A stretch of DNA of 63,490 nucleotides, filler included, from Hausera hauseri (Eukaryota), in assembly GCA_046269625.1 (NCBI GenBank). It is 11 parts of 11 records of this genome, joined end to end, with 100 filler letters (N's around TTAATTAATTAA, not from the genome) between each part and the next. Parts side by side here need not be neighbours in the genome. Positions count along the whole stretch, not along the records: positions 53,402 to 63,490 come from JBJURY010241071.1; 10 more parts are not named here. The stretch is one strand, 5' to 3'. The notes beneath the pieces are model-generated. The model was given only the letters and a program-made list of their open reading frames with translations, was not told the origin of the DNA and did not search any database. Every line of letters starts with the position of its first letter. Within the stretch, counting starts at the first letter, position 1. The position numbers were made by a program, and so were the translations under genes. This document shows positions 1 through 63,490 of this stretch, one piece after another.

Positions 1-41
1 TGAGCCTATTGAATTAATCATTCAAGTGGATTTGGATCGGG

Positions 42-422
42 ATGATTGGGACAAGTAAGATAGCGAATATCCCGTATGAGGCAAATTTGAGACAAGGATA
101 CGCAATTTTGGACAATAGAAACTGCCGTCATAAATACTGTCGAGACTGTCTGGAGAAGTGGACACTCGACAATGGAAAAACAACCTATCCAGTATGCAGG
201 GCAGAAGCCACCGAGTTAAAATATTACTCCAACGGGAGCTATACCCGCATTGTTCGGATTAAACCTTATGACAGTTACAGCCTGGAGACGAATCCTGTAA
301 TACGTCGAGAACGGCAGAACTCACCATCAGACCTAAACGAAAGGATGGATGAAACGTTGGGCGCCATCTCTTCTGACGCAGTGGGCTCATCCGAAGATGC
401 CGCTCAGGGAGGACAGATGTAG
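42..422 (+). CDS. RING-finger-like ORF (degenerate) at the 3' end of an LTR retrotransposon
   Basis: CRHKYCRDCLEKW...TYPVCR matches the C-x-H-x2-C-x2-C...(C)PxCR half of a RING domain, with one Cys replaced by Tyr. It ends at the putative PPT/LTR junction. Confidence 0.6.
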   Translation: MIGTSKIANIPYEANLRQGYAILDNRNCRHKYCRDCLEKWTLDNGKTTYPVCRAEATELKYYSNGSYTRIVRIKPYDSYSLETNPVIRRERQNSPSDLNERMDETLGAISSDAVGSSEDAAQGGQM

Positions 423-1086
423 AAATATTGGGTAGAAAATATTGATTATGCTGCTAATAAAAGAACAGCTGGTAGGAACCGTAATTGCAAATATATATTT
501 GGTAGTATATGTAAGATATTAGAAATTTCCAGCTGGTTATAAATACATATTAAAACAGCACATATTGTATATATTGAAAATATGTCAATAAAACTGAAAT
601 AAATGAATTCATATTGTTTCATGGCTGAGACGAAACGACTATATAAACAATCGTTAGAAACGAGAAAGCAGAAATCAGTTAGCGACTTAGGCTCGCAAAT
701 CATCAAAACCAGTAACTTATCGATAGACGTTCTAAAGACTATTTCCGTTTAATCGAATTGATTATTGTAAAGTTGAGCAGTTCAATAAAGGTTATTATTT
801 TCGTTGTGTTAAAATCTATAGTTTTCCATCGTCTCTTAAAGACGATTTGTACTACCCTAAGGCAAAATATCACTTAACGTTAAATAGATAAGACGAGATT
901 TTGTAATTTGAGACATGCAGACTAACGCACGCAGTACCTTCAAATCAGCTAACTTTTTTAACATTTAATAAGGCACAAGCAGATTACTCGAGAACGAGTA
1001 ATCCTAACCTGCTGCTAAAGCGATATAAATTTGGTATAAATATTGTTATAGTGGGAGACGCTTAGGGCCACCCCAACTATAACACA
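418..1086 (+). repeat. Putative LTR between an upstream PPT and a downstream PBS
   Basis: Purine tract AGGGAGGACAGA precedes TGT at 418. TATA-like CTATATAAA at ~639, AATAAA at ~784. Ends ...AACA(CA) just before TGG at 1089. Confidence 0.65.
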
Positions 1087-1088
1087 TT

Positions 1089-1106
1089 TGGTGACCCTAG
1101 CAGGAC
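1089..1106 (+). promoter_or_regulatory. Primer-binding site (TGGTGACCCTAGCAGGAC; tRNA-Arg- or tRNA-Trp-like)
   Basis: TGG start a few nt after the LTR end and upstream of gag. The tRNA identity is inferred and ambiguous. Confidence 0.6.
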
Positions 1107-1254
1107 AGTTTGTGCCTCGCTAGACTTGACTCTTGAGAAACCAATTAACGACATACCGGCGAATAGAGCCATCTACATCAAGTAATTGATATAATAGGAA
1201 TCGAACTTTAAATTTTGGGGTTATAAGTCTATAGAAGGGAATAAGTAAATTGAA

Positions 1255-3243
1255 TTGAGAGCAAATATTGATAATCTCAAATTGAATCAAAAATCATTAG
1301 TAAACGGTCAACAGGAACCAAATCAAAGAGAGACAAGGAATAGACTTTATACGGAAGATAAGATAATAGATAAGCACTTTCTTTCCGATACCGAATTAAA
1401 CTCTGTTAAGGAATTTAAATTTCCTCATAGAACTAAGATAGACAAAACGAATAAAATTAAAATAACAACAGATAATCCAGTGATAACTCAGAAACTTAAT
1501 ATATTTACGTTCGACTCGTTAAATTTACCCGCATAAGACGGAGACCCGGTTGGGCTAAATAATTTTTTAAGGAATTACAAATTTCATGCAGAAGGTGCAG
1601 GTCTTGCAACCGAAATCATGATAATACGATTATCATTATATCTAAAAAACTTGGCTGCAGATGCCTATAGTGAATTAAATAATGAAGAGAAGAAATCATG
1701 GTCCTATGTAGTAGGAGCTTTGAATCGTATATTATTGCCGACAGTTACGCCACAACAGAAGCTGATGGCTTTTCAGAATAGAACGCAACGAAAAGACGAA
1801 TCGGTTACTCAATTCGCATTCGCGCTTAAGAAACTTGCCAATAGCTACGTAAGCACGTTAATAATAGCTAATGCTGCAAAGGCAAAGACAGAGACAGAAC
1901 GAGAAGCGGCAGAAAAAGCTAGTCCACCAGATTTAGATGTCATGATGACAACGCAGCTAATAAACGGCATATGGTCCAGAGATTTAGTGAAGCAACTGAT
2001 TTTGGCTCGACCAGACAGTTTCAAAACTGCATTGCAGCTAGCTCAAAATTTAGAAATGGCCTTAGATAAGTATGCCAGACAGAATGAGAGGTATGACCGA
2101 AATAATGATTGTGACAATCGTGAGAGAAAAGGGAACAATAGAAGATTTAACGAAAATAATAAGGACCGAGGCTATGAAAATAGAACTCAAAACGCCTCCA
2201 GTCGCAATATGAAATATGATAATAGGAATTTCAATGATAATCGGTATACATATAATCCTTATATCAAAACAGGTTATAATCCAGAAAGAAATTAGAATAA
2301 TGACTGAACTAATAAAAACCGATATATAGATAATCGGAGTTTTGAAAATAGAAATGGCGGATTCGATAAACAAGCTCAAGGCAAAACAATGGATAGACAA
2401 AAATCACCAGTAAATGAAGACGGAAGACAAAGGATCGGTCGAGACGGAAATCTAATTTGTTATTCATGTGGTAAGGAAGGACATATAGCTAGATCATGCC
2501 CTAATCCACGGAGTGTATCATTTGCAGAGACTAGTAAAGCTAGCACAATAAAAGATAATTTGGAAGGAATCTACGGAAAACGAGGTGACATAAGCATGAT
2601 TATTGAGATGCAGGACTTACGAAGGTATGTAAGAAATATGGGCGAATCTAATAATCCACAAGTAATCAAGGCTAGGAAGGAATACGAAGAAAAGTTGCAT
2701 CAAATGGAAGTTTATCATGGATTAAGAGAACCAACAACAGAATACAAAAAGGCTATAGCGCCTAAGAATACTAATATGGCCAGAAAGAAAAACCTAAATC
2801 CAGTTGCAAAGCCAACTACGCCTCCAAATATAGATTTGGATGCAGATACCGAGGTTGCGCCTAAAGATAAGAACAAAGTAACATTTGATCTTGAAGTTGC
2901 ACCTCAAGATAAAAACAAAGCAACAGATGAGGTTGAAAGCGAATTTATTGGCCCACTGCTACTTAAGATAACGAAAAATAGAGGTAGAAGCCCCTCTCTT
3001 AGGAGAAGGTCAAGAACTCGCTCGAGATCACCTATCAAGAAGGATATAGAAAAAGAGGAAGATTTCACTATCACTCTAAGAGATGAAACGGAGTTAAACA
3101 CTCCTGTGAGACTACAAGACGTTCCGGAAGTAACCAACAATCTGAACATTGATGAAATAAATGAGATACGTCCGTTACCATCCACTGAGGAGGAATCAAA
3201 AGAGAAAGAGTCTATTAAATGTGTGAAGATTAGAAAATCTTAG
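1255..3243 (+). pseudogene. gag: Ty3/Gypsy gag (capsid + CCHC zinc knuckle), broken by in-frame stops
   Basis: ORFs 1255-1536, 1618-2295 and 2389-3243 share one frame. Capsid motif RTQRKDESVTQFAFALKKLA; knuckle CYSCGKEGHIARSC. Confidence 0.88.
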
Positions 3244-4053
3244 AAAAATTCGAATGAGCTAACAGAAATAAGAGACACTTTGAACGATCCCGGAAGATTA
3301 ACAGAATTTACAAAAATTGCAGCAAATAAGCAAGCAGTTAGACATTTCAGGAAAAGAACAACAATTCATAGAAAAATTATATAAGAAGCTAAAAACCGGC
3401 CTCCCGAAAGGAGAAGAAGGCACACCACACGAACTGCAAAAAGTGCCACAAGATTTGATGACAAGTTGCAGAAATAAATTAGAATTGTGGACAAGGAGTG
3501 ATATTGATTTTACGAAAATATGGTGGAATAAAAGCGAACCGTTTCTCAAGCAAATTAATAAAGCGCAAGGATTGCTAAATACACTAAAGGGTAACCCAAG
3601 ACTAAAACGCGTAAGGCGTAATTTAGAAAGATTGATGCATGAAATAGAAGAAGCGATAATTTCTTATCTTCATTATAAGCCAGTGTACGAATTCACTGAT
3701 GCCGACCTAGAGATACTGAGTATAGACCAAACCGATATTTTCTTTCTAGTGGAAATGTGCAGCTTAATAAAGGATAAACCTCAGAAATATCCAGATTTAA
3801 AAATACGTATCGAAAGAAAATATGAAATACAAGCCAAAATGAACGACTTAAAGATTGGTATAGTTCACTTTGAAAAAGTAAAGTACAAAGAATAATACGT
3901 GCCTGTCTCCTCGAACTAGATGAGTATAAAGAGGAATTCAACTACACGAGACAAATTTTAGAATTCATACGAGGACCAGATCATGAACTAGAAGTTTTTG
4001 AGGCCATAGACGAAATTATATATGCTAAACCAGAAATATCTAAACAATTGGAG
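3244..4053 (+). pseudogene. Long helical extension or extra ORF after gag, function unknown
   Basis: The 192-aa ORF 3317-3895 plus flanking coding-like sequence. No protease motif before the contig ends. Same position as 60742-61780 in contig 11. Confidence 0.5.
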
Positions 4054-4153
4054 NNNNNNNNNNNNNNNNNNNNNNNNNNNNNNNNNNNNNNNNNNNNTTA
4101 ATTAATTAANNNNNNNNNNNNNNNNNNNNNNNNNNNNNNNNNNNNNNNNNNNN
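4054..4153. other. Artificial contig-joining spacer (44 N + TTAATTAATTAA + 44 N); identical spacers at 8861-8960, 14164-14263, 20449-20548, 25052-25151, 31451-31550, 35776-35875, 39845-39944, 45360-45459, 53302-53401
   Basis: Ten identical 100-nt blocks. TTAATTAATTAA puts stop codons in all six frames, and content changes abruptly at each spacer. Confidence 0.98.
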
Positions 4154-4299
4154 ATAATGACGATAAGTAAATGATGACTAGGCAATATGTGTACATGGTT
4201 TTCATTATTTTGCTCAAGTTTATCGAATCTTTCATTAACGTTTCTTTCTAATTGCTGCAATGCTAACAAAACCGACATCATCGACAACACCGGCGACTG

Positions 4300-5260
4300 A
4301 GAGGCGACGTGGGGTTCGATCTGCATCATCCCGTCGGGTATACTGGCGTCAACAAACTGGCAAAGACTGTCAAACAGACTCGGCAAGAGACACGACGTTG
4401 GCTCGGGAAACCGTTAGCATACAGCTTAAACAAACCGATAAGAAAGCGGTTTCTAACTCGTGCATACCGTGCTGCAGGTGCAGATAATGTATTGCCAAAG
4501 GATCTAATTAAAATTATTCCGTGCGCCAGCATCAACGACTAGTATCGTACGTGCTGACACGTATTGATGAGATTGCCGACGCTCTTCGCATACTAACTGA
4601 ACAACAGCTGTCGAAACATTTACAAACGTATTTGGGCAAAAAATTTTACAACTTCCATGTCGCATTGGTTTTGAGGTGGTTAGGTGCAAACCATTACTCG
4701 GTGCTTACACAATACAAGGCTGCACACGCAGAACGATTTACTCGAACCCTACACAACCGACTGAAAAAAATTTTTACCAAACAGGGCAATAAATGTAGCG
4801 TAGATGTACTACCAGATATCATCCACGCATAAAATTATTCGACACACCGCGGCATCAACAGATTACACCCGGTTGGTTTAAACGATGATTTGGACATGTG
4901 GCTTTATCAAAGTCGAAGGCAACGACGACGACGACCAATAAAAGGTCGTTCCAAGTATAAAATCGATGATTATGTACGTATTCCAAAGCTGAGTACGACA
5001 CCATTTATTAAGAATTTGAATCAGAATTGGAGCCATGAGGTTTTCCGAATTTCAGCAATCAACACAAAACAATCACCAATTATGTACGTTTTGGAAGATG
5101 AGAATGGTGAGGAGATACTTAGTAAATTCGACGAACAGGAACTGAAGATACTGTCAGAGAAATTATACGTTAACGCGGCAAAGGTTCGAATAAACAATAT
5201 CTCGTCAAGTGGTATGGATATATCAAACCCAGCTGGATATTTGAATCGCAGATTGAATGA
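4300..5260 (+). pseudogene. Polinton/Maverick (adintovirus-like) retroviral-type integrase with C-terminal chromodomain-like region
   Basis: GYTGVNKL, KAAHAERFTRTL, KYKIDDYVRI, NWSHEVFRI, and QYLVKWYGYIKPSWI near 5200-5250. Several frameshifts. Confidence 0.85.
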
Positions 5261-6298
5261 GCATTTACTTGGTACTGGATAGTGAAAAGTCATCATCAGA
5301 GAATGAAAACAATACAGCTGAACGGTTTACCATGGACTTTTAGCAGGAGCTCGAATTACGCACGAGAACCTAGGAAGTGGCTCTTACAGAATTCACATTT
5401 ACATTTTCACCCAAATAAATACCTGAGAAAAGCGGTATTAACTTTATCCGACTAGGAAAATACCATGTTCGAAGCCATTTACAGTTAATCCGAGACTCTA
5501 ACAAATATAGCTTTCGTAATTATCCGCGATACAATTTCTTGGTTTATGCTTATTTTTCAAACTACCGTATAAAACTACCACATTGACATCCCAAGGAATT
5601 GCAGTTTGAATTCACAGTTGCTGCATAGGCATGGGGTTTTTAGTCAGTCAATGTACGCACGAAAGGTCTACGGCTAGATAGACATGTTATAATTGGTGAA
5701 AAATATAAACGTCCCTCTAATGTGACAACCGCAGTTGTAGTGAACTGCATAAGGTCAGAATCAGTCTTTCGCTCGTATATTGTACCATATGACTTATTCA
5801 TGGAAACCAAAATGGAATTGTGCGAATACGTCAAGAAAACGGCTACATTAGCTGTAAAGACGTGAAATAATCTCAGATGGTCATATTTCGCTTACACTAC
5901 ATGACAATGTAACATATTTTACACTTGATGAATTATTGGCTCGGAATATGGGTTTTTCAAAACGCGAATTCTATCAAACAATTGTTGGACAATCTATTGT
6001 TCCCAAATACAAACCGTAACTCTATGGATCATTTCATAGAATCAACATTTTAACTGACTGAACCGAATCCGTACTCGTTGGTGGAGAACTTAAACAACTA
6101 CTGGCTTCTATCGAACTGGATTCTGGCACGTACAAAACATCGGGTGAAACTGTTCGCGTTAATATGTACTTATCATTGTCTCACAATACTGTGCACAGTA
6201 CTTCCGTGTATATGCTTGAGGAATTTTGGGAACTCATTAAATTTCTGTTTGGGTCAACGACACATTTGACGTTACATTTACGACGTCGTCGTCGATAA
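5257..6298 (+). pseudogene. Polinton minor capsid (penton-like) gene, copy 1, degraded
   Basis: Starts MSIYLVLDS...NNTAERF...*EVALTEF and ends THLTLHLRR. Its ATG overlaps the integrase stop (ATGA). Confidence 0.65.
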
Positions 6299-6337
6299 TA
6301 AACAAACTACATAAACATCATTGTCATCATTGTGAAT

Positions 6338-7406
6338 ATGACTATTTACATGGTGTTGCCGAGCAACAGTTGCCCAAAGACTCGTCTCAAAAATTCAGCC
6401 AGTAAATATGTTGTAGGTTCGGACAATCCTTTGGATTTTTCAGGAAAACGGGAGGCTGCACTGACTAAATTTAACTTTCCCTAAGCATCGGTGACATTAA
6501 AAGGTAATACGAAAATAACGTACTACAAGACTGTTACTAAAACCAAAATACATTCTTGTCCTCTGACACTTACTAACAACAAACAGTTGGAGAATCGACC
6601 ATTTACATGATCGAAGAAAATTACGGTTTACACAGAAAAATTGGTGTTTGTATTTCAGGTCAAAACTTACATTTTATGGCAGATTTTGAAATCACTGTTA
6701 CCTTTGAGTCCTCTAAGATGGCGCAGAAATTTGGATATAAAAATACAGAGTACGAAGGTAAACATATTAAAAGTGAATATATAGTTGCTCCAAGATGAAG
6801 TCCCGTATATTACCAGACAACAGTGAAATTTACATATACAAGACAAAGGGTGTCAAAATCATACGTATCGATTGGAGACAATGTCTATAGCGAATCTGTA
6901 GCACATCAATGTCAGCACTTTTCACATCAAAAGTACAAGGCGATATTTAAAGTTTTCGAGTCAGATGCAAGTGGATACGTTAAATTTGAACTGCCTTAAG
7001 GATATTTTAGACATTTCATTGGACAAAGCTTTAACCATAGTATTGGGTTTTGAAAAACATCGGTTTAAGACATCGAATACGATAACGGCACATGTTTGCA
7101 ACACTTAAATCCAAATTGAAAACAGGTCTAAGTAAAACGTACATTTACGTGAGTGTTACCGAACCGATCTTAATAGGTGTAGTACGTGTACCGCTAATTC
7201 GTGCAATTTATCTGAAAAGCAGCAAGTATACTGCTGGTGACAATGTCACTGTCAAGCTCGATAATCCAATGTACCTACCTGTGGCAACTATATCTATAAG
7301 CTATGTTGAAGTTAATATCAGATGTTTTCTTATTGAATTTCCGTACGGTATCACAACCAGTCTAACACTTGATTTCCGTCGAATCCAACAACAACAAAAT
7401 GATTGA
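6338..7406 (+). pseudogene. Polinton minor capsid (penton-like) gene, copy 2, degraded
   Basis: MTIYMVLPSNSC...NSASKY...EAALTKF; YIYVSVTEPILIGVVRVPLIRAI; NPMYLPV; TSLTLDFRR. Confidence 0.8.
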
Positions 7407-7755
7407 TTCTGAAATTAATTCCATTTACAGTAAACCCCAGCAAGGCCATGAATTGCCGCATTTCGTCGGAAAACAGTACGGTTCTGAATAGCTGCGTGCA
7501 TTGGCACGTTTAGCATTTCCAGTGTTGAAGCGTACTGGAGCCGTGGCATCAAAAACATCACAGGACGCACTATATGAAAATAAATCTATTTTACCATCAC
7601 TGAAGGAACGCGCCTTGAACGAAATAAAAGGTGCTGCATCGGGAATCGTTGAATCGATCAAAAAACAATTCGCTGGTAGTGGCTTGAGAAAACGTGGTAG
7701 ATCAACTAGCTTTTCAACTATAAACAAGCGTCATCGTCGTATGATTTTCGATTGA
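7399..7755 (+). pseudogene. Small basic Polinton protein between penton and major capsid (candidate core or membrane-active protein)
   Basis: QYGS(G)-type motif followed by the amphipathic LARLAFPVLK, then an AGSGLRKR basic tail. One internal stop. Confidence 0.55.
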
Positions 7756-7762
7756 CAGACAA

Positions 7763-8735
7763 ATGGCATCTGTAAAATTTGACTTGTGTATATTCGACAA
7801 AGCCGCAGCACAAGTTGTTATTGATAATGCGGCATTTGAAGAAATCTATCCCGTTGATTCTGTTTCAACGGACGATAACATTGCCATTCATTTTAACATT
7901 ATGGCATCGGACAATGAATACCTGGATTTGAATGACACGCTACTGTACGTAAAAGTCTTTGTCAGAAAGGATGCATCAACGGTTCTCGCTGCAACAGACA
8001 CTGTAACCCCGGCCAATTAGTATTTCCTCACACTGTTCCAGGAGGCTTCACAGACTCTAAACAACATCAAAATCGAAGGCAACGCCAGTATATACAATAT
8101 CAAAGCACTCATTGAAATGGCTCTGAATTACAGTGCAGACGCAAAAACGACTCATTTGAGAAAAATCATCGGATACGATGCCACAGCGGCAAACCGTCAG
8201 GTATGGGTGGCAGAATCAAAAGCACTTACAATGTGTGGACCTCTGTGCTTGGACTTTTTCGATCAGCCGAAATACTTACTGCCCGGCGTTAAAGCCATGA
8301 TTCGGCTCAAATGCAGCGTCAATGTATTTTGTTTGAAAACCGCCGTTGCAAATCTTAAACACATACTGCAAATTACCGAGGCATGATTCTACGCTCGTCG
8401 CCTAAAGGTGGAAGTATCTGTGCTTATGGGACATCGATTGGGCTTGGAAACACAACATTCCTGTTACCCATTACAACGCAGAGAACTCGTTTTTTACATC
8501 ATATCCAAATGTTCGACAACGTTTTACAAGGATGCACTGTTTGATAATTGCCGAAATTTGTGCTCCTTACATTTCAAACGACTGCTCAACAAACGTACAG
8601 TTATACCAGCGATTCGGAAATGTTTACCATTAGAAATGTGAATTACATCAGTTTGAGTAAGAATGCGGATTTTGTTGAGACATACAAGCAGGATTTCGAG
8701 ACCGGCGATTACGTCGGCGATTACGTTTTGCTTCA
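7763..8735 (+). pseudogene. Polinton major capsid protein (double jelly-roll), degraded and truncated
   Basis: FDLCIFD...EEIYPV...IHFNI...EYLDLNDTLLYVK; GPLCLDFFDQPKYLLPGV; PKFVLLTF. Confidence 0.85.
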
Positions 8736-8960
8736 TTGTCAATACACACACTTCATCGTTGCCGGGCAAACATCAGATTGCTGTGTGCGTCCATCCGACC
8801 GTCATCAGAGTATTCCATCCGCTCGGATTTTACTCTCAGTCATCGTTAGTTTCTCAAATTNNNNNNNNNNNNNNNNNNNNNNNNNNNNNNNNNNNNNNNN
8901 NNNNTTAATTAATTAANNNNNNNNNNNNNNNNNNNNNNNNNNNNNNNNNNNNNNNNNNNN

Positions 8961-9160
8961 AATTCTGGTAAAGTCGCTTTTCTTAAGTGTACTGGTGATG
9001 GTTTCGGTCGTTTTCGGCAGATTTTAGTATGGTTTTGGGTCCAAGTTGGTCATGGAAGAGGTAAATTTTCTGTTAAAGTCGCGTATCTTAAGGGTGTTGG
9101 AGGTGGTTTAGTTCGAGCTTAGTTCGAGACGTGTTGTCTTGAAAGGTCTTGGTCAGTAAT
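8961..9160. repeat. Two diverged copies of the ~106-bp satellite unit
   Basis: The TTCTG(G/T)TAAAGTCGC...GGTTT motif recurs at ~8963 and ~9068, the same unit as 10318-11650. Confidence 0.7.
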
Positions 9161-9529
9161 GCTTATGATCCACCCCTATAGGTTAACCACTCAGTTAGAA
9201 GAAGCAACATGTCATATGTCTTCCCGGTCTTATGTTTAATATTTCCTAATATAAGGTATATAACACCGTGGAGATATTGGGAGGTCTTGGGCACTAATAA
9301 TGATGATCCGCTACACTCTATTGCCGATCGTAAGAAGAAACCTGTATCGTCCCACCAGTTTCACATGTCAAAGATGGAGGTGTTGGAAAGCCTCGTTCAC
9401 TAAACGCCACGGCACATGATGCTAGTGACTAGCATACTGATGACGTTACATTGATTACCTTTTACCCCCACCATCTTGGTCCAGGCTTTTTCCCCTTGTT
9501 CCCTCGTTTTTTTCTTCTTTACGCTATAG

Positions 9530-10060
9530 TCTCGACCAAGCTCTTCTGATCCCATGCTCCCTACAGCCAAAGGTCTCGATCACTACAGTGATGATGGTCC
9601 ATCGCTCGGGTCCCTTTCAAAGCTCCTATAGCGTCGGAAGGTTTTGGGCTCCACTCACTATAGACTTACAGCGCTCCTATGCTCCATCGTCCTCACACCA
9701 CCAAGCTCCTCTGCTCCGCCAGCCTCCTACAGCGCAATTCAGAAGGTCTTGGTCAATAGTGATGATGGACACTGGATTCCTACAGCTTCGTAAGGTCTTG
9801 GGATCCATTGGCTATAGGCTTACAGCTCCCATGCTCCATCATCTTCTTTCAACCATCTCCTCTGCTCCCATGCTCCATTGTCTTCTTTCAACAACCTCCT
9901 CTGCTCCCATGCTCCATTGTCTTCTTTCAACAACCTCCTCTGCTCCCATGCTCCACCATCTTCCTGCCACCAAGCTCCTCTCCTCTGCCAGCTTCCTACA
10001 GACCAAAGGTCTTGGTCACTAGTGGTGATAGACCCTGACTATAAAGTCTCACTAGTTATT
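9530..10060. repeat. C/T-rich minisatellite cluster (39-bp core CCTCTGCTCCCATGCTCCATTGTCTTCTTTCAACAACCT)
   Basis: Units start at ~9859, 9898 and 9937, flanked by degenerate copies. Confidence 0.85.
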
Positions 10061-10317
10061 ATGAACACTGCTTTCATGGCATCAGGACGCCACCAAAGTC
10101 CTATACAAACGCCACTGTGGTATTTTCTTCTTTGCGCTATCGAAAGGCCAGTGTATAGCACCCCTGCCGCTTGCCAACCACGCAATCTGCCCCCGTGACC
10201 TGATGACCTCAAGCCCCCATCGCCCGGTGCCCCAATGACCCCGAGTCCCCGTTCACCCACGCCCGCCGGCCGTGCTCCAGGTTTTTTCTTCTTTACCCTA
10301 TATAAAACGCCACTAGT

Positions 10318-11650
10318 CATAATTTTCAAGTGTGCTTTCGGTGGTTTAGTTCGACTTCATCGCACTTGAGCATGTCTTTGGGAGCGAGTCGTGGCATAGC
10401 AGGATACTATTTTCTGTTAAAGTCGCATTTCTCAAGTGTGCTGTCGGTGGTTTAGGTCGACTTCCTCGCGTATGAACATGTCTTTGTGAGCGAGTCCGGG
10501 CATGGAAGGGTGATATTTTCTGTTAAGGTAACGTTTCTTAGAGTGCTCACCGTGGTTTAGGTCGGCTTCATCGCGCTTGTGCGTGTACTTGGGAGCGAGT
10601 CAGGGCATGGAAGGGTGATATTTTCTGTTAAATTCGCGTTTCTCAAGTGTGCTGTCGGTGGTTTAGGTCAGCTTCATTGCGTTCATGCATGTCTTTGGGA
10701 GCGATTTGGGGCAAGGAAGGGTGATATTTTCTGATAGTCGCGTTTCTCAAGTGGGCTGTCTGTGGTTTAGGTCGTCTTCATCGTGCTTGAGCATGCCTTT
10801 GGGAGCGAGTCGGTGCAAGGAATGGTTGTATTTTCTGTTAAAGTCGTATTTTTCAAGTGTGCTTTCGGTGGTTTAGGTCGACTTCATCGCGATTGCGCAT
10901 GTCTTTGGGAGCGAGTGGTGGCATAGTAGGATTATATATTCTGTTAAAGTCGCGTTTCTCAAGTGTGCTGTCGGTGGTTTAGGTCGACTTCCTAGTGTAT
11001 GAACATGTCTTTGGGAGCGAGTCGGGGCATGGAAGGGTGATATTTTCTTTTAAATTCGCGTTTCTCAAGTGGGCTATCGGTGGTTTAGGTCGTCTTCATT
11101 GCGCTTCAGCATGTCTTTGGTAGCGAGTCGGTGGCAAGAAAGGGCAATATTTTCTGTTAAGTTTGTGTTTCTTAGAGTGCTCGCGGTGGTTTAGATTGGC
11201 TTCCTCGCATTTTAACATGTCTTTGGGAGATAGTTGGGGCATAGAAGGGTGATATTTTCTGGTAAGGTTGTGTTCTTAAGGTGATAGTGGTGGTTTAGCT
11301 CGTCTTCATCAGACTTGTACATGTCTTTGGGAGCCAGTGGAGGCAATGAAGGGTGATATTTTCTGTTAAAGTCTCGTTTCTCAAGTGTGCTGTCTGTGAT
11401 TTAGGTCAGCTTCCACGCTTTTGAACATGTCTTTGGGACCGAAACGGGGCATTAAAGCGACATATTTTTTTCCTTTTAGGTCGTGTTTCTTAAGGGTGAT
11501 GATTGTGGTTTAGGTCGTGTACTTCATGTTTAGTGCCATGTCAGCTCATTAAATGGGCAAATTTGCTGTTTAGGGTGGGTATCACAAGGGTTCTTGAAGG
11601 TGATTTAAGTCGGCTTCTTCATGCCTATGCATACTTATGGGAGCAAGTGT
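10318..11650. repeat. Tandem satellite, ~106-bp unit, about 12 diverged copies
   Basis: TTTTCTGTTAAAGTCGC-like anchor at ~10410, 10516, 10622, 10727, 10832, 10938, 11044, 11151, 11256 and 11358. Confidence 0.92.
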
Positions 11651-12179
11651 CGACAGTTTTCATGTTGATGACTTTGTCATATCAGCGACTTTTCATGTTA
11701 ACAACTGACATGTCGCCATTTCTCGTGTCATCAACTTTCAAGACCACGACTTTGGTACATTGGTAAATTTTATCATACAAACAATCTTCCAAGTCTCAAG
11801 TTTTCATGTTAAGATTTTTTTCACCACAACAAACTTTCATGTCGACAAACTTGAGTTCCACAACGTTCACGTCAACGACTTTTGGGTCATCAACTTGCAT
11901 GTCGGTGACTTTGGTATGTCGGCGACTTTCCACGACTCAATTGTTTTAATGTTAAGGTTTTTCACATCGTCAAATTGTCGTGTCAACAAGCTTAATGTCG
12001 ACAGTTTTGTTATGTTTACAACAATTATGTTTTTAATTGTATTCATGTCAGCGGCTTTGTCATGTCGGATTGCCGGCAAGTTTTCATGTTGGCATCTTTT
12101 CGTGTCTCAGACTTTTCACTGCACTTTTAAGAAGTCCCTCTCGGACGAGAAGACACATTGCAACAGGTCCCGATGCGGA

Positions 12180-13228
12180 AGGCCTTGATCGATTACAGTT
12201 CCCATGCTCCATCTTCATCTGCCACCAAGCTCCTCTGCTCCACCAGTCTCCCACAGGCCGATTCGGAAGGTCTTGATCGCTTACAGATCCCATGCCCCAT
12301 CGTCTTCTTTCAACAACCTCCTCTTCTTTAATGCTCCAGTGTCTTTGCTCCACTAAGCTCCTCTGCTCCGTCAGTCTCCTATAGACCGAATTGGAAGGTC
12401 TTGATCACTAGTGATGATGGATTCATACAAATTCTCACTAGTTGTTATGGACATTGGTTCCTGCAGCTTTGGAAGGTTTCTATATGCTTAGCACTCTCAT
12501 GCTCAATCATCTTCTTTCAATAACTTCTTCTGCTCCCATGCTCCATCATTGTGGTTCCACCAAACTCCCATGCTCCATCGTCTTCCACCCACCAAGCTCC
12601 TCTGCTTCACCAGCCTCCTACTGCTCGAATGTCTTGGTCACTAGTGGTTATGGATACTGATTCTTTCCTACAAAGTCTCACTAGTCGTTATGGACACTGA
12701 TTTCAGCTACAAAGTCTCACTAGTGGTGATGGACACTGGTTCCTACAGCTTTGGCCACTATATACTCAAAGGCTCCCATGCTCTATCGTCTTCCACCCAC
12801 CAAGCTCCCATGTTCTATCGTCTTCTTTGCAGCTCCACCAAGCTCCTCTGCTCCCATGCTCCATCGTCTTCTTTCAACAACCTCCTCTGCTCCCATGCTC
12901 CATTGTCTTCTTTCAACAACCTCCTCTGCTCCCATGCTCCATCGTCTTCTTTGCGGCTCGACCAAGCTCATCTGCTCCCATGCTCCATCGTCTTCTTTGC
13001 GGCTCCACCAAGCTCCTCTGCTCCCATGCTCGATCGTCTTCTTTGCGGCTCCACCAAGCTCCTCTGCTCCACCAGCCTCCCACAGCTTGAATGTCTTGAT
13101 CGGTATAGGCTTACAGCTCCCATGCTCCACCAGCCTCCTACTGATTCGGAAGGGCCCTAGTGGTGATGGACACTGGTTCCTTCCTACAAAGTCTCACTAG
13201 TGGTAATGGACACTGGTTCCTTCCTACA
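12180..13228. repeat. Composite minisatellite (39/48-bp CTCCCATGCTCCATCGTCTTC units and ~40-bp AAAGTCTCACTAGTGGTGATGGACACTGG units)
   Basis: Directly visible repeats, same family as 9530-10060. Confidence 0.85.
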
Positions 13229-14163
13229 AAAAGAACAAGGAATTGATCCCACAAAAGATGTTATGGCCATACAGAGGCGTAGAGAAGCGACAGAGAAGGC
13301 CATCTGTGAACTGTCTTCATCAATGCAGACAGATATTAAGTGCCATATCTGACGATGAATGCCTCTGGTCCTAGACATGAATCTTAAACTAACACGGTCA
13401 CAGTTTGAATACATTATTGAACATCCGGTTAAGAGGACGGTTGGACCATGCCAGATGGGCTTACAAGATGCAGAAGTAAAGGAGGCAGATATTGGAGAGG
13501 TTATTCTTGTTGGTCACATGACTCGTATGTCAAAGGTCCAGGAATTATTTGGCAGGACTCCGAGCGAGTCTGTTAATCCAGATGAAGCGATAGGTGCTGC
13601 TATTCACGGAGGGGTACTTGCTGATGATGTTACGGATGTTCTGTTATTGGATGTTACTCCTCTGCCACTGGGCATTGGGACTCCTGGCGGTGTCTTCACC
13701 AAACTCATTAACAGAAATACCACCATCCCAACTTAGAAAAGCCAGGTTTTCTTCGTGCTGCTTATGGAGAGATACAAGTCGAAATCAAAGTTTACCAAGG
13801 AGAACGAGAAATGGCTTGTAACAACAAATTGTTGGGACAGTTCACTCTGGTTTGGAATATCGCCAGCGCCACGAGATGTTCCTCAAACTGAAGTTACATT
13901 CGCCATCGATGCCGGTGGAATTGTTAATGTTTCTGCCCGAGACAAAGGACAGGAATGGATCAACAAATTGTGATCCAGTCTTTTGGTGGATTATCTAAAG
14001 ATGGGCTTAACAACATGGTCAGAAATGCAGAGGTACATATTGAGGAAGACGAGAAGAAAGGTGCTGAACAAAGCAGGTGAAATATTTCATGACACAGAAA
14101 ATAAAATGGAAGAGTTCAAGGACCAGCTTCCCAAGGAGGAGTGTGACAAACTGAGGTAAAAGA
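13229..14163 (+). pseudogene. HSPA9: 5'-truncated intronless pseudogene of mitochondrial HSP70 (mortalin/HSPA9-like)
   Basis: [94 protein letters not shown]. Stops and frameshifts, no introns. Confidence 0.9.
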
Positions 14164-14263
14164 NNNNNNNNNNNNNNNNNNNNNNNNNNNNNNNNNNNNN
14201 NNNNNNNTTAATTAATTAANNNNNNNNNNNNNNNNNNNNNNNNNNNNNNNNNNNNNNNNNNNN

Positions 14264-14488
14264 ACCATAATTTACAAATTAATTTTACGAAATGTCACTT
14301 CTTCCAAAAGCGTATTAACTTTCTCGGACACATCATTTCAACAAATGGTCATTCTCCTCAACCAAAACGCTTTGAAGCTCTCAAAAGTATACAACTACCT
14401 CGAACAACAACAGAAATGAGGAGCTTTTTGGGAACTTTGCACTTCTTTCACAAGTATGTGCCGAACTGCTCTGAACTTACCGCACCAT
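14264..14488 (+). mobile_element. Gypsy RT C-terminal fragment, inverted relative to the adjacent element
   Basis: KCHFFQKRINFLGHIIS...MRSFLGTLHFFHKYVPNCSELTAP. Similar but not identical to the reverse complement of ~15507-15730. Confidence 0.85.
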
Positions 14489-17400
14489 TCAAGTGCGTAG
14501 GAAAAGGTCGGCTATTGTGTCCGTGTTAGTGCTCCGTAGGGGGACAGCTTCTGGCCAACATGAGGAACCATCCATCATGGTTAAAATTAACTGATCACCG
14601 TTGTCAAGAGGAAGAGGGCCAACGAAATCAACATGAACAGACTCGAAATGTGATGTGCAAGGGAAACGATATAGTGGTGGCTTTAAATGTTTGGTGGTTT
14701 TAAATTTCTGGCAGGCCACGCACTCCTTAACCCACGCTTGCACATCGGAACGCATAGTCGGCTATATTACTTGCCGGTGGAGTAAGAGAAAAATTTCCTT
14801 AGCACCAGGATGATGCAGTGAATGTACACTGTTAAACGCTTGCCGTTGTAAAGGTGGTGCAAGAATTATTACGGAATGACCTGGTTTGGAAATGTCTAAA
14901 TCCACGCCGTCAACAAATGTACAAGACTTAAAAGAATTAAGTATTTCCTGAGGTGGCTGATTCTGTTGGAGTTGTACTTGAGAGGAGATTGGTGAAAAAT
15001 TAATCGAACTAACCGTCCGAAATAGAAAATCGGAAACCAAATTATTAACCCCGTTAATATGTTTAATGTCAAAGTTAAACGTCGACAGATATGATATCTG
15101 TCGTTCTTGGTGCGAGGAAGGATGTTTCATAGTCATGATGTTTAGCAAGGGCTTGTGATCGGTCTGTATAATAAAACGGCGAGCGATAAGTAGGTGGGAG
15201 AAATGCTTTAAAGCAAGAACTATGGCCAATAATTCCAGATCGAACTTTGAATATCGAGTTTTAGGGAATGTTAGCTTACGAGAGAAAAATTCTAGTGGTC
15301 GATCTTCTCCTTTGTGTATTTGGTGAAGCACAGCATCTACCGCAGTGGTTGAAGCGTCTGTAGTAAGGATGAGTTCCGCATCAGGCTTGGGAAAAGCGAG
15401 AATGTCGACGGTCTTAATTCCTTCGCGTAGCTTATGAAACTTATCAACCAGTTAATGTGTCCACTGGATTGGCTGATGTTTTTGCCGCCACTTAAGTGAG
15501 CAAATGATGCGGTAAGTTTAGAGCAGTACGGCACATACTTGTGAACGAAATGCAAAGTTCCCAAAAAGCTTCTTATTTTTGTTGTATTTCGAGGTAGCTG
15601 CACGTTTTTAGGGGTTTAACCCGATCGGGCTGAGGCGAGTGACCTTCGGCAGAAATAATGTGACCAAGAAAATTTATACGCTTCTGGAAAAAGTGACATT
15701 TGGCGAAATTGATCTGCAGGTTATGCTGGTGTAAACGTCGAAAGATTAATCTGAGGTGTTCCTCGTGTTGTTGGTTCCAAAAGGAAACAACTAATATGGC
15801 ATCAACATATGGATGAGCATATGGAAAATCAGAGAGGATAGCATCAATATGGCGTTGAAAAGTCTGTGCGGCATTCCGTAGGCCGAAAGGTATGTAGATA
15901 TATTCATAAAGGCCAAAAGCAGTAGTTACTGCTGTTTTTTCGATATCTTCAGGTGATACCGGAATTTAGTGGTAGGTTTTGAATAAATTACTGGTAGAAT
16001 AAATTGTAGTGTTGTTAAGACGATGTAAGATATCCTTAATGAGTGGTAGCGGGTATGCATCCATTATTGTCAAAGTGTTCAACTGAAGATAGTCGCCACA
16101 TTGTCGAAAAGTTCCGTCCTTCTTTTGTACGACATGTAATGGTGACGACCATGAGGATTTGGAGCGACGTACAATGCCGGAATGTTGGAGTTAGAGAAAT
16201 TCGGCTTCAACTGCTTGTCTACGATGAGGAGATAATGGACGCACTTTTTGGCGGATAGGTCTTTGATGTTGCGTCAAAATGTGGTAAAAAGTGGTATTTG
16301 CTGGAGTAAAAGACCTGTCTTTTTTAATAATTCTAGAACAGGATACGTTAATGAATTGTGCAGACTTGCAGGTAATTGTGAAAAGCTTGGTGGGAGCAGG
16401 GTGGTTTTGTCGGTAACTGTTGCAATTTGGACATTATTTGGTGATCTAAAATGAAGTGGTATTCGATGAAGGGTGGTAGTATTGAAGATGGTATTGTAGC
16501 TGGTAGTTTTATCTAATGAATTGGCAGTGGTAACGGAATCACTCTCATTGCCGTGTAAACCACAATTGTCAGTAATATTGTTCTTTAGTAATTTATAAAA
16601 TAAGGTACCATGATTGTAAGAAAAAGGTTTGTTCGAAGGTTTTTTAATATAGGTTTTTGACTTGCATTCACCAGCACGACAGACGAAATGGTATCGACGT
16701 GATCGAATCGCTCCTTAGTGCAACAACTTGCTAAGCAACGTTGTTTGCAATCGACGAGAAGGTTATAGTGCAAAAGAAAATCGGATCCTAAAATGGACAT
16801 TTGCAACAGTAGACGTCCAGTGAAACATCGAAGTAAATTTTGGAAGGGTAAAAGAAAGCCTGCGTGTACCGGAAACATGTAGCGGTTATCCGGAAGCTGT
16901 AAAAAGAGGTTTATTGTTGAATGAAGTGTGTTGGGTTGGAAAGGTGAGTGGCAGTAAAGAAATCGCTGAACCTGAATCGATGAAAAAATCTATGTGGCGA
17001 GTTGTTGGTAACGTAGTTATTGCTTTTACGTAAATACGGCGAAAGAAAGTTTTCGGCTGGTAGAAACTGAACAATGGCCCTCGCCAGGACTCGCCGTAAG
17101 CACTGGCGGCGTAATTAGTTTTTTGGCAGTGGTGAACTTGGGCGGTTGTAAGAAGATGAACAATACGTCCGACGTTCGTATGCTGTATGTTGCTTCTAAA
17201 GGTACAACCAGAGATACACTTATGTGCCTCATTCTTAAATTTTGCGTGGTAGATGCAAATAGGGTTGTTAGCTTGCTACATGTGGGTGTAAAAACGGCAC
17301 CCGAGATGATGCTTTTGTGCTTTAGGATCAAACCTCTTATGGTAGAAACGGGTCGGCGATCGCGCAGGAGACGGTGACCGACCTCTGAATACAGAGCGTG

Positions 17401-18470
17401 TGCGATCGGAGGTGGAACTCTTTCGTTGAGACAGAGATTTCATTTAATCTATCATTGCTATTGTTTATTGTATTATGTAGGGCTGTGTTTTCGGCACGCA
17501 ACTGTTGTATTTGATATTCTAGTGTGTTGTCGTCTGCTGTAAGTGCTGCAGAAATGATAGGTTGAGTGTTCAAATGCAATATATCATACGTTTTGTCCAC
17601 AAGTTTGGTTAACTTATCCAGCGCCGGCGATTCCTCGACGACGGTAAGCAGGCTCTGATCTGGATCGATAATGCGTTTAAAAAGTAACGTCGTAAGAGAT
17701 CGGAATTATTTTGTTTGGTAACTCCGAGTGTTTGCAGTTGAGCGAGAGATTCTGAGAAAATCGTATGGTTTTTGCGTACCCATAACACGATCATTGAGGA
17801 ATCTATGGATTGTGGAATCCATAGAGGGTTCCATGAGTTTTAAAACTGTATTATATAGATGGATGTACGGGTCAGATTGTGAAAGGAAGTTTTTACTTTG
17901 TTTGGTAAAAGGCAAAGTAAATTATGAGCTTTGGCAGATGGATCGGTAATGTTGTCAGACTGTAGCCAGAGTTTGTGAATGTTAGGCCAGGTTTTTCTGG
18001 ACTTTTCGTGACCAATAAAGTATTCTGTGCACTGAGAAGTGTGTTTGAATAGCGAGATGAAAGATGTATAAGTGATCAAAGCAGATGGCATAGTTACGGT
18101 CGTTGATTTTTGGTGAAGTGAAAGGTGATGGTTTAGAGGTAGTTTTATCAGTAGTGTCAATGGTGGGAGAAGATTTCATGACACCACGAATGCAACTGTG
18201 TACGTGAATAATGACATAATAGGATGAAGGAGCAAAAAGGTTGCGAAAATTGACATTAATTACAGGTAAGTTGTGAGGTAAAAATAAGGAAAATTAGCAA
18301 AGTGTAGCACATAATTGGTCAAGTAATGTCTATAAAATACGTTGTATCGAGTGTAAGAAAATTTCGATTATTTAGGAGGAATAAAAAGGAAAGAGTCGGT
18401 GTTGGCTCTAGTGGTGACGCAACGGACCGAAGCGTAGATCCCACTAACATTGGACAACCGGTTTGGCAGT
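14489..18470 (-). mobile_element. Degraded Ty3/Gypsy element of CsRn1/Kabuki type (gag-PR-RT-RH-IN), integrase truncated
   Basis: Gag motif CIYHAKFKNEAHKCISGC (CX2HX9CX3C, ~17205-17260); protease FIDSGS (16886-17074); RT PFGLRNAAQTFQR; RNase H ELLAI...TDHKPL; integrase HVDFVGPLP. Possible LTR end and degenerate tRNA-Trp PBS near 18470-18490. Confidence 0.9.
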
Positions 18471-18658
18471 CGGTCACGCTGTGATGTACTCGGAACTCAA
18501 CAGCTTTGTAATGAGTATTGTGAAGGATCTTTGACGATGAATCGATATAACCTTTATCACGTTAGGGGTCGGAACGATGTCAAATTTAGTTAGACATATA
18601 TTTATTCTCATAAGGTGAGTAATAGCCATAAGACCTGCTGTCTTTATGTCATATTCTT

Positions 18659-19627
18659 TTAAATCAAGTCTGATGAGCTGTAATATAGCAGCGTACTGCC
18701 AGCATCGGAATCGTAATCGTCTGATCCGTAATACAAGTCATTAATGATGTTTATTCTGGAAGTACATTGGCTCGACTGCGGTGCCGCAATACCGGACAAG
18801 TCGCTTGTTCTCACTGACGGCATGAACGTTTCCAATTCCCGTCGAAAATTAGCCAATGATGCCATTGTAGCTAATTCTTCATCTTCTTCGTTTTCCTCTC
18901 TTAAAATCATGCCGATTCTTCGTGCAGTACCATCAAAACTCTGCTGCTGATGATCAGTTTGTGATAGTGTCTGTTTCGTAGACTTACTTGTAAACGAATT
19001 GGCTCGTTGGATTTTACGATTCATTCTTTCAATGTCGGCAAGATCAGCTGCGTCCTCTTTTCTCATAAATGGTGAGTAATATGGAAGAGGAGGCGGGTCT
19101 ATACGTAGCAGTGGCGTACAATCAACTTCTGAACTTAACCTGGTCTGGTCACTGGATGTTTTCAATTTAAATACATCACATTGTAAATTATTGGTGGACT
19201 GGATAAATCCAGGAAACCAATGCACATACATCTGCATTTTGTAGAAGGAAATATTTTCTGCTGAGGTAAAAGGAGAATCACCAGAAGTTTGAGAATTTTC
19301 AGGCTGCAGAGGTTTGCGTCGTACACCTGGTGCACATTGCCTTATGCTGTCGCAACTGAATGAGAACGAAGTACAGTTAATATCACTTTCTGATGAACAG
19401 TTTTGTAACGAATCGATTTGATTTTCATCTGATGCAAATGGACTGAGTGATATCGATGGGATTATCATCATAGGAGGAATTGACATCAGAATATTTCCTG
19501 TTTTGTCTCGACTACTTGTGATGTAATCAATGTAAAACATTGAATTTACTCCCAGAAAAGCACCGTGATTAGTATTTTTAAGATACCCTTCATCAACTTG
19601 TACAGCCCAATAGTAAAGTTTAACCAA
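18659..19627 (-). CDS. 322-aa Ser-rich ORF, probably the C-terminal tail of the adjacent kinase copy
   Basis: Long open frame directly downstream of the kinase domain, same strand. No recognisable domain. Confidence 0.45.
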   Translation of the reverse strand: MVKLYYWAVQVDEGYLKNTNHGAFLGVNSMFYIDYITSSRDKTGNILMSIPPMMIIPSISLSPFASDENQIDSLQNCSSESDINCTSFSFSCDSIRQCAPGVRRKPLQPENSQTSGDSPFTSAENISFYKMQMYVHWFPGFIQSTNNLQCDVFKLKTSSDQTRLSSEVDCTPLLRIDPPPLPYYSPFMRKEDAADLADIERMNRKIQRANSFTSKSTKQTLSQTDHQQQSFDGTARRIGMILREENEEDEELATMASLANFRRELETFMPSVRTSDLSGIAAPQSSQCTSRINIINDLYYGSDDYDSDAGSTLLYYSSSDLI

Positions 19628-19809
19628 TTTCGCGGCGTCTGTGTTACAGTAAGGTGTATAGTTTTTTACATTTTCAAGACTGTTTCGGCAGCAATTATAT
19701 GATACATGAAGTCGGGTTTTATCACTGGACGACTGATCAAACTTCTGCTTATTGTTTTAACGAAGTGTTTATGATTTCATCGATATTTCTGTTTTCGGAA
19801 CTTTCCTGT

Positions 19810-20448
19810 TCATCTGACTGATTTTTGTGTGATGGAATTTAATATGCTGTTATGGGCGGCTTGGAGGTAAATTTTTAACAGAGGATTATTAAAAAATCGA
19901 CAAATTTTATACTTTAAAATATAGTAAGCTGAATATGTTCGATTCAAGAAGGAATTACGAATTTCATCTTCATCAATATTGTTTGATGCCTGCATCCATG
20001 GAGTGTTGATAATTAGTTCGATTCGAAATCGTTTTGTTGAATCGACTTGAAGCATTCCATCAACCAGATATTGGCAGGAGGGTGAAAGAAAAAACGAAAA
20101 CCTCATTAATCCACGAAGAACTTGATTTCCTGTCTCCCAAACTTTCACCAGGAAAGGGAGTGAACCGCAACCCAGTATATATAAAACCACACCCAAACTC
20201 CAAACGTCCGGCAATGAAACATCGTACAATTCTCCTTTGAACAATTCGGGAGCAGCATATGACTGACTACCACAATGTGTCGGCAAGAATGTTTCCGAAA
20301 AAATTGCAAAATCCAACATAGGCAAATTTAATTTGATAGTCAGAATTCAAAAGTAAATTCTCCGCCTTTAAATCTCGATGGACGACTTCGGGTTTGTGGC
20401 ATAAATGTATTGCACAAACAATTTGCCAAAATAGTTCCCGGGCATCCT
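19810..20448 (-). pseudogene. AMPK-related (SIK/MARK-like) Ser/Thr kinase, disabled and intronless over this span
   Basis: [43 protein letters not shown]...GSLPF. The DFG position reads AYVGF and is followed by a frameshift at ~20300. Confidence 0.85.
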
Positions 20449-20548
20449 NNNNNNNNNNNNNNNNNNNNNNNNNNNNNNNNNNNNNNNNNNNNTTAATTAA
20501 TTAANNNNNNNNNNNNNNNNNNNNNNNNNNNNNNNNNNNNNNNNNNNN

Positions 20549-23500
20549 TGGAGCAGTACTATGGTGCCACAACGGTTCACGGTAAACGGGCCTATGTATG
20601 TCCCGGTTGTTCTATAGTTGAGACGCAAGTCAATTATGAACAATTCTACAACAACCACAAGCATCAGCAAGCCTTGACAGATCGTACGTGGACATGAAGG
20701 TGGATACGTCGGCAAAAACAGCAACGCAATTGAAGGATGTACCCGCTAATGTACGTAACCGGTTGGAACCAGAGGTGGCCAAATTCCAACAACACCACCA
20801 CCACTGCGAAATGCAATATTATGCTTTTGCAGAATTTGAAAATCTGCAAGGTGACAGGAAACAATGGTTCCTGTCATATAGAGCCGTACCATACTCTGAG
20901 GATTTTATTGCCAATGTAGGCGAAAAGCTTGACGAAAAAATCGCCAACTACACGAAAAAGGGCAGTGGTTGGAGAATTGTAAAGATTGTCACTCTCGGCT
21001 TTATTGTGACCAAGACGAGTGACATGATTTACCTGTCCGGACGTTCATTCATACCGACACCTGCATCCTTGAAGCAATCTCTGGCGGTAGTGAATGTACA
21101 AAATACTAACGACGAATAATGCTTTATTTACAGCATTTTGGCCATATTTAAATATGATCAAGTGTCCAGACATCATGCAAATTTTCCAAAGCAGTACAGT
21201 AAGTATTTTTCAGAATTGGACTACGACGAGTGTTGGATGCCGATGAGAAACGAAACCATACCGGCTTTTGAACGGCGTAATCCGACAGAGGCCATCAACG
21301 TGTTCCGGTTCAACACAATCGTAGAAATACCGGTGGATGAGGAAATTTACAAGAATCCTCATGTGGACATAATTTATCGCAGTCGAAATCCAATTGTATG
21401 CCCAGTAAATTTGTTGATGGAGAATGAAGAAATGTTTCATTACACGGCCGTGATTAATTTGGACAGATTGTTGAACATGGAGCGTGACCAGTTCATCAAA
21501 AAGCGTATACGGTGCAAATGGTGTCCCGTGTGTCTACATGGATTCCGGTCAAATGAGACATGGGAAAAGCATGTGGCGCTGTTCAGGCAAACTTCATTAG
21601 GAACCACAATATGTTATGTCAGTCAAAAAGGAGTTGTGATTTAGTGATTGGTCAAAAACGGACAGTCCTGCATATATGGTGTGCCGATATAGACGTAATT
21701 GTACCACGGCACAATGTATACGACCAAAAGCAGGTACCAATTACCGTCAGTATGTTGCTAGTACCAACAAAGGCCGCCGGATAACCGCAGTATTACGTTT
21801 TCCATGGTTGGAACTGTGTACGTGATTTCCTGCAGCAGTTGGAAACCATAGTGGAAACGGAAATCGCGCCGTGGTATCGCAAAAATTGCAATAAGCCATT
21901 GATTTGGGCAGACGAATATCAACCGTTGCTTTTCGCTATTACCAATGAATGTTATCTGTGCCACAAAATATTGCCGCTTGATGCACAGGAACGGCTAGTA
22001 CTGGATCAGGACCATTTTATCGGTCGATATCTCGGAGCAGCATGCAATTCATGCAATTTGGCAAGGCGTGTGCGGCCATTCCTGACGGTGATTTTTCATA
22101 ACTTCCGGAGTTATGATTGTCACATTTTAAAATGGAGAAATACCTGTCACTGTCTGCTCGTATTAACCGGTTCAAGGTACGCTTCCTTGATTCATTGCAA
22201 TTTTTCAATGAATCATTGGCAAATCTGGTAAATGCCTTGCCAGATGTGCCGCCAACATTGACTCTGTTCCATGTGCATATTGCGCTTAGCAAAGGCATAT
22301 TCCGGTTTGACTTTACGATATCGTACGAGCGGTTCCAGACGACAGACGAATTACCACCGCGATGGGCGGGTATTACAGAAGAACATCACAAAGCACAATC
22401 TTTTTGGGCAGAAGTGGGCTGCAGAAACCTGTTGGAGTACATGCTTCAGTAGCTGAAATTGGACGTGTAACTGTTAACCGATGTGTTTCAGACATTTCGA
22501 GCTAAAGCGTTGGCAGAAGATAAGCTGGAGCTACTAAACTTTTACTCAACACCCGGAATGAATTGGGCATCAGCTCTGATGTCACTGGATCGGGATATCG
22601 AGCTATTGCAAGACCGTGAAATGTACCGAATGTTTGACGTTGGTATTTGTAATGGCATGACATTTATCAACAGGTACCGTGTAACCAGTGATGATACCAC
22701 ATCACTGTTGTATATCGACATTAATAACCTGTACGGCTGGGCGCTTTCACAACCCTTGCCGTACGGTTCATTCGAATGTGTAGTTGACAAACAGGACCTG
22801 GACACAATACTGGAAAATTTGCCGAGATCAGACACGACAGCAGAAAACAGCTCAATTGGATACCTGATGGAAGTCGATTTCGTGGTACGAGATGAGCTGC
22901 ATGACTTTCTGGATGAACTGCCGGTCGCACCAATCAGCAATATCCATCGGTCTCGAAGATGAAGGAACTGCTTATGACGCATGAACCCAAGCAAAATTAC
23001 ATAGTTCATTGGCGTCTGGTGCAATTTTAAATGTAGTTGGTTGTACGCGTCACACGGCTACATCGCGCAATCCGATTCTCAGAGGCTCCGATATTCAAGC
23101 CATACATCAGTCGAAATTCGAAAAAACGTGCTGCACCTTGTACGAAGTTTGAGAAAGACTATTACAAACTGAGAAACAATTCTCTGCGGAAAAACAGTAG
23201 AGAATCTGAAAAAGCGGCTCAATTTACGCCTATACAATAGCGAAAATTCGTTGGTCACGTACACTAGCAAGGCACAGTTCAGGCGATCAATGCGCATTGC
23301 CGATGGATTAGTTGCCGTGCTTTTAAACAGGGAAGAAGTCGTACTGTACCGGCCAAGTTATACGGGACAAGTGGTATTGGATCTGAGCAAGTTGCGGATG
23401 TATGAGCTGCAGTATCGCGATTTGGCACGTTACCGGAAAATGTTCGGCGGTAGCGGATACAGGATCAATATAAGTGCCGGTGACGCAGATAGTTTTTCTT

Positions 23501-23952
23501 GGAAGTGAGAAACGTCAATCGCGAACAAATACTGCGGCAAATGATGGTAGACGAATTACTGGACACGTCCAATTACCAACAGAATCATCCATTGTACAGC
23601 AACGCCATCACAAACAAAATCAGCTGCTTCAAGGATGAAAGTGAAGGTCGGATTCAATATCGGGAATGGGTATTTCGGCGGCCAAAATGTTAGCCTTTTA
23701 ACTGACAGTGGACCAAAAATGTGCGCCAAAGGAGTTCAGTTGGTCCAGACGAAAATAAATCACGGTGATTATCGCCGCGTCTATAAAGAAGCACAGTCAA
23801 AGGCTGTTGTGTCTCAAACGATCATCCGATCAATTGAGCACCAGCTGTATACGGTGACCAATACAAAAGTCACTTTATAATGCAATGATTATAAGCGAAA
23901 GTGGGTGGGGCGAAATAAAAGTTGGGCGTACGGACATTGGCGTTTGAGATAA
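20549..23952 (+). pseudogene. Polinton/Maverick protein-primed DNA polymerase B, heavily degraded
   Basis: GSGW...VVNVQN; DQDHFIGRYLGAACNSCNL; IFHNFRSYD; FLDSLQF; YIDINNLYGWALSQPLP; YYKLRNNS..GKTVEN; GDADS; AKGV. Confidence 0.93.
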
Positions 23953-24218
23953 CACACGTTTAGTGTTCACAAACAGTTCAGAGCATACATGCAATTCAGT
24001 CCAGCTAAATCATTGACATTTGTGATCTTTATTTTACATTCATCTGCTGTACATGTTTTGTTATATGTGATCAATAACGTATTTGTACACTAGTTTTTGT
24101 CTTCTGTTTTATAACAAGGAGATGGGACTTAAGTTGCGTTATCAAAAATAAATTAAAAAACCTCATTGCTCAAAAGCTCAAATACTTTTCATTATTAATC
24201 TAAAACAACACCAGAAAC

Positions 24219-24581
24219 TCAAATAAATTTTATTATAAACCATAAACTAACAACACCAAAAACTAAAAAGTGTATATCAAGTAAATTCATTAGGGTAAAC
24301 TTCCCCAACTTCCACATTGGTGATTTAATACCGCGCAGTTCCTTATATCCTTTCAGCTTCATTGTCAAGTATCCTTTTACCCCTTCCATTAGTAAAACTG
24401 CTGTTTGTCCACTTGCACTCATAATTTTCACCATGTTGCCTTTAAGGAAAAGCGAGGATGTATCCCGAATATCATTGGACAACATCAAATCATTGTCCAC
24501 ATTCTTTATCGTTTCCTCCAATGCATCCAAGTCACTGTCACCGATTTTCTTTGCCAATAGGCCATATTTTACCTGCTTCAT
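24219..24581 (-). CDS. Hypothetical 120-aa protein converging on pPolB, probably Polinton-encoded
   Basis: Intact ATG-to-stop ORF with a hydrophobic C-terminus, on the same contig as pPolB. Confidence 0.4.
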   Translation of the reverse strand: MKQVKYGLLAKKIGDSDLDALEETIKNVDNDLMLSNDIRDTSSLFLKGNMVKIMSASGQTAVLLMEGVKGYLTMKLKGYKELRGIKSPMWKLGKFTLMNLLDIHFLVFGVVSLWFIIKFI

Positions 24582-24870
24582 TTTGATCTATGTTGATAAT
24601 TGTAATAGAATGGGGGTTCGCAGGAAGTGTAGATTGTACCCGTTGTACACTCTAGACTGTGTGAGGGAATACGGGCCGTACTTGGACTCACTGTTCCTTT
24701 CTAAATACATATTAAGGACAAAAAGTAAAAAGGAAATGGACTTACCGCAACCTGGCACAATTGAACTGCCGGTATTTTTGTTGTTGTTGCTGCTGCTGCT
24801 GCAGATACTGTTGTTTTGTTGTGCAGACATTTTAGAGACAAATTGAAATGAAAAGACGTACATATTGATG

Positions 24871-25036
24871 CCAAATTTGTTCAAATCGGTTTATTTCCGT
24901 TGTAAACAATGAACCAAATATGTACCAACTGGTGTGTCGTCATTGTAAACAATAGACAAATGGTCAATGAAGCCAGTGACCAAATTTGTTCCAACCGGTT
25001 TGCTTTCATTGTAAACAGTAGATAAAGGGTCAATAA
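24871..25036. repeat. Three imperfect direct repeats CCAAAT(T/A)TGT...TTGTAAACA
   Basis: Units begin at ~24871, 24914 and 24980. Confidence 0.7.
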
Positions 25037-25797
25037 CATCTGTATTAAAAANNNNNNNNNNNNNNNNNNNNNNNNNNNNNNNNNNNNNNNNNNNNTTAAT
25101 TAATTAANNNNNNNNNNNNNNNNNNNNNNNNNNNNNNNNNNNNNNNNNNNNCGTCTTTCCCCACTACCATTGTTGCATCTCGGTTTTGTAGATTTTCTAC
25201 GCCAACTCCACTGACGAAATGCTCACAGTTTCCTGCACGTCGTTTCCATGGTTTCCACACATACACACACAAATCGGGTTTACCTGCCGTCATTTGCTTA
25301 TGTTATAAATGAATCAAGATGGAGAGGAGAAGGAAATGAAGAAGAAGAGATAAAAGAAAGGACTAAAAAGTCAGTCATTTCATTGGACAACCGCAACAAT
25401 AACAAAATATCAACAACAACCTCTCACATCATCAATTTTCATCAATTTCAATTGGATATTTCTATCATCAACTGATGAATGATGACAAATGCCAATTGAT
25501 GAATTGCGAAATTTCTTCTTATACTGCTTTTGTAATGACTTTAATTTCCCATTCAAACTCAATCTTGTCCATCTCGATTTCAGACTTTTCACCGTTCTTC
25601 CCGATTTGGAAAAATACGTTTTGTAAATATTTTCAAATGACCGATTTTCCTGTCTGCCTTTATACAGATAAAGATCATCGGATAATGTCCATATTGTTCC
25701 GAAACCTGAAAAAAATTATCATCGTTAAAAATTGCAGCATTTTAATTTTGACAAAATTCTTCTTCGTTAAATAATACTTTTTCTTCATATTGGAAAT

Positions 25798-26123
25798 TTC
25801 CGGTACTTGTTCAGTATTCCCCCTCAATGTTCAGAAATCTCGAATTTGGGCGATTGTCGTTCCTTTAATACTCGATTTACAGTATTTTCATGATATTCTA
25901 TCAATCTAAAACGTATTTGCTGCATAACAACAGATTATGAATCTTGTATACGATGGATACTGAACAAGTGCCGAAATTCTATATTAGGCTACTAAAAAGT
26001 AAAAAAGGCTCAAAAACTATTGCCAAATCAAGCAAAAACATTATAATTCGATAAATGAAACGGAAATTACTAAAAACTGAAGGTTGCTAAACATAGAGGG
26101 GGAATACTGCACAAGTGCCGGAA
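25798..26123. repeat. 34-bp inverted repeat pair (DNA-transposon or MITE ends)
   Basis: TTCCGGTACTTGTTCAGTATTCCCCCTCAATGTT (25798-25831) against the reverse complement of 26090-26123, 3 mismatches. A third partial copy lies at ~25956-25976. Confidence 0.7.
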
Positions 26124-28189
26124 AATAAATTTTGTTATTTTAACAAGCTATTTAAGTACATCAAAAGCTAAAGATCGATAAATAACGAGCATTGGAAAGT
26201 GTGAAAAAAACTCAACAACCAAACGCACCCGTCGATACCACCGCGACTTCACTTGGCTTATCAATACGGCTGTCCATTGGTTTCCCTATCGAATTGAATT
26301 TTAAACACCAACCGTGTTGATAACAAAACCTAATTTGGCGAATATATTTTCCCGGGTCGTTGCTGATGCTACCGGTGAAGAAGTTTCCAACGGACCGTCC
26401 GTTCCAACCGACTTCATCATGTCGTTGCCTGTACCAAAAAGTAAACCTTTGTAAATGGAAGCATATAGATATTTTCATACTTTCTTTCACATACGGCTGT
26501 TTGACATTTTTTTTCGTTTCTAAACCAATGGTAAATGGTAAATTTTAAGCTAACCATACGAAGAATTTCGGAAATTGTGCACAAAAATTCCACTGACAAA
26601 CACGGAATTTTGGTGCACACATTCGGAAATTAAACTATATATCGAACGGTATTAACCTGACATGAGTTTGAAAATGCCGTTATATCCAACAAATGCCGAT
26701 TGCAATTGGCAGACTTTATCAAACTCGATCCCCTCAAAAATTCCCTAAACGGAAATCAGTTGTTGAACCGGCACCACGAACTAACGTTTTTCCCCATTTT
26801 GTACTGATTTAATGTTGCTGTCGTGTTGCATAAATCAAAGACTCGTTGAATCCATTCTTTGTCTGTTTTCGGTTTTAAGTTCGGTCAACAATAATGCCAT
26901 AACAATAAAAATAATGCCGTACCGTAGTCGGTTTTCGACGGAATTTCCACATTCATTTTCCATCGTCGAAGGAATTTCAATTTGTTTGTAGGTCTGGTTG
27001 GATTTCGTTAAACCGTTTTGTGGAAACAACAAAAGAACGTACAGCGTATTTTCATCGTCGATGATTGCGTTTTTACCCACACATTTTTCCAGTAGCTTAA
27101 GAGAAATAAAAATCAGTCAGAATGTCTGAAACAAGCTAACATTATCCAAAAGGTTCCCCGGCAATATATCAAATATCTTCATAAATTTCCTCAAAGACGA
27201 CAGAAATCCACTCAAATAAATATCCCACGGATCCATTCCGCCATTGACAACAATTTCCTATCGAAATGCCATTTAGTCGTACCCATCGAAAATCTACCTG
27301 TAATAGAACCAATGCCAGTCGATAATCTCTAACAATCGACCGAAATTCGTCTCTATGCAGTTGACATTTGATCATTTTATTAGCATGATCAATGGTAAAA
27401 TTTAAATCCCGTTCCGTAATGCTGATCATATTGTCAATGTTAACGTGTTGGACACCAACGTCCGTGTACGGCGTTAGGAATTGCAACAGATTGTAAATCC
27501 AATAACTTTTTACGACAATGGCGAAACAGCGGAATTTCTCGAATTCATCGTGATTGGCGCACGTCAGTCTCATACAGGATATCAGACCTATTTATGCATC
27601 GATAATTTCCACTCCAGATACTTTTCATGAAAGAAATACTTGCAAAAAATGACGCATCTTCCAGATTTGGATCTCTTTCAAATGTTTCCTGAAGGATCTG
27701 TTCCAAAACAGAAACGCCAAACATAAATAATGTTACAATGTAATTTAACTAGATAAATAGCATTGACAAAAAAATGTCACAAATTTTAATGTTCGTATCA
27801 AAAATAAAAAACGAAATGAGTATTCGCATAATTTTGGTACATCTTTTTACGTTGCAATCAAATGTATCACATACACACAAATGAAAATGTTATCCAGTTG
27901 TAATTTAAAAATTCTATATGATAATAATTTGCTGAACATTTACAACAAATTCCGTGATTTTTGTATGTTAATGAAATTCAAATTTTATGACAATTTAATT
28001 GAAAATATGACTAATTTAATGTTAAAGTACAGTATAACCCGGTTATTTGTATAGATGATCAGGAAATAATCAAGGAGTAGTATATTGTTATCGTTTTTTT
28101 TGAAATTTAGCACAAATCTAGTATATGCAAAATATTGTATTTGAAAAACAGTTTTTAATGATAATTGGCTATAATACCATTGGCGAAAT

Positions 28190-30800
28190 ATACAAATGCC
28201 AAAATCGCAGAAGGAAAACCTTGAGAAGAATAAAAAAGGCTTATGTTTTCAGTGTGGCAAAACTCGCCATTGGCGAAGAAACTGGCCTGAAAAAAAAACA
28301 GGGAAACGACATCTGGAAACATCACCAAGTAGCAACATTAGTCAATGTTACCCACACAATAATTCATCTCAGATGCCAATATTTTAATGTACAATCAATT
28401 CTCTTACAACCCGAGCTCTGATTGACACGGATGGCTCGTGTACATTTATTGACGAAAAATTTATCGGAAACCGGGACTGTTATCTCAACCATAAAAACGT
28501 AATTGTTGAGTGAGGAGATACTGAACTGCACTAGAGCATGTAATTGCGATGTTACTGTTGGAGATGTGAAGTTTGAGTTCTTTCGTCAGCAGTTAAATCT
28601 GTTCCTGGAGTGGATGCAGTGTTAGAAATGAATTTTGTAACTGCTGTTGGTGACCTGAATATCAGTTCGAGAGAGGAAGTATTGTTGGGTAAAATTTTCG
28701 TTAAAAAAGCTTTTGTTATTGATACGACTGATGAAATTATTATTGAATATGTAGATTTTACAGCCACATTTACGTCTAGCTCGTGGATCGTTAAATGAAA
28801 TTGGAATACAAAACGAACTATATGTTCACAGAACCGTAGACTGTTACATTACCCTAAGAAGACCGTACTTGATTTTGAGAAAGAAGTGGAAAGGTGCCTC
28901 GATAAAGGTTGGTTACTTCCTTATAGTGGAAATGTAAGGAATTTTTACCATTAATGGAGGTGATACAAAAAAATGAGAACAATTTCTGGCCGGTGTTGGA
29001 TTATAGGAAATGAAATGAGTTTGTTTCGACGGAAACGAGAAAAAGTGTAGCCTGCAATGAAATATTACTTATATGGAGAAAGATGAGCAATAACGTTCAG
29101 ACGTTAGACCTTAGAGATGCTTATATACCAATTCATCTGGACAGTTCAGTGTGGAAATATCAAGTTTTCCAGTTAAAGGGAAATAGATATTGCTTAACGC
29201 GTTTGGGATTCGGACTTAATGTTGCAACAAAAATCATGGAAAAATTGTTAATAAAATTTTGATGACTGACACGAAAATGGCTGAAGGAACAGACTCTTAT
29301 GTTGATGATATAGCCGTAAATGAAGACGCGGTCGCAGTAGCGGCAGTAAAGTACAGGTTAGAAATATTCAGACTTGAATGCAACATGCCAACCGAGATAT
29401 GCAACAACAGAGTTCTGGGATTGTTACTTGGCCATCAAAAATTTTGAAAAGATCGTTGAATGGACTAAATTGGTTAAGTACGTGTGGGTATTTTACAGAT
29501 TGGCTTCGTACATAAGGAAGATCCGCTCCGTGGGAGATGAGCAGTTGATGTATCAGAGACCTGCAGAATCTGGTGCGACGTAAGTAGTCTCGCAATAGGA
29601 ATGTGTAATAAAGTGGAAAACTAAATTGTTGAGTATGCAATCTAATTAAGAAAGGAAACACACGTAAATAATACAATTGTAGCTGAGTTGGAAGCCGTTA
29701 TAAAAGGTTAATGCCGTTGCAAGCTTGGTTTTCAAAATTATTGAAATACATTCAGACTCATCGTCAGTATTAGCTTGGATCAATTCACCGTCGTTGAAAG
29801 AAAAAAGAGTTAGAGTAAGCGGGTTATCCGAAACATTAATTAAACGCAAGTTAAATTATCGAATTTTACTCCTTATCAATATCGCCACGTTGGATAGCCT
29901 CTAGCTTGATTAGAGCTGATGTTTTGACGCGCGTTTCAAATCTCTGGCTTCATAAGCGCGGGAGTAATTATGCAACTTAAGTATGCGATGCAACAGCTCT
30001 AAGGCCAGATGTTGCTGATGTAATTTGGAATAGGCTTCACGATGGGTCCAGAAAAACAAAGTAAGTCTTGGACAAAACGTAGCCTAATTTAGGTGAGACT
30101 GTAGACGATATTTGCCGGAAAATTAAAAATTGTTAAAAATGCCTGTCGATTTATCCGAGTTCTATCGTGTGGGAAAATGGATGTTTAAACAGTCAATACA
30201 CGTAGAAAAGATTAGATCTTGACGTGACGCACTAATGGGAAACTCGTTTCCTAAAGGTGACAGACTGCGGGCCGAACAGATACACGTTATGGTGACATTT
30301 GGACAATGAATGAGTAAATCTTTTCATATGTCAGCTTGGTAGCATTTTCAGGGAATTATTCGAGCTTTAAACAGACAGATGCTCGGAGATGTGTAATGAA
30401 TGGAATGTCAAGATACTCTTCCGTTACTTCATGAAGCCCTCTGGAAATGGCATTGTTGAACGTTGTCATAGGACAGTCAAGGGTAGGGTAGCGAGAACCG
30501 GTAAAAGTGTTCTCGACATGGTATTCTGTTTTAGTGTGACGCCAATGGGGACCTACCCTGAACGGTACTTTTCGAGAGAAAATTGAGCATCCCCGGAAAC
30601 AATGGGTTGAATCAAATTCAGAGTGATGTATCCCATAAAGATTGCTTCACAGCTGAAGATCAAGTTTATGTAAACCGCCGCCTGATGTTTGGTAACCAGG
30701 GCAGGTTCCGCGATTAACAAACGATAATTCAACGATTGAGGTAGATGGATTCCCAGACATGTGAATCACATCAGGTCGGCAAGTATTGCTCAAAATGTTC
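28190..30800 (+). mobile_element. Highly degraded compact LTR retrotransposon (gag knuckle-PR-RT-RH-IN)
   Basis: CFQCGKTRHWRRN; ALIDTDGS; LDLRDAY...YCLTRLGFGL; SYVDDI; AELEAV...HSDSSSVLAWI; PSGNGIVERCHRTVK. Confidence 0.85.
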
Positions 30801-31550
30801 AGCATCGAATGAGTCCAATGGAAGAAGACTCGGGGTTTCCTCCAAAAAGAACTAGTAAACCTCCGTATAGCTTTTGGGATTGTCTAACAGACGATGTTTC
30901 AGATAACACTTTGTTGTGTGAGCCTATTAATAATGTTTAATTTGTTTGAATAAGTTAATTTACGTAAGAAAAGATTTTCAAATATATAGTTTTCATAAAT
31001 TGTTATTTCTTGTCTTACACATCTAAAATATGTAATGTAAGAATGAAAGAACAAAAAAATATATTCTCACAGCCTGCCCTATTTGAAATTGTTGATCCAT
31101 TCAGACTGTTTGAACTACTCTGCAAAGACTTCTTATTCATTCATAACTTAAGTAGAATAATTTGAAACATAGCTCGAAGACTTATCTTAATTTCTGATGT
31201 AAAAATTGTCGATGTAATTAGTATATGATAGAAAACCATTGCTTTCCACATTGAAATATCGATACTCTACTCAGAGCAAGAGAATCATCCAAATAATAAA
31301 CAAACGCCACAGTGGTGTACACAGAAAAATATTTCGGGAGTATATTTTTTCAAATCTATAGTACAAACCAACTGCGAGCTACAGTGCGTGTGAAAAGTAT
31401 GTTAACACCTTGTTTTCAATATGAACATGTTTTATTATGTTACGTAATTGNNNNNNNNNNNNNNNNNNNNNNNNNNNNNNNNNNNNNNNNNNNNTTAATT
31501 AATTAANNNNNNNNNNNNNNNNNNNNNNNNNNNNNNNNNNNNNNNNNNNN

Positions 31551-34500
31551 CAGATAAAGGCATAAAAACGCTAAGGATAGAAAATTTGGAGAAGTGTGGA
31601 TACCAGTAGACGAAAATATTCCACCGAAAACGGAGATAATAATTTATGCACAAGATCAGCAAGATGATAAACAACCAGTATATTTTGAACCCGAGGAAAC
31701 CCTAAATCCAAATATAATGCTCAGTATCGTATTGACAAGAGTACACTTCGGACGTGTGCCGACCACAATAGCGAATAATGCACCAACTTCCGTCAAGCTT
31801 CATGCTTATACCACTCTAGGAGACACGTATAGAGTGTCGTCAATAATTATCGAATAAAAACCTTATAAGTATGCTGAATTTTCACCTCATGTCGAAACTA
31901 ACTTCTATCCTGAATCTTATTGTTGATTCTATGATTTACTATGCCGCTACAAATCGGTTATCGCTAAGGACGAAGAAGACATAGGCAGAGCAAAAGCTTT
32001 GAATTTGACTATTCCACTCAAGAAAAAGCCAGATTAGAACGAAGAGATAGACTTGGAGGACCAGAAGATCCCAAAATGGTACCCTCTACCACGTTCACTT
32101 AGACCAGAAATAACGAAGGAAGTCAAAAGAATTCTAAAGGCCGATATAATCCGGCCCAGCTACAGATCTTGGTATTCGCCAATCCTCATGGTTAAAAAGA
32201 AAGGTACCACAAAACACCGATTTTGTATTGATTAGAGCCTTAAATAATCTTATGATGAAAGATTCTTTCCCATTACCATCGGTAAAAGAGGCTTTGGATA
32301 GGCTCTCAGGAGCAAAATGGTTTACCACCCTGGACTTACAATCCGGATATTGGCAAGTGGAGATTGAGGACGAAGCCCGTTATAAGACAGCATTCAAAAC
32401 TCACGATGGTGTTTACGAATTTTATATCATGCCGTTCGGTATTACTACCGGGCCAGCCATATTTACGAGAATGATGAACAAAATGTTAATGGGACTAGAT
32501 CACGCTTTTGCGTACTTAGATGACGTAATGATAGCGTAAAGACAGAAGAGGAACACTTAAAGGACATTGAACATACGCTAATGCGTTTAGAACAAGCCGG
32601 ACTGAAATTAAATCCAAAGAAATACAAATGGGCTCAAAATGCAGTATCCTACCTTGGCCATATAGTTGGAGAAGGAGGATCGAAACCGGATAAATCGTTA
32701 TTAAACAAAATATCGGATTGCATGGAACCATAAAACCAGAAAGAGCTAAGACACTGGTTAGGACTCTGCGGATATTACGCGACCTACGTACCGGATAATT
32801 CAAAAATTAATGCACCTTTATATCATCTGCTTAAAAATGGAATTAAATGGAAATGGACAGACGTCGAACAAAAAGCCTTCGATGAGATGAAGAAGATATT
32901 AACAAGTGAACCTGTTTTACGTTACCCAGACTTTAACTTACCATTTATAATCAAGACAGATGCCAGTAAAGAAGGCATTGGATATGAATTAGCACAGAAG
33001 AGAGGACAAAGAGTTAGAACACCCGATTGCATATGGAGGACGTTCTTTGAAGAAAGCCGAGAAAAATTATTCTGTTACCAAATTAGAAACCCTAGCTGTA
33101 AAAAAAGCACTTCGACATTTTAACGTTTACGTGTACGGGCAGAAAATTATAATTGTCACCGATCACAAGGCCGTTACGACCTTAAAAGGCCGGGCAAATA
33201 ACCCGACATGCAGACTAAATAAGTGGATCGAAGAAATCTCCAGATATAATATCGAATTCCAGTATAAGCCAGAAAATAAGCATGTAGATGCTGATGCGTT
33301 ATCAAGATTAAAGATTAAAACGAGCGCAATTACTGTAATGAAGAAAAGCCAACTCGAAAAGATAATAGATCGTCAACGCGCCTTGACAATGGATAAAGCG
33401 ATTAAAATTTCGACAGAGAGAAGGGATAAAGTCATCCAACAGGTTATAGAATTTGTTAAAAAGGATGTCATACCGAAGGGACGACAGTTAAAGAAACATT
33501 TATACAGACATGGATATAAATACTGCGTCCTAAATGATGAAAACGAAGGAGACATATTATATTACGAACGGAAAGGAAAGAAACTGATAGTTATCCCAAA
33601 AAGTTTACGAACCGAAGTGTTGATGTCAGAACATGACTCATACTTAGCCAGACACATGTCCTAAAAGAAAACACTAGAAAGAATAATGAAAAAATACTTT
33701 TGGCCTAGTATCTATATCGATGTAAAGAATTGGGTAAGCGCTTGTGAAATATGTGCAACTAAACAAAAGAAGTCGAAAATTTACATGGCCGAACTGAAAC
33801 CAATCAATGTGCCAGATAGGCCTATGCAAGCCATGTCAATGGATGTCGTAAAACCTCTTCCTACGACCCACAAGAACAATAAGTACATTTTGACTTGTAT
33901 TGATCAATTAACTCATTTTATCGAATTAGTAGCGCTAATTGATCAAAGAGCAGAAACTTTAGCAGAAGCAGTAGTAAGAAGAATCATTTGTCGATATGGA
34001 CCACCAGATCAAATATTAACGGATCGAGGAAGAAACTTTACCAGTAAACTTTTCGAGATTATCAAAATATTCGAAATCGAACGATTAACAACTACCGCAT
34101 ATTACCCTCAGTGTAATGGAATGGTTGAGCGAATAAATGCAACCGTTATACGAATACCATCAACAGTGGTAGCTAAACACCAAAAAGATTAAGACAAATT
34201 TCTTGAAGGGACTCAATTGGCTATCAATACCACACCACATCCTGCGACGGGATTTACACCATTTTTTATGATGTACGGACGTGAAGCTGTGTTGCCCACA
34301 GATTTAGGAATGACGCCATACGCAGCTAGTCTCGAAGATTTAGAACAGAACTTTGAAAAAGTATTGCAGACACGATTACAAAAATGTTGGGAAATCGCCA
34401 AGGAATTATCTCAAGAATACCAAGAACAATTTAAAATGCAATATGATAAGAAAGTGAAACCACATGATTTGGAACCCGGAAGCTGGGTTTATGTACATTA

Positions 34501-34700
34501 TCCAGTAGCCAAAAAGGCACCTCGTTGAAATTGACCCGCACTGGCAGAGAACCGTATGAAGTTACCCGAGTTACGCCAACCACGGTATATGTCAACAAAA
34601 ACGGAAAGGAAGAAGTTGTGTCAGTACAAAGAGCTGTCAAGACAGAAATACGGCCCAACAAACGTTATAATTTACGCCAACGTGAGGTAAAACTTCCTCA
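31551..34700 (+). mobile_element. pol: Ty3/Gypsy pol (RT-RNase H-integrase), frameshifted
   Basis: LDLQSGYWQV, KTAF, MPFG, YLDD; TDASKEGIG, TDHKA, ADALSR; H...H/C..C zinc finger; MDVVKPLP, TDRGRNF, NGMVERIN. Confidence 0.95.
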
Positions 34701-35775
34701 ATAATTGCTAGACCAATATCATACGTTCAGATAGTTTTGGCATTATCGTTGATTGCATCCTATATTCCAAGAATACAGACGCAATGGTGACATGATGAAT
34801 CTACGCTAAGAGATATATAGGGAATTCGGAAGTATGGATCAAAATCTGAAGCAACTAAAACAGAAAAGAAACCAACAGTTAAAAAAATTCAAAGACAGGA
34901 AGATACTAAATTGTTACAATCAATGACAATTCATTATTACTCGCCAAACGCAGTATGTGTCGGATTTAAGGCTTGGAGACCACACCACTATTTCGGAAGA
35001 TTTCAAATAGGTTTATATGGTGTAACAACAAAAGAAGCGAAGAATTGTGATTTTGAACCTGGAGAAAATATGCAGTGTCGCGACATAGATTTTGGACGTA
35101 CTTATAACCTTACCTATCGCCTGTACTTACCAGACTCAACCGAAGTTTATATTGAAGTAAAACCACGATCTCAATTAGTCATTCCTGCATGGAACAGACA
35201 CCATGGAGTAAAGCCCAGCGAAATGCTACGATCTACCAACCCGGATGTAAGACTATTAGATAAGAATATCCAGAGAATCTCTGTAAATAAGCAAAAACAA
35301 TGCATTCAAGTAGATACTCAAATAGGATTAACTCTTAGCCAAGAAATTAGTATCGTTTTCGAAGCGGTAAACGGAAAAACCCCGAAAATAAATTACTGTT
35401 CTGTACATACCGGTGTGCAACGCCCACGTTGTAAGTTACCAGTAAACCAAGAATTCAAAATAAAACTCGACTTATATGAAATAAGGCCGAATAAACCGAC
35501 CAAACATTTGCAGACTTACTATCCGAAAAATAGAATATGGAAAATCACAGTAGACATGCCTAATAAAAGGCCAACCACTCGAGTTAGTGCCATTACGATA
35601 CCCGTTACGTCAGGCAGTGTGCCTAAAAGAGAATTAGAGAGCATCCCTATTAAATATTCGGCATATCGATCTAAAATTGTGTTCCTTGTGGAAGAGAAGC
35701 AAAATTACGATATACACGTAAGTTGTCGAACAACACATGATAATCAAATTGTAACATTATTTAAAAATACTTATC
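34701..35775 (+). pseudogene. Post-integrase ORF: signal-peptide-like start plus tandem Cys-containing beta-rich (FN3-like) domains, truncated by contig end
   Basis: IVLALSLIASYI hydrophobic stretch in frame with the open frame from 34911. Pattern similarity to 55688-57084. Confidence 0.6.
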
Positions 35776-38700
35776 NNNNNNNNNNNNNNNNNNNNNNNNN
35801 NNNNNNNNNNNNNNNNNNNTTAATTAATTAANNNNNNNNNNNNNNNNNNNNNNNNNNNNNNNNNNNNNNNNNNNNATTCAGCCTGTCAGTCGCCAGATCA
35901 ACCTCAGTTGTGCATGCAGTAAGTCTACAGATACTCCATCCTACCCTTAGTAAATCCGGTAGGACGCAGCTGCTGCCAACTCCTGATGTGACGATTTCAG
36001 CTTTTTTTTTTTTTTTAAATTCGCGGCACACTAAATACAGAGTTACATTTTCGCGGCCTACCACTGATAATACAATTAGCACCACCAACTGACTATACAA
36101 CTTCAATTTCTTGACCAAAATGAATGTTGCATTCTCAGTATTACGGTTTCAGCTGGCATCAATATAACACTGGTACACAGAGGTTAGCAGCGAATGCTTA
36201 AACAGGTATGCTTCTCAATGATTTTGCTCGTAAATTTCCGCCCCTACGTAAATACCCGCGGCACACCTGAGGGGCCAAGCGCGGCACATTGAAAAATAAA
36301 AAGCCCGATATGTTGAGACTGTTCTTCTACTCACCGTACGATACTCATGTCTAGCAACATCATGTTTTAACTCTTCCCTCAATCAGGACAGAGACTTGGA
36401 ATTCAAGTCACCAAGAGTAAAGGCTGGCTACCTACCGGTATGTCAGTCAAGACAACATTACTTTCATGTAGCCTCGTGAACTCATTGCTCCTCTATAGGA
36501 ATAGATTAGGCTCTGGCGGCTCCTTTTGTGCCTTAGCAGTGGGAATTGTCCATCCTATCGATTGTCTTTATCCTAGTGACACAGCTCATTAACACTGGAC
36601 AATGGCACTTAATGGCATCAAAGTCAATAAGAGCTGATGCTCTTTAACTGTGGAACAAAGACAAGAGCTCAAAAACAAGAACTGATGCGGATGACTGTAG
36701 GATCAAAGACAAAAGTTCATGGATAGCTGATACAGTCAGAATCCTTGAAGCTATAACCACTTTATGGTAGGTTCTATTCATGATTTAGAAAAATACACAA
36801 CGAAAAAAAAATTAATCCTCTCTTGTTCATACTGATTTATTGAATAAATTCGTCACAATACATAACACAGACAAAGACAAATGTTACCTGAAACAAAGCA
36901 GAGAATAGTATAAACACAATATAAAAACAATAACAACCTATATAACCATTGATAATGATAAATACACAAGGCTTTGTTCTTACTTTGTCAGGAAGTCCTA
37001 AAAATCTGTATTCAAAATACATTATGTACATAGATATGTTTGGGTTCTTTCATAGTGTACTGATCATAAAACCATTACAAATATATACTTAAAAAAAGCT
37101 TCATTCATTCTAAAGCAGAGATGAAATAATTAGCTGTGAAAAAATTAAACACACATTATCTCTTTATTATTGCATATTCGCTATCATTTTCCAGTTTTCT
37201 TTGCTCCCTCAGGAGTATGGGGCAGCATAGGTGATCCCATTTGTAAAAACTACAGCCAAATCTATGTGTTAATGCAATGATCTCATTTGTATTTCATTAA
37301 GTGTAGAAGACTTTAAAACTTGTTTTCCATGCTTAATGAAGCCAATATGTGTTAATGAAATCAGTATCACAGCCTTCATGGCATTCCCATATCTTCTCAG
37401 CTCCTTGTTCCAGCAAACACAAGAGTTTTCTTCTTTGTTGTCCCATCAGATCTTTTAATGTGAGTCCATTTTGTTTTTTTCATCCTTGCATACATCCAGC
37501 TCCATTATTCTTCTCGTTTACACGTTTTCACCCATTCTGTCTCATCTCATTGTGGTATCTCAGACATAGTACTCACTGACTTTATCACTATCAATGTACC
37601 TCCCAAAGGAGCATTTCCAGCCAACCCTTCTGCTCATTCATTTCCCCTCAACCCTTTATGACTTGGTCAGCATATCCATATAATACTATTCACAGGTGTT
37701 TGCTCAATGTTAACTTGTGATATGTTGTTTAAGAAAGAACACTTGCACAGATTCAAACAGAAGATTTCTAGTGTACAAAACCTCTATTGTGTCATATTAA
37801 GTGCAGAAAGACTAAGTTCAACATTTCAGTTTAAAGGACTGAAGGTTGGATATTTATAAAGCAAACACACATTTTGATTTCAATGAACCTGTCTCCACAA
37901 AGATTATATATTACTGCATTTACATGTTTCATTTTATTAAAGTAACACAATAAAATAAAGCATATATTTATAAAATAAAAATTAAAAAACAAATGCATAA
38001 AATGAACTCAATCACATTGATAGAATCAAGTGCTGCATTCTGCGGCAAATGTGAACAGTTAGTCAAAGTAAAAATATTAAACAATATAATCCATGCAACT
38101 ATAATTTAGTGAAAATGATGACAAAATGAGTAATTATAACATGATTCAATGTTTTTATTAATGCTTGTTGTCAAGAATGTGATTAAGGTAAAATATTTTA
38201 AATGGGGAAGTTTGTTAAATATTTCTTTGTACAAAATGAATTACCTGGAAACAATGCATTCTGGACGTTGATATAAGGATTGCTAGCTTCCATGAAGTTT
38301 TATGACTGACACTGCAATACAATCAATGATGTGACCATGTTGCGTATGAACATATTTTCTGCAAATGTTTTGTGGATTTTCAGAAAGCCTGTGCAGTTCT
38401 CACTAGCACTGAATGATATAATACTTCTTGTGACTGTGTGTCACTGATTACTTCCCTTCCCACTGCTGGCTTGATAGCATTCTAATATCTACAGATTCTG
38501 TGGGGCTCACTCATGTGCAGTCCCCTGTACTGTGTAACATAGCATCTCCATCTTCCAAAAGAAGTAATGTGTAGGACCTTATAGGAGCAGGGGAAAAGAG
38601 TTAGAACAGAGATTCTTGAAGCTGGATTTTCAAGGCAAAACTCAAGTCACAGGATAAAACACTATACGAAATAGAGTGACTGGTCCAATACAGGATCGAC

Positions 38701-39117
38701 TCGAGGTGCAGTGTTTCTGTATTATATGTTTCAGGGGATGAAAAGTTGAAGATGATGATTCTAAAATAACATAAACAAAGCAACATAGTAAAACAGCTGA
38801 AAACTTAACCTGCTTTCTGAAGAACACATAGACAAGAAAATTACCATGATTAGCAAAAATAAAAATGCTACAATTACAAAAATGCTGTGGCACATGGATG
38901 CAGACCTCTGGCACCTGGAAAGTTAACACATTGAACACATTGTCCATTTTTTCTGCCTCGTTCTTTGATACACATAACCATTTGAAAGATAAAGTCACGT
39001 TGCAATCAAATTAAATTCTTTGTGGCAAAGTTCATCACTTGCTTAGTCAGCACAATAAAAATCAGCCGATGTTTACTTCAAATAACTAAACAATAAACTT
39101 GCATGAAACAAACAGTA

Positions 39118-39245
39118 ATCATCATCATCAGGTGACATGCTGCAAAGCGTAGGTCATTATGGATCTCCATCTCTCGCGATTCCTCATGTTAACAATCATC
39201 TCCGCTGTTGAGTTACTTCCGAGCCATTCACACATAAAAATGTAC
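39118..39245 (-). mobile_element. 3' remnant of a non-LTR (RTE-like) retrotransposon
   Basis: Reads ...MRNRERWRSIMTYALQHVT* followed by a (TGA)n tail. Confidence 0.5.
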
Positions 39246-39446
39246 AGTAAATGTTTGCTATGGTGGCATAGTGGTTTGTTCACTTGCTTGCTGGTTGTAT
39301 GTTCATAGGCTGTAAAAAGTAAAGTCCATTCATGCCTATAGGGGAATGTGGAGTTAGTGTCCACAATTTTCCTTGACATCAACACATGATTGGATTACAT
39401 TGTCAGCACAATTCCAGGCTGTTTTTACTTTCCTAAAGAATTTCTC

Positions 39447-39574
39447 TTTTTTTTTTTTTTTTTGAGGATAGATATATCCCATGGTTGAAAAAAATTCAAC
39501 CTGCCACAATTGGGGTTATACCCTTGGCCATGTGATTGGCAGGTGACTGCGCTAACCACTGCACCACCACGGCT
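39447..39574 (-). mobile_element. tRNA-derived SINE (Gly-GCC-like head) with poly(A) tail
   Basis: Minus strand AGCCGTGGTGGTGCAGTGGTTAGCGCAGTCACCTGCCAA...GGGTATAACCCC (A box intact, B box decayed), then a short body and A17. Confidence 0.65.
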
Positions 39575-40195
39575 CAATTTTTAGCCAGTGTTATGGAAAA
39601 ATGTGGTAATTAACCTCACATTCTCCTATATGCCTTAGGTGAATGGACTTTACAACACAAACAGTAAAAACATTTCTGTAAACTTAAAATTCTTAGTCAA
39701 CAATGTCCAGTGATTCGCAAAGAACAAACAATGTAAACACTGAAAAATGTTCTGATTTGTAAACAATTTGATGCATGCTAAAATGCGAATCAAGTGTAAT
39801 TTACATGAAGAGGTGAAGAATTTCAGTATTTGTTATTTAAAAAANNNNNNNNNNNNNNNNNNNNNNNNNNNNNNNNNNNNNNNNNNNNTTAATTAATTAA
39901 NNNNNNNNNNNNNNNNNNNNNNNNNNNNNNNNNNNNNNNNNNNNGGGTTAAAGTATTATTATTCTGCTTATTAAGATTTCATTACTGTAGAATTTTCAAT
40001 TAAATTGACGTTTGATCTAATTACCATGAAACAGTGACATTTAGATAATAATGGCACATTTCTAGCATAAGGCATTGAATGTCATATTTCGGTAGGCTTC
40101 AGAAATGCAAAATAAATCAAATAAATTCCAATGAGAGCAACAATTTCGATCGCCTGACAAACAATATCTAAAATAAAAATAGCAAGCAGATAATA

Positions 40196-41820
40196 CAGGT
40201 AGGCAAGTATTTCTCCCAAGTCGTTTGAGCCCATAACTTTTATTTTCTGATGACTAATCGCAAGTAATGGCTTAATTTAAAGCTGACACTATGGCCTAAC
40301 TAATAAAAAAGATTATCAAATTTCATTGGATAAAACCAAATTGGTCATTTTTCAAGAAAATTTACTGGAATTAAAAAAATGAACAACAAATAAACATTGA
40401 TAAAATGATCATGTCTGGTTTCAACACTGCGTCCGTCTCGCTCAATGCTAACTCGCATTCGGCGCACAAAATCCTGTACTGTTTTATCGATCATCTCCGG
40501 AGAGATTTGCTGGATTTGGTTGACGATTTCCTCACGAAGGTCGTTCAGATTGACAAAGGCTATCGGTATAAACTTTGCCCCTGCAAAAATAATCCATCCA
40601 AGTGAGATCAGGGCGATATGGGGGCATTGGATAGGACCCGGATGTGCCTCAGAGCCGATCCAGTGATCTGCGAAGGTTTGATCGAGATAGCGCACTTCCA
40701 GTGCTTTGTGAGAGGGTGTTCCATCTTGCATAAACATGATATTGTGGAAATTTGGAAGCTGTTGCATTGCCAGAGTGACGTTGTTCTCGAGCATTTGTTT
40801 GTACCAACGAGTGTTGATTCCTTTTTCTTTCGGGAATGCGGGGTCATAAAGCAAAAAGAACGGTCTGATAATTCCATGCGTACCAATTCTGAGCCAGACG
40901 GTCACTTTCGGGGAATGGAGAGGCTCCTCTGCGTACCAGTGTGCATTGGTGTCACTCCAACAGCGAAAGTTGTGCCGATTCACCCCGCTGTGGAGATGAA
41001 AACGAGCCTCGTCGGAGAACATCAGATTTCCGAGAAGATTGAGATTATCTTCGAGACGCTGAAGCATGTAACAAGCAAAATTAACACTGGTTTCGTAGTC
41101 GGTTGGGAGCGATTCTTGGAGCTTTTAAGGGTGAAATTTTGTTTCAAAATCCTTCCAACATTTCTGGGTAAAATTTCAACTCCACTGGCGACAAATTAAA
41201 TTGTGATTTTCCACAAATATTTTACGGGTATGCTCGATTTTTTCTTCACTTCGGACTTATCATATATTGTTCATTGCTGCAAGCTAGCATCATGAAAATT
41301 TTTGTTCCACTTCTGAATTGTCTTATAGTAAGGAACATGCGCATGCTTTGCATTCTCTTTGTGGACTCTAACAGCAAATGTGGTGTATTCACGCTTCGAG
41401 TTAACCCAACAGTAATAAAAACGAACTTTTTCATGGTTTGAATACGGCATCTTAACAAAAAAAATATAAAATTAGTCATCAACCAAATCCAGCAAATCTC
41501 ACCGGAGATGATCGATAAAGCAGTTCAGGATTTTGTGCACTGCCTATGAATGCGTATTGAGAGAAATGGACGCAGTGTTAAAACAAGATAAGATCATTTT
41601 AGAAATGCTTATTTGTTCATTTTTTAATTACAGTAAATTTTCTTGAAAAAATGACTAATTTTTTAAAAGGCTATAACTTTGGTTTCCCCATGAAATTTTA
41701 ATCTTTTATTAGTTAGGCCATAGTGTCAGCTTTAAAATAAGCCATTACTTGCGATACGTCATCAGAAAATAAAAATGTTATGGGCTCAAACGACTTGGAA
41801 GAAATACTTGCACTACCCTG
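40196..41820 (-). mobile_element. Tc1/mariner-superfamily (DD41D/rosa-like) transposon with ~330-bp TIRs; transposase frameshifted
   Basis: TA|CAGGTAGGCAAGTATTTC... and ...GAAATACTTGCACTACCCTG ends. TIRs at ~40196-40525 and ~41476-41820. Motifs FSDEARFHL, HSPKVTVW, MQDG, and frameshifted PDLTWMDYF. Confidence 0.9.
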
Positions 41821-42299
41821 AATATTAACGGTGACTAATTTTTGATTTTTAAACTCTAAAACATGTAGCAACTTCAAATATGAGTCTTCTATGCATCCGT
41901 TCTTCTGCACGATTAATAAAACGTTAGCGTACGCTCTCTTACCCCCAATAGTTGTAGATTACAAGTAAAATGTTCACGTAAAAATATCCAAGTAAGATGT
42001 ACAGGGAGGTTCTTAAATGGGCAAAAAAATCACTTATTTTCAGTGCTTGTTGCTAATATTGTTCATTATTGTAAGAAAATGCTTGGTGCCAAACATGGTT
42101 TATGTATGAATGTATTCACTGTCACACGTGGATTTATTGTGCATTTCAATATAGGCCTATGGCACTGCGCTCACCAAGTTGCATATACCCAGCAGTTCAA
42201 CAAAAGACAAATTTAACTATTTTGTTAATTGTTATACCAATTTGCCGCACTGCACGTTCACAGTTTGCAGTTCATCCAGAAGTATCACAACTGTCCCAG

Positions 42300-44480
42300 T
42301 CATCCAGTTCATTTCTGTAGTGCGTGCTCGGAGAATCCAAAGTCGAACGAAGTATGAGTCTTCTTTACATGGGGGAACTGACGGCGATGACACTCAAAAA
42401 CTTGCAGCAGAAATTGACGTTGCTGTTCGTTCTTCATTAGGAGCTGATTGTAGTCATGGATCAGTGCTACACCACGTTCTGCAAAATCGTTGACGGTGAC
42501 GATTCCGCTCAGGATTTGCTGTGATGACCGGTACGACGAGTTATCACCCACTCACTGGGGTCTTTCTTCAAGTCGATGGTGACTTTAAATTCCACGAAAA
42601 TTCGAATTGAGGCTGAAGTAATGAAATCTACTAGCGTCTTAGCTGTGATGACTTCTGTTGCTGTCAGATCCACCTGCACCCGTAGATGAGGGTTCTGTTG
42701 GCCATCATTAGTTTAACGTCAACTTCGACACTATCATCATACAGATCGAGTCTCACATGCTCTTCACTGAGGTATCACAGATGATTGGTAAATATTTTGC
42801 TAATGGCTTTGGTAATCTGTAAATCAGGATACGAAATGAGTCCCTTTAAGAGAGCTAGATCCCCAGATGGGGAGGCAATGGCGGATGAAGCATTATACCA
42901 GATTTTGGCACCAGCAAAAGCTGAAAAGCGTTTCACGCCTCTAAGTTCTTTCTCGGTCTTTCGAAACTGACTTCTAAACAGGTAGAATCTGATGAGGTGG
43001 ATTACAAGGGCCTTTCAACGTGCTCGATGTATGGCTTCTGGTTGACTGAATCTGAACTCTCTTGGAAGATGCTCGCCATATAGAATGATAGTGAACTCTA
43101 GAAGTTCACGGTAGTCGCTGCGTAGTTGAGACGATGTCAGTTTGCAGTTGCAGAATAACACGACGTATTTCTTGCGGCTGAAAAATACGCAGGAAACTGC
43201 GGAATCCATATCATCTGGCGTGATTGACTCAAATTTGCTTTCTTCAATGAAATTCCAGATTGCCTGGAAGCGTTTGAAGATGGATGTCAGGTCTTGTCGA
43301 TGGACACAGGTATGTTGCGAAGGAAGCTTTCACACCAATTCTAGGATGTGATGACGTCAAGAAAAGTGAAATAGTTCAAGTCCGAATTCTTGCTGAAAAA
43401 TAGTGCATGCATCAAGTGCTGACCCTATGTTGCTGGCTGTCGTATCGAAGCTCATGCCCACAACCTTGTATTGACACTGCCAATCCTAGAGGCACTATGT
43501 AACGGCAATTGCTGTTGATTTACCAGTTCCTTCTGGCAGCCTTAAAACGCCCAGACGTTTTTCATCTCCTCTTGGATCAATGACAATGACAGGAAGAAGG
43601 TCAACTTTTTGGTTGTCATTGTCTGGAAATAATTTGCCATCCAGTAAACGATCAAACTTGCATTTCCGGTATAGGATGCTCGAATGTTATCTGATATTGC
43701 CTTCCGTTGAATTCGCCTGCTTGTCCTGATCAATGTCTGGTTGATGGCGAACTCCGAGGGGTCGTGTCCCAAAGCATATGTGGACAAGATGTGGACGGCG
43801 TACCGGTCTCTGACCTGGGTTCGGTGAAGGATACAGTCAGCTCTACTGTGACTATGTCCCTCCTTTCTCGACGTGACCTCGCTGTATCATACGAACCGGC
43901 AAATGTGTCTTGATCACTGGCTTCAGCTTCTGACGATAATGCTGGCGCCAGAAAAATAATCTTGTCTCGAATTGTTTGCTTCTTCATTTTGTGCCGTACC
44001 CTTGCAGTCAACAGCTCATTGCGTCAAAGCGTGCGTTCTTTTGCAGCTAGGACGTGTTGACACCTGCCACAGAACCTCGGCGACCTGGATCACGTTGTGT
44101 TTAAAGGAATTTGTAGTCCTCCGAAATTTGAATGATCTGAAGTGCATCCACATGAGCGATGTCGAACACGTCTTGGAGGCTGGTTTGAAACTCTTCTTCT
44201 TCCTTTAACTGAGGTGCGGATTGACGGCTCTTTCCTTTCAGGATAGACTTATAGTCTTCCAGTTTTCTCTGACAGATGCACAATGTCTCTAGAACAACAA
44301 CCGTTGCCGCGCTCCTGATCTCCAGTTTGTCAACATGATGTAGCTTGCAGTATCGCTGGAAAACCTCTTTCCAAAGTGGTAACCGAGTTTCTGTAAATTT
44401 GTCAATTGGGAATCCGATCAACCAAACTTCATCTTGTTCTCTTCATCTTATCAAGCGATCGTGCCATTCTAGCCTTAAGA
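42300..44480 (-). mobile_element. hAT-superfamily (hATm-like) transposase pseudogene
   Basis: RLPLWKEVF, EEFQTSLQDVFDIAH, GMSFDTTASNIG, RHHILEL, RSDYRELLE, IHRAR, VNDFAERGVALI...HRRQFP. Confidence 0.75.
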
Positions 44481-44864
44481 TTAAAACTAAATCTAAACTA
44501 AAAATTGTTAAAACATTTAAGCTACTTCTGTCGTATTAAATCAATATCCAAAGAATATTTAAATTACTGTTAGTCCTTACTAAACGTCTGCATGCAGCGG
44601 GACCACAGTTTGGTAACTAACGATAAAACATTCGGGGTCAGAAAAAGCACAGAAAAGAGTCAAAATTCAGGGTTCTTGTGATAGTATTAAAAGTTGAAAA
44701 GTCAAATAAAACTTCGCCTAACTTATTTTTTATGCTATTTGAATAAAAAATTGCAAAGGCACTTCGATAAAATAAATGTTAACTTTTAAGGACCATATAC
44801 TTAGATATATGCAATGATTTGGTACAAAGCAAAAAAAAATCAAAATAAAAATTCCCTATTAAAT

Positions 44865-45359
44865 ACCTTATACAATCGAACTGGGGAGTCTGTATAAGAA
44901 CGACATGGCTTAATATCAGTAATTTCGAATACTGAAGCAGCTTTCTGTCTAATGTCAGAAAGCTGTTGACTGTCACAAAGAGTATCAGCGGCAGAACTTG
45001 ATCGATGACAATATTTGTAGCTAGAACTTCCTGGACACTGACACAAGAAGTTGCTTGCTATAACCTTTGTCATTTCAATATTTTCTGATTCTATCATAAT
45101 TTAGTAAACATGTTTGTAGTTCGAATAACTGTACTAGTTAAATGGTCTCTAGTTTGACCAGGGATGCACGATTCTGTACAACGATATCGAATTCTGTTCC
45201 AAATTCCTTTGAATCGTGAAAAAATATTGGTCAAAGATATTTCTGTCCCCGCAATTTTTCTCAAATCTATATGGCTTCCGGCCAAGCTGGTTGTTAGTGG
45301 ACTAACATAAATGGGATACCCAATGGGTAAATCACAACTAGAGTTAACCAAGTTTCGTA
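44865..45359 (-). CDS. PCNX: Pecanex C-terminal region fragment (host gene or pseudogene); frame break near 45095
   Basis: RNLVNSSCDLPIGYPIYVSPLTTS matches the conserved pecanex C-terminal motif. Confidence 0.8.
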
Positions 45360-45459
45360 NNNNNNNNNNNNNNNNNNNNNNNNNNNNNNNNNNNNNNNNN
45401 NNNTTAATTAATTAANNNNNNNNNNNNNNNNNNNNNNNNNNNNNNNNNNNNNNNNNNNN

Positions 45460-45603
45460 TTTACTGAACCTTGGCGAGATGATATTAATCCATCAGGTTA
45501 TACAGTACCCAGAGATGAAACAGAAAATCATTTTAAAGAAATGATGCATCGAAATAGACAAAATATACATAAAAATCAGCAAAATTCACAAACAATTTGT
45601 TAG
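45460..45603 (+). CDS. 3' end of an unknown ORF converging on viral unit A
   Basis: Open from the contig start: FTEPWRDDINPSGYTVPRDETENHFKEMMHRNRQ...TIC*. Confidence 0.35.
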   Translation, partial: FTEPWRDDINPSGYTVPRDETENHFKEMMHRNRQNIHKNQQNSQTIC

Positions 45604-46059
45604 TGTTAGAAATCATATACGCTAAAAATTTATTTTTATTTATATAAAAAATAAAATTTATTCTCGGGAAAAACAAGAGTCTCTGATAGCCCAGATCATA
45701 CTTTATAACAAATGCAGAAATTTCAGTTCGCACTCTGGGCACGGTGTGAGGGGTGAATATGGGAACGTACACGAATCCGTAAATTTAAAAATAAAAAGTC
45801 AAAAAATCTGTAACCATATTAGCACACAACAAAGAACAAAGAAACAAAGACAAATTTTAACACACAATATTATGATGATTTAGAAATACAACGAATATTA
45901 CAGAATTTGCGTGAAAATGTGTTATTTAAATAAATGTTTAGTTCAACTTTTTATCTTTTCCCTCTATTTATAACTTAATAAAAAATATAAAAACCAAATA
46001 AAAACGAAACAAAGAAATAATAAACAAAGACATTTTTATACATACTAAAATTTATTTTA

Positions 46060-46754
46060 CTACACATAGCTTTCCATAGGTTCTGTATCTGCATCGCTAA
46101 TCCCACAGCTATCGGCATCACTGCTGTCCTCTGCAAGTTTCAAGATAGGCTTGTAACCGTTAGGTGGGTCAGGCTCTGGCACCCGCTCCTCACCTAACGT
46201 ATACTCAACAGCGTTCAGGGCTACTCTCGGGAGTGGAGAGCCGGCTGGACGCTGAACTATTCTCGGATCGAGACACTTACCTAAAAATAATAAAATACAA
46301 AATAAAATAATTAAATACCCTGTTGCCGTTTACCTTTTAGAGCAAAACAAATCAAACAATCGTTTCCCCAATCATAGATCGGAAACGGATTGTGTGAACA
46401 CAAAATCTCTTGTCTGTGCAAATTGTCACAGATATCTTCAGCACTACGTCGAGGTGCGGAATACACATCACGCACAGGGTCACCATCGTCGTCGCTGGCA
46501 AATACTCGGAGAAGACTGCAGAGATGGATCGGATCCTTTATCGAATATACAGTTTGCATTTTCTCATACAGATGAAGAATTTGTTGCATCATGTGCAGGT
46601 TATGTATGCATAAACGGTTGACATGCTGGAGATCGGCTGTCTCCTCTGGTGGGATATTATAGCGGATTTCAACGTTACGAACAAGGTCGCACAAGCTGTC
46701 GATACTATACTGCAATTTAAGCAACTTCGAAAGGAATTCACCGTGTTCACCCAT
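46060..46754 (-). CDS. Viral accessory gene ORF2, copy A: two exons (46754-46319, 46280-46060), 38-nt GT-AG intron; Cys/His-rich
   Basis: Spliced product ...LCSHNPFPIYDWGNDCLICFALKGKRQQG|KCLDPRIVQRPAGSP...TEPMESYV* is colinear with copy B. Confidence 0.75.
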
Positions 46755-46847
46755 TAATAATAAAATAAGACTAGAACAACGAAATATTTATTCACTGTAC
46801 AATCTATTTTTAGCAACACAAATGAGCACCAATCAGATAAAAATTAA

Positions 46848-48370
46848 TCACAAAGTAATGTGGTCATCACGACCCCACGTGTCCTCAATATCGTCAAACG
46901 TAACATTAGCTGGTGCACTGTTGTACTCAGTAGGAACATTTCCAGTATTCAAATAATTAATTTGACTATCTCTACTAATCAACCCCGCCCGCCAAGCATC
47001 TCTTTCTGCAAACGGTATATGGCAGATTTCGCTACACATATGATATGGGCTTAAAATTTCACGATGATAAAGTGGTCTGTAATTTCTAATGTTATCATAA
47101 TTGATAGGAGTATTAAGATCATCATCGTCGTAACTAGGAGAATGAAACAATTCGTCCTGGGAATTTATAGATAAAGATTGATGAGGCGGGATAACTACAG
47201 GAATACCAGTTGGCAAACTACTAATAGGTAATGTGTCACTACTTTCCATAGGAATAACTTGAGGAGTGCTCTGCATCAATGGAGTACCAACGACTTCTAC
47301 TTGTGGTCGCACATATTCACTTGCAAGTTTTCTAAAATCAATTCTATTATCAATCAAAAACCTATCCCTACTTTCATCCGTTTGATACAACATGAAATCG
47401 CCGAACTCATAAAGTAAACAGCGTTTCATGCAGGCCTCTTTCTGACTTAAATCCATCCTTCGAGGCCAGAAGGAGGATTGCGAGTTGTATGTAAAGATTA
47501 CGGGGATACTCGAGGGAACGACAACACTTTTATAGAGTCCCCTAATACTTCGATTGTCATGTATATTATTGCACTGTACAATGCTTAAAAATATGTCAGG
47601 GCAAACTTCCGAAAAACCCACATCATCGAAAATTATTATGTCGTAGTTTGGAGACCACTCTGATGGGGTATCATGCAGGCTATGTAAAATCAACGGGTTC
47701 TTCCCGTGACTTAGGGCGAAACAAGTTTTCCCTATATTGCTCGAACCGAATAATAGGGCTGTATTAACTCCGTTCTCCAAGCGAAACTTAATGGGTGGAA
47801 TAGTAAATATGTATTGCGGATTTGTTTCTATCTTAGGCTTGAACTTATTTGCACAGTATGTCTGCAGTAATTTGTGCCGTGTAACAAACTCCGCACGGTC
47901 TCCCTCTTTCATTATGTTCATTGCTTCCGAGACCGTGGGAGCATCATCAAATAGCCTATACAAGGCTTTCCTACTGTTATTATCTTTGTGCAAATCTATG
48001 GGTGGAGTCCCTAGCTGCATCACGAATGCGTTGTTATTCTTCTCGTGATACTTGTAGACCGCAAAAACGTTACTGCGGAACGGGATGACGTAGAGAAAAT
48101 CAAACAATGTTTTGAACCTGTGTAACCTCATGGGGTTACGCATATAAAACAGATAATGAAGGTGGTGGAAGCCACTTGGTGATGTGTCTTCGACCACCTT
48201 GAGATAAAATTTTACAGACAACGAAATACGAATAAAATTAATCAATCATTACAAGATCATCACCATCGTTAATTTTTGTCACGGCCATAAAATGCCGAAA
48301 TGTCGCGCCTTCTGGTGGCTATACCAACTCCGAAATCTTATCGGGAAATCTCTGTTGTAAAGCATCAGTG
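46848..48370 (-). pseudogene. rep: CRESS-DNA-virus-type Rep (HUH endonuclease + SF3 helicase), copy A, 5'-truncated
   Basis: RCR motif II EDTSPSGFHHLHYL, motif III YKYHEK, Walker A GSSNIGKT, Walker B IIFDD, motif C FTYN. Stop and frameshift at 48240-48325; similarity to copy B ends at 48370. Confidence 0.9.
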
Positions 48371-49623
48371 ACAATGTAACGATTACAATACCAATTAACA
48401 TGACATTCAGTATTCAATTCCAAAATGATTTATACAAATGGAATGAATTAAAAACTCCATATTTCCAACCATACATATGGACAAGAGAAATAAATGATTT
48501 AATGACATATTATGAGTTTTGGAGGCCTAAACATATGAAAGTGAAATTTATGAATGCACAACCAACATATCAAACAGGCACAGTGGACTTTAAAGGAATA
48601 AATCCAGAATGCAGATTACAATTTTTCGTGGACTATAAAAATGTATTTTACAATTACGAAAACAGACCTAATACAGAAATAACAGGTCAAACAGCATTAC
48701 TTGCTTATTGGAATGAAGGATTATTAAAAAATGATAATTATTTATTAGGTTGGAGTACAAGTACAACAAATATTACAACACCAGCGTGGTGCCCAACACG
48801 TACATTACCAATATTAACAGATAATAGAGGAAATCAACCAACAGTTAGGAAATATTATGAACATTTACCATTTCAAAGTGGTGTAACAGAAATTATTGCT
48901 AATGAACCAGACTTATTTACATACGAATACACACCAACTCATGATTATTGGAAACAAACACATTTAAGTGCAATGTTATGGAATTACGTTAAAACTAATA
49001 ATGGAAAAGTCGATAATTCACAATTTGGAACATTAACAGATGATAAAATTCCTTGGATTGCAGACAGATTCGACTACTTACATACAGAAATAATCCAACC
49101 GAATTGGAATACATGTAGTAATTGGTTCAACATAGCTAAGGATGAAATTGTTAGTAAATGCCATTATGATATTAGATTAGATGATAAAACGTACAAAAAT
49201 TGGAAATTAAATTATCATTATGAAACTAGTAGTTTAGGAAAAACTTACGAATATTGGTGGAGGGATACTGATTATATACAAGAAGAAAAACCTATGCCGG
49301 GATTATACTTTAAAATTAGTCCACTTGCAGGAATAGATAACAATGCATGTGCACAAACATGTCAAATGAATGTAACAATAGATTATACATTTGAATTTAC
49401 AAGAAATCAAATAAATGAAATGAGAAGACAAGCTTATATAATGAGTGCGAAAGACACGCAAATACCACTTAAAAGGAAATACTATAAAGCTTGGTTTCCT
49501 GTGTGCCAACCAGTTACAACATTTATCTCTAAAAAGAATAATGAAGGTCACATTACAAGTATAAAAGAAGTATGGGATAAAAAGGACATGCTCAGTAACA
49601 TGTTCAGTTATTACAACGTGTAA
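48371..49623 (+). CDS. Parvovirus-type capsid protein (VP), 5'-truncated, otherwise open (407-aa ORF from 48400)
   Basis: TPYFQPYIWTREINDLMTYYEFWRPKHMKVKFMN...RLQFFVD and KPMPGLYFKISP...QMNVTIDYTFE parallel the parvoviral VP jelly-roll segments (..FRPK.....N..Q.F.D; PPP.I.IK; V.I.WE). Confidence 0.75.
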
Positions 49624-49625
49624 AA

Positions 49626-50243
49626 ATGAATTACAAACTTTTTGAAGACGAAGCGAGAAAAAATGTACATTTCATTATCTCCACTTGTGTTTATGACTTA
49701 CCTGACGATTGTCCAATTGATATGTTACACAATAAATCCAATCTTCCAAAACTTATCAAAAGCATTATTTCAAGCAACGGTGGCAAAGTTAATACAATAC
49801 AATTACTTGGTCCCAGAAATTGCGGCAAATCATTCTTCATCAATTTACTAACAGCTAATAAAAATGTTGGTGCCATTCATAACATGTTTTCGCGCAGTAA
49901 TTTTTGGTGTCAAGATTTAATTGGGAAAGATATTTATGTTGGAGAAGAAATAATGCTTGATCAATTTAATGCTTAATATTTTCTAATGTTAATGGAAGGC
50001 AGTCAATTGACTCGTGCAGAAAATAAATTTCAACATAGTTCGAAGTTACCGAAGAAACCTATGATTATTGCAAGTAACGAGTGTCCGTTTCGTCATGTTA
50101 GTAGTATGTATGATGCGTTCATTGTCCGAAGATTATTGATTACTTTTATAAAACCAATTCAATTCAGTATGCCTATCAATTATGATGATATAGAAGTGCA
50201 GAGGATTTTACAGAGTTTGCGGGATAATGTTTTATTTAAATAA
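49626..50243 (+). pseudogene. Stand-alone parvovirus NS1-type SF3 helicase/ATPase (~205 codons, one premature stop at 49974-49976)
   Basis: KVNTIQLLGPRNCGKS (Walker A), NFWCQD, YVGEE (Walker B), LMEG...ENK, PMIIASN (motif C), AFIVRR. Own ATG 2 nt after the VP stop; no HUH domain; its stop overlaps AATAAA. Confidence 0.85.
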
Positions 50244-50553
50244 ATTTTTTTACTACTTTGCTATGTTTTGGTTTTTTTTTTTTCGTTTTTGGGTGTCCGG
50301 AGCAGTGAAACTATGGGGCAGTGTAGTTAGTGGGGTTATTCTTTTAAAGAATCATTCTAATTCAAACCTAGCTAGTGTGAACGAGCTTACGCAGTGGTCT
50401 GGGCACGGAGTGAGGGTGTAGATGGGCACGTACTCGAATCCGCAACTTTGGTTACAAAAATTCATAAAAAATCTGTTACCATGGAAACGTAAACAAAGAC
50501 ATACGAAACAAAGAACAAAAAACACAAAGACAATTTTAAGTTTGAAATTTTTA

Positions 50554-51214
50554 TTAGACAAAGGAAACCATAGGCTCAGTGTCATCAGTCTCGTTTTCAG
50601 CTTCTTCATCAATTACATCAGAAACCACATACGATCGCGTGGAACACACAGGCCCAGCAACCACCTCATAGCGGTCAACATCAAGGGCTATCCGGGGGCG
50701 TGGAGAGCCGACTGGACGCTGTACTATTTGGGGGTCCAACCACTTTCCTAAAAATAATAAAATAAAAATCGAAAAATAAAATACCTTGTTCCCTCTTACC
50801 TCTCAAGGCAAAACAAATTAAACAGTCATTCCCCCAATCGTAAATAGGAAAGGGGTTATGACTACATAAAATTTCTTGGCGATAGAGACTGTCGCAGATA
50901 TCTTCCGCCACTCGAGGATTACACGAATACACGTCACAAACACCACCATCAGATTCGTCAGCAACACGTAATAGAGAACATAAATGCAAAGGATCCTCAA
51001 TTTGAAATTTTCCTTGCATTTTTTCATATAAAACGAGAATATCGTGCATGAGATTCAAATTATGCAAACACAAACGCGATATGTGTTGCATATCTGTGAT
51101 CTCTTCAGGAGGAAGGTTATACCGTATCTCGACATTCCTCACATGATCACACAAACTGTCAATCGAATATTGTAATTTCAACAATTTGGATAAAAATTCA
51201 GAATTTATAGACAT
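50554..51214 (-). CDS. Viral accessory gene ORF2, copy B: two exons (51214-50785, 50747-50554), 37-nt GT-AG intron
   Basis: ...DCLICFALRGKREQG|KWLDPQIVQRPVGSP...TEPMVSFV*. Intron position is the same as in copy A. Confidence 0.75.
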
Positions 51215-51310
51215 AATGAAATACTAAGTCAAAACAACAAAACTCAGAACTATTTATTACAACTGTACACACATAAAAATAAACACACATAATGAGCATC
51301 CAATAGCAAT

Positions 51311-52933
51311 TTACATAGTATGATGATCATCTTGTCCCCAATCAAAATCTATGTCCGTATAACGCACATATGCAGGTGCAGTATCAACTTCAATTGGAGT
51401 TGCGTCTGTATTGAGATAGTCCACTGGTGCAGGATCAATATAGCACCTTTCCGAGCACACATGAAAAGGTGACAGTACTTGGTTGTGAAAAGTTGGACGA
51501 TAATTTACTACATTAGCTAAAACAGGTGGGCTAACATCATCGAACGACGGTAAATGGAAAAGCTCGTCATCTCGGTAATCCCCACCAACATTAACACTTA
51601 ACGACTGATTATTTGGGATAACTACAGGAATACCACTAGGTAAACTATCTACAACAGGAATAGGAACAGAAATTACAGGGGGCACAACATACTGATCTGC
51701 AAGTCTACGAAAATCTACCTTATTCTCCGTTAAAAATCTATCACGACTCTCGCCCGTCCTGTACAGCATGAAATCTCCGAACTCATGTAAGAGGCAACGT
51801 TTCAGACACGCCTCCTTCTGGGATAAGTCCATCCTTCGAGGCCAAAAGGATGACTGCGAGTTGTACGTAAATATAACTGGGACAGACGACGGGACAACTA
51901 CGGATTTGTACAGGCCTCTTATTGATCGGTTTTCATGAACATGATTGCATTGGACTATTGCAAGAAATATATCGGGACAAACGTCGCTAAACCCTACGTC
52001 GTCGAATATAATTAAATCATATGAGGACGACCACTCTGCAGGTGTGTCGTGTAAACTGTGTAATATTAAAGGGTTCTTGCCGTAGGAGAGAGCATAGCAG
52101 GTTTTGCCTATGTTGCTGCTCCCGAACAACAAGGCAGTATTAACACCCTGATCTAACCTAAAATTAATAGGTGGTATTGTGAAAATATAATTAGTATTAA
52201 CAATTATATTTGGCTTAAATTTTTATGCGCAATAGCTTTGTAATAACTTATGCCGAGTCACGAACTCCGCTCGGTCTCCTTCTTTCATAATATTCATGGC
52301 CTCCGAGACCGAGGGAGCGTCGTCAAATAATCTGTATAGGGCTTTTCTACTATTGTTATCCCTATTAATGTCTATGGGGGGATTACCGAGCTGCATACAA
52401 AACGTTGAAGAATTTACATTTTTATCATGATATTTATATACTGCATAAATATCGCTACGAAAAGGTATAACGTACAAAAAATTGAACAAAGTCTTAAAAC
52501 AATGCAACCGCATCGGATTTCGCATGTAAAATAAAAAGTGAAGGTGGTGGAAACCAGATGGAGAAGTATCCTCCACCACCTTCAGATAAAACTTATAAAG
52601 CAACGACAAGCGAATATAATTACTCATAAGCATGGAAATGTCAATATTATCGTCATATTTCAGGACGGCCATATAATGCCGGAATGTTGCACCTTCTGGT
52701 GGCTGTATTAATTCTTCAATCTTATCCGGAAATCTGGTCTGCAAAGCATGCGTGTAATCATCATTTGAAGGAAACAGGCGAGTATAAACACCATTTCTGG
52801 CATTATGCACTGTGAAATTTTCTCGATACCCCTTTGGAAAAAAAATATTAATATTATTAATAATAAAATAAAAAAATACTTGTTGGTTGCGTTCTTCACG
52901 GCTCATTATCTGACTCTGGGACGATGACGACAT
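51311..52933 (-). pseudogene. rep: CRESS-type Rep, copy B, full length; 1-nt frameshift at ~52225; putative 48-nt intron 52832-52879
   Basis: HHLHFL, YKYHDK, GSSNIGKT, IIFDD, FTYN. Restoring one base joins ORFs 52223-52933 and 51311-52132 colinearly with copy A. Confidence 0.9.
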
Positions 52934-53084
52934 GTAGCAGAAATATGAGACAGTGTATAAATTATTACGAATTTATACAATATCTCATATATTGCATAAC
53001 ACATCATAATACACTGATAAATTATGACGAATGAATAATTGTCCTTTGTATTTAAATATATTTGAAAATCATTCTACTCCTTTT

Positions 53085-53151
53085 TGAGAATGAGCAACCA
53101 ATAATATTAGCTACTATATATAGCTTAATTATTATTGGTTGCTCATTCTCA
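53085..53151. promoter_or_regulatory. Perfect 22-bp inverted repeat (hairpin) upstream of Rep, with a CCAAT in each arm and a central TATATA
   Basis: TGAGAATGAGCAACCAATAATA (53085-53106) pairs with 53130-53151. Inner AGCTA/TAGCT stem. A second hairpin lies at ~53205-53243. Confidence 0.8.
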
Positions 53152-53401
53152 TTTACACATATTCTTTTCTTATGTTTCTAAAAAAAGTATATAGTAGTGC
53201 AGATATTATTTACTATCTACTTACAATAGTAAGTAGTAAATAATTAATAAAAAATTATTATTTACATCGGGTGCATTTTTGATACGGTGAAACAAAGCTA
53301 TNNNNNNNNNNNNNNNNNNNNNNNNNNNNNNNNNNNNNNNNNNNNTTAATTAATTAANNNNNNNNNNNNNNNNNNNNNNNNNNNNNNNNNNNNNNNNNNN
53401 N

Positions 53402-55687
53402 AGCCAAAGACAGCATTCTCCATCGATGAAGGGTTATGGGAGTTTAACAGAATGCCATTCGGATTGAAGAATGGGCCGTCAACATTTCAGAGAGGGACAG
53501 AACTCCTACTGTTAGGCGTCCCGCATGCCATGGTATATATTGACGACGTAATAATAGCGTCACCAAACTTTGAACAACATTTAAAGAACCTACAGAATCT
53601 CTTTGATAGATGCGAAATAATGGGCCTAAAGGTGAATCCAAAAATGTTCATTTGCTCAAGCTGAAGTAGATTTCCTGGGACACCGAGTGGACAGACATAG
53701 CGTCAGACCTCAAGATAAATTATTGGGAAAAATAAGAGACTTTCCAAAACCAAGTACATTTAAATAACTACGTCGGTTCCTAGGTCTGGCAAATTATTAC
53801 CGAAGATTTATAAAGAACTTCAGTCGGATTGCGAAGCCTTTATATGAACTATGAAGAGAAGATCTAGAAACGTTACTATTGACAAGTGAATGCCAAAAAG
53901 CTTTTGAATATTTAAAGGATAGACTGTTAACAGCTCTAATATTGATGTATCCTGATATGATTAAGCCATTCATCTTGGCAACAGACGCAAGCGATTATGG
54001 AATAGGAGCAGTGTTGTCCCAAAAAGGCAAAGATGGAAAAGAAAACCCAGTGGCCTACGCCTCAAGAAAGCTCAACAAACATCAAAAGAAATATGCAGTG
54101 ATTGAAAAAGAACTATTGGCAGTAATATTTGCCTTGGAGGTATCTTTGCCATATATTAGCCAAAATAAACCTCTCTTAATCTATACGGACCATAGACTGC
54201 TTCAATGGCTAAAGCAGCATGAGAATCCAAATAGTAGATTGCTACGATGGGCTCTAAAGTTACAGCCTTATACTCTGAATTTCCAATATAAACCTGGATC
54301 GCGAAACGCAAATGCGGATTACTTATCCAGAATGCCCAACAGACCAGAAACAAAGAAAGCAGTAGTGGCAGCAGTATGGAGCATGGACGGATCTGTAGAG
54401 AAAATAAGGGCAAATCAAAATAAAAACATGGAAATAAGAGCCATCAGGAAGTACATGGAAAACAAAACATTACCGACTGGCAAAGAACCAGCCCGTCACC
54501 TAGCCTGATTCAGTGAAGCTTACGAAGAAAAAAGGATTCCTATACTTTATTCATCAAAACGAACCTACCTTAGTAATTCCAAAGAAAAACAGAGCAGTTT
54601 TGTTAACCCAATACCATGACGGATTACTTGGTGGACACCAATCAGCAAGTAAGACGCTTAATAAATTGAAACAAAAATATTTCTGGCCAACGATAATGAA
54701 AGATGTACAGGAATGGTGCGACAGTTGTAAATTATGTGCTACCCGGAAGAACACGGGATCAAAATACAAAGCACCTCTCAAAGTATGGGACAATACCCCA
54801 GCGCCATTTGAGTTTAATGTAGATGGACTTAACAGGACCATTACCGTTAACACGGAATGGAAATAGATATATTTTAGTCTTTATTCACTATTTTACTCGG
54901 TGGGTTGTTGCCTTAACAATGGCTGATATGAAAGCAGATACAATCCCTGAGAAATTCGTAGAGAACATAGTATTTAATTATGAAGCCCCGAGAATTCTCT
55001 TAACTGACCAAGCATCGAATTTAACCGGAACCATAATGCAATACATATACGATATTTTGAAGACGTTGAATCTACAATCCACACCCGGACATCCAGAAAA
55101 TAATGGGATGGTCGAAAGGTATATTGGAGACTTAAAAGGGAAATTGCAGACGGTGGTAAATACTAGACAGGACGATTGGAATGAATATATTAATGCGTGT
55201 GTTTTTGTAAATTGGACATCGGTCCATGAAGCTACTAAAGAAACACCCTTCTACTTGATGCATTTAAGGGACGCGAGACTACCAATAGATTTGGATTTTA
55301 ACGTGAAACCCACCTCACATGTAATGGAGGTAAAAGAATACAAACAGTTAATGCAGGAACGCCTCCAATTAGCATATAAAACAATTGGAGTAATCAAAAA
55401 CACTATAAATTAAAATATAAGAAGTATTATTATAAGAAGACTAAACAGCCAATAATAAAAAGGGTAAGACATCTAAGTTGGATAGACCATATAAGGGACC
55501 ATATGAAGTAGAAAAAGTGGAACTACCAAACATTTGTTTGAAGAAAAATAATACTTCCTTTAAAGTCCTCATCAATAAATGTAAACCCGCTGCTAAAGAG
55601 ATTGAAGTAAGAAAAAGCGAAAAAGAGCTAGTACAAAGTATTAGTGAGAAAGTAATCGAAGTGGACTCAACAAGTAGACTTGGCTAG
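53402..55687 (+). mobile_element. pol: Ty3/Gypsy pol (RT-RNase H-integrase), frameshifted
   Basis: KTAF, MPFGLKNGPSTFQR, VYIDD; TDASDYGIGAVL, EKELLAV, TDH; H..GGH/C..C; DLTGPLP, TDQASN, NGMVER. Confidence 0.95.
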
Positions 55688-57084
55688 ATAAAAAACTGTC
55701 TACTATTAATAATCATTTTATTATTCCCTGGAGTGCTAGAACAAATGACTAATCAGGAAATTGAACAGGCTAAGATAAGACACGCAACAGCTATAAAAGA
55801 TATGTTAATCAAAAGTTTACAATACTGTATAACGTATTCAAGAAAAGGTCAGAAAAACATGATTTGGAGCACACCTAAGCAAATGCCCCCAGAATATTAA
55901 ATAGGTATACAAGTTATACCCTGGAATGCTAATAGAAGACATCCCAACGATTGACAATTTGACTGTTTACTCCATCCAGAAATTAATGAAACAATATGTG
56001 TAATGGGAAACTCGGGTGTCCACAATATATATCTTACACTTGTTAAGAAAATAAGAGATTATTATAAGAGTCAATACATCAAACTTTACAAATCAATAAA
56101 AATTCCTACAAGACACCAAATGAACGAAACTTTATTAGATGAAATAATACTTAACCAATTAATCGCAAGGTCAATAGGATTTAAGAGCGGAAGAAGTTGT
56201 ATTGAAATCATAACGATGATAGAGTTAGAATAAATATGTTGGATAACTATAGTGATAAAAGAAACCACTACCCAGACAACAACAAAATGTAGAATTACAG
56301 TTGAACACCAACAAGTTTGTTGTAATGTGACACGAGAAAAAATATATAGTATGAACTATACTTTATCCCGAAAAAAATACGGTAAGCTATTAAATAGCTT
56401 AAAACGAGGAGGCCAGCAATGTATATAAGGTATAAAAATCAAAAAGAGTATGATGAAATAAATAAGGAAATAAAACAAGGGGTCACGACACTGGCTGTGC
56501 ACTCTTCGGCTGATAGGAAGGAGATGACAGTTTTTATTAAATCCTATGCTTCTTATTACCGTCAAAAACGTTCTATATGGGATAATGTAACAATTATAGC
56601 ATCCCCTACCGCATTAATTATTTCTATAAAACCAGATCGCGATTTTGTGAAAGTAAAATTCAGTTGTAAGAAACGAGGTGCAGTGGTAGCAAAAGGAGTC
56701 ATAACTCCCGATGATCTGGTAGTACCATGCGCGGCTTTAGACCCCGCTACAAGATACACGGTCATCTTACAGTTATTGGATGACAATGATAATATAACAT
56801 CCACTAAGGTAATATCAGCAGTTACAAAGAAAAACAATAAAATGGGATTTTCATATAAGGTGAATACAGTTAGTTATAAGATAACGAACAAACCCTCACG
56901 AGCGATATATAAACATTCTCGTTGAGAGATGATGTTGATTGAGTCATTAGTTCCAGTAGCGTTTATAGTTATGATAGGAATATTAATTAAAATAATACGG
57001 TTACGATGCAAGAGTAGAAGGAGCTGGGTGCGAATCAATATGCTTGATCTAACAAATCCGTTAGATACGGACAACCCCAGCTGA
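55688..57084 (+). pseudogene. Post-integrase type-I membrane protein ORF: signal peptide, three beta-rich domains (last FN3-like), RQKR site, TM helix
   Basis: CLLLIIILLFPGVL; RQKR; LDPATRYTVILQ; LVPVAFIVMIGILIKII followed by RLRCKSRR. Broken by stops and one frameshift. Confidence 0.65.
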
Positions 57085-57090
57085 CAATTA

Positions 57091-58430
57091 ATGGGAAGTA
57101 CTACAACTGGTGTAGCCCTAAAGTCAGAGATAACCACACGTCATCCGGTTAACTCCTTCTGTAATTTTTATTTAAATAAAACCACAACGATTACCCAAGT
57201 TATTTATATGATAACCGTTGTGTTATATGTAAGTAGTACATCTATATCATCATTGACTATATTCTTTGCAGTACAGCCACTACCTTCCATCAAATTCAAA
57301 CAGTCAGTCGTTCCAAACATTGGCATAGTAATGCCAAAAATCATGTTATAAACGCCAACCCGGCAAATCAGTATTACGTTGTGCACAATGATTATCTAAT
57401 CAGTCTCAATTATCCTCAAACTCAACAAATCCCCAATAATTTAGAAGGATACAGTATGGCCAACCGTTCTCTCGATCTCCCACAATTAACGAAAGCTACA
57501 TCTTTCTTCTTAACAGATATCCTAATATTTCCTGAACGTTTCCATTCAGCAAATTTATTTTGCATCACAGACCAATTCCAAATAAAAACAACAGATAAGA
57601 AAACGTCAATAAAAGGTGACCTGATTAACCTGGATGCCAAACATAGTCTTGCATTTGACCACTTGTTTCCTCAGAACAACTTTTTCAAATTGAGATCTAG
57701 TACAAACCGGATAATCTTTGCTATCGAAGTAATTAAGAATGAAAAATTTTACCCCAGTCTGCCACCAGGAAAGTGTTTCAATTTACCCGATGGAAGGTAG
57801 TGTTAAGGATTGTGTTAAATATAAGAATACATCTTTCTGTCGAATAGACAAAATAATGGATACTGACATAGTCATAGCTGCCGTCAACCTGGCCTATGAC
57901 CAATGGAATCAGCTGCAACCTATTGAAGCATCAATTATGAATCTACATGGTGACACTTTATTCCATGGAATAATAACCCAAGGCAACGAATAAACAACTT
58001 TGACACACATATAACAGGCCTCTCCGAAGGAAACATTAATAAACAACTGGATCCCATAGACTTTTAACGAAAAGTAACTGAAATTATCACTGATAAAGTG
58101 TTGATCGGAGCCGATGTCATCGAGATGGTCGTGAACCATTTCAAATACCCCTCAGGCGGATAGCCGGAGTTCGCGATATACTATATCACGAAGAGGTTAT
58201 CCCCAAATATCAATTGTCAATCGGGTCCTTTAAAGAACTAACCCGTAAGTTCTACGAAACGAAGGGTTTCCCTCTTCGCAGCACTGCTCTAGTACAGTGC
58301 TACCAAGCTATATACCAACAGCTTAAATGGTCAGACGAATTGATAACGCAAAGTACGGCTACCGACGGGTGGCGAACAGCACCAACCACGTCACTGTGGT
58401 CGAAAAACAAAGTTTCAAATGGATGAAACT
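57091..58430 (+). pseudogene. Further decayed coding region of unknown function inside the LTR element
   Basis: Overlapping ORF fragments 57091-57351, 57381-57800, 57739-57993 and 58214-58426. Hydrophobic stretch VIYMITVVLYV. Confidence 0.4.
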
Positions 58431-58561
58431 ATAATAGTCGATGAGGAAGTCTATGAACCAGAAGCCATATGATACAAATCTCGCACTACAGACAAATTCA
58501 TTCACATGCCCCTATCGTTCGATCAATAAATTGGAACAATTTCTTCGACCCGCCATCGAAT

Positions 58562-59240
58562 TGTGTGAAAGTTGACATTTCAACGTAGTGAAAAACATTT
58601 ACGTGAATATTTGACATTTAACACGTACATTTTTAAACGTGACTTGACATTTGGAGAAAAACATTTTAAATGTATATTGCTCTTTAAGGCCGCAGCGACA
58701 TTATTATGTGTAGCATGTAAATTATTTCATTGATTAGTGTATTCACCTGGAATATAGTGTGTAATGTAGAATACTATATAAACTAGTGAAATTTTACGAC
58801 AAGACAGAAAGTTTTGTGAACGTCTTTTGATTCTAACTTTACGCCTTAACGTGAGTATTATTGTTTTGTCACTGTGATTACTATTGCGTATTGATTATAT
58901 GTATTATTGAAATTCGTTATTTGTTGTTATCGAAGTATATATGTAATCAAGTAACATAAATAACTAATAAATAACGTGGCAACTTTGGTCGACCAGGTCA
59001 AACCTACCTGACGACCGCCAAAGTAATAATAAATAACAATATAGAAAAGTAAACAGTAGCAAGTAATTATTAAGTAACGTCACGAACCCCCATACACATT
59101 ACCTACTGACAGATAGGTAAAGTTTGGATATTATTTCTCTGCAAGTTCATCTCGCGTCTAAATAAAAGTGAATTTATTCTCCTCATTAATTAACCCTTAT
59201 TATTGAAGTCTCTCCCAACGTAATTAGTGAGGAGTGAACA
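58562..59240 (+). repeat. Putative LTR (left boundary uncertain, 58562 or ~58707)
   Basis: Non-coding; ACTATATAAAC at ~58773 as in the contig-1 LTR; AATAAA at 59161; ends ...GAACA 3 nt before the PBS. Confidence 0.55.
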
Positions 59241-59243
59241 AAC

Positions 59244-59262
59244 TGGTGTTGTGACCCGGGAT
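59244..59262 (+). promoter_or_regulatory. Primer-binding site, tRNA-His-like (TGGTGTTGTGACCCGGGAT)
   Basis: Resembles the complement of the tRNA-His 3' end (TGGTGCCGTGAC...). Lies between the LTR end and gag. Confidence 0.65.
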
Positions 59263-59387
59263 CTTATTTAAGGACCTTTACATTATAAATAGCAAAATTA
59301 CGACAAGAAAAGGAATGTTATACCAACAAGGAATAAAACGAACCGTACGGATTAGAATATTTACAAAATTTAAGTGAAGAAGAATCA

Positions 59388-60530
59388 ATGGCAAACAATA
59401 ATATAGAACAGGTGATTCAGCCGAAGGCTGACCTCACCCTACCGATGAAGAAATTTTCGGGAAAAGAAGACAATATGAAGTATATTCCAGAAGTTTTGGA
59501 TGGGGCGATAAACAAAGAGTAGAGGGATTACCTCTCCACCTAAAAGGAACGGCTCTCATGAATATATTTTCAAATGCCGGATGACGACAAGAAGGACTGA
59601 AAAGGAATTAAAGAAAAACTGCCCCAGAAGTTTTTAATAGATCCCTCGGGAAAGGGGAGAATTGAAGAGTTTATAAGAAGGAGGCAACGGAAAGACGAAA
59701 CAGTCCAAGACTTTGTCTATGCATTGGAAAAGCTAGCGGCTAGAGCACATCCCGACGTTATAATAAAAAACAATGCATTGTTAGCTCAATTCCAGTATGG
59801 AATGGAAGAAAGGTTGAGGACAATAATCTCTCAAGCAGACCCAGCTACATTTCAAGAAGCAATAAGGAAGGCACGAAAAGCCGAACGAGATGCGGAACTA
59901 TGTAGGTGGAATAAGTCCAAAAGTAGAAATAATAACTACGATAAAAGAAGAAACAATGGTACACAATAGTATCAACCATACGAAAAGAATAGAAGCCCTT
60001 CACAAACGTCAGCTACAGAAGCTGAGTCAGATGTAGAAAAGAAAGTAAGATTCAATTTGAGGAACGATGGAGAAAAGACAATTTATAAAAAGAAATCCAA
60101 AAAGGATGGAAGAGCGTTACCCAACAAAGACTCCGAAGGAATATTGAACTGTTTTAACTGTAATAAATACGGACATATAGCGAAATCATGTAGATCACGT
60201 AGAGGAGATCTCTCGAAATCAAGTAATAAGAATAAACAACAAAAGAAAGATTACACATCAGCCACGTCAGATGAATCGTCCGATAAAGAATATGAAACGG
60301 AGGATAGTGTTAGGGAACATGAAGTTAAGAGAAAGAATAAGAAAAAAGAAAGTGTTAATTATATAAACTATACACTATGTCAAAGCATGAAGAAACAATT
60401 AGAAATGGAGTTGAAAGATTACAAGACACATCAGCAAAGACTAAAAGAAAGTAGTATTTATATGATAGGGGATCAACCGGAGAAAAAGGTATCCCATCAA
60501 AGAAGAAGAAAGGTAATAAAAAATAATTGA
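59388..60530 (+). pseudogene. gag: Ty3/Gypsy gag, degraded
   Basis: KKFSGKED, LPLHLKGTA, RRQRKDETVQDFVYALEKLA, PATFQEAI, CFNCNKYGHIAKSC. Confidence 0.9.
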
Positions 60531-60639
60531 CATAGATGTTGGATGAAGAGAAACATCAACAGAGAGGGAAGCGGTAGGAAAGGAAAAGAAAAGAGGAAGA
60601 AAGAAAAGTAACCTGAGTATACCCTCGTTTGGTCAGGAT

Positions 60640-61785
60640 GAAGCTCAAACGAAACCAATATTTGATGAAACTATATTAGAACAAGTAATAAAGAACTCAG
60701 GTGTAGATCTAGACGAAGAAGACGATATTATCCAAGCAGTAATGACTATTGACCCCAATAATATATGTGATGTAGATAAAACGACTACTACGATACTGAA
60801 GGTAATTACCAATAAAGTGCCAGTAGAAAGGATAAACGAAATATTACCTCAGTTGGTTTTATTGGCCCAAGATATTAGCACGGTGAGAGAGATAACAAGG
60901 ACCGTATTGGCCAAGGCCGCTGAAGATGAGAAAGGAAGAAATGAAACTATGAGAGAAACAGTAAGAGAAGGGAACTAAGACATGAGATTTATACGAATGA
61001 ACGAAATAGACGACATACAAGCTTTACGAGAAAAGATAGAAGAGTTGGAACCATTCTATCAAGGAAGTACTTATGGATTAAATTATAACGGAAGAACGCT
61101 ATATAGGTATGATAGGTTATTGAGAATTGGATGTAGAAAAGAGAACTATAACTCAATATTTATAACCGAGATACATCCAGAAGCGAGAGCGCAGGCAACG
61201 ATGGATAATATCCTAAGCAAAATGGAACCATAGGAAGTAGAAGGATCGCCCGTAGGCGATATTCAAGATGTTACGGTCCAAACAGAAGCTAAAAGAACAG
61301 GTAGACCAAAAGGAACAAAGATTAGTGATATTTGCGACAAGAAAGACAAAAACGAATAAATAGTAAAACGTTTATTATTGGAAGGAACAAACGTTACACC
61401 TGAATCTGTGGCCTTAGATCCCTTATTATAAACCGTACTGGCCAAATTACATACATCATTCGCCTCCTTTCACATGCAAGTAATAATTCCAGATGGGCTA
61501 TTCCAAACCTTACGTAATAATATATTACGGATTATTAGGCAATTTTATGAGAATCTAGACGAAGAACGGATAAACGAATTACATGAATTAGATATTTTGG
61601 AAAAGATGTTCGCAACGGGTATTACACGAGAGAAAGCGCAAACTGCCATATCCTACCTTCTATATAAAATAATAGTAATCAACCATGAAACTTAAAATTT
61701 AGAACAGATCGAACGAAATATAAAGACAGCTGTCAAAATTTTAAAAGATACGTTTGGAAATTGGATCCATTGTAGAGGTGGTTGG
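60640..61785 (+). pseudogene. Unknown helical coding region between gag and the env-like ORF
   Basis: ORFs starting at 60742, 60982, 61474, 61786 and 62365 are all in one frame and separated only by stops. Confidence 0.55.
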
Positions 61786-61890
61786 TTGACCAGTCTAATA
61801 ACCAACATAACAAGAACAGGAGAACGAAAAAGATTAATAGACACGCCGATTTTGACTCAATCAAACACTTCTAGACCAGGTATAACCGGT

Positions 61891-62664
61891 ATGTCAATAA
61901 TGGAGATCCTACAAATCCTCTTAATAACGTCATTAATAATGCCAAAAGCCGTAGGTACAGTCGCATACCACTGCTCCAAGCCTAGCGAAGGACAGAAGTA
62001 CTCTTTAGTTGATTTTGAGAAATGTCCAAAAGCCGACCCAAAACAGTTAACAACAACAAGTGGCCTCGCATATTGGGTTTATCAGGAATCTGAATTTATA
62101 AAGGTGAAAGTTAGGGAATGTTACGTCAAGAGATCATTTTTCCTGTTTCATTGTGCCTATTATTCTGGAAATTTGGCCATCATCGAGCCCACAACACCTT
62201 TTGAACCAATAATAATATCCCGAGCGGAATGTCAGGATGTCTTTAAGATTGGTACAGTAACTATTCACGATGCACCCATACTTGCCGTTAGAAATAGAAT
62301 AAAGTACACCAGAATCTTCAGAGCAGGAAGAATAGATAAAACAATGGAAGGCACATGTAAATGAGTGGATTACGACGTTGGAGGTACCATCGCATCTAGA
62401 ACGGTAGCAATTGAGGATTTCCAGGTTCAATTGAAAGAATACGAAGTACTATTTGACTCACAAACGAAATTAATGACAACATTGTTGAAGGAAGGAAAGT
62501 TCAACAAGACAGTAAGTAAAACGGCTGAGAAGGACACAGCTACGTATAAAGAAGGAACAAAGGAAGTTAAGATGACGGAAGTAGCTACTATTGTGTATTC
62601 AGAAAACCTAGAGGAAATGATGCGATTTAAAATCACTGGAGTGGTAAGTAAATGTACAGTATGA
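61891..62664 (+). pseudogene. env: Env-like glycoprotein (class III, gB/chuvirus-type), N-terminal part with internal deletions
   Basis: Signal-like MEILQILLITSLIMPKAVG, then AYHC...YSLVDFEKC...VYQ...VRECYV...FHCAY...ISRAEC...G.CK. Confidence 0.7.
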
Positions 62665-62905
62665 CTGATGATAACAATATCAAATATGATCAGGTAAAAG
62701 TAAAATCAAAGCACAATCAAATAACTAGCATTAAGCAACTGGCACTGAAGTCACGAAAAGAAAAGTACAGGCAAAAGTTGGTGACGAACTTACATCATCT
62801 AGATCCCGTAGATGAATATCATGGACAAATATATAACGAACGACCATTGGTGAATCCCTCAGTCCTCGATACGTAGTACATACGGGACTGTACCCTATAC
62901 ATCAA

Positions 62906-63409
62906 GTGCAACAGATGAAACAAAGTTTTGACGAAAATCTGACACCTTATAAATGTGAACCTACATATAAAACGGATGATAAAATCGAACGGCAATCACC
63001 CATAAGACCAGAGATAGAGATAGAGGTGAATGGATATCCATTGATGGTTCCGTTAGATACTGGATCCACGACAACAATAATGGGAAGGAGCCAAATGACA
63101 AAAAATTTAAAAAGGAAGCTAAGAAGACCGACAACTACGTTAATAAATGTAGGAGCATTCGGTACAGAAGAGGAAATTAAAATGGTCATAAATGCCGAGA
63201 TTAAGATTGGTAAACAAATTTTAAAGCACATAATAAGAATAGCAGACAACCTGACTAATGAAATCCTAATTGGGTGCGATATATTAAGTCAATTGGAAAA
63301 CACTTACATAGATGTGAGAACAGGTCAACTTAAGACTTTCATTGAAGATCAAAATGGAGGGATGGTTTCATTAACAAAAGATATCATATCCCACCACGAT
63401 CCAAGATAG
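62906..63409 (+). pseudogene. Retropepsin (aspartic protease), start of pol
   Basis: IEVNGYPLMVPLDTGS...ILIGCDIL. Confidence 0.92.
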
Positions 63410-63490
63410 TGGTGTCTGGAACAGTAAAAAGTAAATCATTACCTGAGGTAATTCACTTTGAACCATTCCCACAAGTTATGGAAAAATACG

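Follow-up and report, generated by a model that had tools for sequence, protein, structure and literature searches.

Elements that carry two SF3 helicases of different origin are not new and have been on record since 2002-2011. PEVE is about 7.5 kb long, with inverted repeats on either side of its two unique regions. It was reported as an extrachromosomal virus-like element of Girardia tigrina (Rebrikov et al. 2002), and PIVE, from Schmidtea mediterranea, is a Repbase entry. According to the available text of Liu et al. (2011, PMC3198968), these planarian elements have one helicase on the CRESS side and another on the side of the parvoviruses: the text of Fig. S7, which is without branch lines, lists the PEVE large segment and PIVE_3p after the circo-, nano- and geminivirus Reps, while section 8 groups the PEVE small segment and PIVE_1p with parvoviruses. 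That text also describes PIVE as integrated, includes PPV_E1_C among the domains drawn in the legend of Fig. 5B, and names no capsid for PEVE or PIVE. Bidnaviridae, in the available text of PMC4061559, combine a parvovirus-derived jelly-roll capsid with a stand-alone S3H helicase lacking a nuclease domain.

We analyzed a window of 63,490 nucleotides from Hausera hauseri (GCA_046269625.1), in which one contig (JBJURY010901425.1, positions 45460-53301, with N-linkers at both ends) carries all elements considered here. The contig holds three partial, broken copies (A, B and C), arrayed in the same direction, of what was likely one chimeric ssDNA virus:

45565-45703, no strand assigned: flanking very high-depth repeat, likely host DNA (limits approximate)
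45734-45866, no strand assigned: copy C remnant, conserved spacer core and GT-rich tract (repeat families D5/D9/D13)
45869-45939, plus strand: copy A helicase 3' end, with the last ~21 codons, stop and AATAAA (matches 50179-50249)
46060-46754, minus strand: copy A ORF2, predicted spliced (removal of the predicted intron leaves the frame open)
46848-48365, minus strand: copy A Rep, truncated (CRESS Rep profile)
48365-49623, plus strand: copy B VP, 5'-truncated (420-codon open frame)
49626-50243, plus strand: copy B stand-alone SF3 helicase (Pfam, PDB, tree)
50244-50553, no strand assigned: convergent terminator/spacer, including a doubtful small ORF
50554-51214, minus strand: copy B ORF2, predicted spliced
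51311-52933, minus strand: copy B Rep (putative HUH nuclease, SF3 and a ~150-aa tail)
52943-52990, plus strand: hairpin 1, candidate nick site (z -7.1)
53085-53151, no strand assigned: hairpin 2, candidate two-way promoter (z -11.2)
53204-53249, no strand assigned: hairpin 3 (z -5.5)

With a probability of roughly 70%, the array represents broken copies of likely one chimeric ssDNA virus that would have replicated by a CRESS-type Rep and carried a parvovirus-like capsid and a separate, nuclease-less SF3 packaging helicase. This reading draws on observed gene order, repeated linkage, purifying selection, breaks, hairpins and two helicase lineages. The initial annotation had placed VP, the helicase, a spliced ORF2, Rep and hairpins on one contig, and these elements, the 2-nt gap between the VP stop and the helicase start, and the overlap of the helicase stop with AATAAA are all borne out. 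Its proposal of one unit uniting a CRESS Rep, a separate helicase and a probable parvovirus-like capsid also stands; the single intact genome it envisaged does not, the copies being broken and partial.

As judged from sequence, Rep is of CRESS type, and most of the closest relatives retrieved for it are Reps of cruciviruses. Against a profile built from 23 CRESS Reps, Rep A scored 90 bits, Rep B 75 bits and the separate helicase 3.9 bits; these scores are biased in favour, since the reference sets were fished with window-derived motifs. Beyond the fishing motif, the Rep region scored 24 bits (shuffles up to 5.9), and the nuclease half alone scored 5.9 bits in A and 1.3 bits in B (shuffles up to 3.7). 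Viral_Rep or Gemini_AL1 was found in 10/10 reference CRESS Reps tested. Across the 8 rows of an alignment, the catalytic H, YxxK, Walker A/B, motif C and Arg do not vary, and the alignment, profile and tree agree on CRESS-type SF3 Walker A, Walker B, motif C and Arg finger in Rep. Among the nuclease motifs of CRESS HUH enzymes, which are I (UUTU), II (HUH) and III (YxxK) (PMC6668415), Rep has II and III in alignable positions and an atypical form of I. In IMG/VR the best Rep matches came from cruciviruses and unclassified CRESS contigs, with 22-33% identity over matched segments, and an S-domain capsid was found in 6 of the 10 larger Rep-match contigs scanned; this Rep lineage therefore pairs with foreign capsids. 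Searches of plasmids and phages by tblastn returned nothing better than an E of 1 for Rep, a PDB search with Rep gave no match, and AlphaFold gave no confident fold for VP (pLDDT 31) or Rep (pLDDT 29).

Both Rep copies are damaged. Rep A keeps a 465-codon open stretch (46848-48245), upstream of which its remnant contains a frameshift as well as a stop, and is cut at about 48365; Rep B has an in-frame stop at codon 237. The two are 74% identical, with a pN of 0.19 and a pS of 0.87 over 428 codons, and exon 1 of ORF2 is 75% identical in amino acids between A and B (pN 0.20, pS 0.97). Purifying selection acted between copies A and B.

The second helicase is, on sequence criteria, a nuclease-less SF3 protein of NS1/E1 type from a lineage distinct from that of the Rep SF3 domain. 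In copy B it spans 205 codons with Walker A near residue 62, has no nuclease domain, and carries an in-frame stop at codon 117, which looks copy-specific, with another codon at that position in 17 related contigs. Its best-scoring Pfam family was PPV_E1_C (26.9 bits against a cut-off of 26.5), the same family named in the Fig. 5B legend of PMC3198968, and Parvo_NS1 matched at an E of 4.6e-4. PDB matches were to NS1 (E 9e-5) and Rep40 (E 0.09), and the tree clusters the helicase with 13 parvoviral NS1 proteins (98/95). Pfam, the CRESS Rep profile and the tree thus agree with the earlier claim of two SF3 helicases from different lineages. The single NS1 of Parvoviridae, which fuses an HUH nuclease to an SF3 helicase, is not found here; the putative nuclease instead lies on the CRESS-type Rep, on the opposite strand.

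VP is probably an ssDNA-virus jelly roll and a parvovirus-like capsid, to judge from profile and embedding comparisons. Its frame runs from about 48361 to 49623 on the plus strand, open for 420 codons, with the 5' end lost. The top cluster in the ESM Atlas scored 0.97 (224/256 features), and its members included Denso_VP4 (25%) and VP1_2 (14%); the recognition value of 1759 lies below the 2300 mark, and anello- and smacovirus capsid clusters also reached 0.95. A parvoviral VP profile scored 12.3 bits against at most 7.0 for shuffles, the parvoviral set comprising 13 of 15 fished loci after exclusion of two (L028 and L036) that had no VP frame with the motif. A VP segment matched PDB VP2 chains weakly (E 0.13-1.6), and the C-terminal segment had no parvoviral PDB match. 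VP had no Pfam match and no match to PF00729, the tombusvirus-like S-domain, a motif scan of VP found nothing, and a full HMMER scan of 1.84 billion representatives yielded no VP homologue. One other locus (L060), considered as a contig with Rep and a parvoviral capsid, was rejected: its match is a PLA2-like domain in a protein unrelated to VP.

Copies A and B share the same arrangement, with the helicase end tail-to-tail with ORF2-Rep. The helicase end of copy A (45869-45939) is 83% identical to 50179-50249 over 71 nt with frame and peptide kept, and it aligns with a score of 82, whereas none of 300 shuffles scored above 37. The distance from the helicase end to the ORF2 stop is 310 nt in copy B and about 126 nt in copy A. 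Identity between the copies is 71% with synonymous sites saturated, so that A and B represent separate strains, and because the helicase/ORF2-Rep junction is repeated in these diverged copies, chance juxtaposition of the halves is largely excluded. The linkage recurs in these two diverged copies on the contig, and no second locus outside it was retrieved.

The halves could instead descend from two separate replicons, one with a parvovirus-like VP and helicase and the other with a CRESS Rep and ORF2, which co-infected as segments or as helper and satellite and were joined at integration. We regard this as unlikely. It would accommodate the difference in GC3 between VP (0.22) and helicase (0.28) versus Rep and ORF2 (0.37-0.45), and the PEVE helicases were themselves filed in GenBank as a 'large segment' and a 'small segment'. 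It would also fit the drop in summed contig depth after the helicase stop, from 138 to 2-24 in the following bins; none of the listed contigs bridges 50243-50340, where the poly-T at 50256-50296 was skipped by the method, and for most helicase copies a continuation into a B-like spacer lacks read support. The depth drop is, however, explicable by the spacer, a non-coding stretch in which even A and B are unlike. Against separate replicons, the halves meet tail-to-tail at one and the same point, the poly(A) signal of the helicase, in two strains whose synonymous divergence is saturated.

In run X1, 983 contigs align to the stretch, 625 of them less than 95% alike, and pieces of Rep, VP and helicase are also present in run X2, from another study; the elements are most likely an endogenous family with many diverged copies in the reads. 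The array is probably multi-copy and integrated, its left end entering a very high-depth repeat: summed contig depth, which does not equal copy number, reaches 14,362 in the bin 45460-45721, with up to 42 variant contigs, compared with about 10-14 in the bins that follow, and the repeat has high depth in X2 too. No unique host gene lies beside the array within 45460-53301.

Two further origins are very improbable: that assembly falsely chained repeats related to one another, or that free viral DNA was assembled together with the host genome. The contig is short and stands alone in a repeat-rich draft, and no single piece covers the whole stretch; on the other hand, an independently assembled X1 contig (47928-48394) crosses, with zero differences, the junction near 48365 at which VP of copy B and Rep A are both cut, although it falls one or two letters below the 31-letter bridging rule. 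At the VP 5' end, three contigs extend upstream with other letters. Copies that are 71% identical are too different to collapse, and the stops and truncations speak against free virus.

Diverged copies in such number, the head-to-tail array and its truncated ends would also suit a virus-derived rolling-circle transposon multiplying in the genome without particles, as in the ssDNA virus-like transposons of Liu et al., and repetitive virus-like elements have precedent in the available text of PMC3198968. This origin is nevertheless improbable: the capsid frame is still open over 420 codons and a further helicase is retained, neither of which transposition would need, and the divergence of A from B is far above that of a recent burst.

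CRESS stem-loop origins share a NANTATTAC nonamer consensus. At the right end of the contig, none of 200 shuffles was as stable as hairpin 1, 2 or 3, and hairpin 1 carries AATTATTAC at its tip (52960-52968), which makes it a candidate CRESS origin; NANTATTAC has four matches in the contig, the three others lying outside the three right-end hairpins. Hairpin 2 has perfect 22-bp arms with a CCAAT-type motif in each, also found upstream of ORF2; the arm motif has three matches in the window (0.17 expected), and a form one nt shorter lies at 46821. Rfam gave only sub-threshold hairpin matches. These hairpins at the right end could mark either an origin or a terminus. CRESS viruses have circular single-stranded genomes and parvoviruses linear ones that end in hairpins; the contig offers partial copies, the left end being lost at 48365, and no free form was seen. 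In the chimeric virus, Rep would likely nick the AATTATTAC hairpin and drive rolling-circle copying, and hairpin 2 could serve as a two-way promoter, for Rep leftwards and for VP-helicase rightwards in a circle or concatemer. Small nuclease-less AAV Reps are needed for packaging, according to the available text of PMC12713660; VP and helicase would likewise be a parvovirus-derived assembly module, with the helicase likely packaging DNA like AAV Rep40/52. Different strains would have entered the germ line repeatedly and then decayed.

Among the systems compared, PEVE/PIVE come closest to the locus: in both, a single element joins two SF3 helicases of separate ancestry, a CRESS-side Rep and a second, parvo/E1-side helicase. 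The initial annotation had taken the layout to be without precedent, a claim that gives way to the planarian elements as the text of PMC3198968 presents them. By description, and not by sequence comparison, the element appears to work like PEVE/PIVE; unlike PEVE, the contig has no long inverted repeats, only hairpins, and its copies are truncated. With Bidnaviridae it shares a stand-alone S3H adjoining a probable parvovirus-like capsid, whereas those viruses replicate by protein-primed PolB and terminal inverted repeats and the contig has a putative HUH-SF3 Rep, with no PolB frame in 45460-53301. What it has in common with Parvoviridae is the NS1-side helicase and, in VP, a motif resembling its parvoviral counterpart. 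Cruciviruses, close in Rep, differ in having a tombus-like capsid, to whose S-domain (PF00729) VP gave no match. The parvo-like hybrid virus/NIH-CQV pairs a circovirus-like Rep with a parvovirus-like capsid in two genes, and to our knowledge has no second helicase.

Searches for this linkage outside the contig were blank in IMG/VR (queried with the Rep pair, VP and helicase) and in JGI metagenomes (queried with the Rep pair and VP). A set of 51 loci, some of them present twice, contained 671 ORFs, of which none matched VP, the helicase or exon 1 of ORF2 (best E 0.11); exact matching of 10 translations gave 0/10, and PHROGs gave nothing under E 0.17. A word-based protein search with VP, Rep A and helicase, confined to near lengths, was blank, a result that leaves kinship with PEVE/PIVE possible because the same searches missed CRESS Reps of ~25% identity found later. 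Literature on the same layout led only to the PEVE/PIVE trail, with subscription papers and Repbase outside its scope.

At slightly less than even odds, the copies derive from animal ssDNA viruses of an unclassified family, in which a crucivirus-side CRESS replicon was joined to a parvovirus-derived capsid and packaging-motor module; this family would either be independent of PEVE or include PEVE/PIVE as capsid-encoding viruses. If so, they would be a rolling-circle counterpart of bidnaviruses, and a parvoviral capsid and SF3 motor would have moved as a unit onto two unrelated replication systems, PolB (in bidnaviruses) and a CRESS Rep. A natural genome would then keep the packaging role of a parvoviral helicase apart from its role in replication, and the long-orphaned PEVE/PIVE would gain a testable identity as capsid-bearing viruses.

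ORF2 encodes a Cys/His-rich protein of no family, 218 aa in copy A and 207 aa in copy B, with predicted introns of 38 nt (46281-46318) and 37 nt (50748-50784), which would suit an animal with tiny introns, for example a flatworm. The copy C spacer core is 77% identical to 50398-50519 over 124 nt. This core, within the small ORF region proposed earlier, is thus conserved between two copies; the frame is not kept, and Pfam gave nothing above cut-off, leaving the small ORF doubtful as a gene. By eye, the small ORF overlaps the apparent poly(A) downstream tract of ORF2.

The array on contig 45460-53301, to which the virus-derived sequence is confined, is a real fossil of a chimeric ssDNA virus whose two halves are linked repeatedly. 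The gene and hairpin positions of the initial annotation held on re-examination of the contig; its single intact genome gave way on self-comparison to an array of partial copies with stops, a frameshift and cut ends. From left to right, the array runs from a high-depth repeat through a remnant of copy C to copies A and B.

Copy A: end of helicase (+), converging on ORF2 (-) and Rep (-), which breaks off near 48365
Copy B: VP, truncated near 48365, and helicase (+), converging on ORF2 (-), Rep (-) and hairpins
48365-49623 (+), copy B probable capsid gene (VP)
49626-50243 (+), copy B helicase
50554-51214 (-), copy B ORF2, a frame predicted to be spliced
51311-52933 (-), copy B Rep (Rep B)
52943-52990, 53085-53151 and 53204-53249, hairpins 1, 2 and 3

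The self-comparison paired 47311-48365 with 51687-52749 (71% identical), 46217-46740 with 50684-51200 (69%), 45869-45939 with the helicase end at 50179-50249 (83%), and 45734-45854 with the spacer at 50398-50519 (77%). A single in-frame stop interrupts Rep B, and another the helicase; Rep A, the Rep of copy A, has both a frameshift and a stop at its start. An AT-rich stretch of 48 nt with GT...AG ends (52835-52882, -), close to where Rep B begins, is by eye a probable in-frame intron.

Two independent insertions lying side by side could also bring such halves together. Within the contig this is answered by copy A, which repeats the linkage: its helicase remnant (~21 codons from the 3' end, with stop and AATAAA) lies tail-to-tail with its own ORF2, the peptide is kept, and the match scores 82 against a shuffle maximum of 37 (n=300). 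Judged from their sequences, copies A and B represent distinct strains on which purifying selection has acted (Rep A against Rep B, pN 0.19 and pS 0.87 over 428 codons; ORF2 exon 1, pN 0.20 and pS 0.97 over 146 codons), and ORF2 of both has a predicted GT-AG intron of 37-38 nt, with the frame open after splicing. Against linkage count the fall in summed depth just past the helicase stop (138 to 2-24) and the unequal GC3 of the halves (0.22-0.28 in VP and helicase, 0.37-0.45 in Rep and ORF2). A further point against it is that none of the listed contigs bridges 50243-50340, where the contig comparison skips a poly-T. Queries with the Rep pair, VP and helicase in IMG/VR, and with the Rep pair and VP in JGI metagenomes, retrieved no outside locus with the same linkage.

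The stretch is present in two sequencing runs; one of them, X1, possibly stems from the source sample itself and does not count as independent support. Many diverged copies are indicated by the 625 of 983 X1 contigs on the stretch that are less than 95% alike. One X1 contig matches 47928-48394 with zero differences across the Rep A/VP junction, its overhang slightly below the 31-letter bridging rule. VP is truncated here, since three contigs extend it upstream with differing letters, and the helicase stop looks copy-specific because 17 related contigs differ in that codon. X2, from another study and under another organism label, holds Rep, VP and helicase pieces at low depth. The bin at 45460-45721 has a summed depth of 14,362 against about 10-14 alongside, which fits a flanking host repeat. 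Integration in the host genome is likely rather than proven, as the array has no unique flanking host gene. A repeat at 45565-45703 has very high summed depth in X1 and X2 and no second copy within the window.

That the array encodes helicases of two lineages was upheld by tree and profiles. With its stop read as X, the separate helicase reached 26.9 bits against Pfam PPV_E1_C (cut-off 26.5) and E 4.6e-4 against Parvo_NS1; its top PDB match was NS1 (E 9e-5), followed by AAV Rep40. A 41-row tree, with long branches, unsettled bootstrap and papillomavirus E1 left out, grouped it with 13 parvoviral NS1 domains (support 98/95) and placed Rep A and Rep B among 25 CRESS Reps. Starting 2 nt past the VP stop, it has no nuclease domain.

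Direct Rep searches of Pfam, by word-based protein search and of PDB found no match. With the Walker A-B motif of Rep as bait, 23 viral contigs were fished, 1.9-6.2 kb in length; all ten fished Reps tested matched Viral_Rep or Gemini_AL1. A profile of the fished CRESS Reps scored Rep A at 90 bits, Rep B at 75 and the separate helicase at 3.9, and the Rep portion outside the fishing motif gave 24 bits (shuffle maximum 5.9). The nuclease half scored near its shuffles with this profile (A 5.9, B 1.3, shuffle maximum 3.7 bits), so the nuclease assignment rests on motifs II (HHLH) and III (YxxK), invariant across an 8-row alignment; motif I is atypical (motifs as defined in the portion consulted of PMC6668415). 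The closest Reps found share 22-33% identity over matched segments, and six of ten larger contigs scanned were crucivirus-like. Among IMG/VR contigs, L060 (2-1393, -) pairs a CRESS-type Rep with an opposite-strand protein bearing a parvovirus-type PLA2-like domain (PF08398); this protein is unrelated to the array VP and was ruled out as its relative. L055 (4.2 kb) encodes two P-loop proteins, each about 297 aa long, of which one matches Viral_Rep; the contig may have a pair of Rep genes or be chimeric.

The proposed parvovirus-type capsid survives in part: VP is probably an ssDNA-virus jelly-roll capsid, as a PDB segment, a profile and the ESM Atlas suggest, whereas parvoviral affinity is a best call, weakly held. 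VP has no Pfam family, nor homologues among 1.84 billion representatives. A 92-aa segment, selected by motif, gave four PDB matches (E 0.13-1.6); two of these chains bear the label VP2, and a third is a major capsid protein. Against a profile of 13 parvoviral VPs (two checked as Parvo_coat), VP scored 12.3 bits (shuffle maximum 7.0). Its top Atlas cluster (0.97; shuffled proteins reached 0.95 in 1/100) has Denso_VP4/VP1_2 members, and the next clusters are anello-, smaco- and parvovirus capsids; the recognition value of VP in the Atlas is low.

Hairpin 1 has AATTATTAC at its tip, on the strand opposite to Rep and 27 nt away from where Rep starts; most likely, Rep would nick this hairpin and initiate rolling-circle copying. 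A CCAAT-type motif occurs in both arms of hairpin 2 and upstream of ORF2 in copy B (3 matches, 0.17 expected), and one base shorter upstream of ORF2 in copy A, a form that alone matched in 16/100 shuffles. The mirrored motif of hairpin 2 faces rightwards, where VP would come next in a circle or concatemer. The nuclease-less helicase would most likely be a packaging motor serving the capsid. In the sections consulted, AAV depends for efficient packaging on its small Reps, proteins without the origin-binding domain (PMC12713660), and bidnaviruses keep a stand-alone S3H alongside a parvoviral capsid (PMC4061559). ORF2 is rich in Cys/His, and a regulatory role for it is a guess.

A layout without precedent, as first supposed, is not supported in view of two planarian virus-like elements, PIVE, which is integrated in Schmidtea, and PEVE, which is extrachromosomal in Girardia (Liu et al. 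2011, PMC3198968, in the part available). That part lists one helicase of each among CRESS-side taxa and places the other with parvoviruses; both elements encode a Rep (PMC6186406, in excerpt). The array, likened to them by published description, has the same two-helicase design and works like PEVE/PIVE in pairing CRESS-side with parvovirus-side helicases. On the features tested it falls outside Parvoviridae, Bidnaviridae and the cruciviruses. Added beyond what is known are a probable capsid, proof of linkage from two strains, and the reading of capsid and helicase as a packaging module; the layout with a capsid is not described in the portions consulted of PMC5013282, PMC9241645, PMC10269781, PMC13055364 and bioRxiv 551184.

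The window strings short contigs together with N-linkers, and the LTR-retrotransposon and kinase fragments on the neighbouring ones suggest a draft genome of a eukaryote, probably an animal. Among these neighbours, broken frames at 20640-23057, on a separate contig not linked to the array, resemble by eye a Polinton-type protein-primed DNA polymerase; three pieces scanned had no Pfam match. Gypsy-type LTR retrotransposon fragments occupy 53402-63490, 1-4053 and 31507-35775, with RNase H and integrase at 53855-55410 (Pfam); behind some of the fragments come frames that look env-like by eye. Broken protein kinase frames (Pkinase; 18659-20346, -) look by eye like a processed pseudogene, and 10326-11452 is a tandem array of about 10.7 copies of a 106-nt unit.

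Follow-up and report, generated by a model that had tools for sequence, protein, structure and literature searches.

It is clear that related viral sequences lie head to tail at this locus, and the question it raises is whether one insertion was duplicated in place or separate viruses came to be joined, and, if the latter, what kind of virus they were. The first-pass annotation framed the tandem copies as a property of the window, the whole 63,490-nucleotide stretch of DNA analysed here. The copies are there, but the window is made up of 11 unrelated contigs separated by artificial spacers, and a single 7,842-bp contig (45460-53301), on which no host flank is seen, carries the entire finding; the other 10 contigs yielded no additional copy of the element. 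The contigs adjacent to it hold decayed retroelements and host genes. On the contig are a divergent CRESS-type Rep, a jelly-roll capsid candidate and a second, stand-alone SF3 helicase of parvovirus type (Table 1). The gene order of the parent virus was ambisense, with the capsid followed by the stand-alone helicase on one strand and Rep followed by ORF2/3 on the other, the two gene sets converging and a nonamer stem-loop lying upstream of Rep; all fragments share one orientation. The reading that we consider likely is that two, probably three, related small ssDNA viruses of PEVE/PIVE lineage contributed pieces, all in one orientation, to a mosaic that has barely decayed since it was joined and is most likely endogenous in the genome of an invertebrate, plausibly a flatworm.

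Table 1. Features of the contig, in coordinates of the window
Feature	Position	Strand	Remarks
Whole contig with the finding	45460..53301		Bounded by artificial N-TTAATTAATTAA-N spacers
3' end of a plus-strand frame	45460..45603	+	47 codons and stop; left edge of contig
Fragment C, probable third fragment	45660..45865	-	Homology to B 50398-50539 and own GU-rich tract; non-colinear
C-terminal remnant of copy A's own helicase	45869..45933	+	AATAAA overlaps stop
Copy A 'ORF3', probable exon 2 of ORF2/3 gene	46060..46280	-	AATAAA at 46056
Intron candidate in A	46281..46318	-	GT-AG, 38 nt, phase 1, 92% AT; ORF2 and ORF3 in frame once removed
Copy A ORF2, exon 1	46319..46754	-	Cys/His-rich C-terminal part
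Rep A	46848..48370	-	CRESS-type HUH nuclease, SF3 helicase, variable tail; 5' end lost at 48370; AATAAA at 46792
A/B junction	48370..48371		Rep homology ends, capsid frame begins
Capsid candidate	48370..49623	+	Single jelly-roll type, 417 codons without stop; Atlas feature search
Second SF3 helicase	49626..50243	+	205 codons, no HUH domain; in-frame stop 49974-49976; AATAAA overlaps own stop
Copy B spacer, segment common to C, with GU-rich tract	50352..50553	-	Mostly missing from A
Copy B 'ORF3', probable exon 2	50554..50747	-	AATAAA overlaps stop
Intron candidate in B	50748..50784	-	GT-AG, 37 nt; position and phase as in A; 33/38 columns identical
Copy B ORF2, exon 1	50785..51214	-	109/146 aa identical to A; omega 0.023
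Rep B, full length	51311..52933	-	In-frame stop 52223-52225; AATAAA at 51258
Intron candidate near Rep B 5' end	52832..52879	-	GT-AG, 48 nt, in frame; 92% AT
Origin-like stem-loop	52943..52990	+	AATTATTAC (52960-52968) at apex; 9 nt upstream of Rep B start
Second hairpin	53085..53151		22-bp perfect arms
Third hairpin, imperfect	53204..53249		Intergenic region

Divergence of copies A and B under protein constraint

The colinearity first proposed for 45650-48370 (copy A) and 50350-52933 (copy B) stands, but its limits do not: the corresponding stretches are ~45869-48370 in A and 50179-52754 in B, and the colinear part of A begins in a helicase, absent from the earlier list of genes, of which ~20 C-terminal codons remain. 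The segment 45734-45860 matches B at 50398-50539 (105 of 144 columns identical; none of 200 shuffles equally good), out of order with respect to B and therefore outside the colinear block, and 45460-45865 is probably a fragment of a third virus, likewise out of order. The frame at the left edge of this region gave no match in Pfam or PHROGs and no second match within the window. The segment that B and C have in common may be a small gene or a regulatory element; its reading frame is ambiguous, and for this reason it is claimed as no gene.

Differences between the two Rep genes fall mostly on third codon positions (24%, 17% and 59% by codon position; 428 aligned codons), with pS 0.81 and pN 0.19, and ORF2 gives pS 0.91 and pN 0.20 over 146 codons, while peptides such as FTYNSQSSFWPRRMDLSQKEAC and RSIRGLYKSVVVPSS are the same in Rep A and Rep B. 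GY94 was used because NG86 left dS undefined, synonymous sites being saturated. By this method, in which the dS values (6-9 and higher) are unreliable as numbers and only the bound on omega is reliable, omega is 0.031 for Rep and 0.023 for ORF2, and omega = 1 is rejected at p 2e-86 and 2e-38, respectively. The dN/dS comparison suggested as a check on the first-pass annotation thus falls far below 1. The C-terminal tail of Rep is, as described there, more diverged than the core (69 of 131 amino acids identical, compared with 251 of 297) and is still constrained (omega 0.044).

Lesions are indeed few and differ between copies: in Rep A, a stop at 48319-48321 and a break of the frame near 48245-48250 add to the 5' loss, and Rep B has its single stop. 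Decay of the post-insertion type is present in the assembled sequence as three stops, one frame break and two junction truncations, and amounts to ~1% overall (3 stops in 2,093 codons, 95% CI 0.2-3%), some of the stops possibly being assembly errors. A neutral tandem duplication after integration, in keeping with the tandem layout on one strand, predicts 8.7 and 9.1 stops per Rep copy at the same 33% DNA divergence, whereas 0 and 1 are seen in the aligned main frames; together with omega of 0.02-0.03 and rejection of omega = 1 at p<1e-37, this refutes it, and the probability left to it is negligible. The proposal of two related viruses is upheld by the same values. Because strong protein constraint and saturated synonymous sites are found with only ~1% later decay, A and B were separate viruses before joining: by the time they were brought together, they had long been evolving apart as functional viruses.

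Two SF3 helicases, an origin-like stem-loop and a probable spliced gene

The presence of an HUH endonuclease together with an SF3 helicase in Rep places it with the CRESS DNA viruses (Cressdnaviricota). In a search of 1.84 billion representatives it matched 366 proteins at E<=0.001; 19 of the 26 top matches scanned carry Viral_Rep or Gemini_AL1_M, and motifs II and III and Walker A, B and C align with those of these matches. In a FastTree phylogeny of 57 of the top 60 matches (three shorter than 250 aa were left out), A and B group as sisters, and their long branch has no resolved neighbour. The searches brought up no close relative: none of the best 150 of the 366 matches exceeds 38% identity to Rep, and word-seeded searches, which covered only proteins of near-equal length, were empty for Rep A (0 of 2,434 candidates), the capsid (0 of 1,040) and the helicase (0 of 83). 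A PDB sequence search with Rep A returned nothing informative, none of 13 proteins from the contig's own frames matched Pfam at the curated threshold, and PHROGs gave nothing meaningful for six of its proteins. A prokaryotic origin was rejected because searches of plasmids, phages and GTDB genomes gave no match; a sigma-70 promoter scan, a model irrelevant to a eukaryotic virus, stayed at chance level.

CRESS genomes carry the NANTATTAC nonanucleotide at the apex of a stem-loop origin (PMC6186406), and AATTATTAC at 52960-52968 occupies just such a position. Twenty matches to NANTATTAC occur in the window, and a long stem underlies only that at 52960 (score 19, compared with at most 7 for the other 19). 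By analogy with CRESS biology, Rep would nick this nonamer and drive rolling-circle replication. The hairpin at 53085 drew two weak miRNA matches from Rfam, far below the gathering score, which were taken as chance.

Downstream of Rep, the ORF2 and ORF3 frames first described as separate are probably not two genes. Judged from the GT-AG candidates of 37 and 38 nt, they would be two exons of one spliced gene, and the length of these candidates fits the peak of flatworm microintrons at 37 bp (PMC6530080). An alternative leader-exon splice from Rep to ORF2 suits the frame of B and was dropped because that of A does not fit. ORF2 had no match in the Atlas, and its PDB sequence search was uninformative.

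The capsid candidate, which has probably lost its N-terminus (the part that carries PLA2 in parvoviral VP1) at the junction, owes its identity to one Atlas feature search, in which parvovirus-like and smacovirus-like clusters score almost alike (0.97 for a cluster with Denso_VP4 25% and VP1_2 14%, 0.96, and 0.95 for one with Smaco_capsid 68%) and recognition is below the strong threshold; the top cluster is mostly Cossaviricota. No sequence homologue of this frame was found in Pfam, PHROGs, PDB sequences or the word-seeded search.

The second helicase begins 2 nt past the capsid stop, an adjacency observed once, in B only. Its sequence matches Pfam PPV_E1_C (E 2.6e-4) and parvoviral NS1/Rep40 (B19 NS1, E 9e-5) and none of 150 CRESS Reps, and the fusion of HUH to SF3 that characterizes parvoviral NS1 is not found, the helicase being a 205-codon stand-alone frame. 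By fold alone, B19 NS1, PCV2 Rep and AAV Rep68 are near-tied (Z 10.8, 10.0 and 10.0). Among the Foldseek matches listed, the first is Q91S73, the 227-aa helicase of PEVE, the Planaria asexual element protein, at 36% identity (E 9.5e-12), the other 49 having 14-27%. It ranked first even though the helicase model had been built from an alignment of CRESS Reps. Since copy A also retains its own helicase end (16 of 20 amino acids identical to that of B, omega 0.006; tblastn E 6e-6), the two-helicase layout occurs in both viruses. In each, AATAAA is found at the homologous places. Could a CRESS virus and unrelated parvovirus fragments simply have landed side by side in a cluster of endogenous elements, no virus ever having had both helicases? 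The modules differ in GC3 (0.34-0.44 and 0.22-0.28) and flatworm genomes often hold fragments like parvovirus NS1 (PMC5013282), but two copies that diverged independently both have the helicase end pointing toward the Rep module, the nearest match of the helicase is likewise paired with a CRESS-like Rep in PEVE, and 2 nt separate its start from the capsid stop; such chance neighbourhood is very unlikely.

Relatives, and the joining of the fragments

In PMC3198968, PEVE is described with large and small segments and as not found integrated, and PIVE as its integrated relative with both protein types, present in numerous copies and treated as transposon-like; terminal inverted repeats (TIRs) are drawn for both. 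As in that description, a CRESS-like Rep and a separate short E1/NS1-like helicase occur here in one element, the second helicase is closest to that of PEVE among the Foldseek matches listed, and the PEVE type 2 Rep is among the ten best matches of Rep A. The contig differs in having both helicase genes on one continuous stretch without long inverted repeats, which counts against the link; none was found on it, nor between the two modules, and the ends of the element may be missing. Beyond what the same description covers for PEVE, the contig has a capsid-like gene, a nonamer stem-loop and microintron candidates. With CRESS viruses (unclassified Reps with the GKT.FALAHFKNPL helicase pattern) it shares the HUH and SF3 Rep, NANTATTAC at a stem-loop apex, the ambisense layout, a jelly-roll capsid (a candidate here) and a unit of ~5 kb or somewhat more; it differs in the extra parvovirus-type helicase and in the long branch of A and B. 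The genome of CRESS viruses is a covalently closed circle of ssDNA, and the sequence here is a rearranged contig from an assembly. The Parvoviridae have the helicase domain in common with it (AAV Rep40/52, B19 NS1), here Rep40-like and without nuclease; their short form is a shorter product of the rep gene, whereas here it is a gene of its own behind the capsid, no NS1 carries a fused HUH, and the nuclease belongs to the CRESS-type Rep. Parvoviral ssDNA is linear with hairpins at its termini; the hairpins of the contig lie at 52943-53249. Bidnaviruses, for their part, combine a stand-alone SF3 helicase with a parvovirus-like capsid (PMC4061559), and their helicases are among the Foldseek matches, but they encode a protein-primed PolB, which was not found among the contig's assigned long frames, where a CRESS Rep and nonamer are present instead.

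The layout of Rep A and VP each without its 5' end, as the first-pass annotation drew it, meets at a junction that is real in the assembly. Homology between A and B breaks off sharply at 48370, at the start of the capsid frame, and the origin region expected between Rep A and the capsid is absent there. The junctions bring together unrelated sequence without visible overlap. One alternative is that the copies are subfamilies of a mainly chromosomal, PIVE-like mobile element, selected during transposition and left as a truncated head-to-tail array by Rep-driven rolling-circle transposition. The transposon-like abundance of PIVE, the single orientation and the slight decay would suit this; the stop-free capsid frame, which points to a virion stage, junctions that cut inside genes and not at the nonamer, and the lack of a further copy on the other contigs make it unlikely. 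No likelier is co-sequenced extrachromosomal viral DNA, as in PEVE, or a collapsed or chimeric assembly of virus variants, with the junctions and some stops as artefacts. Such an origin would agree with a contig that is wholly viral, 7.8 kb and unplaced, with very few lesions and with the report that PEVE was not found integrated; against it, three nonsense codons imply ~1% substitution, high for a polished consensus, overlap assemblers would seldom make junctions without overlap, and essential genes are broken in both copies. The endogenous mosaic is preferred, against which stand the lack of host DNA on either flank and the modest placing of the PEVE type 2 Rep in comparison with Rep A (tenth among at least 500 matches, with 21% identity and nine other CRESS Reps above it). 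Co-infecting genomes may have recombined or been joined non-homologously, before integration or during it, or the fragments of this mosaic may have been inserted serially; deletions at ~45865 and 48370 would have accompanied the joining.

Tandem related viral copies with dN/dS far below 1 are ordinary and expected of endogenous viral elements. The interest lies in the anatomy, all of it beyond the first description: a second helicase, a stem-loop resembling an origin, intron candidates, what is probably a third fragment, and the PEVE/PIVE link. PEVE, described in 2002, obscure and still unclassified, is now tied to a candidate capsid gene, to a putative origin of rolling-circle replication and to a gene map with probable splicing, and the two-helicase layout is now seen in two more viruses with saturated synonymous sites; within partial coverage of the literature, no description was found of a virus with Rep, capsid and stand-alone helicase, or of a PEVE capsid. 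AAV Rep40/52 is required for efficient packaging (PMC12713660), and with chances that we regard as evenly balanced the second helicase may be a Rep40-like, separate DNA-packaging motor, which, lacking a nuclease and tied to the capsid gene, would pump ssDNA into preformed capsids, as the parallels with AAV Rep40 and bidnaviruses suggest. Why so small a genome would retain two SF3 helicases then has an explanation that can be tested: one would serve replication and the other packaging. More tentatively, and somewhat short of an even chance, the contig may represent an unrecognised chimeric family of ssDNA viruses that includes the orphan PEVE/PIVE and unites CRESS-like replication, parvovirus-like packaging by a dedicated Rep40-like motor gene beside a parvovirus-type capsid, and host-style microintrons. 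If so, the helicase for replication and the motor for packaging would be encoded separately and differ in ancestry, in parallel with bidnaviruses and with a CRESS Rep replacing PolB, a view that bears on the exchange of modules among CRESS viruses, parvoviruses and bidnaviruses.

Contig setting and arrangement of the viral copies

Between the 11 contigs of the window, 4-10 kb each, stand ten artificial spacers of 100 nt, the first at 4054-4153, each reading N44-TTAATTAATTAA-N44. The contigs are unrelated, and those adjoining in the window are not genuine neighbours. Among 43 frames scanned, the contigs other than the viral one carry decayed Gypsy-type retroelement domains and host-like gene fragments, a protein kinase domain (19813-20346, -) and a Pecanex C-terminus (45097-45357, -), which gives the source the look of an animal assembly's unplaced portion. 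The repeat-rich contig at 8961-13230 holds a tandem array (10315-11527, period ~105-110 nt), with repeats of shorter unit length at 9656-10076 and 12200-13230; a 224-nt inverted repeat (14266-14489 and 15503-15725, 79%) lies inside a Gypsy RT/RNase H region; and at 40198-41817 inverted repeats of ~330 nt, 82% identical, flank a 259-codon frame without a Pfam match, the whole looking like a decayed DNA transposon. A Recombination endonuclease VII domain (21785-22228, +, E 1e-5) is of a type frequent in Polinton-like elements. Retroelement-like frames at 59970-63406 (+) encode, in order, a zinc knuckle, a fusion glycoprotein and an aspartyl protease; the envelope-like gene is unusually placed between gag and protease, unless it was inserted there as a nested element.

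No host-like DNA was seen anywhere on the viral contig (45460-53301), tblastn found no further copies of its genes in the window, and domain and profile searches returned no family match for the frame end at its edge. An assembly chimera or extrachromosomal DNA is a less likely reading of the contig. The first-pass annotation described two diverged tandem copies, A and B, as colinear blocks. Colinearity stands only for A 45869-48370 with B 50179-52754, and the boundaries need correction, as 45734-45860 is out of order. This segment matches B 50398-50539 and has its own GU-rich tract, and so probably represents a third fragment, C. The segment common to C and B (45734-45860, 50398-50539) is 73% identical and absent from A's spacer; its frame is ambiguous, and it may be a small gene or a regulatory element. 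The junction at 48370 is sharp, and the origin region that should lie between the Rep and capsid genes is deleted there. Serial insertion fits the union of A and B, and so does a joining of genomes from co-infecting viruses.

Features of the viral contig and of the retroelement-like region
Feature	Position	Strand	Remarks
Viral contig	45460-53301		7,842 bp; whole finding on this single contig
Frame end	45460-45603	+	47 codons; contig edge; differs from capsid and helicase ends
Intron candidate ORF2/ORF3, A	46281-46318	-	38 nt, GTATTT...AG
Rep A	46848-48370	-	
Capsid frame	48370-49623		417 codons, without stops
Second SF3 helicase	49626-50243	+	205 codons, without nuclease domain; stop at 49974-49976
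Intron candidate ORF2/ORF3, B	50748-50784	-	37 nt, GTATTT...AG
Rep B	51311-52933	-	
Third intron candidate	near Rep B start		48 nt, in frame
Stem-loop	52943-52990		AATTATTAC at apex; 9 nt upstream of Rep B start
Further hairpins past stem-loop	53085-53151; 53204-53249		
Zinc knuckle	59970-60527	+	
Fusion glycoprotein, Monjiviricetes type	61696-62361	+	E 2e-14, above cut-off
Aspartyl protease	62837-63406	+	

Replication, capsid and helicase genes

One ambisense unit, 4,931 nt or longer (48371-53301), has the order origin region, capsid and helicase, followed by ORF2/3 (a probable spliced gene) and Rep, which converge with them. Rep was not recognized by Pfam and a word-seeded homologue search was empty. 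Its relatives in an exhaustive search number 366 at E<=0.001, 55 at 1e-10 and 0 at 1e-30, the best 150 of the 366 being 24-38% identical to it. Viral_Rep or Gemini_AL1_M was present in 19 of the 26 top matches scanned, and Rep aligns with them at its HxH motif, catalytic tyrosine, Walker A, Walker B, motif C and arginine finger. The Rep model (pLDDT 64) matches CRESS Reps in BFVD and HUH-SF3 replicases in the PDB; the type 2 Rep of PEVE, a planarian virus-like element, ranks 10 among the BFVD matches listed (21%, E 1.5e-13). In the tree, A pairs with B as its sister, and their long branch has no resolved neighbour. Of 20 matches to NANTATTAC in the window, only that in the stem-loop beside Rep B has a long stem beneath it (score 19 vs <=7), and an equally good fold occurs in only 0.6% of 54-nt windows along the contig; a nonamer at the apex of a stem-loop is the usual CRESS origin criterion (PMC6186406).

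For the capsid frame no sequence homologue was found in Pfam, PDB, word-seeded or PHROG searches or in prokaryotic and phage sets. Its Atlas features point to capsid clusters at 0.97 (Denso_VP4 25% and VP1_2 14% of members), 0.96 and 0.95 (Smaco_capsid), recognition being below the strong threshold. It is likely a jelly-roll capsid, for which the parvovirus type is only favoured. Judged by parvovirus capsid motifs, the first core strand would be where the frame begins, in keeping with loss of the N-terminus.

The second SF3 helicase, absent from the first-pass annotation, starts 2 nt past the capsid stop. It matched PPV_E1_C (E 2.6e-4), B19 NS1 (E 9e-5) and, weakly, AAV Rep40, with no match among 150 CRESS Reps. 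Its model (pLDDT 71) was built from a CRESS-Rep alignment, from which bias away from parvoviral matches is expected; its best BFVD match is Q91S73 (227 aa, 36%, E 9.5e-12), a Planaria asexual element protein according to PMC5618006, and the remaining 49 among the matches listed are 14-27% identical and mostly parvoviral. By fold comparison alone parvoviral and circoviral helicases tie. What survives of copy A's own helicase is its last 20 codons, with 16 amino acids identical to B's (omega 0.006), and this end faces the Rep module exactly as in B, so that the two-helicase layout is native to both viruses. A chance neighbourhood of helicase and Rep was rejected, as the same layout is kept in A and B.

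Rep would nick the nonamer and start rolling-circle replication, and the nuclease-less second helicase would package ssDNA into preformed capsids. By analogy, this packaging role has about an even chance of being correct. In AAV, encapsidation falls 20-fold when Rep40/52 are lost, and the fivefold pore is the docking site of the Rep helicase (PMC12713660).

Constraint, decay and gene structure

The claim that A and B diverged under protein-level constraint is confirmed, and is ordinary for viral relics. Both peptides quoted for it are the same in Rep A and Rep B, which share 320 of 428 amino acids, and differences over these 428 codons amount to 24%, 17% and 59% by codon position, third positions differing most as described. 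Synonymous sites are saturated (pS 0.81, pN 0.19 for Rep; pS 0.91, pN 0.20 for the 146 codons of ORF2), and a GY94 model was therefore fitted, giving omega 0.031 for Rep (core 0.016, tail 0.044) and 0.023 for ORF2, well below 1; omega=1 is rejected (p 2e-86 and 2e-38), as is omega=0.1 for both. Constraint on ORF3 is weaker, with 26/61 aa identical and loose bounds on omega (p 1e-4 vs omega=1). Neutral duplication at 33% DNA divergence predicts ~8.7 and 9.1 stops in the aligned Rep frames, where 0 and 1 are seen, and the alternative is dismissed as it was at first. Three stops in 2,093 codons of nine frames correspond to ~1% later substitution (95% CI 0.2-3%). It follows from the low omega and few stops that A and B were functioning elements while they diverged, and that decay set in only much later. 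A hairpin covers the motif II coding region in both Reps (48145-48210, 52528-52595; -12 and -14 kcal/mol), among the contig's strongest windows despite saturated synonymous sites; complementary codons may give rise to it incidentally.

ORF2/3 belongs to no known family in Pfam, PHROG, Atlas or PDB sequence searches. Its intron candidates are 89-92% AT, equal in position and phase in A and B, and their removal keeps the frame despite lengths of 38 vs 37 nt; of the four GTATTT-type donors on both strands, three are intron candidates. AATAAA occurs 58 and 55 nt past the Rep stop and 6 and 1 nt past the ORF3 stop in the two copies; in each of them another AATAAA overlaps the stop of the helicase. 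Rep stop and ORF2 start are ~95 nt apart (46755-46847, 51215-51310) with a poly(A) signal between, a spacing resembling that of trans-spliced operons. The candidates' lengths fit a flatworm host, without proving one: microintron peaks near 32-37 nt occur in flatworm genomes (PMC6530080 and PMC4040987). Parasitic flatworms lack piwi according to PMC4040987, so any piRNA role depends on the host.

Probable affiliation with flatworm virus-like elements

In replication the element would resemble CRESS viruses, and it falls outside both Parvoviridae and Bidnaviridae by their membership tests. Bidnaviridae, too, keep a stand-alone SF3 helicase and a parvovirus-like capsid (PMC4061559). Like this contig, PEVE and its integrated relative PIVE combine a Rep-like protein with a separate parvovirus/E1-like helicase (PMC3198968); a capsid-like ORF may already figure in the gene map of PEVE. 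PEVE is filed under 'unclassified viruses' and is cited as a small ssDNA virus in flatworm virus papers, where NS1-like fragments are also described as common in flatworm genomes. The literature search found no description of a virus with Rep, capsid and stand-alone helicase. The element is best filed as PEVE/PIVE-like, with less certainty for the link through Rep and for an inverted-repeat architecture, no long inverted repeat having been seen on the contig. The contig is best explained, with reasonable confidence, as an endogenous mosaic of PEVE/PIVE-like viruses; that these represent a family of chimeric viruses, in which replication and packaging are each served by a helicase of their own, is a more tentative proposal, at slightly under even odds. 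The architecture and the link to PEVE are a more interesting result than the selection claim.

Follow-up and report, generated by a model that had tools for sequence, protein, structure and literature searches.

What does a helicase do when its gene directly follows a capsid-like gene, in an element that also encodes a Rep with a helicase domain of its own? This arrangement occurs in the window, the whole 63,490-nt stretch of Hausera hauseri DNA analyzed here, which consists of eleven contigs with N-TTAATTAATTAA-N spacers between them; genes on either side of a spacer are therefore not neighbors. The finding lies within one contig, at 45460-53301. There, the open reading frame (ORF) at 49626..50243 (+) is likely the stand-alone helicase of a broken, integrated-looking, PEVE-type single-stranded DNA (ssDNA) virus, PEVE being a virus-like element known from planarians.

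A helicase gene without a nuclease domain

The ORF runs for 205 codons from an ATG at 49626 to a final stop at 50241-50243, and it is interrupted in frame by a TAA at 49974-49976 (residue 117). Upstream, the frame is shut by a stop at 49596, 10 codons before the ATG. The encoded protein carries the full set of SF3 catalytic motifs expected of a motor of the AAV Rep40 type. The Walker A motif GPRNCGKS begins at residue 62, with its lysine at residue 68; the GEE of Walker B occupies residues 106-108; an IASN motif supplies the sensor asparagine, N151; and the arginine finger is provided by RR at 168-169. No HUH (H-hydrophobic-H) motif occurs anywhere in the ORF. A first-pass annotation of this DNA had described parvovirus-style motifs, the lack of an HUH domain, and an ATG of the gene's own about 55 residues before Walker A. 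Motifs, lack of HUH, and ATG all stand, and the distance is corrected to 61 residues. The internal stop is not a general feature of the gene, since 20 contigs of run X1 and two of run X2 differ from the window within that codon.

With the internal stop read through as X, the protein matched the Pfam families PPV_E1_C (3.2e-6), DUF5906 (6e-6), and Parvo_NS1 (4.6e-4). Among structures, it matched the parvoviral NS1 structure 9kbj (9e-5) and, weakly, AAV Rep40 (E 0.09), and the likeness to NS1 and Rep structures stops at sensor 1. A single-sequence model reached a pLDDT of 30 and is not usable for fold comparison. A HMMER search against 1.84 billion proteins was more informative, returning 245 hits, 41 of them at E<=1e-10. 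The best was the PEVE helicase NP_476522.1 (227 aa; 49% identity over 139 residues, E 1e-30). Calling the protein an NS1, as the first-pass annotation did, thus overstates its closeness to parvoviruses.

The same annotation had held that full-length NS1 proteins among the closest homologues would count against a nuclease-less gene. Instead, the closest homologues are proteins of 211-244 residues that begin with Met. An HUH-like motif before Walker A was found in none of the 39 hits at E<=1e-10 in which Walker A was located, not even in the 13 that have more than 200 residues before Walker A; among the matches listed (150 of 245), 25 of the 143 with a located Walker A carried one. These counts come with the caveats that the pattern may miss degenerate motifs and that some short hits are possibly fragments. 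Pfam found no nuclease domain in any of the 12 hits scanned. Within the top ten, Walker A was located in nine, six of which have their starting Met no more than 130 residues away from it. A rough tree of 46 rows (the query plus 45 of the top 51 hits, six too-short rows being left out) groups the query with PEVE in a set of eight rows, each 205-285 residues long, with support of 92/93 and an unsettled bootstrap. By pairwise alignment, the distance from sensor 1 to the arginine finger is 17 residues in the window helicase and in 35 of the 51 top hits. Judged by sequence, then, the helicase is not a truncated NS1, and its gene is very probably nuclease-less by nature. More broadly, nuclease-less parvovirus-like helicases form a broad clade. 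The top 51 hits (P0001-P0051) are a broad HUH-less, parvovirus-like set, which includes a cluster member bearing the name "rep 40 protein helicase" of Chemarfal virus 267.

Other searches returned less. A profile of four near relatives retrieved PEVE and three papillomavirus E1 loci. No matches came from word-based protein searches with the helicase, VP, and Rep, from locus searches of viral and metagenome contigs with the window proteins, or from a locus search with a profile of six longer HUH-less hits. In an alignment from the supplement of PMC5013282, the helicase row of transcript GAKN01010353 agrees with the window helicase, by eye, at 33 of 65 ungapped positions.

Gene order, decay, and tandem copies

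The helicase belongs to a unit (unit B) in which a capsid-like gene (VP) and the helicase lie on the plus strand, followed by ORF4 and a CRESS-type Rep on the minus strand and then by three hairpins. VP, a putative single jelly-roll capsid-like gene at 48361..49623 (+), has 420 codons and an ATG at 48400. Its frame opens at a likely deletion junction, and so its natural 5′ end has probably been lost and ATG 48400 is perhaps internal. The VP-helicase junction (49621..49629, +) comprises the VP stop, 2 nt, and the helicase ATG; a TGA overlapping that ATG is also in the VP frame. An AATAAA at 50239..50244 (+) overlaps the helicase stop, and none directly follows that of VP; a common 3′ end for the two genes is therefore likely.

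The upstream ORF is likely a capsid protein, as judged from one feature search plus a weak similarity to PEVE. In the Atlas feature search it resembled ssDNA capsid clusters (Denso_VP4, VP1_2) at 0.96, with 225 of 256 features in common. All nine matches listed are either capsid-type clusters of small DNA viruses or viral clusters that include capsid families, TT_ORF1 and Smaco among them. Its length of about 420 residues also fits a capsid. These observations bear on a different account, in which the element would be a plasmid- or transposon-like replicon without a capsid and with nothing to package. Consistent with that account, Pfam and PDB sequence searches with VP gave no match, the Atlas recognition value of 1828 falls under the tool's 2300 mark, and PIVE, a virus-like element integrated in Schmidtea mediterranea, has an entry in Repbase (PMC3198968). 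Set against the capsid matches and the size of VP, we consider a capsid-less replicon quite improbable. A single-sequence fold of VP, made without an alignment, had a pLDDT of 30 and is unusable.

The Rep of unit B (51311..52933, −) contains motifs I-III, Walker A/B, and motif C, together with an in-frame stop at 52223-52225 and a possible 48-nt intron at 52832-52879. About three bases upstream of its start region, a stem-loop (52936..52996, +; z −6.9) presents the nonanucleotide AATTATTAC (52960-52968) at its apex and is likely the rolling-circle origin. Two features that mark Cressdnaviricota are therefore present, an HUH-SF3 Rep with motifs I-III and Walker A/B/C and a nonanucleotide stem-loop. 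A third mark of that group is a circular ssDNA genome in virions; the copies seen here all look integrated and are broken. Two more intergenic hairpins lie at 53085..53249 (z −12.9 and −5.0). By comparison with the terminal hairpins of Parvoviridae, the hairpins of this element stand on one side only, and one of them carries the CRESS nonamer. The NS1 of Parvoviridae is an HUH nuclease fused to an SF3 helicase; the window helicase is not, and by this test the element is not in Parvoviridae.

ORF4 (50554..51214, −) encodes an unknown, Cys/His-rich protein and has a 37-nt AT-rich intron candidate at 50748-50784; it matched neither Pfam nor PEVE (z −1 to 0). Between the converging genes lies a conserved noncoding block at 50398..50519, 77% like 45734-45854 and with no stable fold, which is a candidate second-strand origin. 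An Rfam search gave no match, and no long inverted repeats occur within contig 45460-53301, although the ends of the element are deleted or beyond the contig. The contig has no polymerase-sized ORF, and Pfam found no PolB among the seven ORFs scanned, which rules out a polinton or bidnavirus. A host gene was also rejected.

A second, independent unit (unit A) duplicates ORF4 and Rep at ∼72% DNA identity to unit B. Of its helicase gene a remnant is left at 45869..45939 (+), the last 20 codons with 16 of 20 residues identical, its own stop, and an AATAAA. As in unit B, the helicase end faces ORF4 (46060..46787, −; 38-nt intron candidate at 46281-46318). The two ORF4 copies are 73% identical, with saturated synonymous sites and with their short intron candidates at the same place. 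The Rep of unit A (46848..48365, −) lacks its 5′ end and motif I, has a stop near 48320, and breaks frame near 48240. Both minus-strand Rep ORFs are CRESS-type (Atlas 0.97), and both retain Walker A/B and motif C. Between the two Reps, pS is 0.87-0.93 and pN is 0.13-0.19, a pattern that places the Rep SF3 domain, as read from the sequences, under strong purifying selection. Overall, synonymous sites between the units are saturated and the proteins are 75-83% identical. Thus, the units represent two distinct viruses that were under purifying selection before breakage, and a recent tandem duplication followed by neutral decay is ruled out.

At least two units, both diverged and broken, thus lie in tandem on this contig. 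The lesions include the stops in the helicase, in Rep B, and in Rep A, the Rep A frame break, and the loss of the Rep A 5′ end. Taking 45460-53301 as a whole, two or three diverged viral units (∼72% DNA identity) stand head to tail with deletions, an arrangement that might have arisen if elements inserted repeatedly at copies already present. Similarity between units A and B stops at 48365, the point at which VP begins, and three X1 contigs have a loose end there. The likely deletion is thus the junction of Rep A with VP B (48358..48372), not that of VP with the helicase. A flank at 45460..45720 with very high summed contig depth is likely a host repeat. In all, 1155 contigs of run X1 mapped to the stretch, 425 of them less than 90% alike. 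Exact-match X1 pieces occur across the contig, ruling out an assembly artefact; X1 is possibly the source of the window and so is not independent support.

The first-pass annotation had also stressed that VP precedes the helicase. Indeed, the VP stop lies 2 nt before the ATG, and the order is native, as PEVE has the same one. In favor of a natural start at the ATG, three X1 and two X2 diverged contigs start matching at 49626 or 49628 after 54-75 nonmatching letters. On the other side, most related contigs diverge from the window just 5′ of the helicase ATG; among the matches listed (of 93), none of 12 pieces spans the junction by 31 letters, and summed contig depth falls at 49612-49625. This depth drop, the further deletions in the array (48365, 45869), and the three broken genes are what might be expected if the ORF were a functionless remnant of a full-length NS1 that a deletion had truncated at or near the ATG. 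However, the closest relatives are short and HUH-less, and the PEVE order is identical. In addition, two of the three rows with a loose end at the ATG contain, by eye, a 9-base word that also occurs at the VP end, placed nine bases further from the ATG. The stump reading is already largely refuted, and we give it very little credence. Related contigs also have loose ends at 49680-49740, marking a variable segment in which the helicase here is ∼20 residues shorter than that of PEVE.

Base composition differs along the element, with a GC content of 30-32% in VP and helicase (48400-50243) versus 37-42% in Rep and ORF4 (46848-48239). This contrast is consistent with two modules of different history.

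PEVE and other known systems

The element is almost certainly PEVE-type. We compared it with both PEVE segments, L001 (1911 nt) and L002 (5699 nt). On L001, the helicase is preceded on its own strand, at a distance of 286 nt, by a plus-strand ORF of 169 codons (230-739) that matches VP 312-356 (38%, z 7.8 from 500 shuffles). On L002, a minus-strand ORF at 207-1040, which runs into the inverted repeat, matches VP 27-95 (26%, z 4.9), and the PEVE Rep matches the window Rep (25%, z 15). Gene order and gene content are therefore common to PEVE and the window element. Like its window counterpart, the PEVE helicase is stand-alone and HUH-less, and in PEVE, too, the DNA is AT-rich and a separate CRESS-type Rep converges on the helicase end. 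PDB sequence searches with the window VP, the window Rep, and the VP-like ORF of PEVE gave nothing useful.

The two elements also differ. PEVE consists of two segments bounded by 243-bp inverted repeats between two capsid-like ORFs, whereas VP in the window is one ORF. The VP-helicase gap is 286 nt in PEVE and 2 nt in the window, so tight coupling of these genes is not conserved. The strong hairpin of the window precedes Rep; in PEVE the same nonamer lies behind Rep (L002 5073-5081, −), on the other strand from it, and its surroundings fold weakly (z −1.2). The window copy is broken and lies in a tandem array, whereas PEVE is reported as non-integrated (PMC3198968). The PEVE inverted repeat is 75% AT and is abutted by both capsid-like ORFs. 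The sequence comparison suggests that these ORFs are two parts of a single capsid gene split by the repeat, and that the repeat may serve as an intron; a PEVE capsid gene in two ORFs flanking an inverted repeat would make this long-unclassified element a virus. Upstream of the L002 capsid-like ORF lies a 626-codon basic, proline-rich ORF (1290-3170, −), and its counterpart may be what was lost at 48365 in the window.

PEVE and PIVE each encode one CRESS-like and one NS1-like protein (PMC3198968). In PIVE, which is integrated and was compared by description only, one protein groups with the PEVE Rep and the other with the PEVE helicase near parvoviral NS1 (PMC3198968). The Parvo3071 group of parvovirus-like contigs carries an auxiliary CressRep beside a parvovirus-class NS1 (bioRxiv 10.1101/2024.03.25.586562). 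It perhaps has the same architecture; the portion of its text covered is silent on loss of the NS1 nuclease, gene order, and packaging, and its supplementary maps may show the layout. The architecture reported here is thus another instance of the PEVE/PIVE type. Since the two-helicase layout is already in the PEVE record, Liu 2011, and Buck 2024, the novelty implied by the first-pass annotation was too high. In the texts covered, which include few subscription papers and so are weak evidence of novelty, we found none that names a capsid for PEVE or assigns its helicase to packaging, and the parts of PMC10269781 and PMC6186406 covered hold nothing bearing on the question.

It is useful to set the helicase beside two systems in which a helicase without a nuclease accompanies a parvoviral capsid. 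AAV Rep40 and Rep52 are likewise helicase-only SF3 proteins, which serve a parvoviral capsid (PMC12713660); Rep40, however, is an isoform of the rep gene, whereas the window helicase has its own gene. The Walker A lysine is residue 68 in the window helicase, 88 in PEVE, and 116 in Rep40 (K340, with Rep40 being 225-536; PMC12713660). Thus, the window helicase has ∼48 fewer residues before Walker A than Rep40 and lacks an N-terminal oligomerization domain of Rep40 length, most of which is without a counterpart here; basic residues of that domain are proposed to push DNA (PMC12713660). Sensor 1 and the arginine finger, 17 residues apart in the window helicase, are 23 apart in AAV, where the span holds the capsid-docking hairpin 427-434. 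In Bidnaviridae (BmBDV VD1 ORF2), the nuclease has been lost and the parvoviral capsid and a stand-alone S3H have been retained (PMC4061559). These viruses differ from the window element in having a protein-primed PolB and linear segments and no CRESS Rep or nonanucleotide hairpin.

Possible roles of the helicase

The first-pass annotation assigned the start of replication to a CRESS Rep, and the Rep motifs and hairpin nonanucleotide bear this out, with nicking itself predicted from sequence. CRESS Reps nick a nonanucleotide hairpin and unwind DNA with their own SF3 domain. Because both Reps keep Walker A/B and motif C, a second helicase would be redundant for unwinding. Given a complete Rep, an ATPase that stays in the capsid unit, and bidnaviruses that retain a capsid and a stand-alone helicase under another replicase, packaging is our lead reading, and we place the chance that it is the main job of the helicase somewhat below even. 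Under this scheme, a separate CRESS Rep would nick the hairpin and drive rolling-circle replication, VP and helicase would be made from one late transcript by coupled stop-restart, and rings of the ATPase would dock on the five-fold vertex and translocate ssDNA as parvoviral Rep/NS1 does, acting as a motor that pushes the genome into preformed capsids. In AAV, efficient packaging requires the small Reps, and Rep uses a hairpin that follows sensor 1 to dock on the five-fold pore (PMC12713660).

Several observations count against packaging, namely the shorter region before Walker A, the 17-residue segment where AAV has 23, and the looser VP-helicase coupling in PEVE. In addition, a closed circular genome would offer no free end to thread. 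Packaging would then need to be tied to strand displacement, as it is in phiX174.

The helicase could instead be an accessory replication enzyme, one that aids Rep in unwinding or melts hairpins and inverted repeats, with its place beside VP reflecting an inherited gene order. This role would fit the three strong intergenic hairpins here and the 243-bp inverted repeats of PEVE, and papillomavirus E1, the nearest Pfam match, is a replication helicase. Compared with AAV (PMC12713660), the protein also has a shortened docking segment and is without most of the N-terminal domain of Rep40. Yet the SF3 domain of Rep is itself complete and strongly constrained by purifying selection, and the helicase gene sits in the capsid unit and faces away from Rep. 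Moreover, densoviral NS1 rows also have a short segment after sensor 1 (∼14 residues, by eye, in a hand-edited alignment in PMC5013282), so that a short segment does not by itself exclude packaging. On balance, an accessory role is possible but rather unlikely.

A further alternative would make the ORF the last exon of a longer spliced protein, with a first exon upstream of VP supplying an oligomerization or DNA-binding domain. The element seems to use short introns, there is an in-frame AG at 49605-49607, this copy has lost the DNA upstream of VP, and in one X2 contig the match begins only at 49628. Against this stand PEVE and the other nearest relatives, which are called as proteins of 211-244 residues with a Met start, the absence of an HUH motif from the part of the contig's plus strand that lies upstream, and the absence by Pfam of a second nuclease on the large PEVE segment. 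A spliced protein is thus improbable.

Returning to packaging, we tentatively propose that PEVE-type elements constitute an unrecognized family of capsid-forming ssDNA viruses in which the two jobs of NS1 have been split. A captured CRESS Rep would take over genome replication, and the dedicated packaging motor would be a minimal AAA+ ring with a gene of its own, without a nuclease and with most of the Rep40 collar gone; the HUH-less clade, with dozens of clusters, would mark many more such viruses. If the packaging reading is true, these elements provide a natural experiment on why helicase-only Reps are needed to fill capsids, a question open in PMC12713660, and the helicase would be the smallest candidate ssDNA packaging motor.

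Elsewhere in the window, the other contigs hold gypsy reverse transcriptase, integrase, and protease pieces and a eukaryotic kinase. These neighbors point most probably to an animal genome and, with the intron candidates of 37-38 nt, are compatible with a flatworm host such as the planarians of PEVE and PIVE. At 61786-63409, a Monjiviricetes-type fusion glycoprotein fragment lies beside a gypsy-type protease ORF.

Follow-up and report, generated by a model that had tools for sequence, protein, structure and literature searches.

The closest described systems include Ty3/gypsy elements with env near gag. Burro/GYPSM1 are giant planarian elements with the order gag, BCL2-like, env, protease, dUTPase-like spacer, and RT (PMC6431247). 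Their env lies in frame after gag and is related to mononegavirus fusion glycoproteins; the available text mentions accessory ORFs and has 0 occurrences of "fibronectin" (PMC6431247). Errantiviruses in GAG-ENV-POL order with an HSV/gB-type env have been described from Nematoda, Bryozoa, and Platyhelminthes, and their authors place other ORF arrangements outside the search (PMC13524379). An arrangement with the fusogen before pol is already known. In bdelloid rotifers, LTR elements carry non-env ORF3s after pol, which include small TM proteins and DEDDy exonucleases, and a dUTPase between protease and RT (PMC5408684). Troyka elements have no env and no GPF/Y motif, and their knuckle is CX2CX8-10HX4C (PMC12440569). 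The literature searched, which included the available text of PMC13524379, PMC6431247, PMC12440569, and PMC6338049, contained no FN3 membrane-protein ORF in an LTR element; the primary Burro description and the nematode gag-env-pol work lay outside this scope. Here, we describe an FN3-like ORF after pol that represents a real and probably undescribed family of accessory genes in elements of a known kind.

We analyzed a 63,490-nucleotide stretch of Hausera hauseri DNA (the window), which consists of 11 contigs joined via N-linkers. The GC content is about 37 to 38% overall. Contig 7 (31551 to 35775) and contig 11 (53402 to 63490) hold decayed Ty3/gypsy elements with RT, RNase H, and integrase domains identified by Pfam. 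The two pol genes are 29 to 49% identical in aligned stretches, and therefore the two elements are distinct. This agrees with the initial annotation, in which the two FN3-like ORFs were said to come after different pol genes. Contig 7 has no sequence 5' of the protease-RT spacer. The coordinates of the features are listed in Table 1.

Table 1. Features of contigs 7 and 11, in window coordinates
Feature	Position	Strand	Basis or remark
Contig-7 Ty3/gypsy pol, broken; RT, RNase H, integrase	32240..34704	+	Pfam RVT_1, RT_RNaseH, Integrase_H2C2, rve
Contig-7 FN3-like copy: signal-like stretch, domains 1 and 2, S/T-rich linker, start of domain 3	34701..35775	+	
Contig-11 upstream pol, broken; partial RT, RNase H, integrase, GPY-type end	53402..55687	+	Pfam; GPY-type end by eye
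Contig-11 FN3-like type I membrane protein gene (predicted), broken	55688..57084	+	Same frame as pol C terminus
Signal-like hydrophobic stretch, contig 11	55697..55729	+	Mean hydropathy 3.29, 11 residues; hydropathy only
Domain 1, contig 11, putative beta-sandwich, approximate bounds	55820..56107	+	Domain alignment; pLDDT <35 over residues 41-150
Domain 2, contig 11, putative FN3/Ig-like beta-sandwich with the family's cysteine pattern	56162..56401	+	pLDDT ~60-77
RQKR furin-type motif, just 5' of domain 3, contig 11	56560..56571	+	
Domain 3, contig 11; LDPATRYTV at 56737-56763	56572..56835	+	Cysteine-pair spacing as in P0005 and P0006; sequence alignment
Predicted TM helix, then cysteine and basic cluster, contig 11	56932..57021	+	Hydropathy 2.56 (19-residue segment); P0005 and P0006 share the flank
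Open frame, 187 aa, after FN3-like gene	57237..57800	+	No Pfam match, no usable Atlas match
Broken frame	57790..58470	+	Translation; Pfam and PDB sequence searches without support for exonuclease
Non-coding gap, ~920 bp, candidate shared LTR and leader	58470..59387	+	AATAAA at 58966; TGG primer-site candidate at 58977
gag, downstream segment, one CCHC knuckle	59388..60350	+	Pfam zf-CCHC E 8e-5, Ty3_capsid E 0.003; tblastn to P0008
Bcl-2-like domain, in frame with env	61585..61785	+	PF00452 E 9e-4; 20.2 bits against a cut-off of 31.4
gB-like (Monjiviricetes-type) fusion glycoprotein, N-terminal part only	61903..62655	+	PF24664 E 1.2e-17; P0008 alignment stops at 62655
Aspartic protease and start of protease-RT spacer	63014..63490	+	Pfam E 1e-7

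Other contigs of the window carry further decayed sequence. In contig 4, a protein kinase fragment (19810 to 20448, minus strand) with a Pfam E value of 1e-13 lies upstream of a gypsy pol. This pol is decayed, and a stretch of it recurs in inverted orientation (14266 to 14489 versus 15503 to 15725, 79%). Contig 10 (45460 to 53301) contains an internal duplication, at about 46316 to 48370 and 50780 to 52750, with 71% DNA identity in the longest match. Its minus-strand frame has motifs that by eye resemble HUH and Walker A motifs and suggest a Rep of the rolling-circle type; Pfam gave no match. In contig 3, there are diverged tandem arrays at about 10300 to 11530 and 12200 to 13230; in one of them, the repeat period is about 105 bp. 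The decayed frames of contigs 2 and 5 (4154 to 8860 and 20549 to 25051) look polinton-like by eye, with what we take to be integrase, capsid, and protein-primed polymerase regions.

In contig 11, one stop codon (55685 to 55687) separates the pol C terminus from the FN3-like leader without a change of frame, and there is no ATG 5' of the leader. The gene is broken by four in-frame stops (at 55898, 55952, 56231, and 56923) and by one frame change, between 56398 and 56425. Four stops in 464 codons correspond to 0.86 per 100 codons; the values for the neighbors are 0.29 in pol and 0.92 in the env segment. The gene decays at about the same rate as the adjoining element genes. In contig 7, the homology to an intact database protein, P0005, starts at the pol stop codon (34702 to 34704), where there is likewise no ATG. 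The contig-7 copy has two stops, at 34788 and 34818. From 34821 to 35774 its frame has no stops, versus 16 to 26 in each of the five other frames. It ends with the contig, before the end of domain 3, and its own TM helix is therefore absent from the sequence. Both ORFs are real coding relics: each is a broken gene that begins where pol ends. Because the gene has no introns, begins at the stop codon of pol in either contig, and has a decay rate like that of its neighbors, we assign it to the element.

Translation of the contig-11 gene showed the features that had been ascribed to it: a hydrophobic stretch near the N terminus, the RQKR and LDPATRYTV motifs, and a hydrophobic segment of 19 residues with a basic flank, the membrane features being judged from hydropathy only. 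Each of the motifs quoted for the two ORFs was found in the translations. We rejected the furin site as a family feature. An RQKR-type motif is present in one of four sequences (the contig-11 copy; not the contig-7 copy, P0005, or P0006), and an R-x-K/R-R motif arises in 712 of 5000 shuffles of the contig-11 ectodomain. Heparan binding as read from basic charge was also rejected: the ectodomain net charge in the window copies is +6 to +7 per 100 residues, which is the level of RT/RNase H.

An exhaustive search with the contig-7 ORF gave three matches among 1.84 billion representatives: P0005, P0006, and P0007. P0005 is intact (479 aa) and 32% identical to the contig-7 ORF (E = 1e-42). It carries the entire plan, including LSPQTEYTI, the TM helix, and the Cys-plus-basic tail. 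P0006 (189 aa) is the C-terminal part only. P0007 was dropped as a repeat-protein artifact, with eight stretches all matching query residues 2 to 59. The juxtamembrane cysteine and basic cluster are found in all three sequences that have tails (contig-11 copy, P0005, and P0006). After this cluster, the tails of P0005 and P0006 have a C-terminal YxxI motif (tail end YxxIT), which is not in the contig-11 tail and which we presume to be a possible sorting signal.

Other searches returned little. Word-based homologue searches kept none of 238 candidates with the contig-7 ORF and one of 4493 with the family profile, which was P0005 itself. None of 79 pattern matches in a GTDB scan was confirmed. 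Pfam found nothing above cut-off in the FN3-like proteins, and a PDB profile search gave only two ribosomal-protein matches (E > 1). Among the Atlas leads for P0005, PF00041 occurs in four of the ten listed clusters, and every score is <0.9. The family is sparse in databases, with two credible relatives among the 1.84 billion representatives, and standard annotation would therefore miss it.

Direct comparison of the two ORFs gave results at chance level. BLASTP returned E values of 0.90 and 5.5, and the pairwise scores were reached by 135 of 2000 shuffles with BLOSUM62 and by 28 of 2000 with BLOSUM45. The likeness by pattern claimed in the initial annotation stood only when P0005 was used as a bridge. 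P0005 aligned with the contig-11 read-through collinearly over about 285 residues with a score of 92, and none of 1000 global or 1000 local shuffles reached this score. A profile built from the contig-7 family alone scored 23.6 bits against the contig-11 read-through without composition correction (0 of 300 shuffles). With the correction, the whole read-through scored 0.0 bits and was matched by 274 of 2000 shuffles. Among 1020 translated window chunks, the contig-11 ORF pieces were the best non-self matches of the profile, at 15.3, 8.6, and 6.0 bits versus 5.3 for the best unrelated chunk without correction, and at 10.1 and 7.0 bits versus 4.9 with it.

HMM alignment of the two proteins, which had been named as a check, went against the claim: the hhalign probability was about 3%, with family domain 1 paired to contig-11 domain 2. 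The hhalign score exceeded those of 30 shuffles, the reversed sequence, and eight unrelated window proteins. The P0005 domains are internal repeats (domain 1 versus domain 2, z about 9), which may explain the ambiguity in domain pairing. A MAFFT alignment of the cut domains agreed with the proposed three-domain registers. The contig-7 family and the contig-11 protein also have in common a cysteine pattern and the linker between domains 1 and 2. On these sequence comparisons, the two ORFs are probably homologous.

An AlphaFold2 model of P0005, built from three sequences, was of modest confidence (pLDDT 55.9, pTM 0.28). In this prediction, a signal and a helix (residues 32 to 74) are followed by three sandwiches of seven strands each, with a disordered linker rich in S/T, a TM helix, and a basic tail. 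The seven-strand sandwich topology in this model is that of an FN3-like fold. In a Foldseek search of the PDB, FN3 arrays were on top (best E = 3e-10; 338 matches at E ≤ 0.001), with low global TM-scores because the domain orientation in the model is unfixed. By VIA-align, domain 3 matched IFNAR2 D2 with a Z of 9.5 and an rmsd of 2.2 over 76 residues. Among 50 BFVD matches, the named rows were phage tail and FN3/Ig-type proteins, none of them a fusion protein; many rows were unnamed. Fold prediction, the other named check, thus pointed to FN3 arrays and not to an F-type env. It bears out the view that the retroelement carries an FN3-like single-pass membrane protein, and the P0005 model and its Foldseek matches showed no sign of a fusogen.

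The contig-11 model covers the first half only and was aligned with contig-7-family rows, so it is not independent. Its domain 2 sandwich matched a Tie2 FN3 domain (VIA Z 8.3, rmsd 2.8 over 88 residues), which is near the tool's "common" level and tied with a non-FN3 beta-galactosidase sandwich. Foldseek gave no match to the half-model at E ≤ 0.001. The model lends weak support to an FN3-like fold in the contig-11 protein. The PF00041 gathering score was missed: one of five proteins reached 13 bits against a cut-off of 25, and the best E value was 0.12 (P0006), with none for the window proteins. Therefore, we use the term FN3-like fold and do not call the protein a Pfam fn3 member. The conserved cysteines of the family presumably occupy the place of the canonical FN3 strand-B tryptophan. 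The predicted tandem seven-strand sandwiches are like those of FN3-array membrane proteins (fibronectin, contactins, gp130, Tie2, and IFNAR2) and of phage and large-DNA-virus FN3 proteins. The family has no sequence-level match to those proteins. For the rotifer ORF3s, which are shorter or enzymatic, no FN3 array is reported in the available text (PMC5408684).

Two classes of envelope protein were rejected. An F-type (class I) errantivirus env is contradicted by the non-conserved furin site, by the lack of any env family in Pfam at E ≤ 10, and by the region after the contig-11 RQKR, whose counterpart in the alignment is domain 3 of P0005, an all-beta domain and not a set of long heptad helices. 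Domain III of class II fusogens has an FN3-like topology (PMC9094657); a remnant of it is disfavored, since there are three such domains in tandem and no elongated domain II.

The FN3-like gene is followed in contig 11 by accessory frames and then by a second segment. A short frame with a hydrophobic middle (57091 to 57351, plus strand) overlaps the 187-aa frame. The next, broken frame looks by eye like a DEDD/REX-type exonuclease, which we take as a likeness only, with a non-canonical first acidic motif. The window contains no second copy of the gap that follows, and the LTR pair and LTR ends were not found; there is also no tRNA in the window. In the downstream segment, zf-CCHC, PF24664, and protease follow in this order, i.e., a gB-type env lies between gag and protease. 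The env has no membrane anchor 3' of 62655. The sole relative kept of 4860 candidates, P0008 (41% identity), encodes in one ORF gag, a knuckle, weak ubiquitin-like and Bcl-2-like matches, and PF24664, with env from about residue 793. Its Bcl-2-like domain (residues 651 to 748, E = 0.055, below cut-off) is about 40% conserved with the window copy. The only PDB sequence match of the window copy was BOK (E = 0.35), and a two-sequence profile of the Bcl-2-like domain detected no Bcl-2 chains (E ≤ 1). The protease-RT spacer, which is dUTPase-like in Burro, gave no Pfam or PDB match. Separately, contig 1 has a gag with a CCHC knuckle (1537 to 3895, plus strand) that is 25% identical to contig-11 gag and P0008 and is followed by a long, unassigned, helical-looking region.

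The downstream order of gag, putative Bcl-2-like domain, env, protease, and spacer is like that of Burro/GYPSM1. As in Burro, env comes in frame after gag and is related to mononegavirus fusion glycoproteins. Unlike Burro, the element is far smaller, with one knuckle as against two or three, and P0008 has no Pfam matches of the MATH, BIR, and ankyrin kinds carried by the Burro polyprotein of about 4,900 aa. The segment is Burro-like in order and is not assigned to Burro. It is also like the gB-type GAG-ENV-POL errantiviruses, as far as their published text describes them, in having a gB-type env between the gag and pol of a Ty3/gypsy element (PMC13524379). Troyka is ruled out by the canonical knuckle, the GPY-type end, and the env.

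We propose that the FN3-like protein is a type I surface glycoprotein with an accessory role, which binds a partner on the host surface and serves in docking, with fusion left to the gB-like protein, and we give this reading a probability of roughly 40%. The product would have a signal, an N-terminal helix, three tandem FN3-like sandwiches, a stalk, a TM helix, and a Cys-plus-basic tail. Its translation would be coupled to pol by stop/start coupling, read-through, or splicing. The protein would reach the cell surface, where the distal domains may bind a host surface molecule, and this binding would dock particles or producer cells onto target cells. The separately encoded gB-like class III protein would then carry out fusion. 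A partner for gB is not known to be needed, because the available text of PMC13524379 describes no second membrane protein for the gB-type elements; "fibronectin" and "immunoglobulin" each occur 0 times in its main text.

A somewhat less favored explanation is that the protein modulates the host outside the entry machinery, as a decoy or mimic of a host FN3 receptor of the cytokine-receptor or adhesion type that alters immune or cell-contact signaling. The best single-domain matches include the cytokine receptors IFNAR2, IL-20R, IL-12Rb1, and gp130. However, adhesion proteins are tied with them (Z within 1), so the fold indicates no ligand. The short tail has no recognizable signaling domain, and the FN3-like gene is the first in a run of accessory frames. 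The downstream segment adds a Bcl-2-like domain, and Burro elements are described as rich in apoptosis and ubiquitin regulators (PMC6431247). On the other side, no host paralogue was found by the sequence searches, whether among the 1.84 billion representatives, with the family profile, or with the PDB profile. Given the host-regulator cargo of such elements, the decoy or signaling-mimic reading is nearly as likely as docking.

It is improbable that the FN3-TM protein replaces env in elements without gB, the gB segment of contig 11 being an unrelated adjoining insertion. LTR elements with a non-env ORF3 after pol have been described (PMC5408684), the two halves of contig 11 do not overlap in sequence, and, as noted, no LTR ends were found. 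However, the gB-like gene lies downstream of the FN3-like gene on the same strand, beyond one gap of about 920 bp, and the last accessory frame is about 500 bp from the primer-site candidate. Contig 11 begins inside RT and ends in the protease-RT spacer, two points that we estimate to lie about 660 bp from each other on the scale of contig 7. The spacer resembles the start of contig 7, a match exceeded by 10 of 2000 shuffles. In our reading, contig 11 represents a single family in tandem or permuted form, and for this reason we favor, on the basis of one contig, the FN3-like gene and the downstream gB segment as parts of one element family.

That two different FN3 membrane proteins were captured independently, the ORFs being alike by fold only, is quite improbable: the direct comparison at chance level, the hhalign result, and domain-to-domain best scores that are not strictly collinear would fit it, but the collinear alignment via P0005 lies above all shuffles, and domain count, gene position, linker, and cysteine pattern are common to both.

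Taken at its fullest, the docking proposal would describe a two-part entry system in an invertebrate Ty3/gypsy lineage, in which a class III gB-like fusogen is cut from a gag polyprotein and a separate FN3-array attachment protein is encoded 3' of pol; Bcl-2-like and other accessory genes would accompany them. We consider this full system unlikely. In herpesviruses, receptor binding and fusion are split between proteins. If the system is real, a herpesvirus-like split would have evolved independently in a retroelement.

In surveys of retrotransposons that carry an envelope, each element is credited with one env gene. The additional membrane-protein gene described here, which is old and probably shared, suggests that some of these elements have extra surface machinery for the recognition or manipulation of host cells, as in complex viruses. 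According to the available text of PMC13524379, the choice of target cell is open for most elements. The FN3-like protein is a concrete candidate for making this choice in gB-type elements.

Follow-up and report, generated by a model that had tools for sequence, protein, structure and literature searches.

The last of the joined contigs in a 63,490-nt stretch of Hausera hauseri DNA (hereafter the window) carries what is very probably a decayed copy from a Ty3/gypsy family of high copy number and compact, Burro-type layout, in whose intact members Env would be freed from a common polyprotein by signal peptidase. The copy has an N-terminal env fragment between gag and the protease, preceded in the same frame by a region, X, that on the evidence of profile comparison and modelling ends in a Bcl-2-fold domain.

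Layout and decay of the element

On its + strand the contig reads, in order, RT-RNase H-integrase, decayed extra frames, a non-coding stretch, PBS, gag, X, env fragment and protease (Table 1). Pfam and frame checks agreed with the original prediction on the PBS-gag-X-env-protease order, its strand and its positions. Two further points of that prediction, a frame shared by X and the glycoprotein and the lack of an LTR between the parts, also held: the X-env frame (60547-62664) has 7 stops in 706 codons, where the two alternative frames have 76 and 54, and no long repeat was found within 59244-63490. The few stops indicate that the frame is coding-derived, yet it is broken. Since the contig stops at 63490, RT, RNase H and integrase of the decayed copy fall beyond the window.

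Table 1. Features of the element-bearing contig, in positions of the window
Feature	Position	Strand	Basis or remark
Contig of the element	53402-63490		last of the joined contigs (N spacers)
RT-RNase H-integrase of upstream element	53402-55585	+	Pfam
Decayed extra frames	55688-58426	+	after upstream integrase
Decayed frame with signal-like and transmembrane segments	55688-57010	+	hydropathy; after upstream integrase
Non-coding stretch at LTR position	58580-59243	+	all frames closed; directly 5' of PBS
PBS, tRNA-His(GUG) type	59244-59261	+	10 of first 12 bases match tRNA-His(GUG) 3' end
gag	59388-60530	+	broken by stops: 6 in 380 codons
gag, capsid-like region	about 59667-59882	+	Ty3_capsid, E 0.0033
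gag, single CCHC knuckle	60147-60194	+	zf-CCHC, E 8e-5
X, first part: charged linker and helical region	60547-60978	+	colinear with P0002 from residue 378
X, probable ubiquitin-like domain	60979-61190	+	aligns to P0002 473-547
X, predicted Bcl-2-fold domain	61360-61800	+	PF00452, E 7e-4, below curated cut-off
Hydrophobic segment, predicted signal peptide of env	61891-61956	+	sole hydrophobic segment of X-env frame
env, N-terminal fragment, Monjiviricetes-type (chuvirus-like) fusion glycoprotein	61957-62655	+	PF24664, one stop
Retropepsin-type aspartic protease (LDTGS)	62969-63331	+	PF13975, E 1.6e-7

The Ty3/gypsy features present in the decayed copy are a tRNA PBS, a gag with capsid and CCHC regions, and a retropepsin. 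The tRNA-His(GUG) 3' end used for the PBS comparison is the one listed in the supplement of PMC13524379. We infer the LTR from its position, since no second copy of the 58580-59243 stretch occurs in the window; neither the LTR edges nor a polypurine tract could be located. The gag resembles the N-terminus of P0002, the closest relative, in two stretches (51-69% identity), and the best stored matches of the protease are the proteases of the env-pol relatives P0006 and P0060. Multiple protease-like domains in one polyprotein were seen in P0060, with eight D[TS]G motifs, and in P0007.

Other copies were represented by a contig set (X1), which may be the source data set and thus not independent: 22,585 of its contigs align to the contig, most of them with 80-95% likeness, and gag, X, env and protease all have depth. 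The two mismatched PBS positions differ from nearly all other copies aligned in X1. Beyond 62656, the point at which env is cut short, 30 X1 contigs continue in different sequence. Together, the alignment depth and these diverging contigs suggest a high-copy family in which the env loss is specific to the decayed copy or to a subset of copies.

The upstream element is probably a head-to-tail neighbour of the same clade. Ranked by likeness to its integrase core, P0062 and five env-pol relatives come first (1-6 of 65), and the upstream element grouped with these relatives at a support of 0.835 in a FastTree phylogeny of 41 sequences, which comprised unnamed relatives with no named references and left out P0025 and 16 of the 56 eligible proteins. 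We read this grouping, together with the shared post-integrase layout, as indicating that the contig probably holds two head-to-tail members of one clade. In P0006, P0017, P0060 and P0062 the frame runs on past integrase into a signal-like segment, which is followed by an ectodomain and a transmembrane segment; the upstream element shows the same layout. When the upstream frame at 55688-57010 was compared with the post-integrase protein of these four relatives, the motif profile was not significant (best E 1.8, at the expected place). A fibronectin-III reading of the post-integrase protein found no Pfam or PDB support.

Ahead of the LTR position lies a frameshifted coding-like stretch (57237-58426), which by eye we take to resemble a REX4/ISG20-type exonuclease; an exonuclease reading of 57733-58426 was likewise without Pfam or PDB support.

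Several other elements were seen elsewhere in the window. Another gypsy gag (CCHC), related to that of P0002, lies at 18-3895, with a RING-finger frame (PF00097, E 5.5e-5) about 1.1 kb upstream that is reminiscent of Burro cargo. A third, decayed gypsy element occupies 14272-17700 on the minus strand, and another gypsy pol lies at 31594-35775, where a 318-codon frame after integrase had no Pfam match. The frames at 20640-22962 resemble those of a protein-primed DNA polymerase of the Polinton type; their first part has no Pfam match. Long inverted repeats, 82% alike over 350 nt, flank a mariner-like transposase fragment at 40198-41817. Finally, two diverged tandem units at 45460-53301, about 71% alike and with a spacing of about 4.4 kb, contain Rep/helicase-like and capsid-like frames, one of which matches PPV_E1_C (E 3e-4), and look like an endogenous ssDNA virus.

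The X region and the envelope fragment

X spans about 450 codons (60547-61890). It had been described as some 380 codons of unknown sequence; its presence between gag and env stood, but it proved longer and has a recognisable C-terminal domain. The first part of X is frameshifted relative to gag in the decayed copy and matched no Pfam family. The segment that follows is labelled ubiquitin-like after the aligned residues of P0002, which match Pfam ubiquitin weakly (E 0.031); taken alone, the segment of the decayed copy had no ubiquitin match in PDB.

The Bcl-2 assignment draws on sequence profiles and on structure. PF00452 was matched by all nine members of an alignment of Bcl-2-like regions, picked for likeness, with every Pfam score below the curated cut-off. 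A profile of the nine retrieved Bcl-2 family proteins in all of the best 60 PDB rows (best E 2e-5), and the only PDB match of the decayed copy's region alone was BOK (E 0.5). The fold was modelled for the domain of P0002, which is 45% identical to that of the decayed copy (pLDDT 76.6; best Z 12.7, rmsd 3.4, 131 aligned). In a wide structure search with this model the best 35 rows were Bcl-2 folds and the first unrelated row had a Z of 5.5; the rows listed by Foldseek were all Bcl-2 family, none with E < 0.001. A single-sequence model of the decayed copy's own region, built without an alignment, was poor (pLDDT 42.7). No Bcl-2 match was found before env in relatives P0004, P0006, P0007 and P0017.

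The domain shares with the viral and cellular Bcl-2 proteins CNP058, BHRF1, Bfl-1 and Bcl-xL a common fold, a BH2-like W..GGW motif and a downstream hydrophobic segment. It differs from them in sequence (8-14% identity), in the loss of the BH1 NWGR motif and in being embedded in a retroelement polyprotein. As NWGR is not conserved, canonical BH3 binding is uncertain, and any Bcl-2 activity of the domain is putative.

The glycoprotein claim also stood in part. Fusogen homology was clear, with a match to PF24664 (Monjiviricetes_fusion) at E 1.1e-18 (67 bits versus a cut-off of 27), but the match covers only profile positions 3-195 of 653, and the fragment, about 230 residues past the signal peptide, amounts to about one third of env. 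Hydropathy revealed no transmembrane anchor past the signal-like segment of the decayed copy, and the C-terminal part of env is absent; in relatives P0003, P0006, P0007 and P0017, a transmembrane segment lies between env and protease. In the alignment with P0002, env is interrupted near 62480 by a gap of about 29 residues, and the homology stops near 62655. Consistent with a shortened env, the AYHC motif lies 364 codons from the protease motif in the decayed copy versus about 680-910 in 10 relatives. A full-env relative had no sequence match in PDB; the putative gB-like class III fold of the ectodomain is taken by analogy from the available part of PMC13524379. In 31 of the 33 sequences scored, the conserved Y/F-D/H-C motif likewise follows a hydrophobic segment.

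Relatives and alternative explanations

A HMMER search over 1.84 billion protein representatives found 58 relatives, of which 23 were scanned for domains; the relatives bore no informative protein names, and no named Burro sequence was among the matches. P0002 is stop-free and carries gag (CCHC), X and env colinear in one ORF, with 36% identity over 701 aa. Nine of the 23 scanned relatives have env and then protease in one ORF, four of these nine also with RT, RNase H and integrase, and a gag marker precedes env in four relatives of the same scan. P0025 reads CCHC-env-PR-RT-RH-IN within 2146 aa, and in both P0007 and P0025 env is in frame with gag and with pol. The PR-RT-RH-IN order is kept in P0006, P0017, P0025 and P0030 as well as in the upstream neighbour. 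The proposed gag-X-env-pol order is found among the relatives, in one reading frame, and, given this order and the fusogen homology, neither a nested insertion nor a glycoprotein without fusogen relatives describes the locus. Word-based protein searches gave no matches, either for the env fragment or for the Bcl-2-like region, and a related-locus search in metagenome and viral contigs gave no relatives. With RT/RNase H as the query, no close relative bearing a name was found (best match 45% identical over 84% of the query).

In the preferred reading, the internal hydrophobic segment is likely a signal peptide at which signal peptidase releases Env in intact members. The main rival, which we consider unlikely, keeps the gene order but has Env made separately from a spliced or subgenomic RNA with an ordinary N-terminal signal peptide, so that the shared frame serves Gag-Pol read-through only. 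Insect errantiviruses as a rule splice their env, a Met at 61891 stands just ahead of the hydrophobic segment in the decayed copy, and the database proteins P0009, P0010, P0011 and P0013 start at that segment. However, these proteins may have been shortened by gene calling, P0002 and P0003 have no Met at the segment, which fits an internal signal, and the continuous frames of P0007 and P0025 also count against a separate Env.

Less probable still is a family-wide loss of most of env, with a short secreted or non-functional fragment kept. The one third of env that is present runs into the protease linker, and the closest relative also terminates inside env, at residue 1130. Yet P0002 extends about 60 residues past the break of the decayed copy, other relatives have a full env, and the 30 diverging X1 contigs carry other sequence past the break. 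A single event in which a chuvirus glycoprotein gene inserted, as an endogenous viral element, into an ordinary gypsy element can be set aside as highly improbable, for although stand-alone 650-aa PF24664 members are among the matches (P0042, P0047, P0055 and P0059), these score E 2e-5 or worse versus E 1e-98 to 1e-30 for retroelement polyproteins, X1 depth over env is similar to that over gag, and the colinearity of P0002 across the X-env junction refutes it.

Known systems and the proposed processing

The novelty that the original prediction implied did not survive: env before pol in one polyprotein is odd, has been known since 2019 and was later surveyed across phyla. Planarian Burro (GYPSM1) elements, giant gypsy elements treated in a section of Arkhipova and Yushenova 2019 (PMC6431247, citing Grohme 2018 and Jurka 2007), have the order Gag-Ubl-BCL2-Env-PR in one polyprotein. 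The decayed element resembles them, as described there, in its CCHC Gag, probable Ubl-like domain, BCL2-like domain, mononegavirus-fusion-related env and protease, in the same order and, in relatives, in frame, and in high copy number. The BCL2-like domain directly before env is a Burro-like trait that is present here; the Ubi2/SUMO-like domain that precedes BCL2 in Burro-like elements has as its possible counterpart the weak ubiquitin match, in P0002 only. A third such trait, gag, env and pol in one ORF, is found in relatives, where gag-X and env-pol continuity are seen, and is broken by stops and frameshifts in the decayed copy. The element differs from Burro/GYPSM1 in being decayed, with env cut short, and far more compact, with one CCHC knuckle and about 840 codons separating the start of gag from the env signal. 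Burro sensu stricto has, according to the same section of PMC6431247, a giant ORF1 of about 4,900 aa with BIR, MATH, SMC and ankyrin cargo, and Burro1 (Lee et al. 2026) is reported in PMC13465017 to carry BIR-RING cargo; a giant ORF1 with such cargo is absent from the decayed element, and no Pfam match to BIR, MATH, SMC or ankyrin was found in the short stretch between gag and env.

A second known group comprises the GAG-ENV-POL errantiviruses with HSV/gB-type ENV, reported in the available part of Chary and Hayashi (eLife 2026, PMC13524379) from Platyhelminthes (9 rows), Bryozoa (10 rows) and Nematoda. Like the decayed copy, these are Ty3/gypsy elements with a chuvirus-related env between gag and pol; unlike it, they are intact, whereas the decayed copy lacks the C-terminal part of env and the anchor seen in its relatives. 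The 17 other elements given there as His-GUG-primed all come from outside Platyhelminthes, Bryozoa and Nematoda, and a word search of that part for an in-frame polyprotein or Burro found no passage. It also cites non-canonical nematode ERVs (Sacco et al. 2022, PMID 35550022), in which env precedes pol after an RNA-virus glycoprotein was captured.

We propose that, in intact members, Gag, the Bcl-2-fold domain, the chuvirus-like glycoprotein and Pol would be made as one polyprotein. The internal hydrophobic segment would send Env into the ER lumen and be cut by signal peptidase, the transmembrane anchor of Env would return the chain to the cytosol, and there the protease would detach itself, along with RT and integrase, from the tail of Env. 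By way of the cleaved signal segment the Bcl-2-like domain would remain attached to the membrane, and it would likely dampen host cell death. The decayed copy itself is incapable of this, given its stops and frameshifts and the loss of most of env.

A bolder reading, which we advance tentatively and at less than even odds, is that signal peptidase makes two cuts in the polyprotein, much as in an enveloped RNA virus. Env would be freed, a membrane-anchored Bcl-2 mimic would be left on Gag-X, and Pol would be packaged tethered to the Env tail and not as Gag-Pol. A post-integrase signal would free a second type I membrane protein, which could serve in attachment or as an immune decoy. No such protein after integrase was seen in the Burro section of PMC6431247. 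A literature search for signal-peptidase processing of in-frame env in gypsy LTR polyproteins found none; papers or supplements beyond it may describe the cleavage or the second membrane protein.

The decayed copy is a poor starting point for questions of mechanism. What it adds is a family that is compact, His-primed and high in copy number, together with structural support of an independent kind for the Bcl-2 assignment. The interest of the family lies in how Pol gets packaged when Env separates it from Gag, in a possible block of apoptosis by the Bcl-2-like domain, and in the role of the second membrane protein.
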